From assembly GCA_029574005.1 (NCBI GenBank), contig JAKQBR010000178.1, positions 1 to 48,204 of the forward strand: DNA of 48,204 bases, read 5' to 3'. Under the pieces are notes generated by a model. It did not search any database, had not been told where the DNA came from, and saw only the letters and a program-made list of their open reading frames with translations. A program made the translations under genes and the position numbers. This DNA is from Deltaproteobacteria bacterium. GTDB lineage: Bacteria; Desulfobacterota; Desulfomonilia; UBA1062. Position 1 is the stretch's first letter. Each line of letters opens with the position of its first letter. Below are positions 1 through 48,204 of this stretch, in pieces.

Positions 1-853
1 TTGACGTGCACAATGCCGCGATCTCTTCCCTCACGGTTATGGGGTCGTCGGCCAAGTCAAGGATCTTGTCGAACACCTTGACGGCCTTGGCGGTCATATC
101 CTTTTCGAGCAGGACCTTGCCGAAATTCAAGCCGCGTTCGAGGTTGCGCGGTGATATGCGCACGGCCTGTTCGTAATACTGGGCCGCCTTGTCCATGTCA
201 CCGCGCTGCAGGGCCAGATCGCCTAGAGAGTGGAAGGCGAAGACATCCATGGGATTCATGCGCGCGGCCCTGAGGTAGTACTTTTCGGCGGAAGCGATGT
301 CTCCCTGTTTGCGATACAGGTGGCCCAGTTCCCTGATCGGTCGCGAAGATTTGGGATTGGCATCCAAGGCCTGCATCGCCTCTTTCAGAGCCTCGACCAG
401 CTGTCCCTTTTCTTCGAGAATGCGGGCGTTCTTGAGATGCATGAACATGGGCGGCGGATTGTTGGCCTTGTCGATCACCGACTTGATCCTCTCTTCCAAT
501 GACTTGACCGTGACCGGCTTCAGGATATAGGCGTCGATCTCGCTCTCGGCCGCCTCGGCCACGATCTCCTGGTTGGCGTCAGCCGTGACCATGACGACCG
601 GCATATCACGCAGCTTCCGATCATCCCGGATGTGCCCGAGAAGCTCCACACCGGTCATGATCGGCATATTCCAATCCAGGATGGCCAAGTCGATCTGGGC
701 GTCGGACTTCAGGAGCTTCCAGGCCTCCTGACCGTTATAGGCATAATGGATCTGTCCGCCCACATTCAGGATCTTGAGCATGCTCCTGATAGCCTTGCAC
801 ATGGATTCCATGTCATCAACAATCAAGACGTTCATGGAATGCAGGTCCAACAT
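1..853 (-). CDS. Response regulator: CheY-like receiver fused to TPR repeats (C-terminus cut by window edge)
   Basis: Not in the supplied ORF track because it has no in-window stop. Reverse complement from ATG 853-851 (AGGAGG at 863-858, 4-nt spacer) reads MLDLHSMNVLIVDDMESMCKAIRSML...AILDWNMPIMTGVELL...DAYILKP, which carries the receiver Asp and Lys signatures. TPR-like repeats follow (LGHLYRKQGDIASAEKYYLRAARMNP; LGDLALQRGDMDKAAQYYEQAVRISP). The frame stays open to base 1. Confidence 0.85.
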   Translation of the reverse strand, partial: MLDLHSMNVLIVDDMESMCKAIRSMLKILNVGGQIHYAYNGQEAWKLLKSDAQIDLAILDWNMPIMTGVELLGHIRDDRKLRDMPVVMVTADANQEIVAEAAESEIDAYILKPVTVKSLEERIKSVIDKANNPPPMFMHLKNARILEEKGQLVEALKEAMQALDANPKSSRPIRELGHLYRKQGDIASAEKYYLRAARMNPMDVFAFHSLGDLALQRGDMDKAAQYYEQAVRISPRNLERGLNFGKVLLEKDMTAKAVKVFDKILDLADDPITVREEIAALCTS

Positions 854-1008
854 AGGTCCTCCTGATTATTCTGGAGCGGTAGTATATATGGTATTCTCGG
901 AAGGTTTCATTTTTTGATGAGCCACGAAAACGCCCGAGGGCTTATACCCGATCGAGCCCAAATAAAAATTGCAAAGGCGGTGCATTATGATTATAAGGCC
1001 AGGATACC

Positions 1009-1764
1009 ATGAAGATATCCGCGTGCATGATCACCTTCAATAACGCCCGCACGGTCGAACGCGCGCTCGCAAGCGTCAAACCCTGGGCGGATGAAATCGT
1101 GGTCGTGGACTCCTATTCAACGGACGAGACGCCCTCGATCGTCAGACGCTATACCGAGAATTTCGAACAACGCGCCTGGCCCGGCTTCAGGGACCAGTAC
1201 AACTACTGCATTTCCAAGGCCCGGAACGAGTGGGTGATCTTCATCGACGCCGACGAGGTCATATCACGAGAGCTCGCGCAGGAGATCATGGCGCGCTTGG
1301 ATGGCGACGCCGGGAGCTACCACGGATACATCGCGCACCGCCGCACGTTTTACCTCGGCCGCTGGATCATGCACGGCGGATGGGTGCCCGACTGCGAGAT
1401 CAGGCTCTTTAAAAAATCCGCCGGCGCCTTCGAAGGCGGCCTGCACGCCAACGTCAAGGTAAGGGGACCGGTTGGAGAATTAAAGGCCTTCTACCAGCAC
1501 TTTAATTACCGCGATATCGCGGATCAGATCGACACCATCAACCGCTATTCAGCCACCGCGGCTCAGGACATGTTTTCCGAAGGGCGGCGGTTCCATTTCC
1601 ATGATCTGATCCTGCGGCCGCCCATCCGCTTCATCAAGGAGTATTTTTTCAAGCGCGGATGCTTAGACGGCATGCCGGGACTTGTGATCGCCTGCTCCAC
1701 CATGTATTATGTCTTCATCAAATACGCCAAGCTCTGGGAACTGGAGAAAGGGCTTAAAGGGTAA
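1009..1764 (+). CDS. Family-2 (GT-A fold) glycosyltransferase
   Basis: 251-aa ORF. It has the MITFNN...VVVDSYSTDETP and FIDADE (DxD) motifs typical of GT2 enzymes. AGGA lies 4 nt upstream of the ATG. Confidence 0.85.
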   Translation: MKISACMITFNNARTVERALASVKPWADEIVVVDSYSTDETPSIVRRYTENFEQRAWPGFRDQYNYCISKARNEWVIFIDADEVISRELAQEIMARLDGDAGSYHGYIAHRRTFYLGRWIMHGGWVPDCEIRLFKKSAGAFEGGLHANVKVRGPVGELKAFYQHFNYRDIADQIDTINRYSATAAQDMFSEGRRFHFHDLILRPPIRFIKEYFFKRGCLDGMPGLVIACSTMYYVFIKYAKLWELEKGLKG

Positions 1765-1767
1765 GGC

Positions 1768-2802
1768 ATGACGGACTATAAGGCATTCTTTCAGGGCAAG
1801 AACGTGCTCATCACGGGCGGCCTGGGTTTCGTGGGGTCCAACCTCGCCATCGCACTGGCCGAGGCCGGGGCGAGAGTTACGATCGTGGACAACATGCTGC
1901 CCCGCCAGGGCGGCAACCTCTTCAATATCGAACCGGTCAAAGACAAGGTCAGGGTCAATCTCAGCGATGTACGCAATCAGCTCTCCATGAATCACCTGGT
2001 CAGGGATCAGGAGATCATCTTCCACCTGGCCGGACAGGTCAACCATGTGGACTCCATGCGCAACCCCATCCAGGATCTGGACATCAACTGCCACGGCACG
2101 CTCTCCCTGATGCAGGCCCTGCGCTACCATAACCGTGAGGCCCTCGTGATCTATTCCGGAACGCGGGGCGAATACGGTTCGAGCGTGGCGCTGCCGGTGG
2201 CGGAGGACCATCCCACCAACCCCAAGGGCCTGTATGCCGTGACCAATCTGGCGGCCGAGAAGATGATCATCGTGTACAACCAGGTGTACGGGATACCGTC
2301 GGTATGTCTGCGCATCACCAATACCTATGGTCCGCGGCACCAGATGATGCATGACGAGTACGGGGTCTTCAACTGGTTCATCAAGAAGGCCATCGATAAC
2401 GAACCCCTGCCGGTCTTCGGCGACGGCATGATCATCCGGGACTTCCTCTACATCGACGACCTGGTGGAATGCATGCTCATGACGGCCCGCACGAGCGCGG
2501 CAAGGGGCGAGGTGTTCAACGTGGGCGCCGGTCAGCCCGTGACATTTCGGGCACTGGCCGAGAAGATCGTGGCGATCGCGGGTTCGGGCAGCTGCACCTT
2601 CACCGAGTTCACGCGCGAGCGCTCCGAGGTGGAGCCCGGCGATTACTGGGCCGACATCGGCAAGATCAAGCGCGTGGTAGGCTGGGAACCCAGGACCTCC
2701 ATGGAAGACGGCATCCGCGCCACAATCGAGTTCTATCGCCGCAACCGCGAACACTACTGGCTGGAAGACCGCCGGCCGGAAGATATCGACGTGGTGCTCT
2801 AA
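1768..2802 (+). CDS. NAD-dependent sugar-nucleotide epimerase/dehydratase (extended SDR) with atypical YxxxN motif
   Basis: 344-aa ORF starting 3 nt after the GT2 stop. Rossmann motif VLITGGLGFVGSNL. The active-site stretch reads LYAVTNLAAEK, so the usual YxxxK lysine position is Asn (codon aat 2245-2247). Confidence 0.85.
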   Translation: MTDYKAFFQGKNVLITGGLGFVGSNLAIALAEAGARVTIVDNMLPRQGGNLFNIEPVKDKVRVNLSDVRNQLSMNHLVRDQEIIFHLAGQVNHVDSMRNPIQDLDINCHGTLSLMQALRYHNREALVIYSGTRGEYGSSVALPVAEDHPTNPKGLYAVTNLAAEKMIIVYNQVYGIPSVCLRITNTYGPRHQMMHDEYGVFNWFIKKAIDNEPLPVFGDGMIIRDFLYIDDLVECMLMTARTSAARGEVFNVGAGQPVTFRALAEKIVAIAGSGSCTFTEFTRERSEVEPGDYWADIGKIKRVVGWEPRTSMEDGIRATIEFYRRNREHYWLEDRRPEDIDVVL

Positions 2803-2805
2803 GGC

Positions 2806-3906
2806 ATGGGTATCGATTTTTTCGATTTCAAGCGCGAGATAGCAGCAGAAGGCGCTGAGATCCTCGCCGCCCTCGAGAAGGCGTTGCGTTCCGGGCGCTA
2901 CATCCTGGGTGAGGAGGGGGCACGCTTTGAGGAGCGCTTTGCCGGTGTGTGCGGGTGCCGCCACGCCCTCGGCGTGGCCAGCGGCACGGACGCGCTCTTC
3001 CTGGTCTTGAAGGCCTGGGGGGTCGGGCAGGGTGACGAGGTTATCACGGTGGCCAATACGTTCGCCGCCACGGCCCTGGCCATCGCCTATACCGGCGCAA
3101 CCCCGGTGTTCGTCGATATCGCGCCGGATTCCCACCTGATCGATCCAAGGTGCATCGAGGCGGCCATCACCCGGAAGACCAAGGCCATCATACCGGTACA
3201 CCTCTACGGACAATGCGCGGATATGGACGCCATCATGGCCATTGCCGACCGGCACGGAGTGGCGGTGCTCGAGGATGCCTGCCAGGCCCATGGCGCGCTG
3301 TATCGGGGCAGGCAAGCGGGCGGCCTGGGCCATGCCGCGGCCTTCAGCTTCTATCCGACCAAGAACCTGGGCGCCTACGGCGATGCCGGGGCGATCACGA
3401 CCAATGACGCGGACCTCGATGGAAGGCTCCGCCTGCTGCGCAACTACGGTCAGACCGACCGCTACCATCATGTCATCAAGGGCTACAACTCGCGTCTGGA
3501 CGAACTTCAGGCGGCCCTCTTGAACGCCAAGCTCAAGCGCTTCATGGACTGGACCGCCCGCCGGCAGGAGGTGGCGCGGCGCTATGACGAGCATCTGGCC
3601 GGCATCAACCTGATACCGCTCAGACTCGAAGAGGGCTCGACGCATGTGTATCACCAGTACGTGATCACCGTGCCTGAGCGCGACGCCCTGCAGGAGCACC
3701 TGAAGAGTCGCGGGATCGCGACCCTGATCCACTATCCCGTACCGCTCCACAGGCAAGCGGCCTTCGGCGATGCCAGAGTGGTGGGCGATTTGCGGCAGAC
3801 CGAGCTGAGGGCCGCGCAGATCCTGAGCCTGCCCGTCCATCCCTGGCTGAAGGATCAGGAGGTGGACCAGATCATAGGCGCTGTCCTGGATTTTGTGCGC
3901 CGGTGA
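2806..3906 (+). CDS. DegT/DnrJ/EryC1/StrS-family PLP-dependent sugar aminotransferase
   Basis: 366 aa. Family hallmarks are GDEVITVANTFAAT, EDACQAHGA and the PLP-lysine block AFSFYPTKNLGAYGDAGA. Confidence 0.9.
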   Translation: MGIDFFDFKREIAAEGAEILAALEKALRSGRYILGEEGARFEERFAGVCGCRHALGVASGTDALFLVLKAWGVGQGDEVITVANTFAATALAIAYTGATPVFVDIAPDSHLIDPRCIEAAITRKTKAIIPVHLYGQCADMDAIMAIADRHGVAVLEDACQAHGALYRGRQAGGLGHAAAFSFYPTKNLGAYGDAGAITTNDADLDGRLRLLRNYGQTDRYHHVIKGYNSRLDELQAALLNAKLKRFMDWTARRQEVARRYDEHLAGINLIPLRLEEGSTHVYHQYVITVPERDALQEHLKSRGIATLIHYPVPLHRQAAFGDARVVGDLRQTELRAAQILSLPVHPWLKDQEVDQIIGAVLDFVRR

Positions 3907-3921
3907 CCTACGGCACGTGCC

Positions 3922-5028
3922 ATGAAGATATGCATCGCCATTGAAAAGTTCGATCCGGCCGTGGGCGGGGCCGAACGCTACTGCTGGGACCTGGCGCACT
4001 ACCTGGCCGGCAGGGGGCACCGTGTGGCCGTCGTCTGCATGCATGCGGCCAACGGCCTGGCATCCTCCATAACCGTGCGGCGTGTGCGCCCCCTCAAGTT
4101 CCCCCAGGGCTTGAGGCACCTGAGCTTTGCACTGCTGCACCGTCAGGTGGCGCGCGGCATGCCCGACTATATCCATTTCGGCGTGGGCAACACCTTTTTC
4201 ATGGATATCTATCAGCCCCATGGCGGGGTGCACAAGGCCTGGTTCGAGCGCGACAGCCTGCGCACAGCGCCGTCCATCAGACCCTGCCTGCGCCTCCTCA
4301 AGCGCCTGAGCCTCAAGGATATGGTTCAACGCGGCCTGGAGTGGTGGACCTTCAAGATGACCCGGCCGCGCGTGATCGCCATCTCAGAGATGGTGGCGCG
4401 CGATATCCGGGACCTGTTCGGGTATCCTCAAGAGCGTATCCGCCTGATCCCCAACGGCATCGACCAGGTCAAGTTCAGCCCGGACAAGCGCGCCAAGCGC
4501 CGGGAGGTTAGGGAGCGAATTGGCCTTAAGGACGGCGAGTTCGTGTTCGTGTTCGTCGCCAACAACCTGGCCCTGAAAGGCTTTCACGTACTCCTGGAGG
4601 CCTGCCGACGGATCGATCCCCGGCACTTCAAGGTGCTGGTGATCGGGCCGGCCTCCGGGAAAGACCAGGCCGAGGCCCAGAGGCTTGATGGGACCGTCGT
4701 CTTCGGCGGCAGAGCAACGGACCTGGAATATATCTATCCGGCCTGCGATTGCCTCGTGCATCCGAGCTACTACGATGCCTGTTCGCTGGTGGTGCTCGAA
4801 GCCCTTGCCTCGGGCATCCCGGTCATCACCACCTCCGCCAACGGCGCCGGCATGTTCGTGGGCGGGAGCGGCCGCGTCATCCCGCCCGCGGATCCTGACG
4901 CCCTGGCCCATGCCATGAGAGAGGCATGCTCGGGTAAGGTCGTCCTCAGCCAGGCAGTGGTCTTCAAAGATCAGGACGCTGTCTTTGCCGAGGTCGAGGC
5001 ATACATGCTATCGGGAGGGGAGGCATGA
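3922..5028 (+). CDS. GT-B fold (GT4-like) glycosyltransferase
   Basis: 368 aa. C-terminal signature LVHPSYYDACSLVVLEALASGIPVITT (EX7E-like). 15-nt gap after the aminotransferase gene. Confidence 0.8.
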   Translation: MKICIAIEKFDPAVGGAERYCWDLAHYLAGRGHRVAVVCMHAANGLASSITVRRVRPLKFPQGLRHLSFALLHRQVARGMPDYIHFGVGNTFFMDIYQPHGGVHKAWFERDSLRTAPSIRPCLRLLKRLSLKDMVQRGLEWWTFKMTRPRVIAISEMVARDIRDLFGYPQERIRLIPNGIDQVKFSPDKRAKRREVRERIGLKDGEFVFVFVANNLALKGFHVLLEACRRIDPRHFKVLVIGPASGKDQAEAQRLDGTVVFGGRATDLEYIYPACDCLVHPSYYDACSLVVLEALASGIPVITTSANGAGMFVGGSGRVIPPADPDALAHAMREACSGKVVLSQAVVFKDQDAVFAEVEAYMLSGGEA

Positions 5029-6017
5029 AGGTTCTGGCCCTCATCCAGGGTATGACGGTGGCGGCCAGCCGTTACCGCATCCTGCAGTACCTGCCGTATC
5101 TCGAGGGGCGGGGCATCCAGACCGATGTCCGCGAATTTCCCCGCACCCTTGGCCAGTATGCCCGCCTGTATCAGACGGCCGCCGACTATGACTGCATCTT
5201 CGTGCAGCGCAAGCGCTTCCATTTCCCGTTCCTGAAACCGTTGCGACAGCGCGCACGGCGCATCGTCTACGACCTCGACGACGCCGTGATGTACAAGAAT
5301 TCCCTGGCCGGCCGCCCCTATTCGCGCACCCGCCGGGCGCGTTTCGAGGCCATGGTGGCTGCCAGCGACTGTGTCGTGGCCGGCAACAGCTTCCTGCGCG
5401 ACCAGACACTTCTCTACAACGATAGGGTGACCGTGATCCCGACCTCCATCCCTGCGGATCGCTACAGCCTCAAGGACTATGCCAGGACCAAGGAGGTCGT
5501 GACCATCGGCTGGATCGGCGACCACGGCAGCATCCACTATCTTCAGGCCCTGCAGCCGGTCTTCGAGGAGATCGGAAGGCTTTTCCCCGGCAGGGTGGAA
5601 CTCAAGATCATCTGCGATGTCTTCTTCGACTGCGAGTATATCCCAGTCAGAAAGGTCATGTGGAGTGAGCACAGCGAGGTCGAGGAGCTGAAAGGCATCG
5701 ACATCGGCGTCATGCCCTTGAAGGACGACCCCTGGTCATGGGGTAAGTGCGGGCTCAAGATCCTGCAGTATTTCGGCGTGGGCGTGCCGGCCGTCTGCAC
5801 GCCGGTGGGGGTGAACCGGGATGTGGTGACGCCGGGGCGCAACGGCGCCTGGGCCAAATCGCACGAGGAATGGGTCAGCGCCCTGGCGCGCTTCATAGCG
5901 GACGGCGAACTGCGGAAAAGAGCCGGTCTGGCTGGCCGAGAAACCCTGGAGCGGGGTTATACCCTCGAAGTCAATGCCCCCAGGCTGGTGTCCGCCATCA
6001 CCGGCACCGGACGGTAA
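5025..6017 (+). CDS. GT-B fold glycosyltransferase (group 1-like)
   Basis: 330 aa. ATGA start/stop overlap with the upstream gene (5025-5028). C-terminal block GVMPLKDDPWSWGKCGLKILQYFGVGVPAVCTPVGVN resembles GT-B nucleotide-sugar binding domains. Confidence 0.7.
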   Translation: MKVLALIQGMTVAASRYRILQYLPYLEGRGIQTDVREFPRTLGQYARLYQTAADYDCIFVQRKRFHFPFLKPLRQRARRIVYDLDDAVMYKNSLAGRPYSRTRRARFEAMVAASDCVVAGNSFLRDQTLLYNDRVTVIPTSIPADRYSLKDYARTKEVVTIGWIGDHGSIHYLQALQPVFEEIGRLFPGRVELKIICDVFFDCEYIPVRKVMWSEHSEVEELKGIDIGVMPLKDDPWSWGKCGLKILQYFGVGVPAVCTPVGVNRDVVTPGRNGAWAKSHEEWVSALARFIADGELRKRAGLAGRETLERGYTLEVNAPRLVSAITGTGR

Positions 6018-6027
6018 GGCCGCGTTC

Positions 6028-7029
6028 TCATAAGCTCTTGCCGGTCTGATCCATGATGAACCGCCAGCAATCGAGGATATCATCGCGTTCCCGTTCAGGG
6101 GAATACGTCTGTCTGATGAAGTCCGAGGCCCGGCGGGCCATGCGCCGGATGGTCTCGGGCTCTTCGCGGTGCAGGCTAAGCACGGTGCTCACGGTTTGGG
6201 CAAAGCTCAGGATATCACCCATCTCGACCGGGAAGCAGAACTCGGGCTTGAAGTACTCGCGGCCGCCCATGCCGTGATACCCCACCACGATGCACCCGCA
6301 GGCCATGGCCTCGGCCGGGGGCAGGGAAAACCCTTCCGGATAGCCGAAGCTCAAGAACATGAGCGATTCCTGCATGATACGGGCGGTCTGCTTTTCGCTT
6401 AGGCCTTCGATGGGAACCACGCCGACACCCTCCAGGTCGCCCGCGAATCTCAGGATATTGATGACCTGCAGGGCATGGTCGGGGTTTTTGCGGGGCATGA
6501 AACAGATCTGGGGCTTCTTTTCAGTCTGGAAGAAGAACAACTTCGGGTCGATGGCGTTATGGATGCGCAGCACCGGAAGATGGGGGAAGGCCCGCATCAG
6601 ATAGGCACGGTTGTCGTCCGAGACTACCATGGCCGCCCTGACGCCCGGGTCGGTATACAGCACACGGCGCGCATGCACGTCCATGGACAGCCCGCCGAAG
6701 GTGTTGTAGGCGTTCTGGTTGAAGACCACCTTGGCCGCCGGGGAGGCAAAGAGCTTCCTGAAAACGCGCGCCGCCTTGGGGCGCTCCTCGGGATGGGCGT
6801 ACAGGGGGCCGTAGACCTCGGGGATGACGAGATAATCTTCGGCCGTGAGCGTAATCCTGCCCATATAGGCCACGCGGGTAGCGTTCTCGAACCAGGTGCA
6901 GCGAAAGCCCCGCTTGCGGTGCAGGACCGAGGCCCGGATACCGTTGGCGTTCAGGACATCCACGTCGCGGTAGATGATCTTCACCCCACCCACGGGGGTG
7001 TTGTAATCCGGCGACCAGTAATAGATCAT
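6028..7029 (-). CDS. GT-B fold glycosyltransferase
   Basis: The ORF track gives 6028-7122. I start at ATG 7029 (MIYYWSPDYNTPVGGVKIIY...) because the extension is low-complexity and overlaps the upstream acetyltransferase gene. EX7E-type block FLSFGYPEGFSLPPAEAMACGCIVVG. Confidence 0.7.
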   Translation of the reverse strand: MIYYWSPDYNTPVGGVKIIYRDVDVLNANGIRASVLHRKRGFRCTWFENATRVAYMGRITLTAEDYLVIPEVYGPLYAHPEERPKAARVFRKLFASPAAKVVFNQNAYNTFGGLSMDVHARRVLYTDPGVRAAMVVSDDNRAYLMRAFPHLPVLRIHNAIDPKLFFFQTEKKPQICFMPRKNPDHALQVINILRFAGDLEGVGVVPIEGLSEKQTARIMQESLMFLSFGYPEGFSLPPAEAMACGCIVVGYHGMGGREYFKPEFCFPVEMGDILSFAQTVSTVLSLHREEPETIRRMARRASDFIRQTYSPERERDDILDCWRFIMDQTGKSL

Positions 7030-7045
7030 GGGCGTGCCCCTTGAT

Positions 7046-7798
7046 TCATGGCGTTCGACGGCCGTCGTCGCCGTGTTCGCAGAAGTCCAGAAAATCGGCG
7101 AACGACGGGAAGCGGGGGGCATGGCTGCGTTTGAATGTCTCGTAGTATTCCGGCGAGGTCTGCCTGATCACGTCGATGCCCGCCGCCTCGGCTTCGGCGG
7201 CGCCTGCGAAGAGGTAGAAGAACTCGGTGAAGTCCGCAAGCGTCGGCATCGCGCCGCGATTTTTCCTGATCGACAAGGCGAACTCCCTGGCCTCGTCGAG
7301 CTCGCGCCGCCGGTATTTCTGGTAGAGCTCATCGATGCTCATGATGACGCGGGCCGGGTTGCCGGCGGCCACGGTGTTGTCGGGTATGCGGCCTTTTACC
7401 ACGCTGCCGGCGCCGATCACGCAGTTGTTGCCGATAACCGTGTTCTTTAAGACCATGCTGCGCATGCCGATGAAGCAGTTGTCGCCGATGGTGACTGGCC
7501 CGGCCGATCCGAAGCACTCGCCGGGGTGGAGCTCTCGCAGGACGCTGTAATCGAAGCCATGGGTAAGGATGGCAACCTCCAGGGATATCTTGACCTTGTT
7601 GCCGATGGTGATGAGCTCCGGATTGCTGGGGTCGACGAACTGGGTGGCGGGCCGGAAGAACTCGCAGCCCTCGCCGATGCGCGCGCCTTTGCGGCGCAGG
7701 TAAGCGATATAGGACTCGGAGCTGCGATTGGCCACATCACGTTTGGTCGGCAGCGAGAACTTGCGTCTGAAAAAAAGCAGCCACTTCTCCAACGACAT
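7046..7798 (-). CDS. Hexapeptide-repeat (left-handed beta-helix) acetyl/acyltransferase
   Basis: The ORF track gives 7046-7912. I start at ATG 7798 (MSLEKWLLFF...). Hexapeptide repeats are ITIGNKVKIS and VTIGDNCFIGMRSMVLKNTVIGNNCVIGAGSVVKGRIPDNTVAAGNPARV. Confidence 0.8.
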   Translation of the reverse strand: MSLEKWLLFFRRKFSLPTKRDVANRSSESYIAYLRRKGARIGEGCEFFRPATQFVDPSNPELITIGNKVKISLEVAILTHGFDYSVLRELHPGECFGSAGPVTIGDNCFIGMRSMVLKNTVIGNNCVIGAGSVVKGRIPDNTVAAGNPARVIMSIDELYQKYRRRELDEAREFALSIRKNRGAMPTLADFTEFFYLFAGAAEAEAAGIDVIRQTSPEYYETFKRSHAPRFPSFADFLDFCEHGDDGRRTP

Positions 7799-7911
7799 GT
7801 CTTCTCTAATCCCTCCGTCCGTCGCATCGTATGTGCAGGCGCGAGAAAAATCAAGCCTCATTCCATCTCTCGCCGCTTGCGTCTTACGGCGAACTTCCCT
7901 ATAGTCAGCCA

Positions 7912-8823
7912 ATGCAGCCGCGTAAACCGAAATTGCCAGCGTGGGTGAGTGAGCGCATCCCGGGATGGACTCTCTCGCCTTCGGTTGTGCTCCTGATGGC
8001 CGCCATCATCTGCGGCCTGGTGATCTGGCTGGCGCTCGAGCACCGCGGCGCGGATGGATCACGGCGGATGCTCGCCGACGAGCAGGCCGGGGTGGTGCGT
8101 ATGGCGGCCGGCGCTCTGGAGGCGAGCCTCGGCATGCCCTTGTCACAGGCCGCCATCATGGCCCGCTATGACCTGGGAGAGTTCTTTCAAGGCCAAGGGG
8201 CGATCGGGTCGGTCGTGGACCGTCTGCAGGCGGGCCTGGCCGCATACCCGGACGTGATCGCCTATACCCTCGTGGATATCGGCGGTGAACTGGTCTATGC
8301 GCAAGGCATCGAGTCCGAGGCGGGAGACGCGGCCATCAACCGGTCGCTGGAGTGGGTCAAGCAGCTCCGGCTCGATGCCGCCATGCCGCCGGATGCCGTG
8401 ACCATGACCACGCCGGAAACCGCGGCGTCCCTCACGACGATCGGCCAGCTTTTCCCCGTGCGTCTGCGTGATGAGACCGTGGGCGCATTGATCGTGGCCA
8501 TCGATATCAGGAAGGCGGCCGCGCGGGTCTTCGAACCGGCGAAAGACCGCGTGTCGGGCTGTTTCCACCTCATGGATTCCCGGGGCGCCATTCTCCATCA
8601 AACAGGGCACAAAGCCGCCGGGGCGGCGCTCAATCAGGTGCGGCGGGAAGATCTCGATGACCTGCTGGCGCGTATGCGGCAGGAGCGCTCAGGCACCGTC
8701 GTCTGCAGACAGACCGGGGCACTTTCCGGGTTGTTGCCGCCCCGCATGCTCGTTTCCTGGGACCACCTCATGGTGGGACCGGGATCGTTTGTCGTCTGCC
8801 GCACCGCGCCCATGCGGCGCTGA
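7912..8823 (+). CDS. Membrane-anchored protein with extracytoplasmic double-Cache-like sensor region and no output domain
   Basis: ORF 7831-8823. I prefer ATG 7912 (MQPRKPKLPAWVSER...), which leaves a short basic N-terminus before one hydrophobic span (VVLLMAAIICGLVIWLAL). Two sensor-like blocks are present (YTLVDIGGELVYAQG; CFHLMDSRGAILHQTGH). The protein ends without a second TM, HAMP, kinase, MCP or GGDEF region. The start codon is uncertain and there is no clear RBS. Confidence 0.55.
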   Translation: MQPRKPKLPAWVSERIPGWTLSPSVVLLMAAIICGLVIWLALEHRGADGSRRMLADEQAGVVRMAAGALEASLGMPLSQAAIMARYDLGEFFQGQGAIGSVVDRLQAGLAAYPDVIAYTLVDIGGELVYAQGIESEAGDAAINRSLEWVKQLRLDAAMPPDAVTMTTPETAASLTTIGQLFPVRLRDETVGALIVAIDIRKAAARVFEPAKDRVSGCFHLMDSRGAILHQTGHKAAGAALNQVRREDLDDLLARMRQERSGTVVCRQTGALSGLLPPRMLVSWDHLMVGPGSFVVCRTAPMRR

Positions 8824-8861
8824 GGACAGGGTGATGTCTCACGTATAGGGGGGCAGGTTCC

Positions 8862-10589
8862 ATGATACTCTTCAACCCGAAAAGATATGATCGCTGGCAT
8901 GCCGACGAGCGTTCCAAGGAGATCGTGCTCAAGACCATCGCGTTCTTCGAGGACAAAGGCCTCAGGAAGATCAAGGCCGACGACGAGGGGCGTGTGTGGT
9001 ATGAGGACTTCCTGGCCTTCATCAGGCAGGAGCACATCTTCGCCGCCTTGCTTACCCCCGCGGGTTATGGAGCGCCCGAGTCCCGCTGGGACATGTGGCG
9101 CATCAGCGAGTACAGCGAGGTGTTGGCCTTCTACGGATTGCACTACTGGTATGCCTGGCAGGTCAGCATCCTGGGCCTGGGACCGATCTGGATGGGATCA
9201 AACGAGGACATGAAGCATGAGGCCGCCAGACTTCTGGCGGAAGGCGGGATCTTCGCCTTCGGCTTATCGGAAAGGGAGCATGGGTCCGACCTGTATGCCA
9301 CCGAGATGATGCTTCTGCCTCAAGAGGACGGCGGCTTCCTGGCGCGCGGCGAAAAATACTATATCGGCAACGCCAACAAGGCCCCGCTCATCTCCACCTT
9401 CGGCAAGGTCCAAGGCACGGGCGAATTCGCCTTCTTCGCGGTCAGGACCGGTCACGGCGGCTATGAGTGCGTGAGAAGGATCAACACCTCGGGAATGCGC
9501 CCGGCCTACGTGGCGCACTGCAAGCTCACCGACTATCCGGTCGCTCCGGAAGACCTGATTTCGCGTGGTCCCCTGGCGTGGGAAAGCGCGCTCAACACGG
9601 TCAATGTCGGCAAGTTCGGGTTGGGTTTCGCCTCCATCGGCATCTGCACGCACGCCCTGTACGAGGCCATGGGCCATGCCGGATCACGCGTCCTTTACGG
9701 CCGTCCGGTAACGGATTTCTCGAACGTGCGCACCCTGCTCACCGAGGCCTTCACCCGTCTGATCGCCATGAAGCTCTGCGGCATGCGCGCGGTCGACTAC
9801 CTGAGATGCGCCTCGGAGGATGACCGGCGCTATCTGCTTTTCAACCCGATCGCGAAGATGAAAGTCACTGCCCAGGGGATAAAGGTCATGGACCTCCTCC
9901 ATGAGGTCATGGCCGCCAGGGGTTTCGAGCAGGACACCTATTTCGAGATGGCGATCCGCGACATCGGCATGCCGCCTAGGCTCGAGGGCGCCGAGCGGAT
10001 CAACCTGGCCCTCATCATAAAGTTCATGTCCGGCTATTTCTTTGCCCACCAGGATTACCCCGAGGTCCCGAGACGGGCCGATCCCGCCAACGACGGCTAT
10101 CTCTTCCGACAGCATACCGGCGGACTCTCCAAGATACAGTTCCCGGATTACCGCAAGTGCTATGAGGGTGTGAACATCCCCAGCGTGCTGGTCTTCCGCG
10201 AACAGGTGGAGCTCTTCAAGGAGTTCCTCATCAAGATCCCGCCCACCAAGAAACAGGCCGCCGATATCGACTATATGCTTGGCGTGGGCCAGCTCTTCAC
10301 GGTAATCGTCTATGCCCAGCTCATCCTCGAGAACGCAAAGATCTATAAGATCGACGACGACCTCGTGAATGAGATCTTCAAGTTCATGATCAAGGATTTC
10401 GACGGCTCGGTCTTGAGCATGGTGGCCTCCTTCGACAACACCCACGAGCAGGAGGCATTGTTCATGAAGATGATCAAGAAGCCCATTCTGGAAAGACAGC
10501 GTTCCAACCGGGTGTGGGAAAGGCATGTCTCGACTCTGAAAGACCAGTATGTGACGGGTGAAAAGGAGGATGGCCGTGAACACGCATGA
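8862..10589 (+). CDS. Long-form acyl-CoA dehydrogenase family protein
   Basis: 575 aa. ACAD-type loop FAFGLSEREHGSDL and RLEGAERINL at the expected catalytic-Glu region. N- and C-terminal extensions relative to classical ACADs. Confidence 0.85.
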   Translation: MILFNPKRYDRWHADERSKEIVLKTIAFFEDKGLRKIKADDEGRVWYEDFLAFIRQEHIFAALLTPAGYGAPESRWDMWRISEYSEVLAFYGLHYWYAWQVSILGLGPIWMGSNEDMKHEAARLLAEGGIFAFGLSEREHGSDLYATEMMLLPQEDGGFLARGEKYYIGNANKAPLISTFGKVQGTGEFAFFAVRTGHGGYECVRRINTSGMRPAYVAHCKLTDYPVAPEDLISRGPLAWESALNTVNVGKFGLGFASIGICTHALYEAMGHAGSRVLYGRPVTDFSNVRTLLTEAFTRLIAMKLCGMRAVDYLRCASEDDRRYLLFNPIAKMKVTAQGIKVMDLLHEVMAARGFEQDTYFEMAIRDIGMPPRLEGAERINLALIIKFMSGYFFAHQDYPEVPRRADPANDGYLFRQHTGGLSKIQFPDYRKCYEGVNIPSVLVFREQVELFKEFLIKIPPTKKQAADIDYMLGVGQLFTVIVYAQLILENAKIYKIDDDLVNEIFKFMIKDFDGSVLSMVASFDNTHEQEALFMKMIKKPILERQRSNRVWERHVSTLKDQYVTGEKEDGREHA

Positions 10590-11667
10590 TGAGGCCTATA
10601 CCCGCCTGGCAAGGGTTCTCGATACCCTGCCCAACGGATTTCCTCCGAGCGCCGATGGCGTCGAGTTTGATCTGCTTCGGAAGATCTTCACACCGCGTGA
10701 GGCGGAGCTTTTCTGCGACATGCGCTTGACCTTCGAGACCGCGGAGCAGGTGGCCGAGCGCACGGGGAGGCCTCTGGCCGGCCTGGAGGATGAACTCATC
10801 CGCATGGGCAAAAACGGTCAGCTCTTCGCCCTTCAGTTCGGTGACAGCTGGTACTTCAAGATGCTGCCCTGGGTCTTCGGGATCTACGAGTTTCAGCTCA
10901 ACCGCATAGATCGCGAGATGGCCGAGCTTTCCGAACGCTACCACCCTGTCTACGCCCGGCGGTTCTTCTCCGACAAGCCCCAGCTCATGCAGGTGCTGCC
11001 GGTCGAAGAGACCATCCACGCCGCCCATGCCGCCCTGCCGTATGCGATGCTCTCGGCGCTGATCGAGAAGAGTCAGGCCTTCCTGGTAAACGAATGCATC
11101 TGCAAGAAGGAACGAGGCCTCCTAGGCAAGCCGTGCGACCGCCCGCTGGAGGTGTGCCTGGCCCTGGCGCCGGTGCCCGGTGTGTTCGACAGATCACCCA
11201 CCGGCCGCGTGATAACGCGTGATGAAGCCTATCGACTGCTCAAGCAGACCGAAGCAGCCGGACTGGTGCATCTCACCAATAACCTTCAGAACGGTCAGCT
11301 CTTCATCTGCAACTGCTGCAAGTGCTGCTGCGGGGCTTTAAGGGCCATCAATGAACTGGGGATCGCGGCCTGGGATGTCGTCAATTCACAGTATTACGCC
11401 CGGATCGATGCCGAGGCCTGCATAGCCTGCGGTCTGTGCGCACAGGGCCGTTGCCAGGTCGGGGCGGTCATGGGAGGGAATGACACCTACCAGGTTGTCC
11501 CGGAAAGGTGCATCGGCTGCGGGCTGTGCATCGGCACCTGCCCCGTGGGGGCCATCAGCCTGGTGCATAAGGAGCCGGGCATGAGAGCGGAGCCGCCCGT
11601 CACGGAGAACGAATGGTTTGAAGAGCGTGGGTGGCTTCGCGGCGTGGATTTCACGAGATATCGGTAA
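10570..11667 (+). CDS. Cys-rich Fe-S protein with two ferredoxin-type [4Fe-4S] motifs
   Basis: It starts inside the ACAD 3' end. ATG 10570 directly abuts AAGGAGG 10563-10569; the in-frame GTG 10576 gives a better 6-nt spacing. Motifs are CIACGLCAQGRC and CIGCGLCIGTCP, plus the clusters CICKKERGLLGKPC and CNCCKCCC. Confidence 0.8.
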   Translation: MAVNTHDEAYTRLARVLDTLPNGFPPSADGVEFDLLRKIFTPREAELFCDMRLTFETAEQVAERTGRPLAGLEDELIRMGKNGQLFALQFGDSWYFKMLPWVFGIYEFQLNRIDREMAELSERYHPVYARRFFSDKPQLMQVLPVEETIHAAHAALPYAMLSALIEKSQAFLVNECICKKERGLLGKPCDRPLEVCLALAPVPGVFDRSPTGRVITRDEAYRLLKQTEAAGLVHLTNNLQNGQLFICNCCKCCCGALRAINELGIAAWDVVNSQYYARIDAEACIACGLCAQGRCQVGAVMGGNDTYQVVPERCIGCGLCIGTCPVGAISLVHKEPGMRAEPPVTENEWFEERGWLRGVDFTRYR

Positions 11668-11697
11668 AGGCGCGCGGTGAGGGGAAGGAAAAGGTGA

Positions 11698-11720
11698 GGG
11701 GCGGCCTTCAGGGCCGCCCC
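11698..11720. terminator. GC-rich hairpin between convergent genes (likely terminator, best for the thiolase transcript)
   Basis: GGGGCGGCC (11698-11706), loop TTCAG, GGCCGCCCC (11712-11720) form a perfect 9-bp stem. On the minus strand it is followed by TCACCTTTTCC. There is no T-run on the plus strand. Confidence 0.5.
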
Positions 11721-11734
11721 AGCCACTTGATTGG

Positions 11735-12988
11735 TTAAAGCATCTCGATGGCGGTGGCCATGGACACGCCGCCGCCGCCGCACAGGGTGGCAAGACCGAG
11801 TGTCTTGCCGCGCTTCTTCATGGCATGGATCAGCGTGACCATGATGCGGCTGCCGGTGGAACCGACCGGGTGTCCCAGCCCGATGCCGCTGCCGTTGACG
11901 TTGGTGATCTCGCGCTTTAATCCCAGCTCCTTTTCGCAGCCCAGGTACTGGGCGGCAAAGGCCTCGTTGACCTCGAGCAGCTCGAAGGAATCCAGGGTCA
12001 GCTTCGGATCATTCTTCAAAAGGTTCTTGACCGCCGGGACCGGGCTTAAGCCCATGACCGAGGGGTGGCAGGCGCCACGTCCAGTCGAGCGGATGCGCGC
12101 GATGGGTTTGAGGCCCAGTTCCTTGGCCTTTTCGGCCGACATGATGACCATGGCCGAGGCGCCGTCGTTCAGGCCCGAGGAGTTGCCGGCCGTGACCTTG
12201 CCGATCTTGGGGATGAATGCCGGCGGCAGGGCCTGGAGTTGTTCCATGGTCAGGCCCGGGCGGAAATGCTCGTCCGTGTCGAAGATGACGGGCGGCTTGC
12301 CCTTCTTCTGGGGTATCTCCACCGGTACGATCTCCTCCTTAAAGTCGCCTTCCTTGGTGGCGCGCTCGGTGTTGTTATGGCTGCGCAGAGCCACCTCATC
12401 CATTTCCTCGCGCGAAATATTCAAGAGCTGGGCGATGAGCTCGGCGGTGTGGCCCATGATATAGGGCTTGCCCTTGAGCGACTCGAAGGGCTGGCCTGAT
12501 TTGACGGGGCCGTCGTCGGACAAGGGCATGACATACGAGCCGCAGTGCAGCGCGCGGATCATGCCGTCGATGAAGACCGTGTCCTGCAAGCGGCAGCCCC
12601 AGCGGGCGTCCAGGCTGACATAGGGCGCGCCGGACATGTGCTCCACGCCTCCGGCCAGGATGATGTCGGCCATGCCGGCCTGGATCATGGCCATGCCGCT
12701 TAACGTTGCTTCCATGCCCGAGATGCAGACACGGTTGACCGTGACGGCCGTGACGGTATCCGGGATACCCGCTAAGAGTGCGGCGACGCGGGTGACGTTC
12801 AGGGTGTTGACCGGGTCCATGCAACAGCCGAAGCGTACATCGTCGATCATGGCCGGATCGATCCCGGCGCGTTTGATCGCCTCCTTCATGACTACCGCGC
12901 CGAGGCGGGCGGCGATGACGTCCTTGAGCGATCCGCCGAAGGAGCCGATGGCGGTACGGCATGCCGATACAACTACTACATCCTTCAT
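11735..12988 (-). CDS. Acetyl-CoA C-acetyltransferase (thiolase II family)
   Basis: 417 aa. Thiolase signatures VNRVCISGMEA, NVNGSGIGLGHPVGSTGSR and CGGGGVSMA. AAGGAG lies 6 nt upstream of the ATG. Confidence 0.95.
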   Translation of the reverse strand: MKDVVVVSACRTAIGSFGGSLKDVIAARLGAVVMKEAIKRAGIDPAMIDDVRFGCCMDPVNTLNVTRVAALLAGIPDTVTAVTVNRVCISGMEATLSGMAMIQAGMADIILAGGVEHMSGAPYVSLDARWGCRLQDTVFIDGMIRALHCGSYVMPLSDDGPVKSGQPFESLKGKPYIMGHTAELIAQLLNISREEMDEVALRSHNNTERATKEGDFKEEIVPVEIPQKKGKPPVIFDTDEHFRPGLTMEQLQALPPAFIPKIGKVTAGNSSGLNDGASAMVIMSAEKAKELGLKPIARIRSTGRGACHPSVMGLSPVPAVKNLLKNDPKLTLDSFELLEVNEAFAAQYLGCEKELGLKREITNVNGSGIGLGHPVGSTGSRIMVTLIHAMKKRGKTLGLATLCGGGGVSMATAIEML

Positions 12989-13049
12989 CTTGATCTCCTT
13001 TCTTGTGCTGCGTGCTTTAGGCCGAGGAGTAGCCTCCTCCTTTCATTAC

Positions 13050-13071
13050 AAAATGAATGCCCATTCATTTT
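13050..13071. promoter_or_regulatory. Perfect 10-bp-arm palindrome (operator-like) upstream of the thiolase gene
   Basis: AAAATGAATG-CC-CATTCATTTT lies 62-83 nt upstream of the thiolase ATG. It abuts a minus-strand TGTAAT -10-like hexamer (13050-13045). Confidence 0.4.
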
Positions 13072-13205
13072 TCTATAGCCGATTACAGTGAGATGGTAAA
13101 GCGCAAAAACTTATACGAAATGAGTGGCATCCACGAGGTCGCTCATGCTTCTGGAAAAGACGCCTTTGAGGCTGAGGACATTGCCGCTTCTGGCAATGAT
13201 CGGAC

Positions 13206-14615
13206 CTAGCCGGCGTGTCTTGGGTTCGTCAGCTTGCCCGAGGTCAGACGGAGCCAGATATAACCCAGCACCCAGGCCGTGAAGGACGACAGGAAGATAC
13301 CCGTCTTTGCCATCCTGAGCGTGGCTGGGTCGGCGCCGAATGACAGCTCGGAGACGAATATCGACATGGTGAAGCCGATGCCGCCCAGCATGCCCACGCC
13401 GATAATGTGCTTCGGTTTGACCGCGCTGGGCAGCGAAACCAGGCCGGTTTTCAGGGACAGGAGCGTGAACAGGCTGATACCGATCGGTTTGCCGGCCACC
13501 AGCCCGGCGATCACCCCCAGGGTAACCGGATGGGCGATGGATTGCCTGAGGTCGTCAAGCCCCAGGGGGATGCCGGTATTGACCAGGGCGAAGGCGGGGA
13601 CAATGACCATAACCACCGGGAAGTGCATGTGTTCAAGAATCCTCTGCAGCGGTGATTCCACCAAGAAGATCTTTTCCTTCATGGTGTGCAGGATGGTCTG
13701 CTGTTCACTGTTGCTCAAGATGATACGCTCGGGGCTGTGCAGACCCGCGAAACGCTTGAGCATGCCGTTCATATGGGCGACAAACAAGGACTGGTCGTAG
13801 TGCGCGTGTGCGGGTATGGAAAAGGCCACCAGGATTCCGGCGATCGTGGCGTGGACGCCCGATTTCAGCAACGCCAGCCAGATCAGCGCGCCTACCAGCA
13901 GATAGGGGAGTCCCCGCCGCACGCCCGAATGGTTCATGAAGAGCAGGAGCACACACAGCAGCGCGGCCGCGCCCAAGGCCCCGTAGTGCAGGGTCTTGGT
14001 ATAGAACACCGCGATGACGATGACCGCGCCGATGTCATCGGCAATGGCCAGGGTGACGAGGAAGACCATCAGCCCTTCCGGTATGCGCTTGCCGAGCATG
14101 ACCATCGCCGCGATGCAGAAGGCGATGTCCGTGGCCATGGGGATGCCCCATCCGCGGGCGTAATAGCCCGAGGGCATAGTGAGGGTATACAATATGGCCG
14201 GTACGATCATCCCTCCCAAAGCGGCGATTACCGGCAGGGCGGCCTTGCGCATGTCCGACAGCTCGCCCACCAGGATCTCGCGTTTGATCTCCAGGCCGAC
14301 GACAAAGAAGAAAAAGACCATCAAGCCTTCATTGATCCAGTGCAGGAGGGAAAACTTGAGCTCGTATGGCCCGGCGTCCAGGACTAAGGGGACATGGATC
14401 ATGTGCTCATAGACATCGCGCCAGGGCGAGTTCGCAACGATCAAGGCCGTTACGGCGGTGATCATGAGGACGATACCGCTGGCGTTCTGCTGTTCTACGA
14501 ATTCGTGGAAAGGACTGATGAATTGTTTGAAGCGCGCTTCCCACGGATAGAAGTACAGGTTCTCGCCGTCGTCCTCCCGCGGCTGGGAGAGATCGTCATC
14601 CACCTCGGCTTTCAT
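13206..14615 (-). CDS. nhaA: Na+/H+ antiporter NhaA
   Basis: 469-aa polytopic membrane protein with the NhaA-type paired-Asp motif LAIADDIGAVIVIAVFY. GGAGGAG RBS lies 7 nt upstream. Confidence 0.95.
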   Translation of the reverse strand: MKAEVDDDLSQPREDDGENLYFYPWEARFKQFISPFHEFVEQQNASGIVLMITAVTALIVANSPWRDVYEHMIHVPLVLDAGPYELKFSLLHWINEGLMVFFFFVVGLEIKREILVGELSDMRKAALPVIAALGGMIVPAILYTLTMPSGYYARGWGIPMATDIAFCIAAMVMLGKRIPEGLMVFLVTLAIADDIGAVIVIAVFYTKTLHYGALGAAALLCVLLLFMNHSGVRRGLPYLLVGALIWLALLKSGVHATIAGILVAFSIPAHAHYDQSLFVAHMNGMLKRFAGLHSPERIILSNSEQQTILHTMKEKIFLVESPLQRILEHMHFPVVMVIVPAFALVNTGIPLGLDDLRQSIAHPVTLGVIAGLVAGKPIGISLFTLLSLKTGLVSLPSAVKPKHIIGVGMLGGIGFTMSIFVSELSFGADPATLRMAKTGIFLSSFTAWVLGYIWLRLTSGKLTNPRHAG

Positions 14616-14681
14616 GAAAAGGCTCCTCCACGCCCCCGTTCTTTGATTTGTCCCTGCCTGAAGGCGGCCGGGACTCTCGGG

Positions 14682-15242
14682 TTAGGGTTTCACCAGGATG
14701 AACTGCGCCCGACGGTTCTTGGCCCAGGCCTCCTCGTTATGTCCCGGCTCCTGTGGCCTCTCCTCACCGTAGCTGACGGTCTGGATGCGTTCTGGTTCGA
14801 TGCCCAGGCCGATCAGAAAGTCACGGGCCGAACGCGCCCGCCTGTCTCCCAGGGCCAGGTTGTATTCTATGGTGCCCCATTCGTCGCAATGCCCCTCGAT
14901 CACGGTGGTGTACTGGGGGTGGCGCTTGAGGGTATCGGCCTTGATCGTGAGGATTCGGGCGGCCTCATCCGATATGTCGGAAGAGTCGTAGGCAAAGTAG
15001 ATGTTCTGGTTGTTGAAGGTGTTGGTCTCATATTCGAGACCGGCCAAGGACGCACGCTTCTCGGCCAACTGCTGCTGCATGGATTTCTCCGCGGACAGGA
15101 CGGCGGATGAGCGATGCTCCTCCTCGACGGCGCTCGGGGTTGATTCAAGACGATCCTGCGTCCCTGCTCCGGCGCACCCCGCCAGGGAACAGAGGCTTAT
15201 CATCGCAATCGCACACAGACTCCGCGACCATGGTATCGACAT
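14682..15242 (-). CDS. pal: Peptidoglycan-associated lipoprotein (OmpA-family C-terminal domain)
   Basis: 186 aa. Signal peptide plus lipobox (SLAGC). OmpA-like domain IEGHCDEWGTIEYNLALGDRRARSARDFL. GAGGAGG RBS. Confidence 0.85.
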   Translation of the reverse strand: MSIPWSRSLCAIAMISLCSLAGCAGAGTQDRLESTPSAVEEEHRSSAVLSAEKSMQQQLAEKRASLAGLEYETNTFNNQNIYFAYDSSDISDEAARILTIKADTLKRHPQYTTVIEGHCDEWGTIEYNLALGDRRARSARDFLIGLGIEPERIQTVSYGEERPQEPGHNEEAWAKNRRAQFILVKP

Positions 15243-15419
15243 TCAGCACCTCCTCGTGTCCCTATCATCATAGCAAAATCCGATCGATTTTGTCATCCAC
15301 GATTGTTCATTCCCCGGGGTCTCCCGCCCAAAGGGCTCGATGACGAAAAATGCCTTTACAACACTTCGCATTATCTCATAAACTGAGAAGGAATGATCAT
15401 TGGAGAGAGGAGGTAGCAC

Positions 15420-16079
15420 TTGAAAAACGAGACGCTTCAGGCCATCATAGACAATAACGCCCGCTTTGTTGAAGACCACGATCAGGCCTACTTTCAGGGC
15501 CATATGAGTGCTCAGCACCCGAGGGTGACCATGGTCGGATGCTGCGATTCGCGCTGCCAGGCGCATGTCATCGAGGTCGATCCCATCGACAGGGTCTTCA
15601 CGGTGGAGACCATCGGCAATCAGATGGCCAGCGCCCAGGGATCGGTGGATTACGGCGTTCTGCATCTGCATACCCCGATCCTGCTGATCCTGGGACATAC
15701 CGACTGCGGCGCAATCAAGGCCTTTATGAAGGGCTATGACCGAGAGAACGAGGCCATCAAACGTGAGCTCGACTTCCTCAAACCGCCCTTGAAAACCCAG
15801 GTGGACCCTCACGCGGACTTCGAGAAGGAGCTTTTGAAGAATGTCCAGAAAAACGTCGACTATCAGGTGCAAACCGCTCTTGAACGCTACCGGGCGCAGA
15901 TCTCAGAGGGCAGGCTTATGGTCGTCGGCGCCATCTATGATTTCACCAACGCCCTCGGCAATGGCTACGGTCGGGTATCCATAACCAACGTCAACGGCGT
16001 GAAGGACCTGAAGGCTATCAGGGAACTGGTCCAAGGCGTCAATCTGGAGCGCAGCCTGGCTAGGGTGAATCTTGACTGA
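15420..16079 (+). CDS. Beta-class carbonic anhydrase
   Basis: TTG start with GGAGAGAGGAGG upstream. Zinc-ligand motifs CCDSRC (CxDxR) and HTDCGA (HxxC). Confidence 0.9.
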   Translation: MKNETLQAIIDNNARFVEDHDQAYFQGHMSAQHPRVTMVGCCDSRCQAHVIEVDPIDRVFTVETIGNQMASAQGSVDYGVLHLHTPILLILGHTDCGAIKAFMKGYDRENEAIKRELDFLKPPLKTQVDPHADFEKELLKNVQKNVDYQVQTALERYRAQISEGRLMVVGAIYDFTNALGNGYGRVSITNVNGVKDLKAIRELVQGVNLERSLARVNLD

Positions 16080-16115
16080 CCTCGGCGTGCATCTGGCCTA
16101 AGACTGGAGGTTTGC

Positions 16116-16499
16116 GTGACCCTTTCCCATCTCAAGGATATCTTGACGGCCGAGGTTGTCTGCGGGCATGAGAAATTATCCAGCGTCGAGGTGAGCACCG
16201 CTTTCGGGGCCGACTTGATGAGCGATGTGCTGGCCTTCGCCCGTTCCGGTTGTCTGCTCATCACGGGATTGACCACCCCGCAAACGGTCCGTACGGCCTT
16301 TGCGCTGGACATCGCCGGCATCCTCGTCTGCCGGGGGAAACAGCCTCAGCCGCAGGCCGTTGACATCGCCCGCGAGCTGGGCATCCCCATTTTGAGGACC
16401 GAACACATCATGTTCGAGACCTGCGGTATCCTCTACCGTGAAGGCATGCGCGGCTGCGTTTGCGAGATCAGTGCGGGAGATAGACCCAGTGTCGATTGA
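16116..16499 (+). CDS. DRTGG-domain protein (copy 1)
   Basis: 127 aa. GTG start with GGAGG 5 nt upstream. The pattern ...GADLMSDVLAFARSGCLLITGLTTPQTVRTA...AGILVCRGKQP...ELGIPIL matches the small stand-alone DRTGG proteins as I remember them. Confidence 0.75.
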   Translation: MTLSHLKDILTAEVVCGHEKLSSVEVSTAFGADLMSDVLAFARSGCLLITGLTTPQTVRTAFALDIAGILVCRGKQPQPQAVDIARELGIPILRTEHIMFETCGILYREGMRGCVCEISAGDRPSVD

Positions 16500-16926
16500 G
16501 GATGAATTCGGAGGCAGCTACACGGTCAGGGGCAGGGACTTCATCGATGCCGGCTTGGTTTCCAGCCAGATCAAGAAGCTCTTGAAGGATCGCGGCATTC
16601 CCGAGGACGTGGTCCGCAAGGTCGCGGTCGTGACCTTCGAGGCCGAGGTCAATATCATCTCCTATGCCGAGATCGGAACGATCAACTTTCATGTGGACGA
16701 CAGGGCCGTCACCATCGAAGCCATGGATAAGGGGCAGGGCATCCCGAACGTCGATCTCGCGCTCGTGGAAGGTTATTCCACCGCCGACGACACCATCCGT
16801 GACATGGGCTTCGGCGCGGGCATGGGCCTGCCCAATATCAAAAAGTTCTCCGACGAGTTTGAGATCACATCCATCGTGGGGAAGGGCACCACGCTCAAGA
16901 GCGTGATCAGGATTCCCCCTGAATAG
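16489..16926 (+). CDS. RsbW/SpoIIAB-like HATPase (anti-sigma-regulatory-factor-type Ser/Thr kinase fold)
   Basis: ORF 16438-16926. The likely start is GTG 16489 (or GTG 16471), overlapping the DRTGG stop. Bergerat-fold boxes are EAEVNIISYAE (N), MDKGQGIP (G1) and GFGAGMGLPN (G2). No DHp domain. Confidence 0.7.
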   Translation: MSIEDEFGGSYTVRGRDFIDAGLVSSQIKKLLKDRGIPEDVVRKVAVVTFEAEVNIISYAEIGTINFHVDDRAVTIEAMDKGQGIPNVDLALVEGYSTADDTIRDMGFGAGMGLPNIKKFSDEFEITSIVGKGTTLKSVIRIPPE

Positions 16927-16959
16927 TCCTGACAAACCCTTATCGAGAAGGGGGTGCTG

Positions 16960-17298
16960 ATGCGTTTGAAAGAGATACAAGCGGAACTGGGGCTTGCGCT
17001 GCAATGCGCCGGCGCAGGGTTGGACGCCGAGGTCACGGGCGGATACGTGGGCGATCTCCTGAGCGATGTCATGGCCAACAGCGCCAAGGGACAGGTCTGG
17101 GTGACGCGGCAGGTGCATCAGAACATCGTGGCCGTGGCGACACTGAAAGAGCTCGTCGCCATCATCATCGTTCAAGGCGCCCTGCCCGATCAGGATACCG
17201 TCGCCAAGGCCGAGAAAGAGGGGCTGACCATTTTGACCACCAGCATGCCGGCCTTCGAGGTCGTGGGCCGAATCCACCGCCTCCTCTCCGCGTCATAA
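16960..17298 (+). CDS. DRTGG-domain protein (copy 2)
   Basis: ATG 16960 (GTG 16954 is also possible) follows GAAGGGGG. The stretch GDLLSDVMANSAKGQVWVTRQVHQNIVAVA...IIIVQGALPDQ...EGLTIL is paralogous in layout to copy 1. Confidence 0.75.
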   Translation: MRLKEIQAELGLALQCAGAGLDAEVTGGYVGDLLSDVMANSAKGQVWVTRQVHQNIVAVATLKELVAIIIVQGALPDQDTVAKAEKEGLTILTTSMPAFEVVGRIHRLLSAS

Positions 17299-17315
17299 CC
17301 CATGCAGGGGTCACG

Positions 17316-18056
17316 ATGGCGCGCGACTTCACCTGCGATCTTCATATCCATACCTGCCTGTCGCCCTGCGGCGACCTGGATATGCACCCGCGCGCGCTCG
17401 TCGCGGCGGCCTGCGCCAGAGGACTGGATATTATCGCCGTCTGCGACCACAACAGCATGGAAAACGCCGGATATGTGATGAAGGCCGCCGCCGGCACGTC
17501 GCTGACGGTGGTGCCGGGCATGGAGGTAACCTCAGCCGAAGAGGTGCACATCGTGGCCTTGCTGGAGGACCTCGAGCGGGCCAGTACTCTCCAGGATCTT
17601 GTTTATGCCCACCTCTTCGGGCTCAACGACGAAGACGTGTTCGGCGTGCAGGCCGTGGTCAACGAGTACGGCGAGGTGGAGGGACTCAATCCGCGGCTTC
17701 TGATCGGAGCCACCACGCTTTCGCTCGACCGTCTGGTACAGGCCGTTCATGACATGAACGGCCTGGCCATCGCCTCGCATATCGATCGCGAGGCCTTCGG
17801 CATCATCGGCCAGCTCGGATTCATCCCCCCGGAGGTGCGGTTCGACGCATTGGAGATCTCGGCCGCGATGGACATGGCGAGCGCCCGCAAACGCTACCCC
17901 GAGCTGGCGGGTTACCCCTTCGTTTCCTCATCGGATGCCCATTACCTGGCGGATATCGGCCGCGGTGTCACTCGACTCAAGATGGAGGCACCCACGCTTG
18001 CCGAGATCGGAATGGCCCTGCGGAGTGAAGGCGGGCGGACCATGGTGGTGCCTTGA
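17316..18056 (+). CDS. PHP-domain metal-dependent phosphoesterase
   Basis: The track ORF 17004-18056 has a shadow N-terminal extension, so I start at ATG 17316 (AGGGG 6 nt upstream). The PHP motif DLHIHTCLSPCGD is followed by AVCDHNS, GMEV, ASHIDR and SSDAH metal-ligand blocks. Confidence 0.85.
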   Translation: MARDFTCDLHIHTCLSPCGDLDMHPRALVAAACARGLDIIAVCDHNSMENAGYVMKAAAGTSLTVVPGMEVTSAEEVHIVALLEDLERASTLQDLVYAHLFGLNDEDVFGVQAVVNEYGEVEGLNPRLLIGATTLSLDRLVQAVHDMNGLAIASHIDREAFGIIGQLGFIPPEVRFDALEISAAMDMASARKRYPELAGYPFVSSSDAHYLADIGRGVTRLKMEAPTLAEIGMALRSEGGRTMVVP

Positions 18057-18602
18057 ATGATCGAATTGGCCCTGCATATCCTGGACATCGCCGAGAACTC
18101 GCTCAGGGCCGGGGCGACCCTGGTCGAGATCGAGGTGGTCGAGGACCTCGTTCGTGACCGGCTCACCATCACGATCGTGGACAACGGCCACGGAATGACG
18201 CCCGATGAGGTCGAACGCGCCCTGGACCCCTTCTATACCACCAAGAAGGTCAGGCGCATCGGTCTGGGACTGCCCATGCTGAAACAGGCCTGCCAGATCA
18301 CGGGCGGTTCTTTCAGCATCGAATCGGGGCCTGGGTCGGGCACGCGCATCAGGGCAGAGTTCGTCCATTCCCATATCGATCGCCAACCCTTAGGTGATGT
18401 CCCGGGCGCCATTATCGCCCTGATCCTGGAGAAGCCGGAAGTGGACATCCTCTATACCCATCGCCGTGATGCGGCCGTGTATGTCATGGACACGCGCGAG
18501 GTCCGCGCGGAGCTGGAAGGCATCCCCTTGAATCATCACGAGGTCATCAACCTGATACGTGACAATATCGCCCAAGGCATCCGTGAACTGAGTACGCCAT
18601 GA
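18057..18602 (+). CDS. Stand-alone histidine-kinase-type catalytic (HATPase) domain protein lacking DHp
   Basis: 181 aa. The ATG immediately follows the PHP stop (TGAATG). Boxes are DIAENSLRAGA (N), DNGHGM (G1), FYTTK (F), GLGLPML (G2) and GPGSGT (G3). No phospho-accepting His helix, TM or receiver. Confidence 0.8.
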   Translation: MIELALHILDIAENSLRAGATLVEIEVVEDLVRDRLTITIVDNGHGMTPDEVERALDPFYTTKKVRRIGLGLPMLKQACQITGGSFSIESGPGSGTRIRAEFVHSHIDRQPLGDVPGAIIALILEKPEVDILYTHRRDAAVYVMDTREVRAELEGIPLNHHEVINLIRDNIAQGIRELSTP

Positions 18603-18699
18603 TCCAATAGTTTTCGCTTGCAATTTTCTGGAATGTGTCATTGATAAAAGGCCTCGACGCATTTCGCGCAGCTGCTCAGACAAGAAGGAAGCACGTAAG

Positions 18700-21600
18700 A
18701 TGGAAAAACGCTTGAAGGAACCGATCCGATTGGTAACGGCCACGGCGCTCTTTGACGGCCACGACGCGTCGATCAATATCATACGACGCTTGCTGCAGGA
18801 TGCCGGGGCCGAGGTGATCCACCTGGGGCACAACCGTGGCGTGCAGGAGATCGCGCGGGCCGCGATCCAGGAGGGTGCTCAGGCCATTGCCGTCAGTTCG
18901 TACCAGGGCGGGCATATCGAATTTTTCAAATATCTCATCGATCTACTCGAGGAAAAGGGCTGCGGCTATGTCAAGGTATTCGGCGGCGGCGGCGGGGTGA
19001 TCGTCCCGGACGAGATCAGGGAGCTCGAGGCCTATGGGGTGGCCAAGATCTACTCGCCCCTGGACGGCAAGCGCCTGGGTTTGAAGGGCATGATCGACCA
19101 TATGCTGCACTTGTGCCGCGAGGTGCGCATGCCCGAGGTCAAGGGCGACTTGAGCGCGCTCAAGCGCAAAGATCCGGCCGTGATCGGCCGCCTCATCAAT
19201 CTGGCCGAGCAGCTCAGTCTCGGGGTCAATCAACGCTTCGAGGAGCTCAAACCCATGCTCAAGACGGACAGGCCGGTCCCGGTGGTGGGCATCACCGGCA
19301 CCGGAGGTTCCGGCAAGAGCTCTTTCATCGACGAGCTGGTGCGCAGGTTCCTGAACTTCTATCCGCAGAAGAGCATGGCCATCATCGCGGTGGACCCGTC
19401 ACGCTCCAAAAGCGGAGGCGCGCTGTTGGGAGACCGGATCCGCATGAATGCCATCGAGAACGAGCGCGTCTACATGCGCTCCCTGGCCACCCGCCTCTCG
19501 GCGGATGAACTCTCGGTCGCCACGAAGGATGCCGTGGACGTGGTAAAGGCTGCGGGCTATGATCTCGTCCTGGTGGAAACGAGCGGCATCGGCCAGGACG
19601 ATACGGCCGTTACCCGGATGAGCGACTGCGCCGTCTATGTCATGACCGCCGAGTACGGGGCGCCGTCCCAGCTCGAGAAGATCGACATGCTCGACTATGC
19701 CGACGTGGTGGTCATCAACAAGTTCGAGCAGGAGCGATCCTTTGATGCCCTCAGGGACGTGCGCAAGCAGTTCATGCGCAACCATAACCTGTTCGATCTC
19801 GCCGAGGAGGATCTGCCCGTGTTCGGCACCGTGGCCAGCCGCTACGACGATGCCGGAACGGACCGGGTATTTGCCTACCTCATGCAGCTGCTCAAACACA
19901 AGGGCTTGACGGAATGGGACGTGCCGGAGGCACCGGCCGAGGCGGCGCGGACACCGCGTCGCTCCATCGTGCCGCCGGGCAGGGACCAGTACCTGCGCTC
20001 GATCGCCCAGGCCGTGCGGTCCTACCATGCGCATACAGAACGGACCGCTGGGAAGATCAGGGCCCTGGCCGTGCTCAAGGCCGAGTTCAAAGACAGCGAA
20101 GGACAGGAAAAGGATGCCCTGCAACGCAGGATCCAGAGGCTGGAGCAGCTGATCAGTCCGGAAGACCGCAAGCTGAACGAGTCCTGGCTCAGGGAGAAAA
20201 AGCGCTACCAGGCCAAGACCTTCAGCTACGAGGTGCGTGGAAAGGAGATCCGCGTGCCCCTGGCCGCCACCTCGCTGTGCGGATTGGAGATCCCGCGGGT
20301 GGCGCTGCCCGATTACCACGATGAAGGCGAGATCTACCGCTTCAAGCGCAAGGAAAACCTTCCCGGGCAGTTCCCTTACACCGCCGGGGTATTTCCCTTC
20401 AAACGCGACTGGGAAGACCCCAAGCGACAGTTCGCGGGCGAAGGCACGCCGGAGCGCACCAACAAGCGCTTCCACTACCTGTGCCGCAATGACGAAGCCA
20501 AGCGCCTTTCGACCGCCTTTGACAGCGTGACGCTCTACGGCGAGGACCCGCACGAGCGCCCGGACATCTTCGGCAAGATCGGCGAGAGCGGGGTGAGTGT
20601 ATGCACCGTGGAGGACATGGCCAAGCTCTATGCCGGTTTCGACCTGTGCTCGCCCATGACCAGCGTATCCATGACCATCAACGGACCGGCACCCATCATG
20701 GCCGCCATGTTCTTCAATACCGCCATCAATCAGCAACTAGAAAAGTTCCGGCAGGAAAAAAGGCGTGATCCCGACGATGCCGAACGCGCCGCGATCGAGG
20801 CCTGGGTGCTCGCGAATGTGCGCGGCACGGTCCAGGCCGATATCCTCAAGGAGGACCAGGGTCAGAACACGTGCATCTTCAGCACCGAGTTCGCGCTGAA
20901 GATGATGGGCGACATCCAGGAGTTCTTCATTAAAAACCATGTGAACAACTTCTATTCCGTAAGCATCAGCGGCTACCATATCGCCGAGGCCGGGGCCAAT
21001 CCCGTGAGCCAGCTGGCCTTCACCCTGGCCAACGGATTCACCTATGTGGAGTACTATCGGTCGCGCGGCATGGATGTGAATGAGTTCGCGAAGAACTTCT
21101 CGTTCTTCTTCAGTAGCGGCATGGACGCGGAATACAGCGTGCTGGGCCGCGTTGCGCGCCGCATCTGGGCCATTGCCATGCGCGACCTGTATCAGGCCGA
21201 TGAAAGGGCGCAGATGCTCAAGTACCATATCCAGACCTCGGGCCGGTCGCTGCACAGCATGGAGATCCAGTTCAACGATATCCGCACCACGTTGCAGGCC
21301 CTGACGGCCCTGAACGACAACTGCAACTCCTTGCACACCAACGCCTATGACGAGGCCATCACCACGCCCACCGAGGAATCGGTGCGCCGCGCCATGGCCA
21401 TCCAGCTGATCATCAACCGCGAATTCGGACTGAGCAAAAACGAGAACCAGCTCCAGGGCTCGTACTTCATGGAATGGTTGACCGACGCCGTTGAGGAGGC
21501 GGTGCTGCAGGAGTTCGAGCGCCTGAGCGAGCGCAAGGGGGTGCTGGGCGCCATGGAGGTGCATTACCAGCGCGCCAAGATCCAGCAGGAATCGCTCTAC

Positions 21601-21927
21601 TACGAGCACCTCAAGCACAGCGGCAAGCTGCCCATCATCGGGGTCAACACCTATGAGAACCCGGACGCCGTGGAACAGCCGGCCGGGGGCTGCATCCCGC
21701 TGACGCGCGCCACGCCGGAGGAGAAGATGGCGCAGCTCACTAACCTGCGCGCCTTCCAGGAGCGCAACCGTCACCAGGCTCAAGCAGCGCTCAAGCGCCT
21801 GAAAGATGTGGCCTTGAGCGGCGCCAACATCTTCGAAGAGCTTATGCAGACCGTCAAGGTAGCCAGCCTCGGACAGATCACGGCCGCGCTGTATGAAATC
21901 GGCGGCCGCTACCGGAGGAATATGTGA
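18700..21927 (+). CDS. icmF: Fused isobutyryl-CoA mutase (B12-binding domain + MeaB-like GTPase + mutase barrel)
   Basis: 1075 aa in three parts. The N-terminal B12 Rossmann domain has TALFDGHDASINIIRR. The central G-domain has the GITGTGGSGKSS P-loop, ETSGIGQ and INKFEQ. The C-terminal mutase domain has FPYTAGVFPFKR, ILKEDQGQNTCIF and ISGYHIAEAGA. Confidence 0.9.
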   Translation: MEKRLKEPIRLVTATALFDGHDASINIIRRLLQDAGAEVIHLGHNRGVQEIARAAIQEGAQAIAVSSYQGGHIEFFKYLIDLLEEKGCGYVKVFGGGGGVIVPDEIRELEAYGVAKIYSPLDGKRLGLKGMIDHMLHLCREVRMPEVKGDLSALKRKDPAVIGRLINLAEQLSLGVNQRFEELKPMLKTDRPVPVVGITGTGGSGKSSFIDELVRRFLNFYPQKSMAIIAVDPSRSKSGGALLGDRIRMNAIENERVYMRSLATRLSADELSVATKDAVDVVKAAGYDLVLVETSGIGQDDTAVTRMSDCAVYVMTAEYGAPSQLEKIDMLDYADVVVINKFEQERSFDALRDVRKQFMRNHNLFDLAEEDLPVFGTVASRYDDAGTDRVFAYLMQLLKHKGLTEWDVPEAPAEAARTPRRSIVPPGRDQYLRSIAQAVRSYHAHTERTAGKIRALAVLKAEFKDSEGQEKDALQRRIQRLEQLISPEDRKLNESWLREKKRYQAKTFSYEVRGKEIRVPLAATSLCGLEIPRVALPDYHDEGEIYRFKRKENLPGQFPYTAGVFPFKRDWEDPKRQFAGEGTPERTNKRFHYLCRNDEAKRLSTAFDSVTLYGEDPHERPDIFGKIGESGVSVCTVEDMAKLYAGFDLCSPMTSVSMTINGPAPIMAAMFFNTAINQQLEKFRQEKRRDPDDAERAAIEAWVLANVRGTVQADILKEDQGQNTCIFSTEFALKMMGDIQEFFIKNHVNNFYSVSISGYHIAEAGANPVSQLAFTLANGFTYVEYYRSRGMDVNEFAKNFSFFFSSGMDAEYSVLGRVARRIWAIAMRDLYQADERAQMLKYHIQTSGRSLHSMEIQFNDIRTTLQALTALNDNCNSLHTNAYDEAITTPTEESVRRAMAIQLIINREFGLSKNENQLQGSYFMEWLTDAVEEAVLQEFERLSERKGVLGAMEVHYQRAKIQQESLYYEHLKHSGKLPIIGVNTYENPDAVEQPAGGCIPLTRATPEEKMAQLTNLRAFQERNRHQAQAALKRLKDVALSGANIFEELMQTVKVASLGQITAALYEIGGRYRRNM

Positions 21928-22457
21928 GCGATCTAGGGCGGGGCTATGTCCATATCTATACCGGCAACGGCAAAGGCAAGACCACGGCCGCCCTGGGATT
22001 GGCCCTCAGGGCGGCGGGCAGAGGTCTCAAGACCATCATGATCCAGTTCATGAAAGGGCAGTTCTATGGTGAACTGGAAGGGGTCAAGCATCTCTCCGGA
22101 CTCGTCTGCATCGAGCAGTACGGCCACCCGCAATTCTGCCGCTTCACCGATCCACCCGACAAGGCGGATGTAGAGCGGGCGCGGGCGGCCCTGGCCCGCA
22201 TGCAAGCGATTTCAGCCGCGCGCTCCTGCGATATCCTGATCGGGGACGAGGCCGTCACGGCCATGCTGTTCAACCTCATCTCCGAAGACGATCTCTTGGC
22301 GCTCATGGCCGGCAGACCTCGGGCCCAGGAACTGATCCTGACCGGCCGGGGCGCAACGCAAAGGCTGATCGAGGCGGCGGACCTCGTCACCGAGATGCAG
22401 GATATCAAGCATTACTATGCCCAAGGCATACCGGCCCGTGAAGGCATCGAGAACTAG
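21924..22457 (+). CDS. cobO: ATP:cob(I)alamin adenosyltransferase, CobA/CobO/BtuR type
   Basis: 177 aa. The GTG start overlaps the icmF stop (GTGA at 21924-21927). P-loop YTGNGKGKTTAALG. Confidence 0.85.
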   Translation: MSDLGRGYVHIYTGNGKGKTTAALGLALRAAGRGLKTIMIQFMKGQFYGELEGVKHLSGLVCIEQYGHPQFCRFTDPPDKADVERARAALARMQAISAARSCDILIGDEAVTAMLFNLISEDDLLALMAGRPRAQELILTGRGATQRLIEAADLVTEMQDIKHYYAQGIPAREGIEN

Positions 22458-22474
22458 GATGATCTCGCGCGGTA

Positions 22475-22515
22475 GAATTAAATTTCCCTCCGGAGGGAAA
22501 TTAAATTCTCTTTTT
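22475..22515 (+). terminator. Rho-independent terminator closing the carbonic anhydrase-to-cobO gene run
   Basis: GAATTAAATTTCCCTCC / GGAGGGAAATTAAATTC form a ~15-bp stem with one A-A mismatch, followed by TCTTTTTC. It lies 18 nt after the cobO stop. Confidence 0.8.
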
Positions 22516-22537
22516 CTGTGGCCCGACCTCAGCGACG

Positions 22538-23071
22538 TTATCCCCTTATCTTGAGCACGAACGGCATATCCGACTTAGCCAGCGTGATGATATGGTAAGG
22601 TACGGTAAGGCTGTCGGTGACGATATCATCAGGGCCCGGGCGGATCTTTCTGACCTCTACGCTCACCTCACCCCCGGCAGCGGTGAGGGCCTCGATACAG
22701 AGCGCATAGCCGCCGCTGGGCTCAACCGTATCAACCACCGCAATGAGCATGTCCTGCGAAAAGTCGATCTCGGGTAGGGGGGGCTGGGGGAAGAAGATGG
22801 CGGCATGTTTCGTCCAGAACCGCTCGAGCTCTTCACGGGTGCGGATGACAAAGAGCCCCGGCTCATCCAGGGCGTACTCATCGATCAGAAAGCCGCTCTC
22901 CACACCCTTTCCATAGGTATCGAAGCTGATCGAACACGCGGAACTATAGGGGCTTGCATCCGACTGTTCTGTCCCGGAGCCGCTGCTCGACGAGTTACAG
23001 GCGACGAGGATGCTTGCGGTCGCAACCAGCATCAATAGGGCGATGGAGCTCACATATCTTTGCATCGGCAT
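22538..23071 (-). CDS. Lipoprotein, PrcB-C-terminal-like domain (tentative)
   Basis: The track gives 22538-23107. I prefer ATG 23071 (AAAGGAA upstream). MPMQRYVSSIALLMLVATASILVAC reads as a signal peptide plus lipobox. The mature part (FVIRTREELERFWTKH...PEIDFSQDMLIAVVDTVEPSGGYALCIE) resembles PrcB-type domains from memory only. Confidence 0.65.
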   Translation of the reverse strand: MPMQRYVSSIALLMLVATASILVACNSSSSGSGTEQSDASPYSSACSISFDTYGKGVESGFLIDEYALDEPGLFVIRTREELERFWTKHAAIFFPQPPLPEIDFSQDMLIAVVDTVEPSGGYALCIEALTAAGGEVSVEVRKIRPGPDDIVTDSLTVPYHIITLAKSDMPFVLKIRG

Positions 23072-23279
23072 AGCGTTTCCTTTCATGCGCAAGGGTGTGT
23101 GTGGCATATGGTTCCTGAAAGCAATAAGCGTGCCTGAGGGTTTTAAGACACCGGTGGCTCGGCAAGAAGGCGTTCAACGACCTCACGTGCGGTCGGGTGC
23201 CGCGACAACCACGATCACGATAAAGAAAAGGGGACGAAGTAACGATACGACAAGATAACGAAGGGGTGCGGTCATAGTC

Positions 23280-24134
23280 ATGGAAGCGAATCTTACTCTG
23301 AAAGGCATCATTGAGCAGGAACTCGGCCGCAAAGAGATTGAACTGCCCATCATCGATTTCATCGCGAACAATCTGGGCCAGCTCATCAGCAAGGATGACG
23401 TCGATTTCAATAAATTGGCCAAGGTGATTGAAAAGGACCCGGCGCTCACGGTCAAGGTCATGAACCTGGCGAACTCCGCTTTTTATGCCGGTCTGGTAAA
23501 AACCAAGAGCGTGGACCGCGCCATCGCCCGCGTGGGTCTTCTGGCCATCCGCAGCTTCCTGATGACGGTTTCCATGAGAGACGTCTTTACAGGCGGGACC
23601 CATTTCCAGGAGCTCTTCCGCTTGAACTGGCACCACAGCCTGGGATGTGCCATCTGCTGCAAGCACATCGCCGAGCATCTCGGGCTTCGCGCCCTTGCCG
23701 AGGATGCCTACCTGCTCGGGCTGCTGCACGATATCGGCACGGTTTCAATCCTTCACGCCCTGTCCAAGGCCACGGAGAAGCTCGAAGGCACCAATGAACT
23801 GAGCGGCGCCGTGGTTACTGAGGCCATCGGGGCGCTGCATGCCGCAGCCGGCTCAAGGATCCTCTCCAAACTCAAATTTGAGGAACGCTTCTGCCGCATC
23901 GTTTCGCTGCACAACAATCCGGAAAAGTATCCTGAAAAGGACGACCCGCTTTTCAACATCCTTTTCATATCCAACATGCTGCTCAAAAAGATCGGCCTTG
24001 ACCTTGAGCCGGACCCCGACGTGTCCATCATGGACCTCGCGCAGAACGAAAGGCTCGCGCTGGATGTCATGTTCATGCAGATGCTCGAAGCGGATCTCAA
24101 GAACCTGATCCTGAATATGGAAGGCCTGCTTTAA
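23280..24134 (+). CDS. HDOD-domain signalling protein
   Basis: 284 aa with HDOD-type blocks LAKVIEKDPALTVKVMNLANSAFYAG, WHHSLGCA and LLHDIG. It has no other domain. Confidence 0.85.
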   Translation: MEANLTLKGIIEQELGRKEIELPIIDFIANNLGQLISKDDVDFNKLAKVIEKDPALTVKVMNLANSAFYAGLVKTKSVDRAIARVGLLAIRSFLMTVSMRDVFTGGTHFQELFRLNWHHSLGCAICCKHIAEHLGLRALAEDAYLLGLLHDIGTVSILHALSKATEKLEGTNELSGAVVTEAIGALHAAAGSRILSKLKFEERFCRIVSLHNNPEKYPEKDDPLFNILFISNMLLKKIGLDLEPDPDVSIMDLAQNERLALDVMFMQMLEADLKNLILNMEGLL

Positions 24135-25063
24135 GGCAAGGGGTATCGATCTTTCAGGAACGAGTCCAAGGCCTGGTACGCGCCCTCTCGGTCATAGAAG
24201 CATGACGGGTCGTAGTGCGAGCGATTCCAGGTGAGCTGCCTCTTGGCGTAATGGCGTGTGTCACGTTGTATGAGCTGGGTGGCCGCGTCCAGGGATATCT
24301 CGGCGTCGAGATAGGCTATGACATGCCGGTAAGCGAGGGCCTTCATGGGCGAGAGGTCCCGTGAGTATCCTATATCCAAGAGCCGCCGGGTTTCCTGGAC
24401 CAGACCGTTTTCAAACATGGAGATCACGCGGGCATCGATGGCGGCGTACAGGGCGTCGCGTTCCGGGGCGAGGCAGAATACCCTGGCATTCAAAGCGGGG
24501 CGGGAAAATCCATGACGCGCATGGAGGGCGCTGGGCGCCTTTCCGCTCAAGAATATGATCTCAAGATAGCGGATCAGGCGGGCGGCGTCAAAGGGCGACA
24601 CGTTGTCGGCCGTGGGCGGGTCAAGGCGCGCCAGGTAGTCCCACAGACGCCGAGTCCCTTTATCCGCGGCGATATCCCTCAAGGTCCTGCGCAGGGTTTC
24701 CGAACGCGGGGGGGCCTGGCAGAGGCCATAGAGCAGGGCCTTGATATACAGGCCCGTGCCGCCGACGACCAGCGGTATGCCGCCCCTAGAACGGACGAGG
24801 GTGATTGCTTCCAGGGCCAGGGCCGTGAAGCTGCCGGCGTCGAAGGACTCATCGGGATTGCGTATGTCCAGCAGATGATGAGGCAAACGCCTGCGCTCGA
24901 GATGCGTCGGTTTGGCGGTGGCGATGTCCATGCCCCGATAGACCTGCATGGAGTCGGCCGAGATGACCTCCACGGGGTGATCACGGGACAGGCGCAAGGC
25001 CAGGTCCGTCTTACCGCACCCGGTAGGACCGGTGATGACGATCAGGGGCGCCGGCCGATCCAC
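24131..25063 (-). CDS. miaA: tRNA dimethylallyltransferase
   Basis: 310 aa. P-loop VITGPTGCGKTDLA, DSMQVYRGMDIATAKP and GGTGLYIKALL. Confidence 0.95.
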   Translation of the reverse strand: MDRPAPLIVITGPTGCGKTDLALRLSRDHPVEVISADSMQVYRGMDIATAKPTHLERRRLPHHLLDIRNPDESFDAGSFTALALEAITLVRSRGGIPLVVGGTGLYIKALLYGLCQAPPRSETLRRTLRDIAADKGTRRLWDYLARLDPPTADNVSPFDAARLIRYLEIIFLSGKAPSALHARHGFSRPALNARVFCLAPERDALYAAIDARVISMFENGLVQETRRLLDIGYSRDLSPMKALAYRHVIAYLDAEISLDAATQLIQRDTRHYAKRQLTWNRSHYDPSCFYDREGAYQALDSFLKDRYPLP

Positions 25064-26727
25064 CGGGCAATCTCCTCCAAAGTGATCTCCTTATAGATGG
25101 GCCGACCGTGCGGGCAGGTGGTGGGCGCACCGGCCTGATCGAGCCGTTCGAGCAGGGACGTGATCTCGGGCACGGTGAGACGCCGGCCGGAACGCAGGCT
25201 CTTGTGACAGGCCATCGAGGCCAGGATCTCTTCGCGGGGATCGACCGGATGCTTGACGCCGACATCGTGGAGCAGGGTCAGGATAAGGTCGTTGATGTCG
25301 GCCCGGCTCAAGGCCGCAGGGACGGAGCGCACGGCAATGCTGCCCGACCCGAACGGTTCGCAATCGATCCCTGATGCGGCAAGGGTGGCAGCCGCCTGTT
25401 CAAACACGGCGTATTCTCCGGGGCTCACGTCGATCAGAAGCGGGTGCAGCAGCATCTGGACATGGTTTCTATCGGCCCCGCTCTTCAACTGCTCGTAGAT
25501 GACGCGCTCATGGGCCGCGTGCTGATCGAGGATATAGAGCGAAGCGTCGTCTTCCAGAAGGATATACGTGTCTTTCAGGGTGCCGATGATGGACAGGCCG
25601 GAATAAAAGCCGTTCGCCGGCGCGCGGTAATCCGTCTGGACGGTCTGCACGGCCCTCTTTGCCGGTTGATTCTGCGCCGGCGACGGGTAGCAAAAGCCGC
25701 TCGTGGATGGCGCCTCCGCGGTAGAGGAGCGAGGGGCCTTGGGCCTTTGCAGGGCTTCACGGACTGCGGCGGCGATGAGCCCGAAGACGCGCCCCTGGTT
25801 CTGGAATCGCACCTCGGCCTTGGCCGGGTGCACGTTGACATCCACCTCGGCCGGGTCGATGTCGACGAAGAGAACCGCCACCGGGTGGCGATTGCGCATC
25901 AGAAGTCCGCGATAGCCTTCGCTCACCGCGGCGCTCAAGGTGGCGTCCCGCACGGCGCGCCTGTTGACGAAGCACAGGATGCCCGAACGCAGCGCGCGGT
26001 TGATCTCGGGCGGAGCCAGCATGCCATGCACACAGATACCGGACTCTTTTCGGGCAAAGGCGATCATCGCGGACTTGAAGTCGGCTCCCAAGAGCATGCC
26101 GAGGCGCTGGGGCAGATCCATGCCGGAGGCGAGCCGCATCATCGTGCGGCCGTCAGAGGAGACCTTGAAGCTGACACCGGCATACGCCAGGGCATAGCGG
26201 GTGATGATGTCGAGGATATTCTTCTGCTCCGTGGCCGAGGTCTTGAGAAATTTCTTGCGCGCCGGGGTATTGAAGAAGAGGTCGCGGATCTCCACGATGG
26301 TGCCTTCGGGCATGGCGCGTCTGCCGTGTTCACGAAGATCGCCGCCCTCCAGGACGAGAAAACTCCCGTGGGGGGTATCCGCGGTGCGCGAGGCGATCGT
26401 CATCCGGCTTACCGCGGCAATGCTGGGCAGGGCCTCTCCCCGAAACCCCAGCGTCTGGATGGCGAAGAGGTCCTCGGGTGCTTTGAGTTTGCTGGTGGCA
26501 TGCCGCTGGATCGCCAGCGCTAGGTCGTCTTCATCCATGCCGCGGCCGTTGTCCACGATGCTGATCAGGCCGATCCCGGAACCTTCGATGGAGATGGTGA
26601 TGCTGGTTGCCTGGGCGTCGATGGCATTCTCGATCAACTCCTTGACCACCGAGGCCGGACGTTCGATGACCTCGCCGGCGGCGATCCGGTCGATCAGGTC
26701 CTTTGAGAGCTGACGGACGGCGCCCAA
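25042..26727 (-). CDS. mutL: DNA mismatch repair protein MutL
   Basis: 561 aa. TTG start 4 nt after the pgi stop. Motifs IAAGEVIERPASVVKELIENAIDA, DNGRGM and a C-terminal CPHGRP motif. Overlaps the miaA start by 22 nt. Confidence 0.95.
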   Translation of the reverse strand: MGAVRQLSKDLIDRIAAGEVIERPASVVKELIENAIDAQATSITISIEGSGIGLISIVDNGRGMDEDDLALAIQRHATSKLKAPEDLFAIQTLGFRGEALPSIAAVSRMTIASRTADTPHGSFLVLEGGDLREHGRRAMPEGTIVEIRDLFFNTPARKKFLKTSATEQKNILDIITRYALAYAGVSFKVSSDGRTMMRLASGMDLPQRLGMLLGADFKSAMIAFARKESGICVHGMLAPPEINRALRSGILCFVNRRAVRDATLSAAVSEGYRGLLMRNRHPVAVLFVDIDPAEVDVNVHPAKAEVRFQNQGRVFGLIAAAVREALQRPKAPRSSTAEAPSTSGFCYPSPAQNQPAKRAVQTVQTDYRAPANGFYSGLSIIGTLKDTYILLEDDASLYILDQHAAHERVIYEQLKSGADRNHVQMLLHPLLIDVSPGEYAVFEQAAATLAASGIDCEPFGSGSIAVRSVPAALSRADINDLILTLLHDVGVKHPVDPREEILASMACHKSLRSGRRLTVPEITSLLERLDQAGAPTTCPHGRPIYKEITLEEIARWIGRRP

Positions 26728-26731
26728 GGCA

Positions 26732-28099
26732 CTATAACTCGATCACCATGCGTTCGACCGGGCTGGAGGACCTGAACTTGCCTTCATAGCCCCGGCGCCC
26801 CATGAGATCGAAGGTGATCTGTTTGCCGAGCTCTACCCCCGGCTGGTCAAAGGGATTGACGTCCAGCAGGTAGCCCATGCAGGCCGTGGCGGCCTCGAAG
26901 AACATGAACAGGCCGCCCAAAGTGCCCGCATCGATGGTTTCGAGCGAGATGTGCGAGGTCATGCGCCCGCTCTCTATCAGGGCACCCTTGGTGCCGAGCG
27001 CCTCGGCCCTGATCAGTCCGGCGATGCTCTTACCGGCCAGATAGCCCATCTCGTCCGTGTCTCCGAAGACATGCGGGATTGGGACATCTTTGCGGAAGGT
27101 TGCAACGTCGATGATGTTCACGATCTTATCGAAGGGGCCCTCAACGTAGAGCTGCACCTGGGAATGCTGGTCCGTGGCCCCCAAGGCCTTGACCGGAGTC
27201 TGCCCGGCATACACGTCCTTGCCCTTGAGCGAGTGCCTCTTGCCGATGCTTTCGGCCCAGATCTGGCGGTACCAGTCGGCCAGGTCGTACAGGGCATTGG
27301 AATAGGGCATCAGCACCGAGATGTTCACCCCGCGCGCCAGGGCCAGGAAATGCACGGCCGCATAGAGATAGGCCGGGTTCTTGAACACATCGCCCTGCAG
27401 CACGCAAGCAGCCATCTTTCCGGCGCCTGCCATCATGGCCTGGATATCGATGCCCAACAGGCACGCCGGGAAGAGACCCACCGGGGTCAGGACGCTGAAC
27501 CGTCCGCCCACTTCAGGCGGTATGCTCAGGCTTGCGATCCCATCGGCGACTGCAAGCTTGCGCAGGATGCCCTTTTCAGGGTCCGTGATGAGGACCAGGT
27601 GGTCATGGCAGCGCTTTCCCAGCGTACGCTGGAGCAGGTCATAGACGACCATGAACTGGGCCGCGGTCTCGGCCGTGCCGCCGGATTTGCTCACCACCGT
27701 GAAGAGCGTCTCCCGGGGATCGATATTCTCCAGGATGCTCCCCATCAGTTCGGGATCGACATTGTCCATGAAGAACAGGCGCGGTTCGGCGCTTATGTTG
27801 TGCAGAGGGTCTTTCAAGGCCTGGAATATGGCCTTCGGCCCCAGGGAGGAACCACCGATGCCGAGATGGACGATGTTCTTGAAGCGGCCCTTGAGCTGCT
27901 CGGCCAGGGTTATCACCCCTTCGATCATCGTGTTGTCGTTGGGCAGGTCGTAGAACAGGATCTCGCGTTTGGCGCGCGCCGCCATGATGGTCTCGTGCGC
28001 GCAGGCAAGGGCCGGAACGATCGCCTCGATATCGCTTACGGCAATGCCCCGCCCCCCGAGAAGCTTGTCCGTGACCCCTGAGAAGTCGAACCGTATCAT
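26732..28099 (-). CDS. pgi: Glucose-6-phosphate isomerase
   Basis: The track gives 26732-28150. I start at ATG 28099 (MIRFDFSG...). SIS-domain motif HLGIGGSSLGPK and later DQHSQVQLY. Confidence 0.9.
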   Translation of the reverse strand: MIRFDFSGVTDKLLGGRGIAVSDIEAIVPALACAHETIMAARAKREILFYDLPNDNTMIEGVITLAEQLKGRFKNIVHLGIGGSSLGPKAIFQALKDPLHNISAEPRLFFMDNVDPELMGSILENIDPRETLFTVVSKSGGTAETAAQFMVVYDLLQRTLGKRCHDHLVLITDPEKGILRKLAVADGIASLSIPPEVGGRFSVLTPVGLFPACLLGIDIQAMMAGAGKMAACVLQGDVFKNPAYLYAAVHFLALARGVNISVLMPYSNALYDLADWYRQIWAESIGKRHSLKGKDVYAGQTPVKALGATDQHSQVQLYVEGPFDKIVNIIDVATFRKDVPIPHVFGDTDEMGYLAGKSIAGLIRAEALGTKGALIESGRMTSHISLETIDAGTLGGLFMFFEAATACMGYLLDVNPFDQPGVELGKQITFDLMGRRGYEGKFRSSSPVERMVIEL

Positions 28100-28188
28100 G
28101 CCCACCCCCTTGCGCGTTTTATCGGTTGCTAGCCGAGATCTATACCGCAAGCGGTTGGAATTGAAAACCGTAAAACAGGCTCGATGGT

Positions 28189-28905
28189 TCAGACGACGGT
28201 ACGGAAGGCATGTCCGCGTGCTTTTTCCGGCTGCATGCCTTTTCGATAGGCGGCAACGGCGTGATTTCCAGCTGTGCCATCAGCGGGTTCTGATGGCCCC
28301 ATTCCCTCTTGAGCCTGGCGACTGTTCTCTATCGCCAGCTCATGGGCCGCCTCGGCCAACTTGGCCGAAGCGGCCGCGGCGATGGCGCGATCCTGTGGAC
28401 TGGGATCGGACGGAGCAAGCGCCGCAGCCTTGACGCGCTGCATGCGCGTGATGGTTTCGCGCGGGGTGCCGCCTTCCGAGGTATCGATGCTGACCTCGCC
28501 GGATACGGCATAGAGTTTGCCGTCCGGCCCTTGCTTGTAGGTATACGAGGCGCCGCCCTTGACCAGTCCCGCGCCGGCCGCCAGGTGGGCCATTTCGTGG
28601 GCGCGCACGTGGCAATCGGTCTGCTTGAGCTCCTTGACCCGGGCGGTTTCCTCCCGGTCCAAGGGCTGCCCATCCTTGCCCTTTGCCTGTGTGGCCGCCG
28701 TATCAGCATCGTCGGCCGAGGAAGCGGATGTATTCATTTTGCCGTTCCGGCCATAGGTCGGATTGATGCCTTCACCAGGCATGAGCTGGCCGCCGGTCGT
28801 CCCTGCGGCCTTTGAGGCTGGAGTTCGAGCCTCACCTCCGGCCCGTGCCGACTCAGGCGTGGTCGTGGCATATCCTGATTGTATCCCAACGGGGTACAGT
28901 TCCAT
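28189..28905 (-). CDS. SprA-related family protein with HExxH motif (putative metalloprotease-like, function unknown)
   Basis: 238 aa. The low-complexity Ala/Gly/Thr-rich N-terminus is followed by VKELKQTDCHVRAHEMAHLAAGAGLVKGGASYTYKQGPDGKLYAVSGEVSIDTS. I recognise this as the SprA-related family pattern from memory. Confidence 0.7.
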   Translation of the reverse strand: MELYPVGIQSGYATTTPESARAGGEARTPASKAAGTTGGQLMPGEGINPTYGRNGKMNTSASSADDADTAATQAKGKDGQPLDREETARVKELKQTDCHVRAHEMAHLAAGAGLVKGGASYTYKQGPDGKLYAVSGEVSIDTSEGGTPRETITRMQRVKAAALAPSDPSPQDRAIAAAASAKLAEAAHELAIENSRQAQEGMGPSEPADGTAGNHAVAAYRKGMQPEKARGHAFRTVV

Positions 28906-29075
28906 GCAGGTCCCTCGTCTCTGTTCTCATCGGCAGGGGAGCGGCAGGCTTGAGGCGCACCATGACAATCCTCAGAGACTCAAAAGAGGCCGGCCTCATG
29001 GCCATGAAGACCACTAATTTGAATCCAATGCGCTGCAACAAGGCTCTAAACAGGCACGGACGGTGGTACGGTCGA

Positions 29076-29084
29076 GGGGGGGGG
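29076..29084. repeat. G9 homopolymer tract in an intergenic region
   Basis: Nine consecutive G (gtcgaGGGGGGGGGaacc), read directly from the sequence. It sits between the divergent SprA-related gene and the patatin operon. Confidence 0.9.
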
Positions 29085-29091
29085 AACCGCC

Positions 29092-29409
29092 ATGCATTCG
29101 CAACCGATCTCCAGTATACCAGGCACCCAGACTTTATCGATGGGTGGCAGATCGTCAACCATGCATCAAAAGTCTGCCGGCCACTCCGCGAGGGTGGCAA
29201 CCGCAGACCTGTCCGGCCGAAGCAGCGTTTCCTCGGATGAAAAGGATCAAGACCGTGGCATCAACGTCTCGGTCCTGGAGGAATATCTGTACGCCCGCAT
29301 GCATCCTGGCCGTACACTGTACCTGGATCAACTGACGCAGTACAATTCCAGGGGCGGTCTCGTCACGTGGTTGCAATGGATGCCCAGGCTTATCGATATC
29401 AGGGTCTAG
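29092..29409 (+). CDS. Doubtful small ORF (105 aa), no recognisable family
   Basis: This is the only plus-strand ORF filling the 528-bp gap. The C-terminal half (GINVSVLEEYLYARMHPGRTLYLDQLTQYNSRGGLVTWLQWMPRLIDIRV) shows GC-rich third positions. The N-terminal half is Ser/Gly-rich with no RBS. Confidence 0.2.
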   Translation: MHSQPISSIPGTQTLSMGGRSSTMHQKSAGHSARVATADLSGRSSVSSDEKDQDRGINVSVLEEYLYARMHPGRTLYLDQLTQYNSRGGLVTWLQWMPRLIDIRV

Positions 29410-29469
29410 CCGAGCGGATGAGATTTTCCACCATTGACGCACGCCATGATATTGCGTAGCGTAGGCGAC

Positions 29470-30432
29470 ATGGCGTACAGGCTCGCATTGGTCTTGGCCG
29501 GGGGCGGCGTCAGGTGCATGGCCCATGCCGGCGTCTTCATCGAACTCGAACGCGCCGGAATCGTACCTGATCTGATCGTCGGTTCCAGCCTTGGTTCGGT
29601 CATGGGCGGGGTGTATGCCTACAAGCCCGAGGCCGAGTTCCTGCGGCAGTTCGCGCTCAGGTTCTCCGACAACCACATCGTCAGGGCCATGGAACGGTCG
29701 TTTGCGCATCATCCCGGGATGCTGGCGCGCATCGGGCGCTGCGGCGTGTACTCGCTGGGCCTGGCATACATCTCCTGGCAGTACGGCATCCTGTCTTCGG
29801 CCTTCTTAAAGCGCGCCTTCAACAACATCGTGGGCAAACGCATGCTGAGGGACCGCAATTTTCTGATCGAGGACTGCCGCATCCCCTTCGCGCCCTTGGC
29901 CGTGGACATCGCCTCGGCCAGGGCCGTGATCCTGAGGAGCGGTGATATCCCGGACGCCATGTACGCCTCAAGCGCCGTACCCGGGGTCTGCAAACCCCAC
30001 CGTCTGGGCGGCATGCGTCTCATGGACGGCGGTCTGGCCAGCCTGGTACCGGTGCTGGCCGCGCATCTCCTGGGCGCCGAACGCATCATCGCCGTCGATA
30101 CGGACTCCAAGGTGCGTGGACGCTACGATAACGTGGTACAGATGATCGAGCAGGCCTCGGCCGTGCGCGGATATCGCTGGAACATGATGGAGACGGCCCA
30201 GGCCGATCTGCTCATCGAACCCAGGGTGAAGCAGTTCTACTGGTGGCAATTCAGCCGGGCGGAAGACTGCATCGCATCCGGGCAGGATGCCGCGCGCGAT
30301 TCCCTGGATGCCGTGAGGTCCCTGATCGCGCGCGTCCCGGACGAGCGCAAACAGGCGACGCGCTCATTTCTGGCGGGGTATTATCCGCACGTCATCATTG
30401 ATACCTGCCATGAAAGGATCAGGCATGAATAA
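29470..30432 (+). CDS. Patatin-like phospholipase (copy 1)
   Basis: The track ORF starts at TTG 29434. I prefer ATG 29470 (MAYRLALVLAGGGVRC...). Motifs are GGGVRC (oxyanion), GSSLG (GxSxG nucleophile) and MDGGL (catalytic Asp). Confidence 0.8.
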   Translation: MAYRLALVLAGGGVRCMAHAGVFIELERAGIVPDLIVGSSLGSVMGGVYAYKPEAEFLRQFALRFSDNHIVRAMERSFAHHPGMLARIGRCGVYSLGLAYISWQYGILSSAFLKRAFNNIVGKRMLRDRNFLIEDCRIPFAPLAVDIASARAVILRSGDIPDAMYASSAVPGVCKPHRLGGMRLMDGGLASLVPVLAAHLLGAERIIAVDTDSKVRGRYDNVVQMIEQASAVRGYRWNMMETAQADLLIEPRVKQFYWWQFSRAEDCIASGQDAARDSLDAVRSLIARVPDERKQATRSFLAGYYPHVIIDTCHERIRHE

Positions 30433-31786
30433 ACAGGACCTGCTGAGAAACATCCCCAAGGTCGATACGGTCATGAAGGCGGCCGCGCTCAAAGACCTGC
30501 CGTACCGCGCGGACATGATCAAGCGTGTCGTGGTGGAGGAGTTGGCCCATATCCGCGCTACGCTGCGTGACGGTGGCGCCGCCGAATGCCCGACGGCCGC
30601 GGCCGTGGCCCAGGCGGCGGCACGCAGGATCGGCGCGACCATGGATGCCGGGTTGAAAGTCGTGATCAACGCCACGGGGGTGATCGTGCATACCAACCTC
30701 GGACGGGCGCCCCTGGCCCGCCAGGCGCTCAAGGCAATCGAGGCCGCGGCCGGATACTCGAACCTGGAATTCGACCTTGAACGCGGCGAGCGCGGATCGC
30801 GCCAGGACCATATCCGGCCCCTCACGCGGGCCTGTTTCGACGCCCCGGACGCGCTGGTGGTCAACAACAATGCCGCCGCGGTGCTGCTGGCGCTGACCGC
30901 CCTGGCGCGCGGCCGCGAGGTGATCGTCTCGCGCGGGGAGCTGGTGGAGATCGGCGGGTCCTTCCGCATCCCTGACGTGATGGCCTTGAGCGGCGCCAGG
31001 CTCAGAGAGATCGGCACCACCAACAAGACCCGCTTAAGCGATTATGCTGCGGCCATCACCGATGAGTCCGCGCTGATCATGAAGGTGCACCGCAGCAACT
31101 TCGCGGTGGTGGGCTTCAGCGAAGAGGCCTCCATCAAGGAGCTCTCGGAACTGGCGCGTTCCCGGCGCATCCCCTTCTTCATCGACATGGGCTCGGGCGT
31201 CCCCTTCGACCTGGGGGCCTTCGGCATCCCGAACGAATGGACGATCCCCGAGTGCCTGGAAGGCGCCGACATCGTATCCTTCAGCGCCGACAAGGTGCTG
31301 GGTGGACCTCAGGCCGGCATCATCCTGGGGCGCAGCGAGCTCATCCAGGCCATGGCTCGGCACCCGCTGCACCGCGCGGTGCGCATCGACAAGCTTACTA
31401 TCGCGAGCTTGAACGCCACCTTGAGCCTCTTGAGCACGGGTGACTTCCAGGAGATCCCGGTGCTGCGCATGATCAGCCAGGATATCGCGACCGTCAGGGC
31501 CCGTGCCCGGAGGTTCAGGAGACTCCTGGAGGTCAAGGCCGAGGTCATTGCCACCCAGGCCGTCATCGGCGGCGGCTCGGCCCCGACCAAGACCTTCGGC
31601 TCCTGCGGGGTGGCGGTGGCCTGCGATCGCGGCCAGGCGCCCCGCCTGCACGAGCGCCTCAGGCGTGAGGGCGTGGTCTGCCGCATCGAGGAGGAGCGTC
31701 TGATATTCGATCTGCGCACGGTCTCGGACCAGGAGGTCAGGCCCCTGGCGGAGAAGGTCAACGAGGTCGTGGGCCATGGGACGTAA
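30425..31786 (+). CDS. selA: L-seryl-tRNA(Sec) selenium transferase
   Basis: I start at ATG 30425 (MNKQDLLRNIPKVD...), which overlaps the patatin stop by 8 nt. Motifs are VINATGVIVHTNLGRAPL, VSRGELVEIGGSFRIPDVM and the PLP-lysine block FSADKVLGGPQAG. Confidence 0.9.
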   Translation: MNKQDLLRNIPKVDTVMKAAALKDLPYRADMIKRVVVEELAHIRATLRDGGAAECPTAAAVAQAAARRIGATMDAGLKVVINATGVIVHTNLGRAPLARQALKAIEAAAGYSNLEFDLERGERGSRQDHIRPLTRACFDAPDALVVNNNAAAVLLALTALARGREVIVSRGELVEIGGSFRIPDVMALSGARLREIGTTNKTRLSDYAAAITDESALIMKVHRSNFAVVGFSEEASIKELSELARSRRIPFFIDMGSGVPFDLGAFGIPNEWTIPECLEGADIVSFSADKVLGGPQAGIILGRSELIQAMARHPLHRAVRIDKLTIASLNATLSLLSTGDFQEIPVLRMISQDIATVRARARRFRRLLEVKAEVIATQAVIGGGSAPTKTFGSCGVAVACDRGQAPRLHERLRREGVVCRIEEERLIFDLRTVSDQEVRPLAEKVNEVVGHGT

Positions 31787-32681
31787 GATCGCCGTCGCGC
31801 TGGGAGGCGGAGGGGTGCGCGGGCTGGCCAATATCGGCGTGCTCAAGGCCCTCGAAAACCACGGGCTTGTCCCGGATATCGTAACCGGGACGAGCATGGG
31901 CGCCATCGTCGGCGCTGTGTATGCCGATACGGGTTCGGCCGCGAAGACCGAATCGATCATCAAGACCTATCTGAGCTCCGAGGAGTTCATCAAGCAGACC
32001 CAGAGCTTGAGCGTCTCGGACGATCCGTACAAGGGTTGGATGGAGAAGCTGTTCGACACCGCCAAGAAGGGGTACTTCTTTTACCGCTTCCTCATGCGCG
32101 AATCCATCGTCTCGCAGGGCGTTTTCCAGGAGCTCGATCGTCTGGTGCCGGACAAGCGCTTCGGCGAACTGAAACTGAGGTTCGCCTGCATCGCCTTGGA
32201 CCTGGTATCCGGCCTTCCGGAGATCTTTCACGACGGAGAACTCCGTCCGGCGGTGAGGGCCTCCAGCGCGGTGCCCGGCATGATGCCGCCGGTGCCGATC
32301 CGCTCCGGCATGTATGTGGACGGAGGTTGGGCCGAGAGCGTTCCCGTTACGCCGGCGGTCTTTCTGGGAGCCGACTTCATCATCGCCTCGGACGTCACCC
32401 GCGATATCACGTCCATCGATTACGCCAGCCAGATGAAGAGCAGCATGGATATCCTCCAGCGCGCCAACGACATCACCCGCGCGCTCATGAACACCTACCG
32501 TACACGCGGGGCCGATTTCGTGCTCCACCCCGATATCGGGGACGCCCCCTGGTCGGCCTTCGACAACATCGAGGGCTACATCGCCTCAGGTTACGAATGC
32601 GCGCAGAAGGGCATGCCCGCGCTGAGACGCGCGCTGCGGCGGGGATGGTTATCCCGGTTGTGGAAGACGCGCGCTCGCTGA
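31776..32681 (+). CDS. Patatin-like phospholipase (copy 2, RssA-like)
   Basis: 301 aa. The ATG overlaps the selA 3' end by 11 nt. Motifs are GGGGVRG, GTSMG and VDGGW. Confidence 0.85.
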   Translation: MGRKIAVALGGGGVRGLANIGVLKALENHGLVPDIVTGTSMGAIVGAVYADTGSAAKTESIIKTYLSSEEFIKQTQSLSVSDDPYKGWMEKLFDTAKKGYFFYRFLMRESIVSQGVFQELDRLVPDKRFGELKLRFACIALDLVSGLPEIFHDGELRPAVRASSAVPGMMPPVPIRSGMYVDGGWAESVPVTPAVFLGADFIIASDVTRDITSIDYASQMKSSMDILQRANDITRALMNTYRTRGADFVLHPDIGDAPWSAFDNIEGYIASGYECAQKGMPALRRALRRGWLSRLWKTRAR

Positions 32682-33616
32682 GTCTCTCAACCGATGACCA
32701 GGGCGAACGCCTGGACATCGTGCTGTCCCGCCATGCCGGCCAGACGCGCTCGGCGGCCGCGCGCCTGATCGATGAGGGCAGGGTCCTGGTTGATGGTCGC
32801 GCCCGCAAGCCATCCTTCAAGGTCGGCGCGGGGATGATCCTGACATGGAGCATCCCCGACCAGTCCCCCTCGATCCTTGAGCCGTCGGCGCTGGCTCTCA
32901 ATATCCTCTACGAGGACGAATGGATCGTCGTGATCGACAAACCCGCCGGTCTGGTCGTGCACCCCGGCGCCGGCAACACGCGCGATACCCTGGTCAATGC
33001 GCTCATTGCGCGCTATCCCGACATGGCGGCGGTGGGCAGCCGGGAGAGGCCGGGCATCGTGCATCGCCTGGACAAGCTCACCTCCGGTGTCATGGTGGCG
33101 GCCCGCAACCGCGAGGCGTACTATGCCCTGGAGGAATCCTTCAAGGCCCATGCGCACGAGCGTGTCTATCTGGCGGTCTGCTACGGCCGCATGCCTCAGC
33201 CTGCGGGACGCATCGCCACGCTGATCAACCGGCATCCGGTTGATCGCAAACGCATGAGTTCCAAGGTCAAGACCGGTCGCGAGGCCGTGACCAACTGGCG
33301 GGTCGAGCGCGTCTGGAAGGAACTTTCGCTCCTTGAGCTCAGGCTCGAAACCGGCCGCACGCACCAGATCAGGGTGCATCTCTCGGACATGGGGCATCCC
33401 ATCGTGGGCGACGGTGAATACGGCGGGGTAAGCCGGGCGCATGCGCTGCGCGATCCAGTCCTGCGAGACTATGTCCGCACGATACAAAGGCAGATGCTGC
33501 ATGCGCAGGTATTGGGGATCAAACACCCGGCGACGCGGGAATATCTTGAATTCACGAGCCCGCTCCCGGAGGATATGCGTGCGCTCATCGACAGGCTCGA
33601 TGAGCTCGAGGGATGA
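32645..33616 (+). CDS. rluD: 23S rRNA pseudouridine synthase, RluD subfamily
   Basis: The track ORF 32036-33616 has a shadow extension. I start at ATG 32645 (GTG 32660 is an alternative). N-terminal S4-like region (RLDIVLSRH...SRSAAARLIDEGRVLVDG), catalytic HRLDKLTSGVMV, and GRTHQIRVHL. Confidence 0.9.
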   Translation: MVIPVVEDARSLSLSTDDQGERLDIVLSRHAGQTRSAAARLIDEGRVLVDGRARKPSFKVGAGMILTWSIPDQSPSILEPSALALNILYEDEWIVVIDKPAGLVVHPGAGNTRDTLVNALIARYPDMAAVGSRERPGIVHRLDKLTSGVMVAARNREAYYALEESFKAHAHERVYLAVCYGRMPQPAGRIATLINRHPVDRKRMSSKVKTGREAVTNWRVERVWKELSLLELRLETGRTHQIRVHLSDMGHPIVGDGEYGGVSRAHALRDPVLRDYVRTIQRQMLHAQVLGIKHPATREYLEFTSPLPEDMRALIDRLDELEG

Positions 33617-33630
33617 ATCGCGACCGAGGC

Positions 33631-33867
33631 CTACTTCTTGCAGAGTCTGCTCACCAAGAGGGTCCTTAAACGATCGACCTGGTCATCGCTGATACAGCAC
33701 GTGCTTTCCGCCCTGCGCGACAAGCTGATGGTCAGGCTGTAGGTCCTATAGAAGACGCGACAGCGCGGGCAGGTTTCCATGTGGGCGCGTATATCGTCCT
33801 GGACCTCCTGGGGCAAGGTGCATTCCACGTATTCATTGAGCAACGCCAGGTAACGCTTACAGGTCAT
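33631..33867 (-). CDS. Small soluble zinc-binding anti-sigma factor (ZAS, RsrA-like)
   Basis: 78 aa with no TM segment. The HMETCPRC stretch is H29-x3-C33-x2-C36, and Cys3 lies 26 residues before the His. The ATG overlaps the sigma-factor stop (ATGA, 33864-33867). Confidence 0.7.
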   Translation of the reverse strand: MTCKRYLALLNEYVECTLPQEVQDDIRAHMETCPRCRVFYRTYSLTISLSRRAESTCCISDDQVDRLRTLLVSRLCKK

Positions 33868-34463
33868 GCATCCCTCCGGTTTGCATAGCGGCTGAAGTAG
33901 GCCGAAAGCGCGTCCCTGAGCATCAGACGCCCGCGATGCAGACGCGACTTCACGGCCGGCAGGCTTAATCCCACGGCCTCGGCGATCTCTTCATTCTTCA
34001 GGCCCTCCACATCCTTCATGATCACGATGGTGCGCATGGATTCGGGCAAGGCATCAATGGCCTGCCGGATGATGTTCTTGCTCTCGTCGGACAAGAGGAC
34101 GTCATCCGGCAGTTCCGACCAGTCGAAGCCCGCGATCTGATCGTGTTCGATCTCGTCCATGGGCGTCTGTTCGGTATACTTTTTTTCTTTGCGAAGAAAT
34201 CCGTAGGCGGCGTTGGTGGTGACGCGATAGAGCCAGGTGGCGAAATAGGCATTGTTCTCCAGGGTGCCCACCTTGGCGATCACGGTCAGGAACACGTCCT
34301 GCATGATCTCTTCGGCGGCCGAGGCATTGTGGGTGATGTGGAAGGCAAGGCTGTACACCTTATTGGAGTAGCGCCTCACGATCTCCTCCATGGCATCGCC
34401 ATCGCCTTGCTTTACCCTCCCGATCAACTCGGTATCCTTGGGGAACCTTGCGCCCTTGCTCAT
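33864..34463 (-). CDS. ECF-type RNA polymerase sigma-70 factor
   Basis: 199 aa. Region 2 reads YSLAFHITHNASAAEEIMQDVFLTV...TWLYRVTTNAAY. Region 4 HTH reads NEEIAEAVGLSLPAVKSRLHRGRLMLR. The ATG overlaps the gcvPB stop (ATGA, 34460-34463). Confidence 0.9.
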   Translation of the reverse strand: MSKGARFPKDTELIGRVKQGDGDAMEEIVRRYSNKVYSLAFHITHNASAAEEIMQDVFLTVIAKVGTLENNAYFATWLYRVTTNAAYGFLRKEKKYTEQTPMDEIEHDQIAGFDWSELPDDVLLSDESKNIIRQAIDALPESMRTIVIMKDVEGLKNEEIAEAVGLSLPAVKSRLHRGRLMLRDALSAYFSRYANRRDA

Positions 34464-35959
34464 TTAGATACCGCCTTGCGTTTGTTGGATTCAAGCATGT
34501 CCCACGTCAGGCACAGGTTGCGGGCGGCGTTCACCTCGTCCACGCGCGACACCGGCGTGAACTCCGGTTTGCCGTGCAATGTGTGCGGATCGTCAACCGC
34601 CGCTTGGGCGATGCTGATCATGGCATCGGCGAAGCGGTCGAGCTCGGACAGCGGTTCGGTCTCGGTCGGCTCGATCATCATGGCGCCGCCCACCACGAGC
34701 GGGAAATATACCGTGGGCGGGTGGAAGCCGAAGTCCATGAGGGCCTTGGCCATGTCCATGGTGCTGATACCGTTGTCCTTCTGGCGCTTGTCCGTCAGCA
34801 CGAATTCGTGCAGGGTAGGGGTGTCGTAGGGCAGGTCGAAATGGTCTTTGAGCCTGGCCTTCAGATAGTTGGCGTTCAGGACCGCGGCGCGGGACGCCTC
34901 CAGCAGCCCTTTCGGTCCGAGCCTGATGATATACACGATGGCCTTCAGGAGCACGCTGACGTTGCCGAGCGTGGAGTGTACCATGCCGATGGAATCGGGA
35001 AAGCGGTAGCTCAAGGTGAAGAGCTCGCGCGGCACATGCACGATGCGCGGTATGGGCAGGAATCGCTCCAGCTCGGACTGCACCAGCACCGGACCTCCGC
35101 CGGGACCTCCGCCGCCGTGCGGGGTGCCGAAGGTCTTGTGCAGATTCACATGCAGACAATCCACGCCCATATCGCCGGGGCGCGACACGCCGAGGATGGC
35201 GTTCAGGTTGGCGCCGTCCATGTAGAGATACGAGCCGTTGGCGTGCAGGAGCTCGGCGATTGCGCCGATCTCCTGCTCGAATATGCCCAGGGTATTGGGA
35301 TTGGTGATCATGAGCGCGGCCACGTCCTTATCCAGGTGGTCCTTCACGGTCGCGGCCTCGAGATAACCCTTGGGTCCGGACGGGATGTTCCTGGTCGTAA
35401 AGCCGGCGATGGCGCACGATGCGGGGTTGGTGCCGTGTGCCGTATCGGGTATCAGCACCACCGATCGGTCTTCGCCGCGGGTCTTTATGGCCTTCTTGAT
35501 GATGAGCATGCCGGTCAGCTCGCCGTGCGCGCCGGCGGCCGGCCACAGGCAGCAGGCGTCCATGCCGCAGATCTCCTCCAGGTAGCGCTGCAGGGCCGCC
35601 AGAGCCCTCAGCACCATGTGCATGGGATGCTTGTCGCTGGAATGGATATTGCGGATGCGTTCGGCGATATTCTCGCAGATCTTGGGGTTGTACTTCATGG
35701 TGCAGGAACCCAGCGGATACATACCCTGATCCACCCCGAAGTTCAAACGCGACAGCCTTGTGAAGTGCCGCACGGTCTCGACCTCGGCCACATCCGGCAG
35801 CTCGACCTCATCGGGATTCAGGAAGGGAGTCAGCTCGTCCGGGATGCACGGCTTGAAGGGGTCGGGAACGATGTGCTTGTTGCGGCCGGGCGCGTTGAGC
35901 GCGATCAGCAGGGGCTCCAAAACGGCGGTCGAGCGACCTAGAGATTCTCGAGCAGGCAT
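34460..35959 (-). CDS. gcvPB: Glycine dehydrogenase (decarboxylating) subunit 2
   Basis: I start at ATG 35959 (GGAGGA 6 nt upstream); the track uses TTG 35965. Motifs are LGSCTMKYNPK and the PLP-lysine block HVNLHKTFGTPHGGGGPG. Confidence 0.95.
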   Translation of the reverse strand: MPARESLGRSTAVLEPLLIALNAPGRNKHIVPDPFKPCIPDELTPFLNPDEVELPDVAEVETVRHFTRLSRLNFGVDQGMYPLGSCTMKYNPKICENIAERIRNIHSSDKHPMHMVLRALAALQRYLEEICGMDACCLWPAAGAHGELTGMLIIKKAIKTRGEDRSVVLIPDTAHGTNPASCAIAGFTTRNIPSGPKGYLEAATVKDHLDKDVAALMITNPNTLGIFEQEIGAIAELLHANGSYLYMDGANLNAILGVSRPGDMGVDCLHVNLHKTFGTPHGGGGPGGGPVLVQSELERFLPIPRIVHVPRELFTLSYRFPDSIGMVHSTLGNVSVLLKAIVYIIRLGPKGLLEASRAAVLNANYLKARLKDHFDLPYDTPTLHEFVLTDKRQKDNGISTMDMAKALMDFGFHPPTVYFPLVVGGAMMIEPTETEPLSELDRFADAMISIAQAAVDDPHTLHGKPEFTPVSRVDEVNAARNLCLTWDMLESNKRKAVSK

Positions 35960-37236
35960 TTCCAATCCTCCCGCGTGTTCATCTCGGTGACGGCGACCAA
36001 GAGCCCGTCCTTGATCTCAGGGTAGTAGTACTCGATCGGCACGCCGGGTATGATGCCGTCGTCCTCCAGGGCCTTGCGTTTATCGGCGTCCAACTGCACC
36101 ACGAACTCGTGGAAGAAAGGCCCCTTGAAGACCGGCTGGCGCCCGACCTGCTGGATGAGCTGCAGGATCTGGTGCGCGCCGGACACGCACTGGGCGGCCA
36201 CGGTTCTCAAGCCCCTGGGGCCCATTGCCGCGAGGTACAGGGCCGCGCGGATAGCGCATAAACCCTGATTGGTGCAGATATTGGACGTGGCCTTCTCGCG
36301 GCGGATATGCTGTTCGCGGGTCGCCAGCGTCAGGCAGAAGGCGGTTCTGCCCTGGCTGTCCTTTGTCAAACCGACCACCCGGCCGGGCATGCGCCGCAGG
36401 TGCTCCTTGGTCGTGCACATGAAGCCCAGCAGAGGGCCTCCGGCGTTGGGAGGGTTGCCGAATGACTGGGCCTCGCCCACCACGCAATCGGGGCCGTAAT
36501 CGCCCGGGCGTTTCAGGAGCCCGAGGCTGACCGCCTCGCTGACCACGACACCCCAGAAGGCCGTCTGCCGGGCGAAGCCGGCGATGCAGTCCATGGGCTC
36601 CAGGATGCCGAAGAAGTTCGGGTTCTGGATGAAGAGGGCGGCATCCTCGCCGCATGAGCGTTCCAGGGAAAAGCGCTCCACCTGTCCGGATGCCATGTCA
36701 AAAGGGATCTCCTGGAGCGTGACCCCGGTATTGGCCAGATAGGTCTTGAGCACCGACCGGAAGCGCGGATTGGTGGCCCGGGTGACCAGGACGCGTCTGA
36801 TCGGCTTGGCGCGTATGGCCATGAGGGCCGCCTCGGCCAGGGCCGTGGCCCCGTCGTAGAGAGAGGCGTTCGAGGCGTACATCCCGGTCAGGGCCGCCAT
36901 CATGGACTGGAACTCGAAGATGCTCTGCAGGACACCCTGGCTTACCTCCGGCTGGTACGGGGTGTACGAGGTGTAGAACTCCTGGCGGTCAGCCAAGGCA
37001 TCCACCAGCGCCGGTATGTGGTGGCGGTAGATGCCGCCGCCGGCAAAGCTGACGTGCGAGAACTGCCCCTGGGGTATGCGGCGGATGTTCTCTTCATCCA
37101 ACGGGCCGGGGATCTTGAGGCGCTGCGTTAGGCGCAGTTCGGGCGGGATCGAGGCGAAAAGCTCCTCCTCGTCCTGGATGCCGATCGTCTCAAGCATATG
37201 CCGACGATCGTCCTGGTCATGGGGGATAAAAGACAT
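35938..37236 (-). CDS. gcvPA: Glycine dehydrogenase (decarboxylating) subunit 1
   Basis: 432 aa. It begins MSFIPHDQDDRRHMLETIGI and contains YTPYQPEVSQGVLQSIFEFQ. The start overlaps the gcvH stop by 1 nt. Confidence 0.95.
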   Translation of the reverse strand: MSFIPHDQDDRRHMLETIGIQDEEELFASIPPELRLTQRLKIPGPLDEENIRRIPQGQFSHVSFAGGGIYRHHIPALVDALADRQEFYTSYTPYQPEVSQGVLQSIFEFQSMMAALTGMYASNASLYDGATALAEAALMAIRAKPIRRVLVTRATNPRFRSVLKTYLANTGVTLQEIPFDMASGQVERFSLERSCGEDAALFIQNPNFFGILEPMDCIAGFARQTAFWGVVVSEAVSLGLLKRPGDYGPDCVVGEAQSFGNPPNAGGPLLGFMCTTKEHLRRMPGRVVGLTKDSQGRTAFCLTLATREQHIRREKATSNICTNQGLCAIRAALYLAAMGPRGLRTVAAQCVSGAHQILQLIQQVGRQPVFKGPFFHEFVVQLDADKRKALEDDGIIPGVPIEYYYPEIKDGLLVAVTEMNTREDWKCLLENL

Positions 37237-37625
37237 CAGCGGGCCTCGGAGGCCACGAACCGTGCGTATGCCCCGGCGTCCATGAGCATATCGGTCTGGG
37301 CGGCGTCGTCCATGGCGAGCACGATCATCCAGGCCGCGCCATAGCAGTCCTGATTCACCAGTTCCGGTGACTTTTCAAGCTCGCTGTTCACCTCCACGAT
37401 GGTGCCGGCGACCGGGGCATAGAGATCAGATACCGCCTTGACGCTCTCCACGGTCCCGAACGACTCTCCGGCCTTCAGCCTGGTGCCGACGCCTTTGAGC
37501 TCCACGAAGACGATGTCTCCGAGTTCGCCCTGGGCGTAGTCCGTAATGCCGACCCGGAGGTTCGATCCCTCGATCCTGCCCCACTCATGGTCTTTCGTAA
37601 ACCTCAAGTCATCCGGTATGCTCAT
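37236..37625 (-). CDS. gcvH: Glycine cleavage system H protein
   Basis: I start at ATG 37625 (GAGGTG upstream); the track uses GTG 37652. Lipoyl-lysine motif GTVESVKAVSDLYAPVAG. Confidence 0.95.
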   Translation of the reverse strand: MSIPDDLRFTKDHEWGRIEGSNLRVGITDYAQGELGDIVFVELKGVGTRLKAGESFGTVESVKAVSDLYAPVAGTIVEVNSELEKSPELVNQDCYGAAWMIVLAMDDAAQTDMLMDAGAYARFVASEAR

Positions 37626-37652
37626 CCCACACCTCATTTCTTCAATCTTCAC

Positions 37653-38732
37653 TCAGCGCTTATGGACCCCGGGCGAGACGAAAGGCGGCCTTACCACCCG
37701 GGCCTTGACGGCCTTGGCGCGGATCTGGACCTCTACCTCATCGCCTGGGGCGATATCCGTTTCGAGATAGGCCAGGGCGATGCCGGTATGCAGCAGCGGC
37801 GAAATGCTGCCCGAGGTAATCCGACCGACGGTGCGGCCAGCCCTCTGGCAGAGAAAGCCCTCGCGCGGTATGCCCTTCTCGGTCATGACCAGGCCGGTGA
37901 GCCGGCGGTTCACCCCGGCGCGCTCTTTGTTTTCAAGCCCTGCTTTTCCCACGAAGTCGGGCTTGCTCCGGTCCACGGCATAACCGAGCCCGGCCTCGAT
38001 CGGCGTGGTGGTCTCGTCGATGTCGCTGCCGTGCAGGGGGTACCCCATCTCGAGCCGCAGGGTGTCGCGCGCGCCTAAGCCGCAGGGCGTGGCGCCCTGG
38101 CGCAGAAGGGCCCGCCACAGCGCGGGCGCCTGTTCAGGGGGCATGAAGATCTCCACGCCGTCCGAACCGGTATAGCCCGTGCGCGAGATCATGAGCTCTC
38201 CGAAAGGGGTCTGCTGCTCAAGGAAATGAAAGTACCCGAGCGGGTCGAGGTTCAAATCCAGGACCTGTTTGACGATGCCCACGCTCAAGGGGCCTTGCAG
38301 GGCCAGCATGACGGTTTGAAGGCTGCGGTCCTCGATCGAGGTCTGCCCGCGGATGTGCGACTCAAGCCAGGCACGGTCCTTGTCCGTGTTGGAGGCATTC
38401 ACGCACAGCATGTAGCGGGTCCCCGGATCGATGCAATAGACCAGCAGGTCGTCGATGATCCCGCCTTCATGGTTGAGCAGCAAGGCATACCTGGCCCGCC
38501 GGCGTTCGAGATCGGAGAGGGTGATGGTGAGCACGTGTTCGAGAAATGCCGTCGACCCGGGCCCGCTCACAAGGATCTCTCCCATGTGGCTGATGTCGAA
38601 GAGTCCCGCGCCTTGCCGTGTCGCCAGGTGTTCCTCCACGATGCCCGTATACCAGACCGGTAGTTCCCAACCGTGAAAATCAACGATCCGGGCGCGCAAA
38701 AGCACATGCTCATCGTATAACGGCGTTCTCAT
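37653..38732 (-). CDS. gcvT: Aminomethyltransferase (glycine cleavage T protein)
   Basis: 359 aa containing FHGWELPVWY, GLFDISHMGE and GYTGSDGVEIF. Confidence 0.95.
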   Translation of the reverse strand: MRTPLYDEHVLLRARIVDFHGWELPVWYTGIVEEHLATRQGAGLFDISHMGEILVSGPGSTAFLEHVLTITLSDLERRRARYALLLNHEGGIIDDLLVYCIDPGTRYMLCVNASNTDKDRAWLESHIRGQTSIEDRSLQTVMLALQGPLSVGIVKQVLDLNLDPLGYFHFLEQQTPFGELMISRTGYTGSDGVEIFMPPEQAPALWRALLRQGATPCGLGARDTLRLEMGYPLHGSDIDETTTPIEAGLGYAVDRSKPDFVGKAGLENKERAGVNRRLTGLVMTEKGIPREGFLCQRAGRTVGRITSGSISPLLHTGIALAYLETDIAPGDEVEVQIRAKAVKARVVRPPFVSPGVHKR

Positions 38733-38822
38733 CTGCCCAACTCCGGAACAATCGATGAAAATTCATACCCTACGCTATCAGGAACCAGGGCGTCTGGCAA
38801 GGCAATGTTACGGCCCTTCAGG

Positions 38823-39695
38823 TCATGAGGGGGGGGCCGTGATCGGTTGCTTTACGTGCCGTTGGGCCGCGGCCAAGGTGTTCTCGAGCAGCATGGCGCG
38901 CGTCATCGGTCCGACCCCGCCAGGCACCGGCGTGATCAGGCTGGCGCGCGCGGAGGCCTCGGTGTATTCGACATCGCCCTTGAGGCCCTGTCCGGTGCGG
39001 TTCATCCCCACGTCGATCACCACGGCGCCAGGCTTGATCCAGTGGCCCTTGATCATCTCGGCCTTGCCGATGGCCGCCACCACGATATCGGCCTGTCCGA
39101 TCTTGCGTTCAAGCTCGCGCGTGCGCGAGTGGCAGATCGTCACCGTGGCGTGCTCCATCATTAGGAGCAGCGCCATGGGTTTCCCCACGATATTGCTGCG
39201 TCCCACCACGACGGCATCCATGCCCTTGATCGGCACGTCGTATTCATGCAGCATGGCCATGACACCCGCGGGCGTGCAGGGAACCAGTGTGGGCTCTCCA
39301 GTCAAGAGCCGTCCCATATTGTAGGGATGGAAGCCGTCCACATCCTTGTCGGGAGAGATGGCCAGGAGGACCTCCTGCGCATTCAAATGCGCCGGCAGAG
39401 GCAGCTGCACCAGGATGCCGTCCACGGTTTTGTCGGCATTGAGCTTCTGGATGAGGGAAAGGAGTTCTGACTGCGTGATGCGCTCGTCCATGGTATGGTC
39501 GAACGATGCGATGCCGGACAAGGCGCAGTCGTTCTTCTTGTTGCGCACATAGATGGACGAGGCGGGGTCATTGCCGACCAGCACCACGGCCAAGCCGGGT
39601 GACCGGCCGTAGCGCTGCGCGAACGCCCTGGCCTCGTCGGCCACGGCCGCGCGCTTCTTTTCGGCCAGGGCTTTCCCATCGATGATTGTAGACAC
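38823..39695 (-). CDS. folD: Bifunctional methylene-THF dehydrogenase / methenyl-THF cyclohydrolase
   Basis: 290 aa containing [23 protein letters not shown] and [12 protein letters not shown]. Confidence 0.95.
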
Positions 39696-39731
39696 GATTT
39701 CCTCCTTATGTGTTCGGTCTGCTCTTTTTTC

Positions 39732-40793
39732 TTACGAACGGTAGATCCACTTCAGGGGCAAAGGATGGGCGTTTAAGGCCGATGACAGCGGCAGGATCAT
39801 TTCCTTGTCCACTACCAGCCAGCTGTAGTCGGGCCTGATCATCCTCAATTTCCCGTCCGCGGGCGGCAAGCCCCATTCGGTATGTTTGTAGGTGACGAAC
39901 ATGATAACGTCGTAGAAGTTATCCGACTCACCGAGCACATATCCCTGCCTGAAGGCCTCGACGCCGACCTTGTTCAACTCTATGACCTGCTGGGCGTATT
40001 CCTTGTCGAGCTGGATCACGGCATAGCGCGCCACGCCCTTTTCCGAATAGCGCGTCAGGGTGCGCGTCTCGGCGCTCGATACATAGACCGTGGACAGGCC
40101 CATGATCTGCTTGAGATACTGCGCGGCGATCAGCCCCGCGGTGCGCCTTCCGCCGATGGCCTGATGATGCCAGCCGTAATGTTCGAAGAGCTTTTCCTGC
40201 AGCGTGTCCGCATAGCGTTCTCCACGTTCGTAGAGGCTCTTGGAGATGAACCGCAGCTCCTTGGCCAGGCTTTCGGCCGCCTCGGCAATAGGCCAGTCGA
40301 TCTTGACATGAAAGTGCGTCAGGGCGTAGCGGTTGTGCTTCTTGTAACGGTCGTCACGCTGTATCAGGAGGGCGTAGTCCACGTCGAGCAGCTCCTCGAG
40401 AAGATCGAAGAAGGTATTGCGCTCGAAGAACTTGATGCCGGAATAGAACGGTTTATTGAGCCTGACGTTCGGGATGAGCGCCAGGGTGTCCTTGCGGATG
40501 CGGTTGTCGTCGCTGAAGCGGATGAACTTCTGATGTGACGGCTCGATGGATTCTTCGCAGAAGATGATGATGTAGGGACGCGCCACCGGAGATTCCTTCG
40601 AGAACTCCCGCTTCTTGGGGCGCATGTCGCTCGGATCGACATAGGGGTAGGGGATGCAGCCTTCCTTGCAGAGCCGGTAGGGTTTCTCAAAGGTTATGAT
40701 CTTCAGCCTGCGTTCCAGCTCATCCCGTAAGAATACGTAGAAGGAGCGCCTGACCATCTCAAGATAGCTGAGTTCGAATCTGGACTTTTTCAT
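39732..40793 (-). CDS. Hypothetical protein (353 aa), no recognisable domain
   Basis: The track gives 39732-40898, but the first 35 codons lie inside rnpB, so I start at ATG 40793 (MKKSRFELSYLEMV...). It is soluble, Lys/Glu/Tyr/Phe-rich and lower in GC than its neighbours. The long uninterrupted frame and codon bias support coding. Confidence 0.7.
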   Translation of the reverse strand: MKKSRFELSYLEMVRRSFYVFLRDELERRLKIITFEKPYRLCKEGCIPYPYVDPSDMRPKKREFSKESPVARPYIIIFCEESIEPSHQKFIRFSDDNRIRKDTLALIPNVRLNKPFYSGIKFFERNTFFDLLEELLDVDYALLIQRDDRYKKHNRYALTHFHVKIDWPIAEAAESLAKELRFISKSLYERGERYADTLQEKLFEHYGWHHQAIGGRRTAGLIAAQYLKQIMGLSTVYVSSAETRTLTRYSEKGVARYAVIQLDKEYAQQVIELNKVGVEAFRQGYVLGESDNFYDVIMFVTYKHTEWGLPPADGKLRMIRPDYSWLVVDKEMILPLSSALNAHPLPLKWIYRS

Positions 40794-40827
40794 GCCCCTT
40801 AAAAGCCGCCCTCCCGAATCGAATGCG

Positions 40828-41198
40828 GGCCGAAGCAGGCCGTAAGCCGGGTTCTGTCCCCGGAAAGGGTTACCCCGCTCCGGGTGATGATCATTCATCT
40901 AGGACATCAGTTGCCTGATGCCTCCAGCAACCTACCCAGGGGCGGGACGGGCCGTCCTTATAGCCCCTCTATTGGTCTTGCTCCGGGTGGGGTTTGCCGA
41001 GCTTCCCCGGTCACCCGGGGAACTGGTGAGCTCTTACCTCGCCGTTTCACCCTTACCCGCCCTGTAGGCGGGCGGTCTGTTTTCTGTGGCACTTTCCCTA
41101 GGGTCGCCCCCGGTCGCCGTTAGCGACCACCCTTGCCCTGTGGAGCCCGGACTTTCCTCTCGCGCCTTGTCCGCGCCAGCGATCATCTGTCCTGCTTC
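40828..41198 (-). ncRNA. rnpB: RNase P RNA, bacterial type A
   Basis: The reverse complement reads GAAGCAGGACAGATGATCGC...GAGAGGAAAGTCCGGGCTCCACAGGGCAAGGGTG...GGTAAGGGTGAAA...GGTAAGAGC.CACC...AAACCCCACCCGGAGCAAG.CCAA.TAG.GG...TAAGG.ACGGCCCGT...GGGTAGG.TGCT...CTAGATGAATGA...ACAGAACCCGGCTTA...CCTGCTTC. This matches the universally conserved blocks of E. coli M1 RNA. The 5' GAAGCAGG pairs with the 3' CCTGCTTC to form P1. The ends are approximate to within a few nt. Confidence 0.95.
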
Positions 41199-41235
41199 AA
41201 CCCAATGACTTCCTTAGCGCATGAGTATGTGATTA

Positions 41236-43581
41236 TCAAGCATATCTTTTCGGCCCGCCGCCGAGCCACGCCACGGCATAGGCCAGGGCGGCCAGCAGCA
41301 TGACCCGGCTGAAACCCCATTCCACGGCGGCGATGGCGGCCAGGGGGGCGCTTACCACGGACAGGCAGCCGTTGACGCCCCAGGCCCACGGGACATCACC
41401 GCGCGGCAGCCGGGCAAGGCCCAGGGGGAAGGGCATGCCCATGCAGAAGGCAAGCGGTGCGATCGCCAGCAGCAGGACGGCGATCCGGCCTCCCATTGGC
41501 AGCGCGCTGGTCAGCATGAGCAGATCGGCAAACCCCAGGGCATAGATCAGGATAAGGACCGCGACCATGGCGGGCAGGCAGCGGTGAGCTCCGGGTGCCA
41601 TGCCGGAGGCCAGGCTCCCGCAGCCGGAAAAAGAGAGCATACCGCCGATGACAAGAGCGGCCGCGTACACGGGCGTGCCCAGATACACCAGCGCATGCTG
41701 GATCATGGCGATCTCCAGGAAAAGGAAACCCGCCCCAAGGCCGCCGAAATAGAGCAGGGTGGACAGGGGGCGAGAGGGCCTGTCCCTCATCATCAACGGC
41801 GGGAGAATCAGGACAACGGCCAGCAAGCCCACCAGCAGAGCGGTAATGATCAGGATCAGGTATCCCAGTTCAAAAAACGGGACCGCGCGCCGTCCGTAGA
41901 GATCCCTCAGTCGCGACAGCCCACGCACGGTCAGGAATTGCGAGAAATAGGGCCTGTCATCCGTGGCGGGGCGGATATTGAAATCATAGGCCACATCCGC
42001 GCCCCGCGTGGAGATAAGTCGGGCCGCTGTCAGGGACCAGCCTTCCTGCGCCGGCGAGGAGACGCGGTTCCCCATACCCGCTGACCTGGGCGGGATGAGC
42101 GGATCAAAGGCAAGGCCGTGGCAGAACTCGGAAAGATTGATGATATCCGCGTCCGTGATGGACGAGCGTTTGACCAGCATGGTGAAGGTCCCCCAGCTCT
42201 TGAGTGCCATGATATGCGTGCCCGGGTCCACGCCGAGGCTGCCCAAGGCGGTGCTGGCGGTGGCTATTAACTTGAGGCTCGCGCGCGGCGGCGTGTCCAG
42301 CCAGCACGAAACGCTCAACATGCCGCCCGGTTCGAGGCGTCGCCACATCTGTGCAAAGGCCTCGACCGTCAGGAGATGGTTCTCAGCCAAGGCATGGATG
42401 CCGGATGATCCTCCCATGGTGTTGGCCATGGGCAGGACGATCAGATCGTAACGGGCGCACTCACGCCTGAGGAAGGCGCGCGCGCCGAGCGGGTACACCC
42501 GCAGGCGGTGGTCAGGGTCACCGCTCAAGCGCCGGAGCATATGGGCCGCCCCGGGATGCGACTCCACGGCCGTGACATCACGCGCGTGGATCAGTCCCTG
42601 AACGACCTCCGCTCCGGTTCCGGCATCCAGAACCAGCACCGTTGCGGGACGTGTGAGGCGGTAGGCCGCGGCGCCGGTGGTATAATCAAGGATGGAGTGC
42701 CGCAGGGCGGGGTTCCACGATACCAGCGGGCCGAACCAGTCGCCGTTCTTGTAGACCATCGGATAAACCGGCAGATCGCCCTCAAGGCTCAGGCTAACAC
42801 CCGGCGCGTACCGTAGCGCACGGGACGTGACGATCTGTAGATACCCCATGGGAGACGTGAGACCGCCGGCGATCGCGGCATCGGGCAGATCCAGTGCGCG
42901 CTCGATATCCTTGAACTCGGAAGGCTCAAGCCTGGGCGGGTGCAAGGCCAGCCACACCGCCAGGCAGACCGGCAGACAGACCGCCAGACGGCCGATCGGG
43001 TGCGTGATGATGAGTATGCCGGCCAGCAGGGGCATGAGGGCGATTATGGCGGGGATCGACTCTGGAGAGAACCGCTGCATCAGGATGACGGCCAGGGCGG
43101 CGCCCATACCGGAGCCGATCAGATTGGCGCAATAGAGATCTTTGATATCGGAAACGAACCTGGCGAACACCAGGCCGACGGCCAGGGCGGCGAGAAAAAA
43201 GGGGATGAAGTAGCACCCGCAGACGGCCGCCAGGCGGTAGCTGTGCCCGGGTTCGGCAAAGAGCAGGTAGGAGTCGAAACGGATCGGGCCGCTCTGGGCC
43301 GCCTGGACCGCCAGGGCCATGGCAAGGCCGGAGGAGACCATGAGGACGGGGAGCACACGTTCGTAGCCGGAGAGCAGACAGCGGCGCAAGAGGGCGATGC
43401 AGGTCCCGGAGGCGCCGAAGCCCAGGAGGGCGATGGCGATGATCGTGGCCGCGAAGTGGTGCCATTGGACAATGGACAGGATCTGCATCAGGCTGACCTG
43501 ATAAGCGATCACGGCCGCACTGACCAGTGCGACAGCCACGAAGAGGCGCAGCGGTTGCGCCGGCGCGGGGCTGAGGATCAT
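41236..43581 (-). CDS. Polytopic membrane protein with central spermidine-synthase-like (SAM-MTase fold) domain
   Basis: 781 aa. Multiple hydrophobic spans lie at both ends, with a central soluble block ATVLVLDAGTGAEVVQGL...YDLIVLPMAN...LEPGGMLSV typical of aminopropyl/methyltransferase folds. The ATG overlaps the pcm stop (ATGA, 43578-43581). Confidence 0.7.
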   Translation of the reverse strand: MILSPAPAQPLRLFVAVALVSAAVIAYQVSLMQILSIVQWHHFAATIIAIALLGFGASGTCIALLRRCLLSGYERVLPVLMVSSGLAMALAVQAAQSGPIRFDSYLLFAEPGHSYRLAAVCGCYFIPFFLAALAVGLVFARFVSDIKDLYCANLIGSGMGAALAVILMQRFSPESIPAIIALMPLLAGILIITHPIGRLAVCLPVCLAVWLALHPPRLEPSEFKDIERALDLPDAAIAGGLTSPMGYLQIVTSRALRYAPGVSLSLEGDLPVYPMVYKNGDWFGPLVSWNPALRHSILDYTTGAAAYRLTRPATVLVLDAGTGAEVVQGLIHARDVTAVESHPGAAHMLRRLSGDPDHRLRVYPLGARAFLRRECARYDLIVLPMANTMGGSSGIHALAENHLLTVEAFAQMWRRLEPGGMLSVSCWLDTPPRASLKLIATASTALGSLGVDPGTHIMALKSWGTFTMLVKRSSITDADIINLSEFCHGLAFDPLIPPRSAGMGNRVSSPAQEGWSLTAARLISTRGADVAYDFNIRPATDDRPYFSQFLTVRGLSRLRDLYGRRAVPFFELGYLILIITALLVGLLAVVLILPPLMMRDRPSRPLSTLLYFGGLGAGFLFLEIAMIQHALVYLGTPVYAAALVIGGMLSFSGCGSLASGMAPGAHRCLPAMVAVLILIYALGFADLLMLTSALPMGGRIAVLLLAIAPLAFCMGMPFPLGLARLPRGDVPWAWGVNGCLSVVSAPLAAIAAVEWGFSRVMLLAALAYAVAWLGGGPKRYA

Positions 43582-44264
43582 GGCCCCCGGCGCAAAGGCA
43601 CGAAGCGCACCGGCAGGATGTCGCGGGTATAAACCGTTGAATTCTGTTTTTCCACCAGCATGAGCTTCTGCACCATGAAGGGCGAGCCCACGGGTATGAC
43701 CATGCGGCCGCCATCCTTGAGCTGCCTGATCAGCGGAGGAGGGATATACTCCGCCGCCGCGGTGACGATGATGGCGTCGTAGGGGGCGTATGCCTCCCAG
43801 CCGTAATAGCCGTCGGCGATCTTTACCCGCACGGTGTTGTATCCGAGGGCGCGCAGGCGCTTACCCGCCGCAAGCCCCAATGCCTCGATGATCTCGACCG
43901 AATAGACCTCGGGGGTGACGCAGGCCAGGATGGCGGCCTGATAGCCGCTCCCGGTGCCGATCTCCAACACCTTTGCCCCGGGCTTGATCTTCAGGATCTC
44001 GGTCATGAATGCCACGATAAAGGGCTGCGAGATGGTCTGTCCATAGCCGATCGGCAGAGGCCGGTCGTCATAGGCACTGGATGCGAGGGCCTGGGGCACG
44101 AAGAGGTGGCGCTTGACCGAGCGCATGGCATCGACCACGGATGGATCCTTGATCCCCTGGCCGACGATCTGTGCGTTCACCATGGCCTCGCGCTCCCGCA
44201 CGAATGGATCGCCGGGCGCGGCGAACAGCATCAGGCAGGCAATGATGCCGAGGACTCCGGACAT
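43578..44264 (-). CDS. pcm: Protein-L-isoaspartate O-methyltransferase with N-terminal signal/lipobox-like segment
   Basis: 228 aa containing GYGQTISQPFIVAFMTE and VLEIGTGSGYQAAILA. The N-terminus MSGVLGIIACLMLFAAPG is hydrophobic and has an IIAC lipobox-like tetrad. Confidence 0.9.
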   Translation of the reverse strand: MSGVLGIIACLMLFAAPGDPFVREREAMVNAQIVGQGIKDPSVVDAMRSVKRHLFVPQALASSAYDDRPLPIGYGQTISQPFIVAFMTEILKIKPGAKVLEIGTGSGYQAAILACVTPEVYSVEIIEALGLAAGKRLRALGYNTVRVKIADGYYGWEAYAPYDAIIVTAAAEYIPPPLIRQLKDGGRMVIPVGSPFMVQKLMLVEKQNSTVYTRDILPVRFVPLRRGP

Positions 44265-44308
44265 ACCTGAATAATATAAAGATCAAAACGCGGATGGGAA
44301 TACCTCGC

Positions 44309-44359
44309 CCTCTCCGCGGGCCTTGGGGGCGATGATCGCCCCCAAGGCCCGCGGAGAGG
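44309..44359. repeat. Perfect 25-bp-arm inverted repeat (51 nt) downstream of UPF0182 gene
   Basis: CCTCTCCGCGGGCCTTGGGGGCGAT-G-ATCGCCCCCAAGGCCCGCGGAGAGG, verified base by base. It starts 18 nt after the UPF0182 stop (minus strand). No U-tract follows on either strand. Confidence 0.9.
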
Positions 44360-44376
44360 CGCGACGGAGGTCTTCT

Positions 44377-47112
44377 TCAGGGTCGTCTTTCGATCGCGCG
44401 CAGGATATCATCCATCTTCTTCAGTTCGTTGCCGTAGTTTGCCCAGTCGCCCTGCTTCAGGTATTCCTGCGACTTGCGGTAGTGCCCCAAGGCCTCGATG
44501 GCCAGCTGGCGGTCGGTCTTTTCCATGACCGTGGCGGCAGCGGCTATGGGGCCGGCAGTCTTACCCGGCAGCACTTCGCCGCCGAAGATCTTCTGGAGGG
44601 CGAGCTCAAGATTGCCCTCCATGGATATCGAGTTGCCGTAGGCGGCGATGACACGTTTGAGCTCCGGCAGCTGCCCCTTTTCGGCCGCCAGATAGAGCGG
44701 TTCCACATACAGGATGGACTTCTCGATCGGTATGGCCAGAAGCCCCCCGCGAATCACCTGGGAGCCGCTCTGGTTCCACAGCGAGATCTGCTTGGATATC
44801 TCGGCATCCTGATCGATCCTGGCCTCGATCTGGCGCGGGCCGTAGACCAGCTTCTGCTTGGGGAAGTTATAGACGATGACCCTGCCGTAGTGCGGGGCAT
44901 CGCAGCGCACCGCCATCCAGGCCGACATGTTGTCCTTGTTGCGGGGCGTGAAGGGCAACAGCATGATGAATTCTTCCTTGGCCTCGCCGGGCAGCTTCAT
45001 GATCGTGTAGTAGGGGTCCATGATCTCCTCGCTGCCCTTGGTGCTGGTGGCGGGGATGGCCCACAGGTCTTCCTTGTTGTAGAAGACCTGGGGGTCCTGC
45101 ATGTGGTAGGCGAGATACATGCGGGCCTGGATACCCATCATGCCCGCGGGATAGCGCAGATGCCGCTGCAGCTCGACCGGCATGTCCTTGAGCGGCCTGA
45201 GCAGGCCGGGAAAGATCTTGGCATAGGTCTTCAGGATGGGGTCGCCCTCGTCACTGGCATACAGGGTCACGCTGCCGTCATAGGCATCCACCACGGCCTT
45301 GATGGAGTTGCGGATATAGTTCCCGAGCCGTGAGGTCGGTTCGGAGTACGGGTAACGATCGGTCACGGTATAGCCGTCCACAATCCATAACAGACGCCCC
45401 TGGGGTGATACGACCAGGTACGGATCGGGGTCGAGACGCGCAAACGGCGCGATGCGGGCCACGCGCTCCCTGATATTGCGATAGTACATGACGCGGGTCT
45501 CGGAGGTGATGTCGTCGGAAAGCAGGATGGTCAAGGCGCCGAAGCGGGCCGCATAGAGCAGCTTGCGCAGGAAGGTCAGGGGCACGCCGCCCTGGCCTTC
45601 ATACCGGGCGTAGACATTCTTCTCTCCTACCGGATAATCGAACTCCGGGCGCTTGCCCTTGACGAAGACATACTCGTTGGACTGCTCGCCGAAATAGATC
45701 TCCGGTCTGGTGACCGTGATGTCCGTGGATGCCACGGGCGGTATGTCCTTGATGAAGAATTCCGGCAGCCCCTCCGGGGTGATGCGGTTTACCGGGCCCA
45801 TGACCACGCCGTAGCCATGCGTGTAGGTCAGGTGCTCATTCACCCAGGTGCGCGAAGGCAGGGCGCTGTATGACAGCTCGCGGGGTGAAAGCATGACCTG
45901 CCGGTACTCGCCGCCCACGGTGTAGCGGTCGTTGTCGACATCGATGAATTTATAGTAGGTGCGGATCTCCTGGATCTGGGCGAAGGTCCTCAAGAGCGGC
46001 GCATGGTCCCAGAGCCGGATGTTCTTGATGGTCAGATCGTTGCGCTTGAGGTCTTCGAGCCTCAGGTCATCCTCGGCCGGGAAGACGCGATCCTCTATAT
46101 TGTCCAGCCCGTAGGCCAGGCGGGTATAGTGGATGTTGCGTTCCAGGTATGGCTTCTCCAGGACGATCTCGTTGGGGATGACCTTGAAGCGCTGCACAAA
46201 GGCCGGATACAGGCTGCGTCCGGCAATCAGCACGGCCAGGAAGAAAACGACCGCCGTCGCCGGGACGCGCCAGGATGGCTTGAATATGCTGAACACCAGC
46301 GCCGCCGCGCATACTCCGCTCAGGACCATGAGGGTCTTGAGGACCCAGACCTGCGTGGTGGCTTCCGTGTAGCCAGCCCCGAAGACCACGCCGCGCCTCA
46401 CGTTCAAGAGCTCGGCCTGATCGATCCAGAACCCTAGGACGGAGGTGAGGAAGACGGCGGCCAGCAGGACCAGCAGGTGCACCCGGGCGCCGGGCAGCAA
46501 CCGTACCGTTTTGGGCGGAATGATGAACAGGGCGCGGCGGGCGACATAGATGAAACCGGCCGACATGGCCGCAATCACCAGCGCCGTCAACAGCGTGGCA
46601 TGGATTTGCTGAAAGAACGGCAGCTTGAAGACGTAGAACCCGATGTCACGGCCGAAGATGGGGTCATCGATCCCGAAGGGGGAGGAATGTACGAAACGCT
46701 GAAAGAGATCCCACTGAGCGGCCGCCTGCAAGGCGGCGAAGAGGGCGAAGACGACCGACAGGCCAAGGGCGAGCCCCTTCATGGGGCGGGACTGAAGGTT
46801 CTGGGTTGGAAAAGGGATGACACCGTCGGGGTACACGACCGGTATGCCGTCGGTCAGTCGGATGGCCACGAAGAGATTGACGGCGAGGATGAGGAAGAAC
46901 AGGGCGCCGAAAACGAGGCCGACCAGGATCTGCGACTTAAGGGTGACGCTGAAGACTTGCTCGTAGCCGACCTCCTGAAACCAGAACCAGTCCGTGATCA
47001 ACCCCACTGCCTGCCAGACCAGGAGACCGATGACGAAGAGAGCGATCAGGACGGCGCCCAGACCGCCCTGCGGCGGGTTTCGGCGCGACTGGAACAGCGA
47101 TGCAAGGTTCAT
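44377..47112 (-). CDS. UPF0182-family large membrane protein
   Basis: I start at ATG 47112 (GGAG upstream); the track uses 47163. N-terminal TM bundle with WFWFQEVGY, then a large soluble region (...YTHGYGVVMGP..., ...IAYGNSISMEG...). I recognise this as the UPF0182/COG1615 pattern from memory. Confidence 0.8.
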   Translation of the reverse strand: MNLASLFQSRRNPPQGGLGAVLIALFVIGLLVWQAVGLITDWFWFQEVGYEQVFSVTLKSQILVGLVFGALFFLILAVNLFVAIRLTDGIPVVYPDGVIPFPTQNLQSRPMKGLALGLSVVFALFAALQAAAQWDLFQRFVHSSPFGIDDPIFGRDIGFYVFKLPFFQQIHATLLTALVIAAMSAGFIYVARRALFIIPPKTVRLLPGARVHLLVLLAAVFLTSVLGFWIDQAELLNVRRGVVFGAGYTEATTQVWVLKTLMVLSGVCAAALVFSIFKPSWRVPATAVVFFLAVLIAGRSLYPAFVQRFKVIPNEIVLEKPYLERNIHYTRLAYGLDNIEDRVFPAEDDLRLEDLKRNDLTIKNIRLWDHAPLLRTFAQIQEIRTYYKFIDVDNDRYTVGGEYRQVMLSPRELSYSALPSRTWVNEHLTYTHGYGVVMGPVNRITPEGLPEFFIKDIPPVASTDITVTRPEIYFGEQSNEYVFVKGKRPEFDYPVGEKNVYARYEGQGGVPLTFLRKLLYAARFGALTILLSDDITSETRVMYYRNIRERVARIAPFARLDPDPYLVVSPQGRLLWIVDGYTVTDRYPYSEPTSRLGNYIRNSIKAVVDAYDGSVTLYASDEGDPILKTYAKIFPGLLRPLKDMPVELQRHLRYPAGMMGIQARMYLAYHMQDPQVFYNKEDLWAIPATSTKGSEEIMDPYYTIMKLPGEAKEEFIMLLPFTPRNKDNMSAWMAVRCDAPHYGRVIVYNFPKQKLVYGPRQIEARIDQDAEISKQISLWNQSGSQVIRGGLLAIPIEKSILYVEPLYLAAEKGQLPELKRVIAAYGNSISMEGNLELALQKIFGGEVLPGKTAGPIAAAATVMEKTDRQLAIEALGHYRKSQEYLKQGDWANYGNELKKMDDILRAIERRP

Positions 47113-47193
47113 GGCAGCTCCTTTTTTGTGTAAAGACCCGTAGAGTTGATCGACGACATGCAATCGTTTCGACGTGTCAGTATAGTGTGATCA

Positions 47194-47243
47194 TTCACGG
47201 GTGTCAACCTTCACGGACACCTTCACGGTCAGGTCTGTCACGG
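47194..47243. promoter_or_regulatory. Four direct TCACGG repeats in divergent promoter region
   Basis: TTCACGG at 47194, 47210 and 47222, and GTCACGG at 47237 (spacings 16, 12, 15 nt). They lie between the UPF0182 start (47112, minus) and the mepK-like start (47367, plus). Confidence 0.35.
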
Positions 47244-47316
47244 TCAAGTGATCCGGCGATCCGACCGAAAGGATGGCGATAGAACCTGACGTAAAGAGGC
47301 AGGTACGGAAAACAGA

Positions 47317-47346
47317 TTGACAAGCACCGGATCGATTCGGTAAATC
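47317..47346 (+). promoter_or_regulatory. Candidate sigma-70-type promoter for the mepK-like gene
   Basis: TTGACA (47317-47322), an 18-nt spacer, then TAAATC (47341-47346). The spacer and -10 overlap a 7-bp inverted repeat, ACCGGAT..ATCCGGT (47326-47350). AAAGG RBS precedes ATG 47367. Confidence 0.3.
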
Positions 47347-47366
47347 CGGTCGTTAAAAGGTAATCT

Positions 47367-47951
47367 ATGGCAGACAAACCGCAGCCGAGCGCACCCATAG
47401 ACACCATCACCATGGGCCGCCGGAGATTCTTGAAGGTCTCGGCCATGGCAGTGGGCGGATGTTTTCTGCCCGGCACGTTCACCGGCGCCCTTCATGCGGC
47501 CGTTCGTCCCGAGCGGTCGCTCTCGTTCTACAACCTGCATACGGGCGAGGGTTTGAACACCATCTACTGGGCCGAGGGGCAGTATATCCCCGAGGCCTTG
47601 GCTCAGATCAACCACATCCTGCGCGACCACCGCAGCGGTGAGGTGGCCTCAATCGACGCCCGCCTGCTCGATCTGCTGCACGAGCTCTGCGGACACATGC
47701 GCACACAATCGCGCCTCCATGTCATCTCAGGTTACCGATCACCGCATACCAATGCCATCCTGCGGGAGCACCGCACCGGGATAGCCCGCAACAGCCTGCA
47801 TACGCAAGGGAAAGCCATCGATATCCGCCTGCCCGGCCACAGCCTGGCATCCCTGCGCCAGGCCGCCGTGCGCTTGAGGGGCGGCGGGGTAGGCTACTAC
47901 CCCGATTCCGACTTCGTGCACATGGATACCGGCCGCGTGCGGTACTGGTAG
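47367..47951 (+). CDS. mepK: Tat-exported DUF882 / peptidase M15A family protein (MepK/YcbK-like murein endopeptidase)
   Basis: 194 aa. Twin-arginine signal MGRRRFLKVSAMAVGG. Motifs are ISGYRSPHTN, SLHTQGKAIDIRL and DFVHMD (zinc ligands of the M15 fold). Confidence 0.85.
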   Translation: MADKPQPSAPIDTITMGRRRFLKVSAMAVGGCFLPGTFTGALHAAVRPERSLSFYNLHTGEGLNTIYWAEGQYIPEALAQINHILRDHRSGEVASIDARLLDLLHELCGHMRTQSRLHVISGYRSPHTNAILREHRTGIARNSLHTQGKAIDIRLPGHSLASLRQAAVRLRGGGVGYYPDSDFVHMDTGRVRYW

Positions 47952-47967
47952 GATCAGACGACCGGAT

Positions 47968-48204
47968 ATGAAGCCCTGCCTGAGATTCATTCTGGTGCTG
48001 GGCCTTCTCTTTCTCCCCGTCACCCTCCACGCGGTCCAGGATGAGACCCTGGCGGAACTCATACGGCAACGCTTCGAAAACGTGACCCTGAACAAGGGAT
48101 TGCGCGTGGGGGGATGCGATCTTTCATCCCTGTACATCATGCCGCGCCTCTACCAGCAGCGCGACTACCGGCCGATATGGGTCGACGAGGATCGCATCGA
48201 TCAG
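47968..48204 (+). CDS. N-terminal fragment of a YcbB/LdtD-like L,D-transpeptidase (runs off window)
   Basis: ATG 47968 lies 16 nt after the mepK-like stop. It encodes the signal peptide MKPCLRFILVLGLLFLPVTLHA, then ...LYQQRDYRPIWVDEDRIDQ, which resembles the N-terminal region of YcbB-type proteins. The call rests mainly on synteny with ycbK in E. coli. Confidence 0.45.
   Translation, partial: MKPCLRFILVLGLLFLPVTLHAVQDETLAELIRQRFENVTLNKGLRVGGCDLSSLYIMPRLYQQRDYRPIWVDEDRIDQ

Follow-up and report, generated by a model that had tools for sequence, protein, structure and literature searches.

Operons for Bfu-type (HydABC-family) oxidoreductases include 'HisK' and 'HydD' genes. Their products do not belong to the holoenzyme, and a part in maturation or regulation is presumed for them, with no mechanism assigned (PMC8880783, PMC9304861). 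Purification has yielded active Bfu enzymes that lack these accessory proteins (PMC8880783). 'HisK', 'HydD' and their neighbors occur as accessory genes in the NiFe-HydABCSL operon of Acetomicrobium mobile and in clostridial and syntroph HydABC operons. Bfu-type enzymes contain NuoE, NuoF and HydD, which is a small 2Fe-2S ferredoxin; these are joined to a further module that is an [FeFe]-hydrogenase, a formate dehydrogenase or complex-I-like. The published 'HisK' may correspond to the 181-aa protein described here.

We analyzed a window of 48,204 nt, an entire contig, in which the original prediction had placed a compact five-gene module of the kind found in hydrogenase operons between a carbonic anhydrase gene and icmF. 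The features of the locus are as follows.

15355-15384, + strand: sigma-70-type promoter-like site (TTTACA-18-TAAACT) in the divergent intergenic region 5' of the CA gene
15420-16079, + strand: beta-carbonic anhydrase (CA) gene, 219 aa, followed by a 36-nt gap to DRTGG-1
16116-16499, + strand: DRTGG-1, 127 aa (Pfam PF07085)
16489-16926, + strand: HATPase_c_2 gene, 145 aa, GTG start at 16489, 11-nt overlap with DRTGG-1
16960-17298, + strand: DRTGG-2, 112 aa, 33 nt after the HATPase_c_2 gene
17316-18056, + strand: PHP phosphoesterase gene, 246 aa, 17 nt after DRTGG-2
18057-18602, + strand: 181-aa GHKL ATPase gene (HK181), its ATG abutting the TGA stop of the PHP gene
18603-18699, + strand: cassette-icmF spacer, 97 nt
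18700-21927, + strand: icmF, 1,075 aa, fused isobutyryl-CoA mutase/MeaB-type GTPase
21924-22457, + strand: cobO, 177 aa, ATP:corrinoid adenosyltransferase, 4-nt overlap with icmF
about 22476-22515, + strand: intrinsic-terminator-like hairpin and U-run 3' of cobO

The ORF coordinates bear out the predicted same-strand run of five genes at 16116-18602 and its junctions, as well as the placement of the CA gene 36 nt upstream and icmF-cobO 97 nt downstream on the same strand. The one correction concerns DRTGG-2, given as 113 aa, for which the ORF at 16960-17298 yields 112 aa. The lengths of 127/145/112/246/181/1075 aa were also called independently on two further contigs that encode an identical protein. 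As had been claimed, the large ORFs of the contig gave no match to a hydrogenase family; genes for NuoE, HydD, NuoF, HydA and FdhA were likewise not found on it.

To place the cassette in context, we took a census of 80 species representatives, using profiles built from the window proteins and neighborhoods of ±10 kb. NuoF, NuoE and HydD genes lay within 10 kb of the cassette at 68, 69 and 68 of the 80 loci, respectively, HydA at 30, a molybdopterin subunit (FdhA or NuoG-like) at 16 and IcmF at 2; the HydA, NuoF, NuoE and HydF neighbors and the complex-I subunits were verified by Pfam. All five cassette genes, in the order DRTGG, HATPase_c_2, DRTGG, PHP and ~180-aa GHKL ATPase, were present at 48/80 species loci. 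Adjacency to NuoE, the Trx-like 2Fe-2S protein HydD and NuoF, found at 68/80 species loci, is missing from the window. In Clostridia, the 181-aa ATPase gene is placed between NuoE and HydD. The association with hydrogenase operons, previously noted from published gene maps, was confirmed by the census, and the range of partners proved to be wider than hydrogenases: the cassette is a companion of any NuoE/NuoF-containing Bfu-type enzyme, whether hydrogenase, formate dehydrogenase or complex-I-like.

The transcription unit that contains the cassette probably begins with the CA gene. Each of the five CA-type lineages (GC content, 50 to 61%) retains the motif CCTTTACAA-N16/17-CATA(A/G/C)A 5' of its CA gene, and in L006 a terminator hairpin lies directly 5' of the motif. 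Where the locus is of the formate-dehydrogenase type, there is a terminator after FocA, and DRTGG-1 has a promoter in front of it. The DRTGG-1 gene of the window has a GGAGG ribosome-binding site 7 nt 5' of its start. The cassette-icmF spacer is unstructured (z = +1.76) and conserved in sequence with L001; no terminator was seen in its 97 nt, and it contains promoter-like boxes before icmF that form a candidate internal promoter (TTGCAA...TGATAAAA). The earlier claim that the only convincing terminator lies after cobO was borne out: a hairpin, GAAUUAAAUUUCCCUCCGGAGGGAAAUUAAAUUC, followed by the U-run UCUUUUUCU, is present there, and none was seen 5' of cobO. All five cassette genes gave dN/dS values of 0.09-0.19, which places each of them under purifying selection; the value for the CA gene was 0.13 against L002.

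Pfam profiles identified the predicted cassette domains. DRTGG-1 matched PF07085 (1.1e-11), with weak matches to Hpr_kinase_N and PucR besides, and its motifs DlMSDVL...LLTGLt...RGK are conserved across 68 homologues. DRTGG-2 scored below the cut-off for the same family (5.4e-5; 23.4 bits versus 25.2), yet its paralogy with DRTGG-1 is clear (30% identity, E = 5e-11), and it is found at the equivalent position in 72 homologous loci. The HATPase_c_2 protein matched PF13581 above cut-off (1.6e-9), TIGR01925 (anti-sigma F factor) at 7.8e-12 with 45 bits, far under the 135-bit cut-off, and SpoIIAB in the PDB at about 1e-3; its ExExN, DxGxG and GFGAGMGL boxes are conserved. A natural DRTGG::HATPase_c_2 fusion occurs in L029, and relatives carry CBS-pair::HATPase_c_2 fusions. 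In none of the five cassette proteins did Pfam match a HisKA/DHp, receiver, STAS or DNA-binding domain, in agreement with the predicted lack of receiver, His-phosphotransfer helix, STAS and DNA-binding domains.

HK181 matched HATPase_c (1.3e-16) and HATPase_c_3 (9.4e-10) and consists of a Bergerat-fold domain, starting directly at an N box of the form D-x3-N, and a conserved C-terminal domain of ~75 aa with the motif SHIDRxPLGD. Its family comprises 286 clusters at 50% identity (E <= 1e-30), nearly all of about 180 aa, to which the window protein is 36-66% identical over its full length; D10, N14, D42, G44, G46, G69, G71, G84, D108 and G113 are invariant. We rejected its assignment as a two-component sensor histidine kinase, because both the phospho-accepting His of a DHp domain and a cognate receiver are missing: HK181 gave no Pfam match to HisKA/DHp, and the transcription unit contains no receiver gene. 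In sequence searches, histidine-kinase catalytic domains score highest. With the AF2 model (pLDDT 88.5), however, the 26 best of 50 listed Foldseek matches were MutL, PMS2, MLH1 and TopoVI-B, aligned over about 160-197 columns with TMq 0.43-0.58, a moderate likeness at an rmsd of 4.4-8 Å, whereas histidine-kinase domains aligned over just about 100 columns. HK181 is fused to a Trx-like 2Fe-2S ferredoxin domain (HydD) in P0169, and natural PHP::181-aa-ATPase fusions also exist.

The PHP protein matched Pfam PHP (9e-9) and PHP_C (1e-7). It has the complete ligand pattern of the superfamily (HxH, D/H, E, H, H, DxH), the metal ligands H10, H12, D44, H45, E70, H78, H155, D207 and H209 being invariant in 60 homologues; the residues C7, C14, C18 and C43 form a conserved Cys set. 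The best folds for its AF2 model (pLDDT 92.8) were EndoQ, the PHP domain of RNase AM, TM0559 and pAp phosphatase (Foldseek TMq 0.58-0.76), and weak matches to the TrlF and Ppl PHP domains came from NCBIfam and PADLOC. An identity as a PHP-type protein phosphatase (CpsB/YwqE) was discarded, none being among the 50 best Foldseek matches. The proposed partner-switch/phosphatase mechanism gains no support from these structures, in which EndoQ, RNase AM and pAp phosphatase are nearest to PHP, and MutL and TopoVI-B to HK181. With a PHP fold near nucleic-acid and nucleotide phosphodiesterases and an ATPase no less similar to MutL/TopoVI-B than to kinases, a kinase/phosphatase mechanism is not established.

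The neighboring genes were also assigned. The CA protein matched Pro_CA (PF00484, 1.9e-24), and its zinc motifs CxDxR and HxxC are legible in the translation as CCDSR and HTDCG, with the Cys/His/Cys ligands present. IcmF scored 1761.6 bits against the NCBIfam equivalog NF045497, above the cut-off of 1500, and has the Pfam domains B12-binding, MeaB and MM_CoA_mutase; CobO matched CobA_CobO_BtuR (9.6e-58). Some relatives add acyl-CoA synthetase and thiolase genes to the icmF-cobO block.

The adjacency to icmF and CA recurs in about 9 lineages and is thus not a one-off, but the cassette-icmF pairing is restricted to one Thermodesulfobacteriota clade and to 2/80 cassette loci. In a reverse census, 4 of the best 80 icmF loci carried the cassette. 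Taken together, these counts point to lineage-specific synteny and not to a general second output. Within the clade, the layout runs from either a selenocysteine formate dehydrogenase with FocA or a CA gene, through the cassette and 0-3 inserted genes, to icmF-cobO. The cassette-icmF-cobO linkage is retained in 9/11 clade lineages (GC content, 50 to 63%), with the other flanks reshuffled, and a functional link with icmF could be the reason. Relatives either have a spacer of 96-204 nt between cassette and icmF or fill it with 1-3 extra genes; such insertions occur in L006, L008/L100, L091 and L095 and include one opposite-strand TPR gene. The cassette is absent from L101, whose IcmF is 70% identical. 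Four sister lineages have FocA and a formate dehydrogenase of the Bfu type in place of CA, and five lineages keep the Bfu-less arrangement; comparing contexts with the clade tree, we found that the CA and FdhA-FocA types alternate at one position. The closest paralogues, L087 and L009, are linked to formate dehydrogenase and lack icmF (L002 and L087 possibly represent a two-copy relative). The sister lineages and these paralogues indicate that the ancestral partner is still a Bfu enzyme. The presence of SelA in the window shows that selenoproteins are made in this organism, the Sec-type FdhA found in relatives being one example of such a protein.

Homology, gene order, distribution, gene fusions, purifying selection and promoter/terminator layout are all directly observed. 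The cassette is most likely a relocated copy of a Bfu-type accessory cassette, still tied to CO2/formate metabolism. For the locus as a whole, we give about an even chance to an intact, selectively maintained cassette of the kind found in most anaerobes inside or beside Bfu-type operons, here its own transcription unit, whose target in trans would be a Bfu enzyme encoded off the contig. The unit lies between a C1 gene set (the selenocysteine Bfu-type formate dehydrogenase and formate channel FocA in some relatives, CA here) and the icmF-cobO(-thiolase) block; the CA gene would have become the first gene of the cassette operon and would keep the cassette bound to CO2/formate handling. The regulatory role, the partners and the action in trans are inferred: the cassette would be an ATP/adenine-nucleotide-dependent control device for a formate/H2 electron-sink enzyme. 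The DRTGG domains, in whose place some relatives have CBS pairs, may be ligand-binding partners, perhaps substrates, of the SpoIIAB-like kinase, and the PHP phosphoesterase and the 181-aa ATPase may form a second pair that elsewhere docks onto HydD and hence, in this working model, onto the Bfu enzyme. The icmF gene would then be a lineage-specific neighbor, maybe co-transcribed, and not the general output of the cassette; its control by the cassette is possible but unsupported. Several observations count against this explanation: the contig lacks NuoE, HydD, NuoF, HydA and FdhA, the cassette-icmF-cobO linkage persists in most clade lineages, the window has no terminator between cassette and icmF, and the PHP and HK181 folds leave a kinase/phosphatase signaling mechanism unestablished.

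The original prediction had envisaged a portable ATP-dependent switch rewired, without any Bfu enzyme, to IcmF/CobO and/or to CO2/bicarbonate via CA; the IcmF/CobO output would be the entry of isobutyryl/butyryl-CoA into beta-oxidation. We consider this reading unlikely. The CA gene, cassette, icmF and cobO do share a strand with a terminator only after cobO, the cassette-icmF-cobO linkage persists in about 9 lineages of differing outer flanks and GC content (50 to 63%), some relatives add acyl-CoA synthetase and thiolase genes to the block, and purifying selection acts on a cassette that has no Bfu genes beside it. IcmF as an alternative output is nevertheless weakened by the rarity of the pairing in both censuses, the genes (one on the opposite strand) that separate cassette from icmF in several lineages, the promoter-like boxes 5' of icmF, the cassette-free L101 and the Bfu formate dehydrogenase still beside the cassette in four sister lineages. 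Doubtful, too, is a self-contained energy-charge/redox sensor, working without hydrogenase, HydS or HydD, that couples a formate/CO2 sink (the upstream CA or formate dehydrogenase) to IcmF-CobO, the entry to branched-/short-chain acyl-CoA oxidation. If it were true, this lineage would be a natural experiment in which an accessory system of hydrogenase operons, long unexplained, is reduced to its minimal core of five proteins.

Other readings dispense with signaling. That the cassette assembles, matures or repairs Bfu flavin/iron-sulfur enzymes, its target here encoded elsewhere, is unlikely in our judgment; the GHKL ATPase would be a clamp or chaperone, and the PHP esterase would process a nucleotide cofactor or by-product. 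Such a role fits the tight embedding in structural operons (the ATPase gene between NuoE and HydD in Clostridia), the ferredoxin fusion in P0169, the MutL/Hsp90/TopoVI-B type of ATPase fold, the resemblance of PHP to pAp phosphatase and RNase AM, and the label 'maturation and/or regulation' on published operon maps (PMC8880783). It fits poorly with a SpoIIAB-like kinase and DRTGG/CBS sensor-type domains, with the purification of active Bfu enzymes without these proteins (PMC8880783) and with the group-D-type sensory-hydrogenase-like gene within Clostridia/Bacteroidales cassettes, which points to signaling. A nucleic-acid target for PHP and the MutL-like ATPase, in the turnover of neighboring transcripts or in a DNA-directed or defense role, with an indirect metabolic link, is highly improbable. 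Endonuclease Q and RNase AM are the best PHP folds, TrlF and Ppl PHP domains match weakly, and the ATPase is alignable with MutL/TopoVI-B; against this, there is no nucleic-acid-binding domain, the zinc-finger and C-terminal domains of EndoQ are missing, PADLOC gives no match for the other four cassette proteins, and 85% of loci, across several phyla, adjoin Bfu genes, unlike patchy, island-like defense systems. The contig without Bfu genes could also hold a decaying remnant left by loss or relocation of a Bfu operon. This is barely credible, because the five ORFs are intact with every family-invariant residue kept, the Bfu-less arrangement is maintained in five lineages, and the selection analysis (dN/dS 0.09-0.19) already contradicts it.

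Compared with known systems, the cassette shares with SpoIIAB-SpoIIAA-SpoIIE and RsbW-RsbV-RsbU a stand-alone HATPase_c_2 GHKL protein with SpoIIAB-like N and G boxes, its gene beside small putative partners and a phosphoesterase; DRTGG or CBS takes the partner's place and PHP that of the phosphatase. Neither a STAS antagonist nor a PP2C phosphatase was matched in the five proteins or their neighbors, and an adjacent sigma factor is also absent. From the GHL ATPases (N-terminal MutL, TopoVI-B), whose ATPase and start of the transducer domain are alignable with the HK181 model over 175-197 columns (TMq 0.50-0.58), HK181 differs in being far smaller and without a DNA-binding or dimerization domain. 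The PHP protein has the full metal-ligand set in common with EndoQ, RNase AM (YciV/TrpH) and 3',5'-nucleoside bisphosphate phosphatase; compared with these phosphoesterases, it has its own family-specific Cys set beside the HxH motif, and at 246 aa versus about 400 it lacks the zinc-finger and C-terminal domains of EndoQ. A related cassette, in the order DRTGG, HATPase_c_2, HydS-like, DRTGG and PHP, occurs in Clostridia and Bacteroidales in the neighborhood of group D (M2e) HydS (TamHydS of Thermoanaerobacter mathranii), the HydS-like protein being of about 460 aa with Fer4, Fe_hyd_lg_C and a C-terminal FeS domain. The window and all Syntrophales-type cassettes lack this gene, so anything the cassette senses here would not be H2 via HydS. 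In gene content, the cassette resembles that of the Bfu/HydABC operons, in which the same five families occur in the same order beside NuoE-HydD-NuoF-HydA/FdhA in 68/80 species representatives; in the window, by contrast, CA heads the unit and icmF-cobO follows, with no such enzyme genes on the contig. The presence of the cassette in Bfu operons is already on record, and what is new is its CA/icmF-cobO layout in one lineage.

Eight closely spaced genes on the + strand occupy positions 15420-22457 of the window, with domains assigned by Pfam and NCBIfam:

15420-16079, + strand, beta-carbonic anhydrase
16116-16499, + strand, DRTGG-1
16489 (GTG start) to 16926, + strand, SpoIIAB-like HATPase_c_2 protein (small kinase), 145 aa, overlapping DRTGG-1 by 11 nt
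16960-17298, + strand, DRTGG-2, 112 aa, slightly under the Pfam cut-off but a clear DRTGG-1 paralogue
17316-18056, + strand, PHP protein, 246 aa
18057-18602, + strand, 181-aa GHKL protein
18700-21927, + strand, icmF
21924-22457, + strand, cobO

The five genes from DRTGG-1 to the GHKL protein (the cassette) had been predicted from the DNA alone, and Pfam and NCBIfam agreed with that prediction for every domain, DRTGG-2 falling just under the Pfam threshold. None of the five proteins contains a DHp helix, receiver, STAS or DNA-binding domain. A conserved Thr lies in the LLTGLT motif of the DRTGG proteins. The TGA of the PHP gene abuts the ATG of the 181-aa ATPase gene with the frame unchanged (18054-18059), and the gene lengths were reproduced on two further metagenome contigs encoding an identical 181-aa protein. 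A database call for the PHP protein (P0271, 225 aa) begins 21 codons downstream (17316-17381) and would drop the HxH metal-binding motif; orthologues back the start at 17316, giving 246 aa. Ahead of the carbonic anhydrase gene there is a promoter-like site (15355-15384), and the 97-nt spacer preceding icmF is unstructured. As had been claimed, no terminator precedes cobO in the window, and a hairpin followed by a U-run lies downstream of cobO. An Rfam scan of the contig found no riboswitch ahead of icmF, its sole match being a class A bacterial RNase P RNA (40828-41198, - strand, 308 bits).

Pfam scans of the other large ORFs on the contig, all of which the window covers, revealed no hydrogenase, again in agreement with the original prediction. 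These ORFs encode glycosyltransferases, acyl-CoA-dehydrogenase-like and ferredoxin-domain proteins, thiolase, NhaA, OmpA, HDOD, MiaA, MutL, PGI, SelA, glycine-cleavage proteins, FolD and others. The acyl-CoA-dehydrogenase-like gene lies at 8862-10589 and the gene for the 369-aa 4Fe-4S ferredoxin-domain protein at 10558-11667. The thiolase gene (11735-12988, - strand) shares 75% DNA identity with the one downstream of cobO at the related locus L004, which suggests that a set of acyl-CoA oxidation genes has been rearranged locally. C1/folate metabolism is represented on the - strand at 34460-39695 by a glycine cleavage cluster (GcvP halves, GcvT) and FolD.

The 181-aa protein belongs to a family of 286 clusters at 50% identity (E ≤ 1e-30), nearly all of about 180 aa, in which the N-box and G-box residues are invariant and a C-terminal SHIDRxPLGD motif is conserved. 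Using a locus profile from a 12-sequence alignment and one genome per species, we obtained at least 594 loci and retained the best 80, which came from Syntrophales/Smithella, Clostridia, Bacteroidales, Nitrospirota, Anaerolineae and other groups. Genes within ±10 kb were called with priority given to hits of profiles made from the window proteins and Pfam-verified loci; longest-ORF calling was dropped because it picked antisense shadow ORFs in GC-rich loci. Among these best 80 of at least 594 loci, 48 carried the complete cassette in the gene order of the window. NuoE was found at 69 of the 80, a NuoF-type gene at 68, and HydD, a thioredoxin-like 2Fe-2S ferredoxin of ~127 aa with Cys motifs, also at 68. 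The [FeFe]-hydrogenase HydA was present at 30, IcmF at 2, and a molybdopterin subunit (FdhA or NuoG-like) at 16, some of these being complex-I clusters, whose NuoG-like subunits share the label FdhA_C; the label HydS on small Fer4 proteins was spurious. The association with hydrogenases cited in the original prediction is thus real, but the cassette's constant partner is not the hydrogenase itself: it is the module NuoE/HydD/NuoF, which belongs to the Bfu (HydABC) family of oxidoreductases. At L035 (12429-19421) and L043 (4769-13094), the cassette lies upstream of complex-I-type clusters (NuoG-like, NuoH, NuoD, NuoL); such loci, from Nitrospirota and some Thermodesulfobacteriota, extend the association to Nuo-type Bfu clusters.

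In Clostridia and Bacteroidales, the 181-aa protein sits between NuoE and HydD in genomes with a ~460-aa HydS-like protein, which at about 30 loci is encoded between the small kinase and DRTGG-2. It combines two 4Fe-4S domains at the N-terminus with an H-domain (Fe_hyd_lg_C) and a C-terminal FeS motif (e.g. L074 of Enterocloster citroniae DSM 19261, 6940-8340, - strand), matching the published architecture of group D putative sensory hydrogenases (HydS). Since its gene lies inside the cassette, the cassette proteins are candidates for partnering this putative H2 sensor.

Natural fusions among the components suggest two sub-modules, one pairing a ligand-binding domain with the small kinase and the other a PHP protein with a GHKL ATPase that may dock onto HydD. 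DRTGG is fused to HATPase_c_2 at L029, and CBS pairs are fused to HATPase_c_2 at L035 (4000-4959), L039 (19283-20350), L046 (1923-2891), L052 (8004-8924) and L086 (7275-8372). In the latter proteins, of 306-365 aa, the N-terminal CBS pair replaces, or adds to, a separate DRTGG-1, which suggests that the small kinase senses adenine nucleotides. Single-chain fusions of PHP with the 181-aa ATPase occur in four representative clusters (427-433 aa; P0142, P0148, P0254 and P0258), and the ATPase is fused to a 2Fe-2S ferredoxin domain in P0169.

Structure models qualify a kinase/phosphatase reading of these proteins. Over its full length, the modelled 181-aa protein (pLDDT 88.5) aligned best with TopoVI-B and the N-terminal region of MutL; histidine-kinase domains match just its first ~100 residues. 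The PHP protein (model pLDDT 92.8) has a full set of metal ligands and a conserved cysteine cluster (Cys7/14/18/43); among the matches listed, its nearest folds are endonuclease Q, RNase AM and a pAp phosphatase, and PHP-type protein phosphatases are not the closest. PDB sequence searches returned no solved structure closely homologous to any of the cassette proteins, and PADLOC assigned no defence system. We regard a nucleic-acid-directed role of the cassette as very improbable.

Close relatives of the window (57-89% identity) repeat one layout, in which either a Bfu-type formate dehydrogenase with FocA or a beta-carbonic anhydrase is followed by the cassette, zero to three inserted genes, icmF-cobO and often a thiolase. 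Five lineages are of the carbonic anhydrase type (the window with L097-L099; L001-3; L006; L008/L100; L091) and four of the formate dehydrogenase/FocA type (L004, L007, L093, L095), while the closely related L009 and L087 carry formate-dehydrogenase-linked cassettes without icmF. At L009 (10704-14772), the place after the cassette is taken not by icmF but by genes for an 892-aa dCache-PAS histidine kinase and a 462-aa sigma-54-dependent response regulator. The contigs of L002 (carbonic anhydrase type) and L087 (a paralogous cassette of the formate dehydrogenase type) are alike in length (72,580 bp) and GC content (0.56) but stem from different databases (ENA/JGI and NCBI/Logan), and we did not take the likeness as evidence for two cassettes in one genome. 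A neighbour-joining tree built on the 181-aa protein shows all three contexts interleaved in one clade, which is nested among Bfu-linked cassettes of Syntrophales. Cyclic-di-GMP-type signalling genes also lie near the block (HDOD, window 23280-24134, + strand; HAMP-HD, L006 10614-11945; GGDEF, L091 17806-18543).

The FdhA adjoining the cassette at L004, L007, L009, L087, L093 and L095 is broken by an in-frame stop into ORFs of 351 and 539 aa, and this stop is probably a selenocysteine (Sec) codon. The window encodes SelA, the L-seryl-tRNA(Sec) selenium transferase (30398-31786, + strand), indicating selenoprotein synthesis and fitting an organism with a Sec-type FdhA. In loci of the formate dehydrogenase type, a hairpin terminator after FocA and a TTGACA box ahead of DRTGG-1 mark the cassette as a separate transcription unit. 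Upstream of the carbonic anhydrase gene, CCTTTACAA-N16/17-CATA(A/G/C)A is conserved in 5/5 carbonic anhydrase-type lineages, indicating that carbonic anhydrase joined the cassette unit as its first gene.

The dN/dS ratios were 0.09-0.19 for the cassette genes and carbonic anhydrase against L002 (PHP against L001) and 0.10-0.19 for icmF against L006 and L004. All five cassette genes, carbonic anhydrase and icmF are therefore under purifying selection, which rules out the reading of the cassette as a decaying remnant, to which we give a negligible probability.

The original prediction suggested that the cassette may be a portable ATP-dependent switch, with IcmF and/or CO2/bicarbonate status as its output here. 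We consider control of IcmF unlikely, although the cassette-icmF-cobO linkage recurs within the clade, across lineages of very different GC and with other flanks reshuffled, and although the window is free of a terminator before cobO. Against this output, relatives carry genes inserted between cassette and icmF, namely a HAMP-HD gene at L006 (with no counterpart at L008, L009 or the window), an opposite-strand TPR gene at L008/L100, an SLT gene with small opposite-strand ORFs at L091 and two acyl-CoA synthetase genes at L095, and promoter-like boxes, putative internal promoters, lie upstream of icmF (about 18615-18650 in the window). The census speaks against this output in both directions: IcmF accompanies 2 of the best 80 of at least 594 cassette loci, and the cassette accompanies 4 of the 80 nearest metagenome icmF loci (only L099, L100, L102 and L103), being absent at L101 (70% identity) and at every one of these loci of ≤ 63% identity. 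The pairing is thus lineage-specific. If the cassette did govern IcmF, this would be a new coupling, in syntrophic metabolism, between the entry of fatty acids and the status of the electron sink.

The reading we favour, at about even odds, is that the window cassette is a relocated or paralogous Bfu-operon accessory cassette, still at the CO2/formate node since carbonic anhydrase takes the FdhA-FocA position, and acting in trans. Its target would most likely be a Bfu-type enzyme, either formate dehydrogenase or hydrogenase, whose genes lie beyond the contig. DRTGG/CBS domains may sense an adenine nucleotide or other ligand, the two GHKL proteins would perform ATP-dependent switching, and the PHP enzyme would reverse the switch or hydrolyse the signal. 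The 'HisK' and 'HydD' genes of Bfu operons lie outside the holoenzyme and are assumed to serve maturation or regulation (PMC8880783, PMC9304861); for the cassette, we judge a maturation or repair role quite unlikely.

The finding reveals no new mechanism; it sharpens the question of the hydrogenase/formate-dehydrogenase accessory genes. The cassette is now defined as five proteins joined by natural fusions, and a lineage has been identified in which selection keeps it with no Bfu, HydS or HydD gene next to it, offering a minimal natural cassette for biochemistry and a link to CO2/formate handling that can be tested. Electron-bifurcating Bfu/HydABC hydrogenases and formate dehydrogenases determine how fermenters, acetogens and syntrophs manage H2 and formate, and we know of no explanation so far for the kinase-like, PHP and DRTGG genes conserved in their operons. 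The literature searched gave no description of the DRTGG/HATPase_c_2/PHP set, and the group D sensor TamHydS of Thermoanaerobacter mathranii is stated to have unknown signalling partners (PMC8163306, PMC13104023). As an uncharacterised companion of HydABC-type operons, the cassette is already visible in published gene maps; new here is a cassette without Bfu, HydS or HydD, with carbonic anhydrase at its head and icmF after it.
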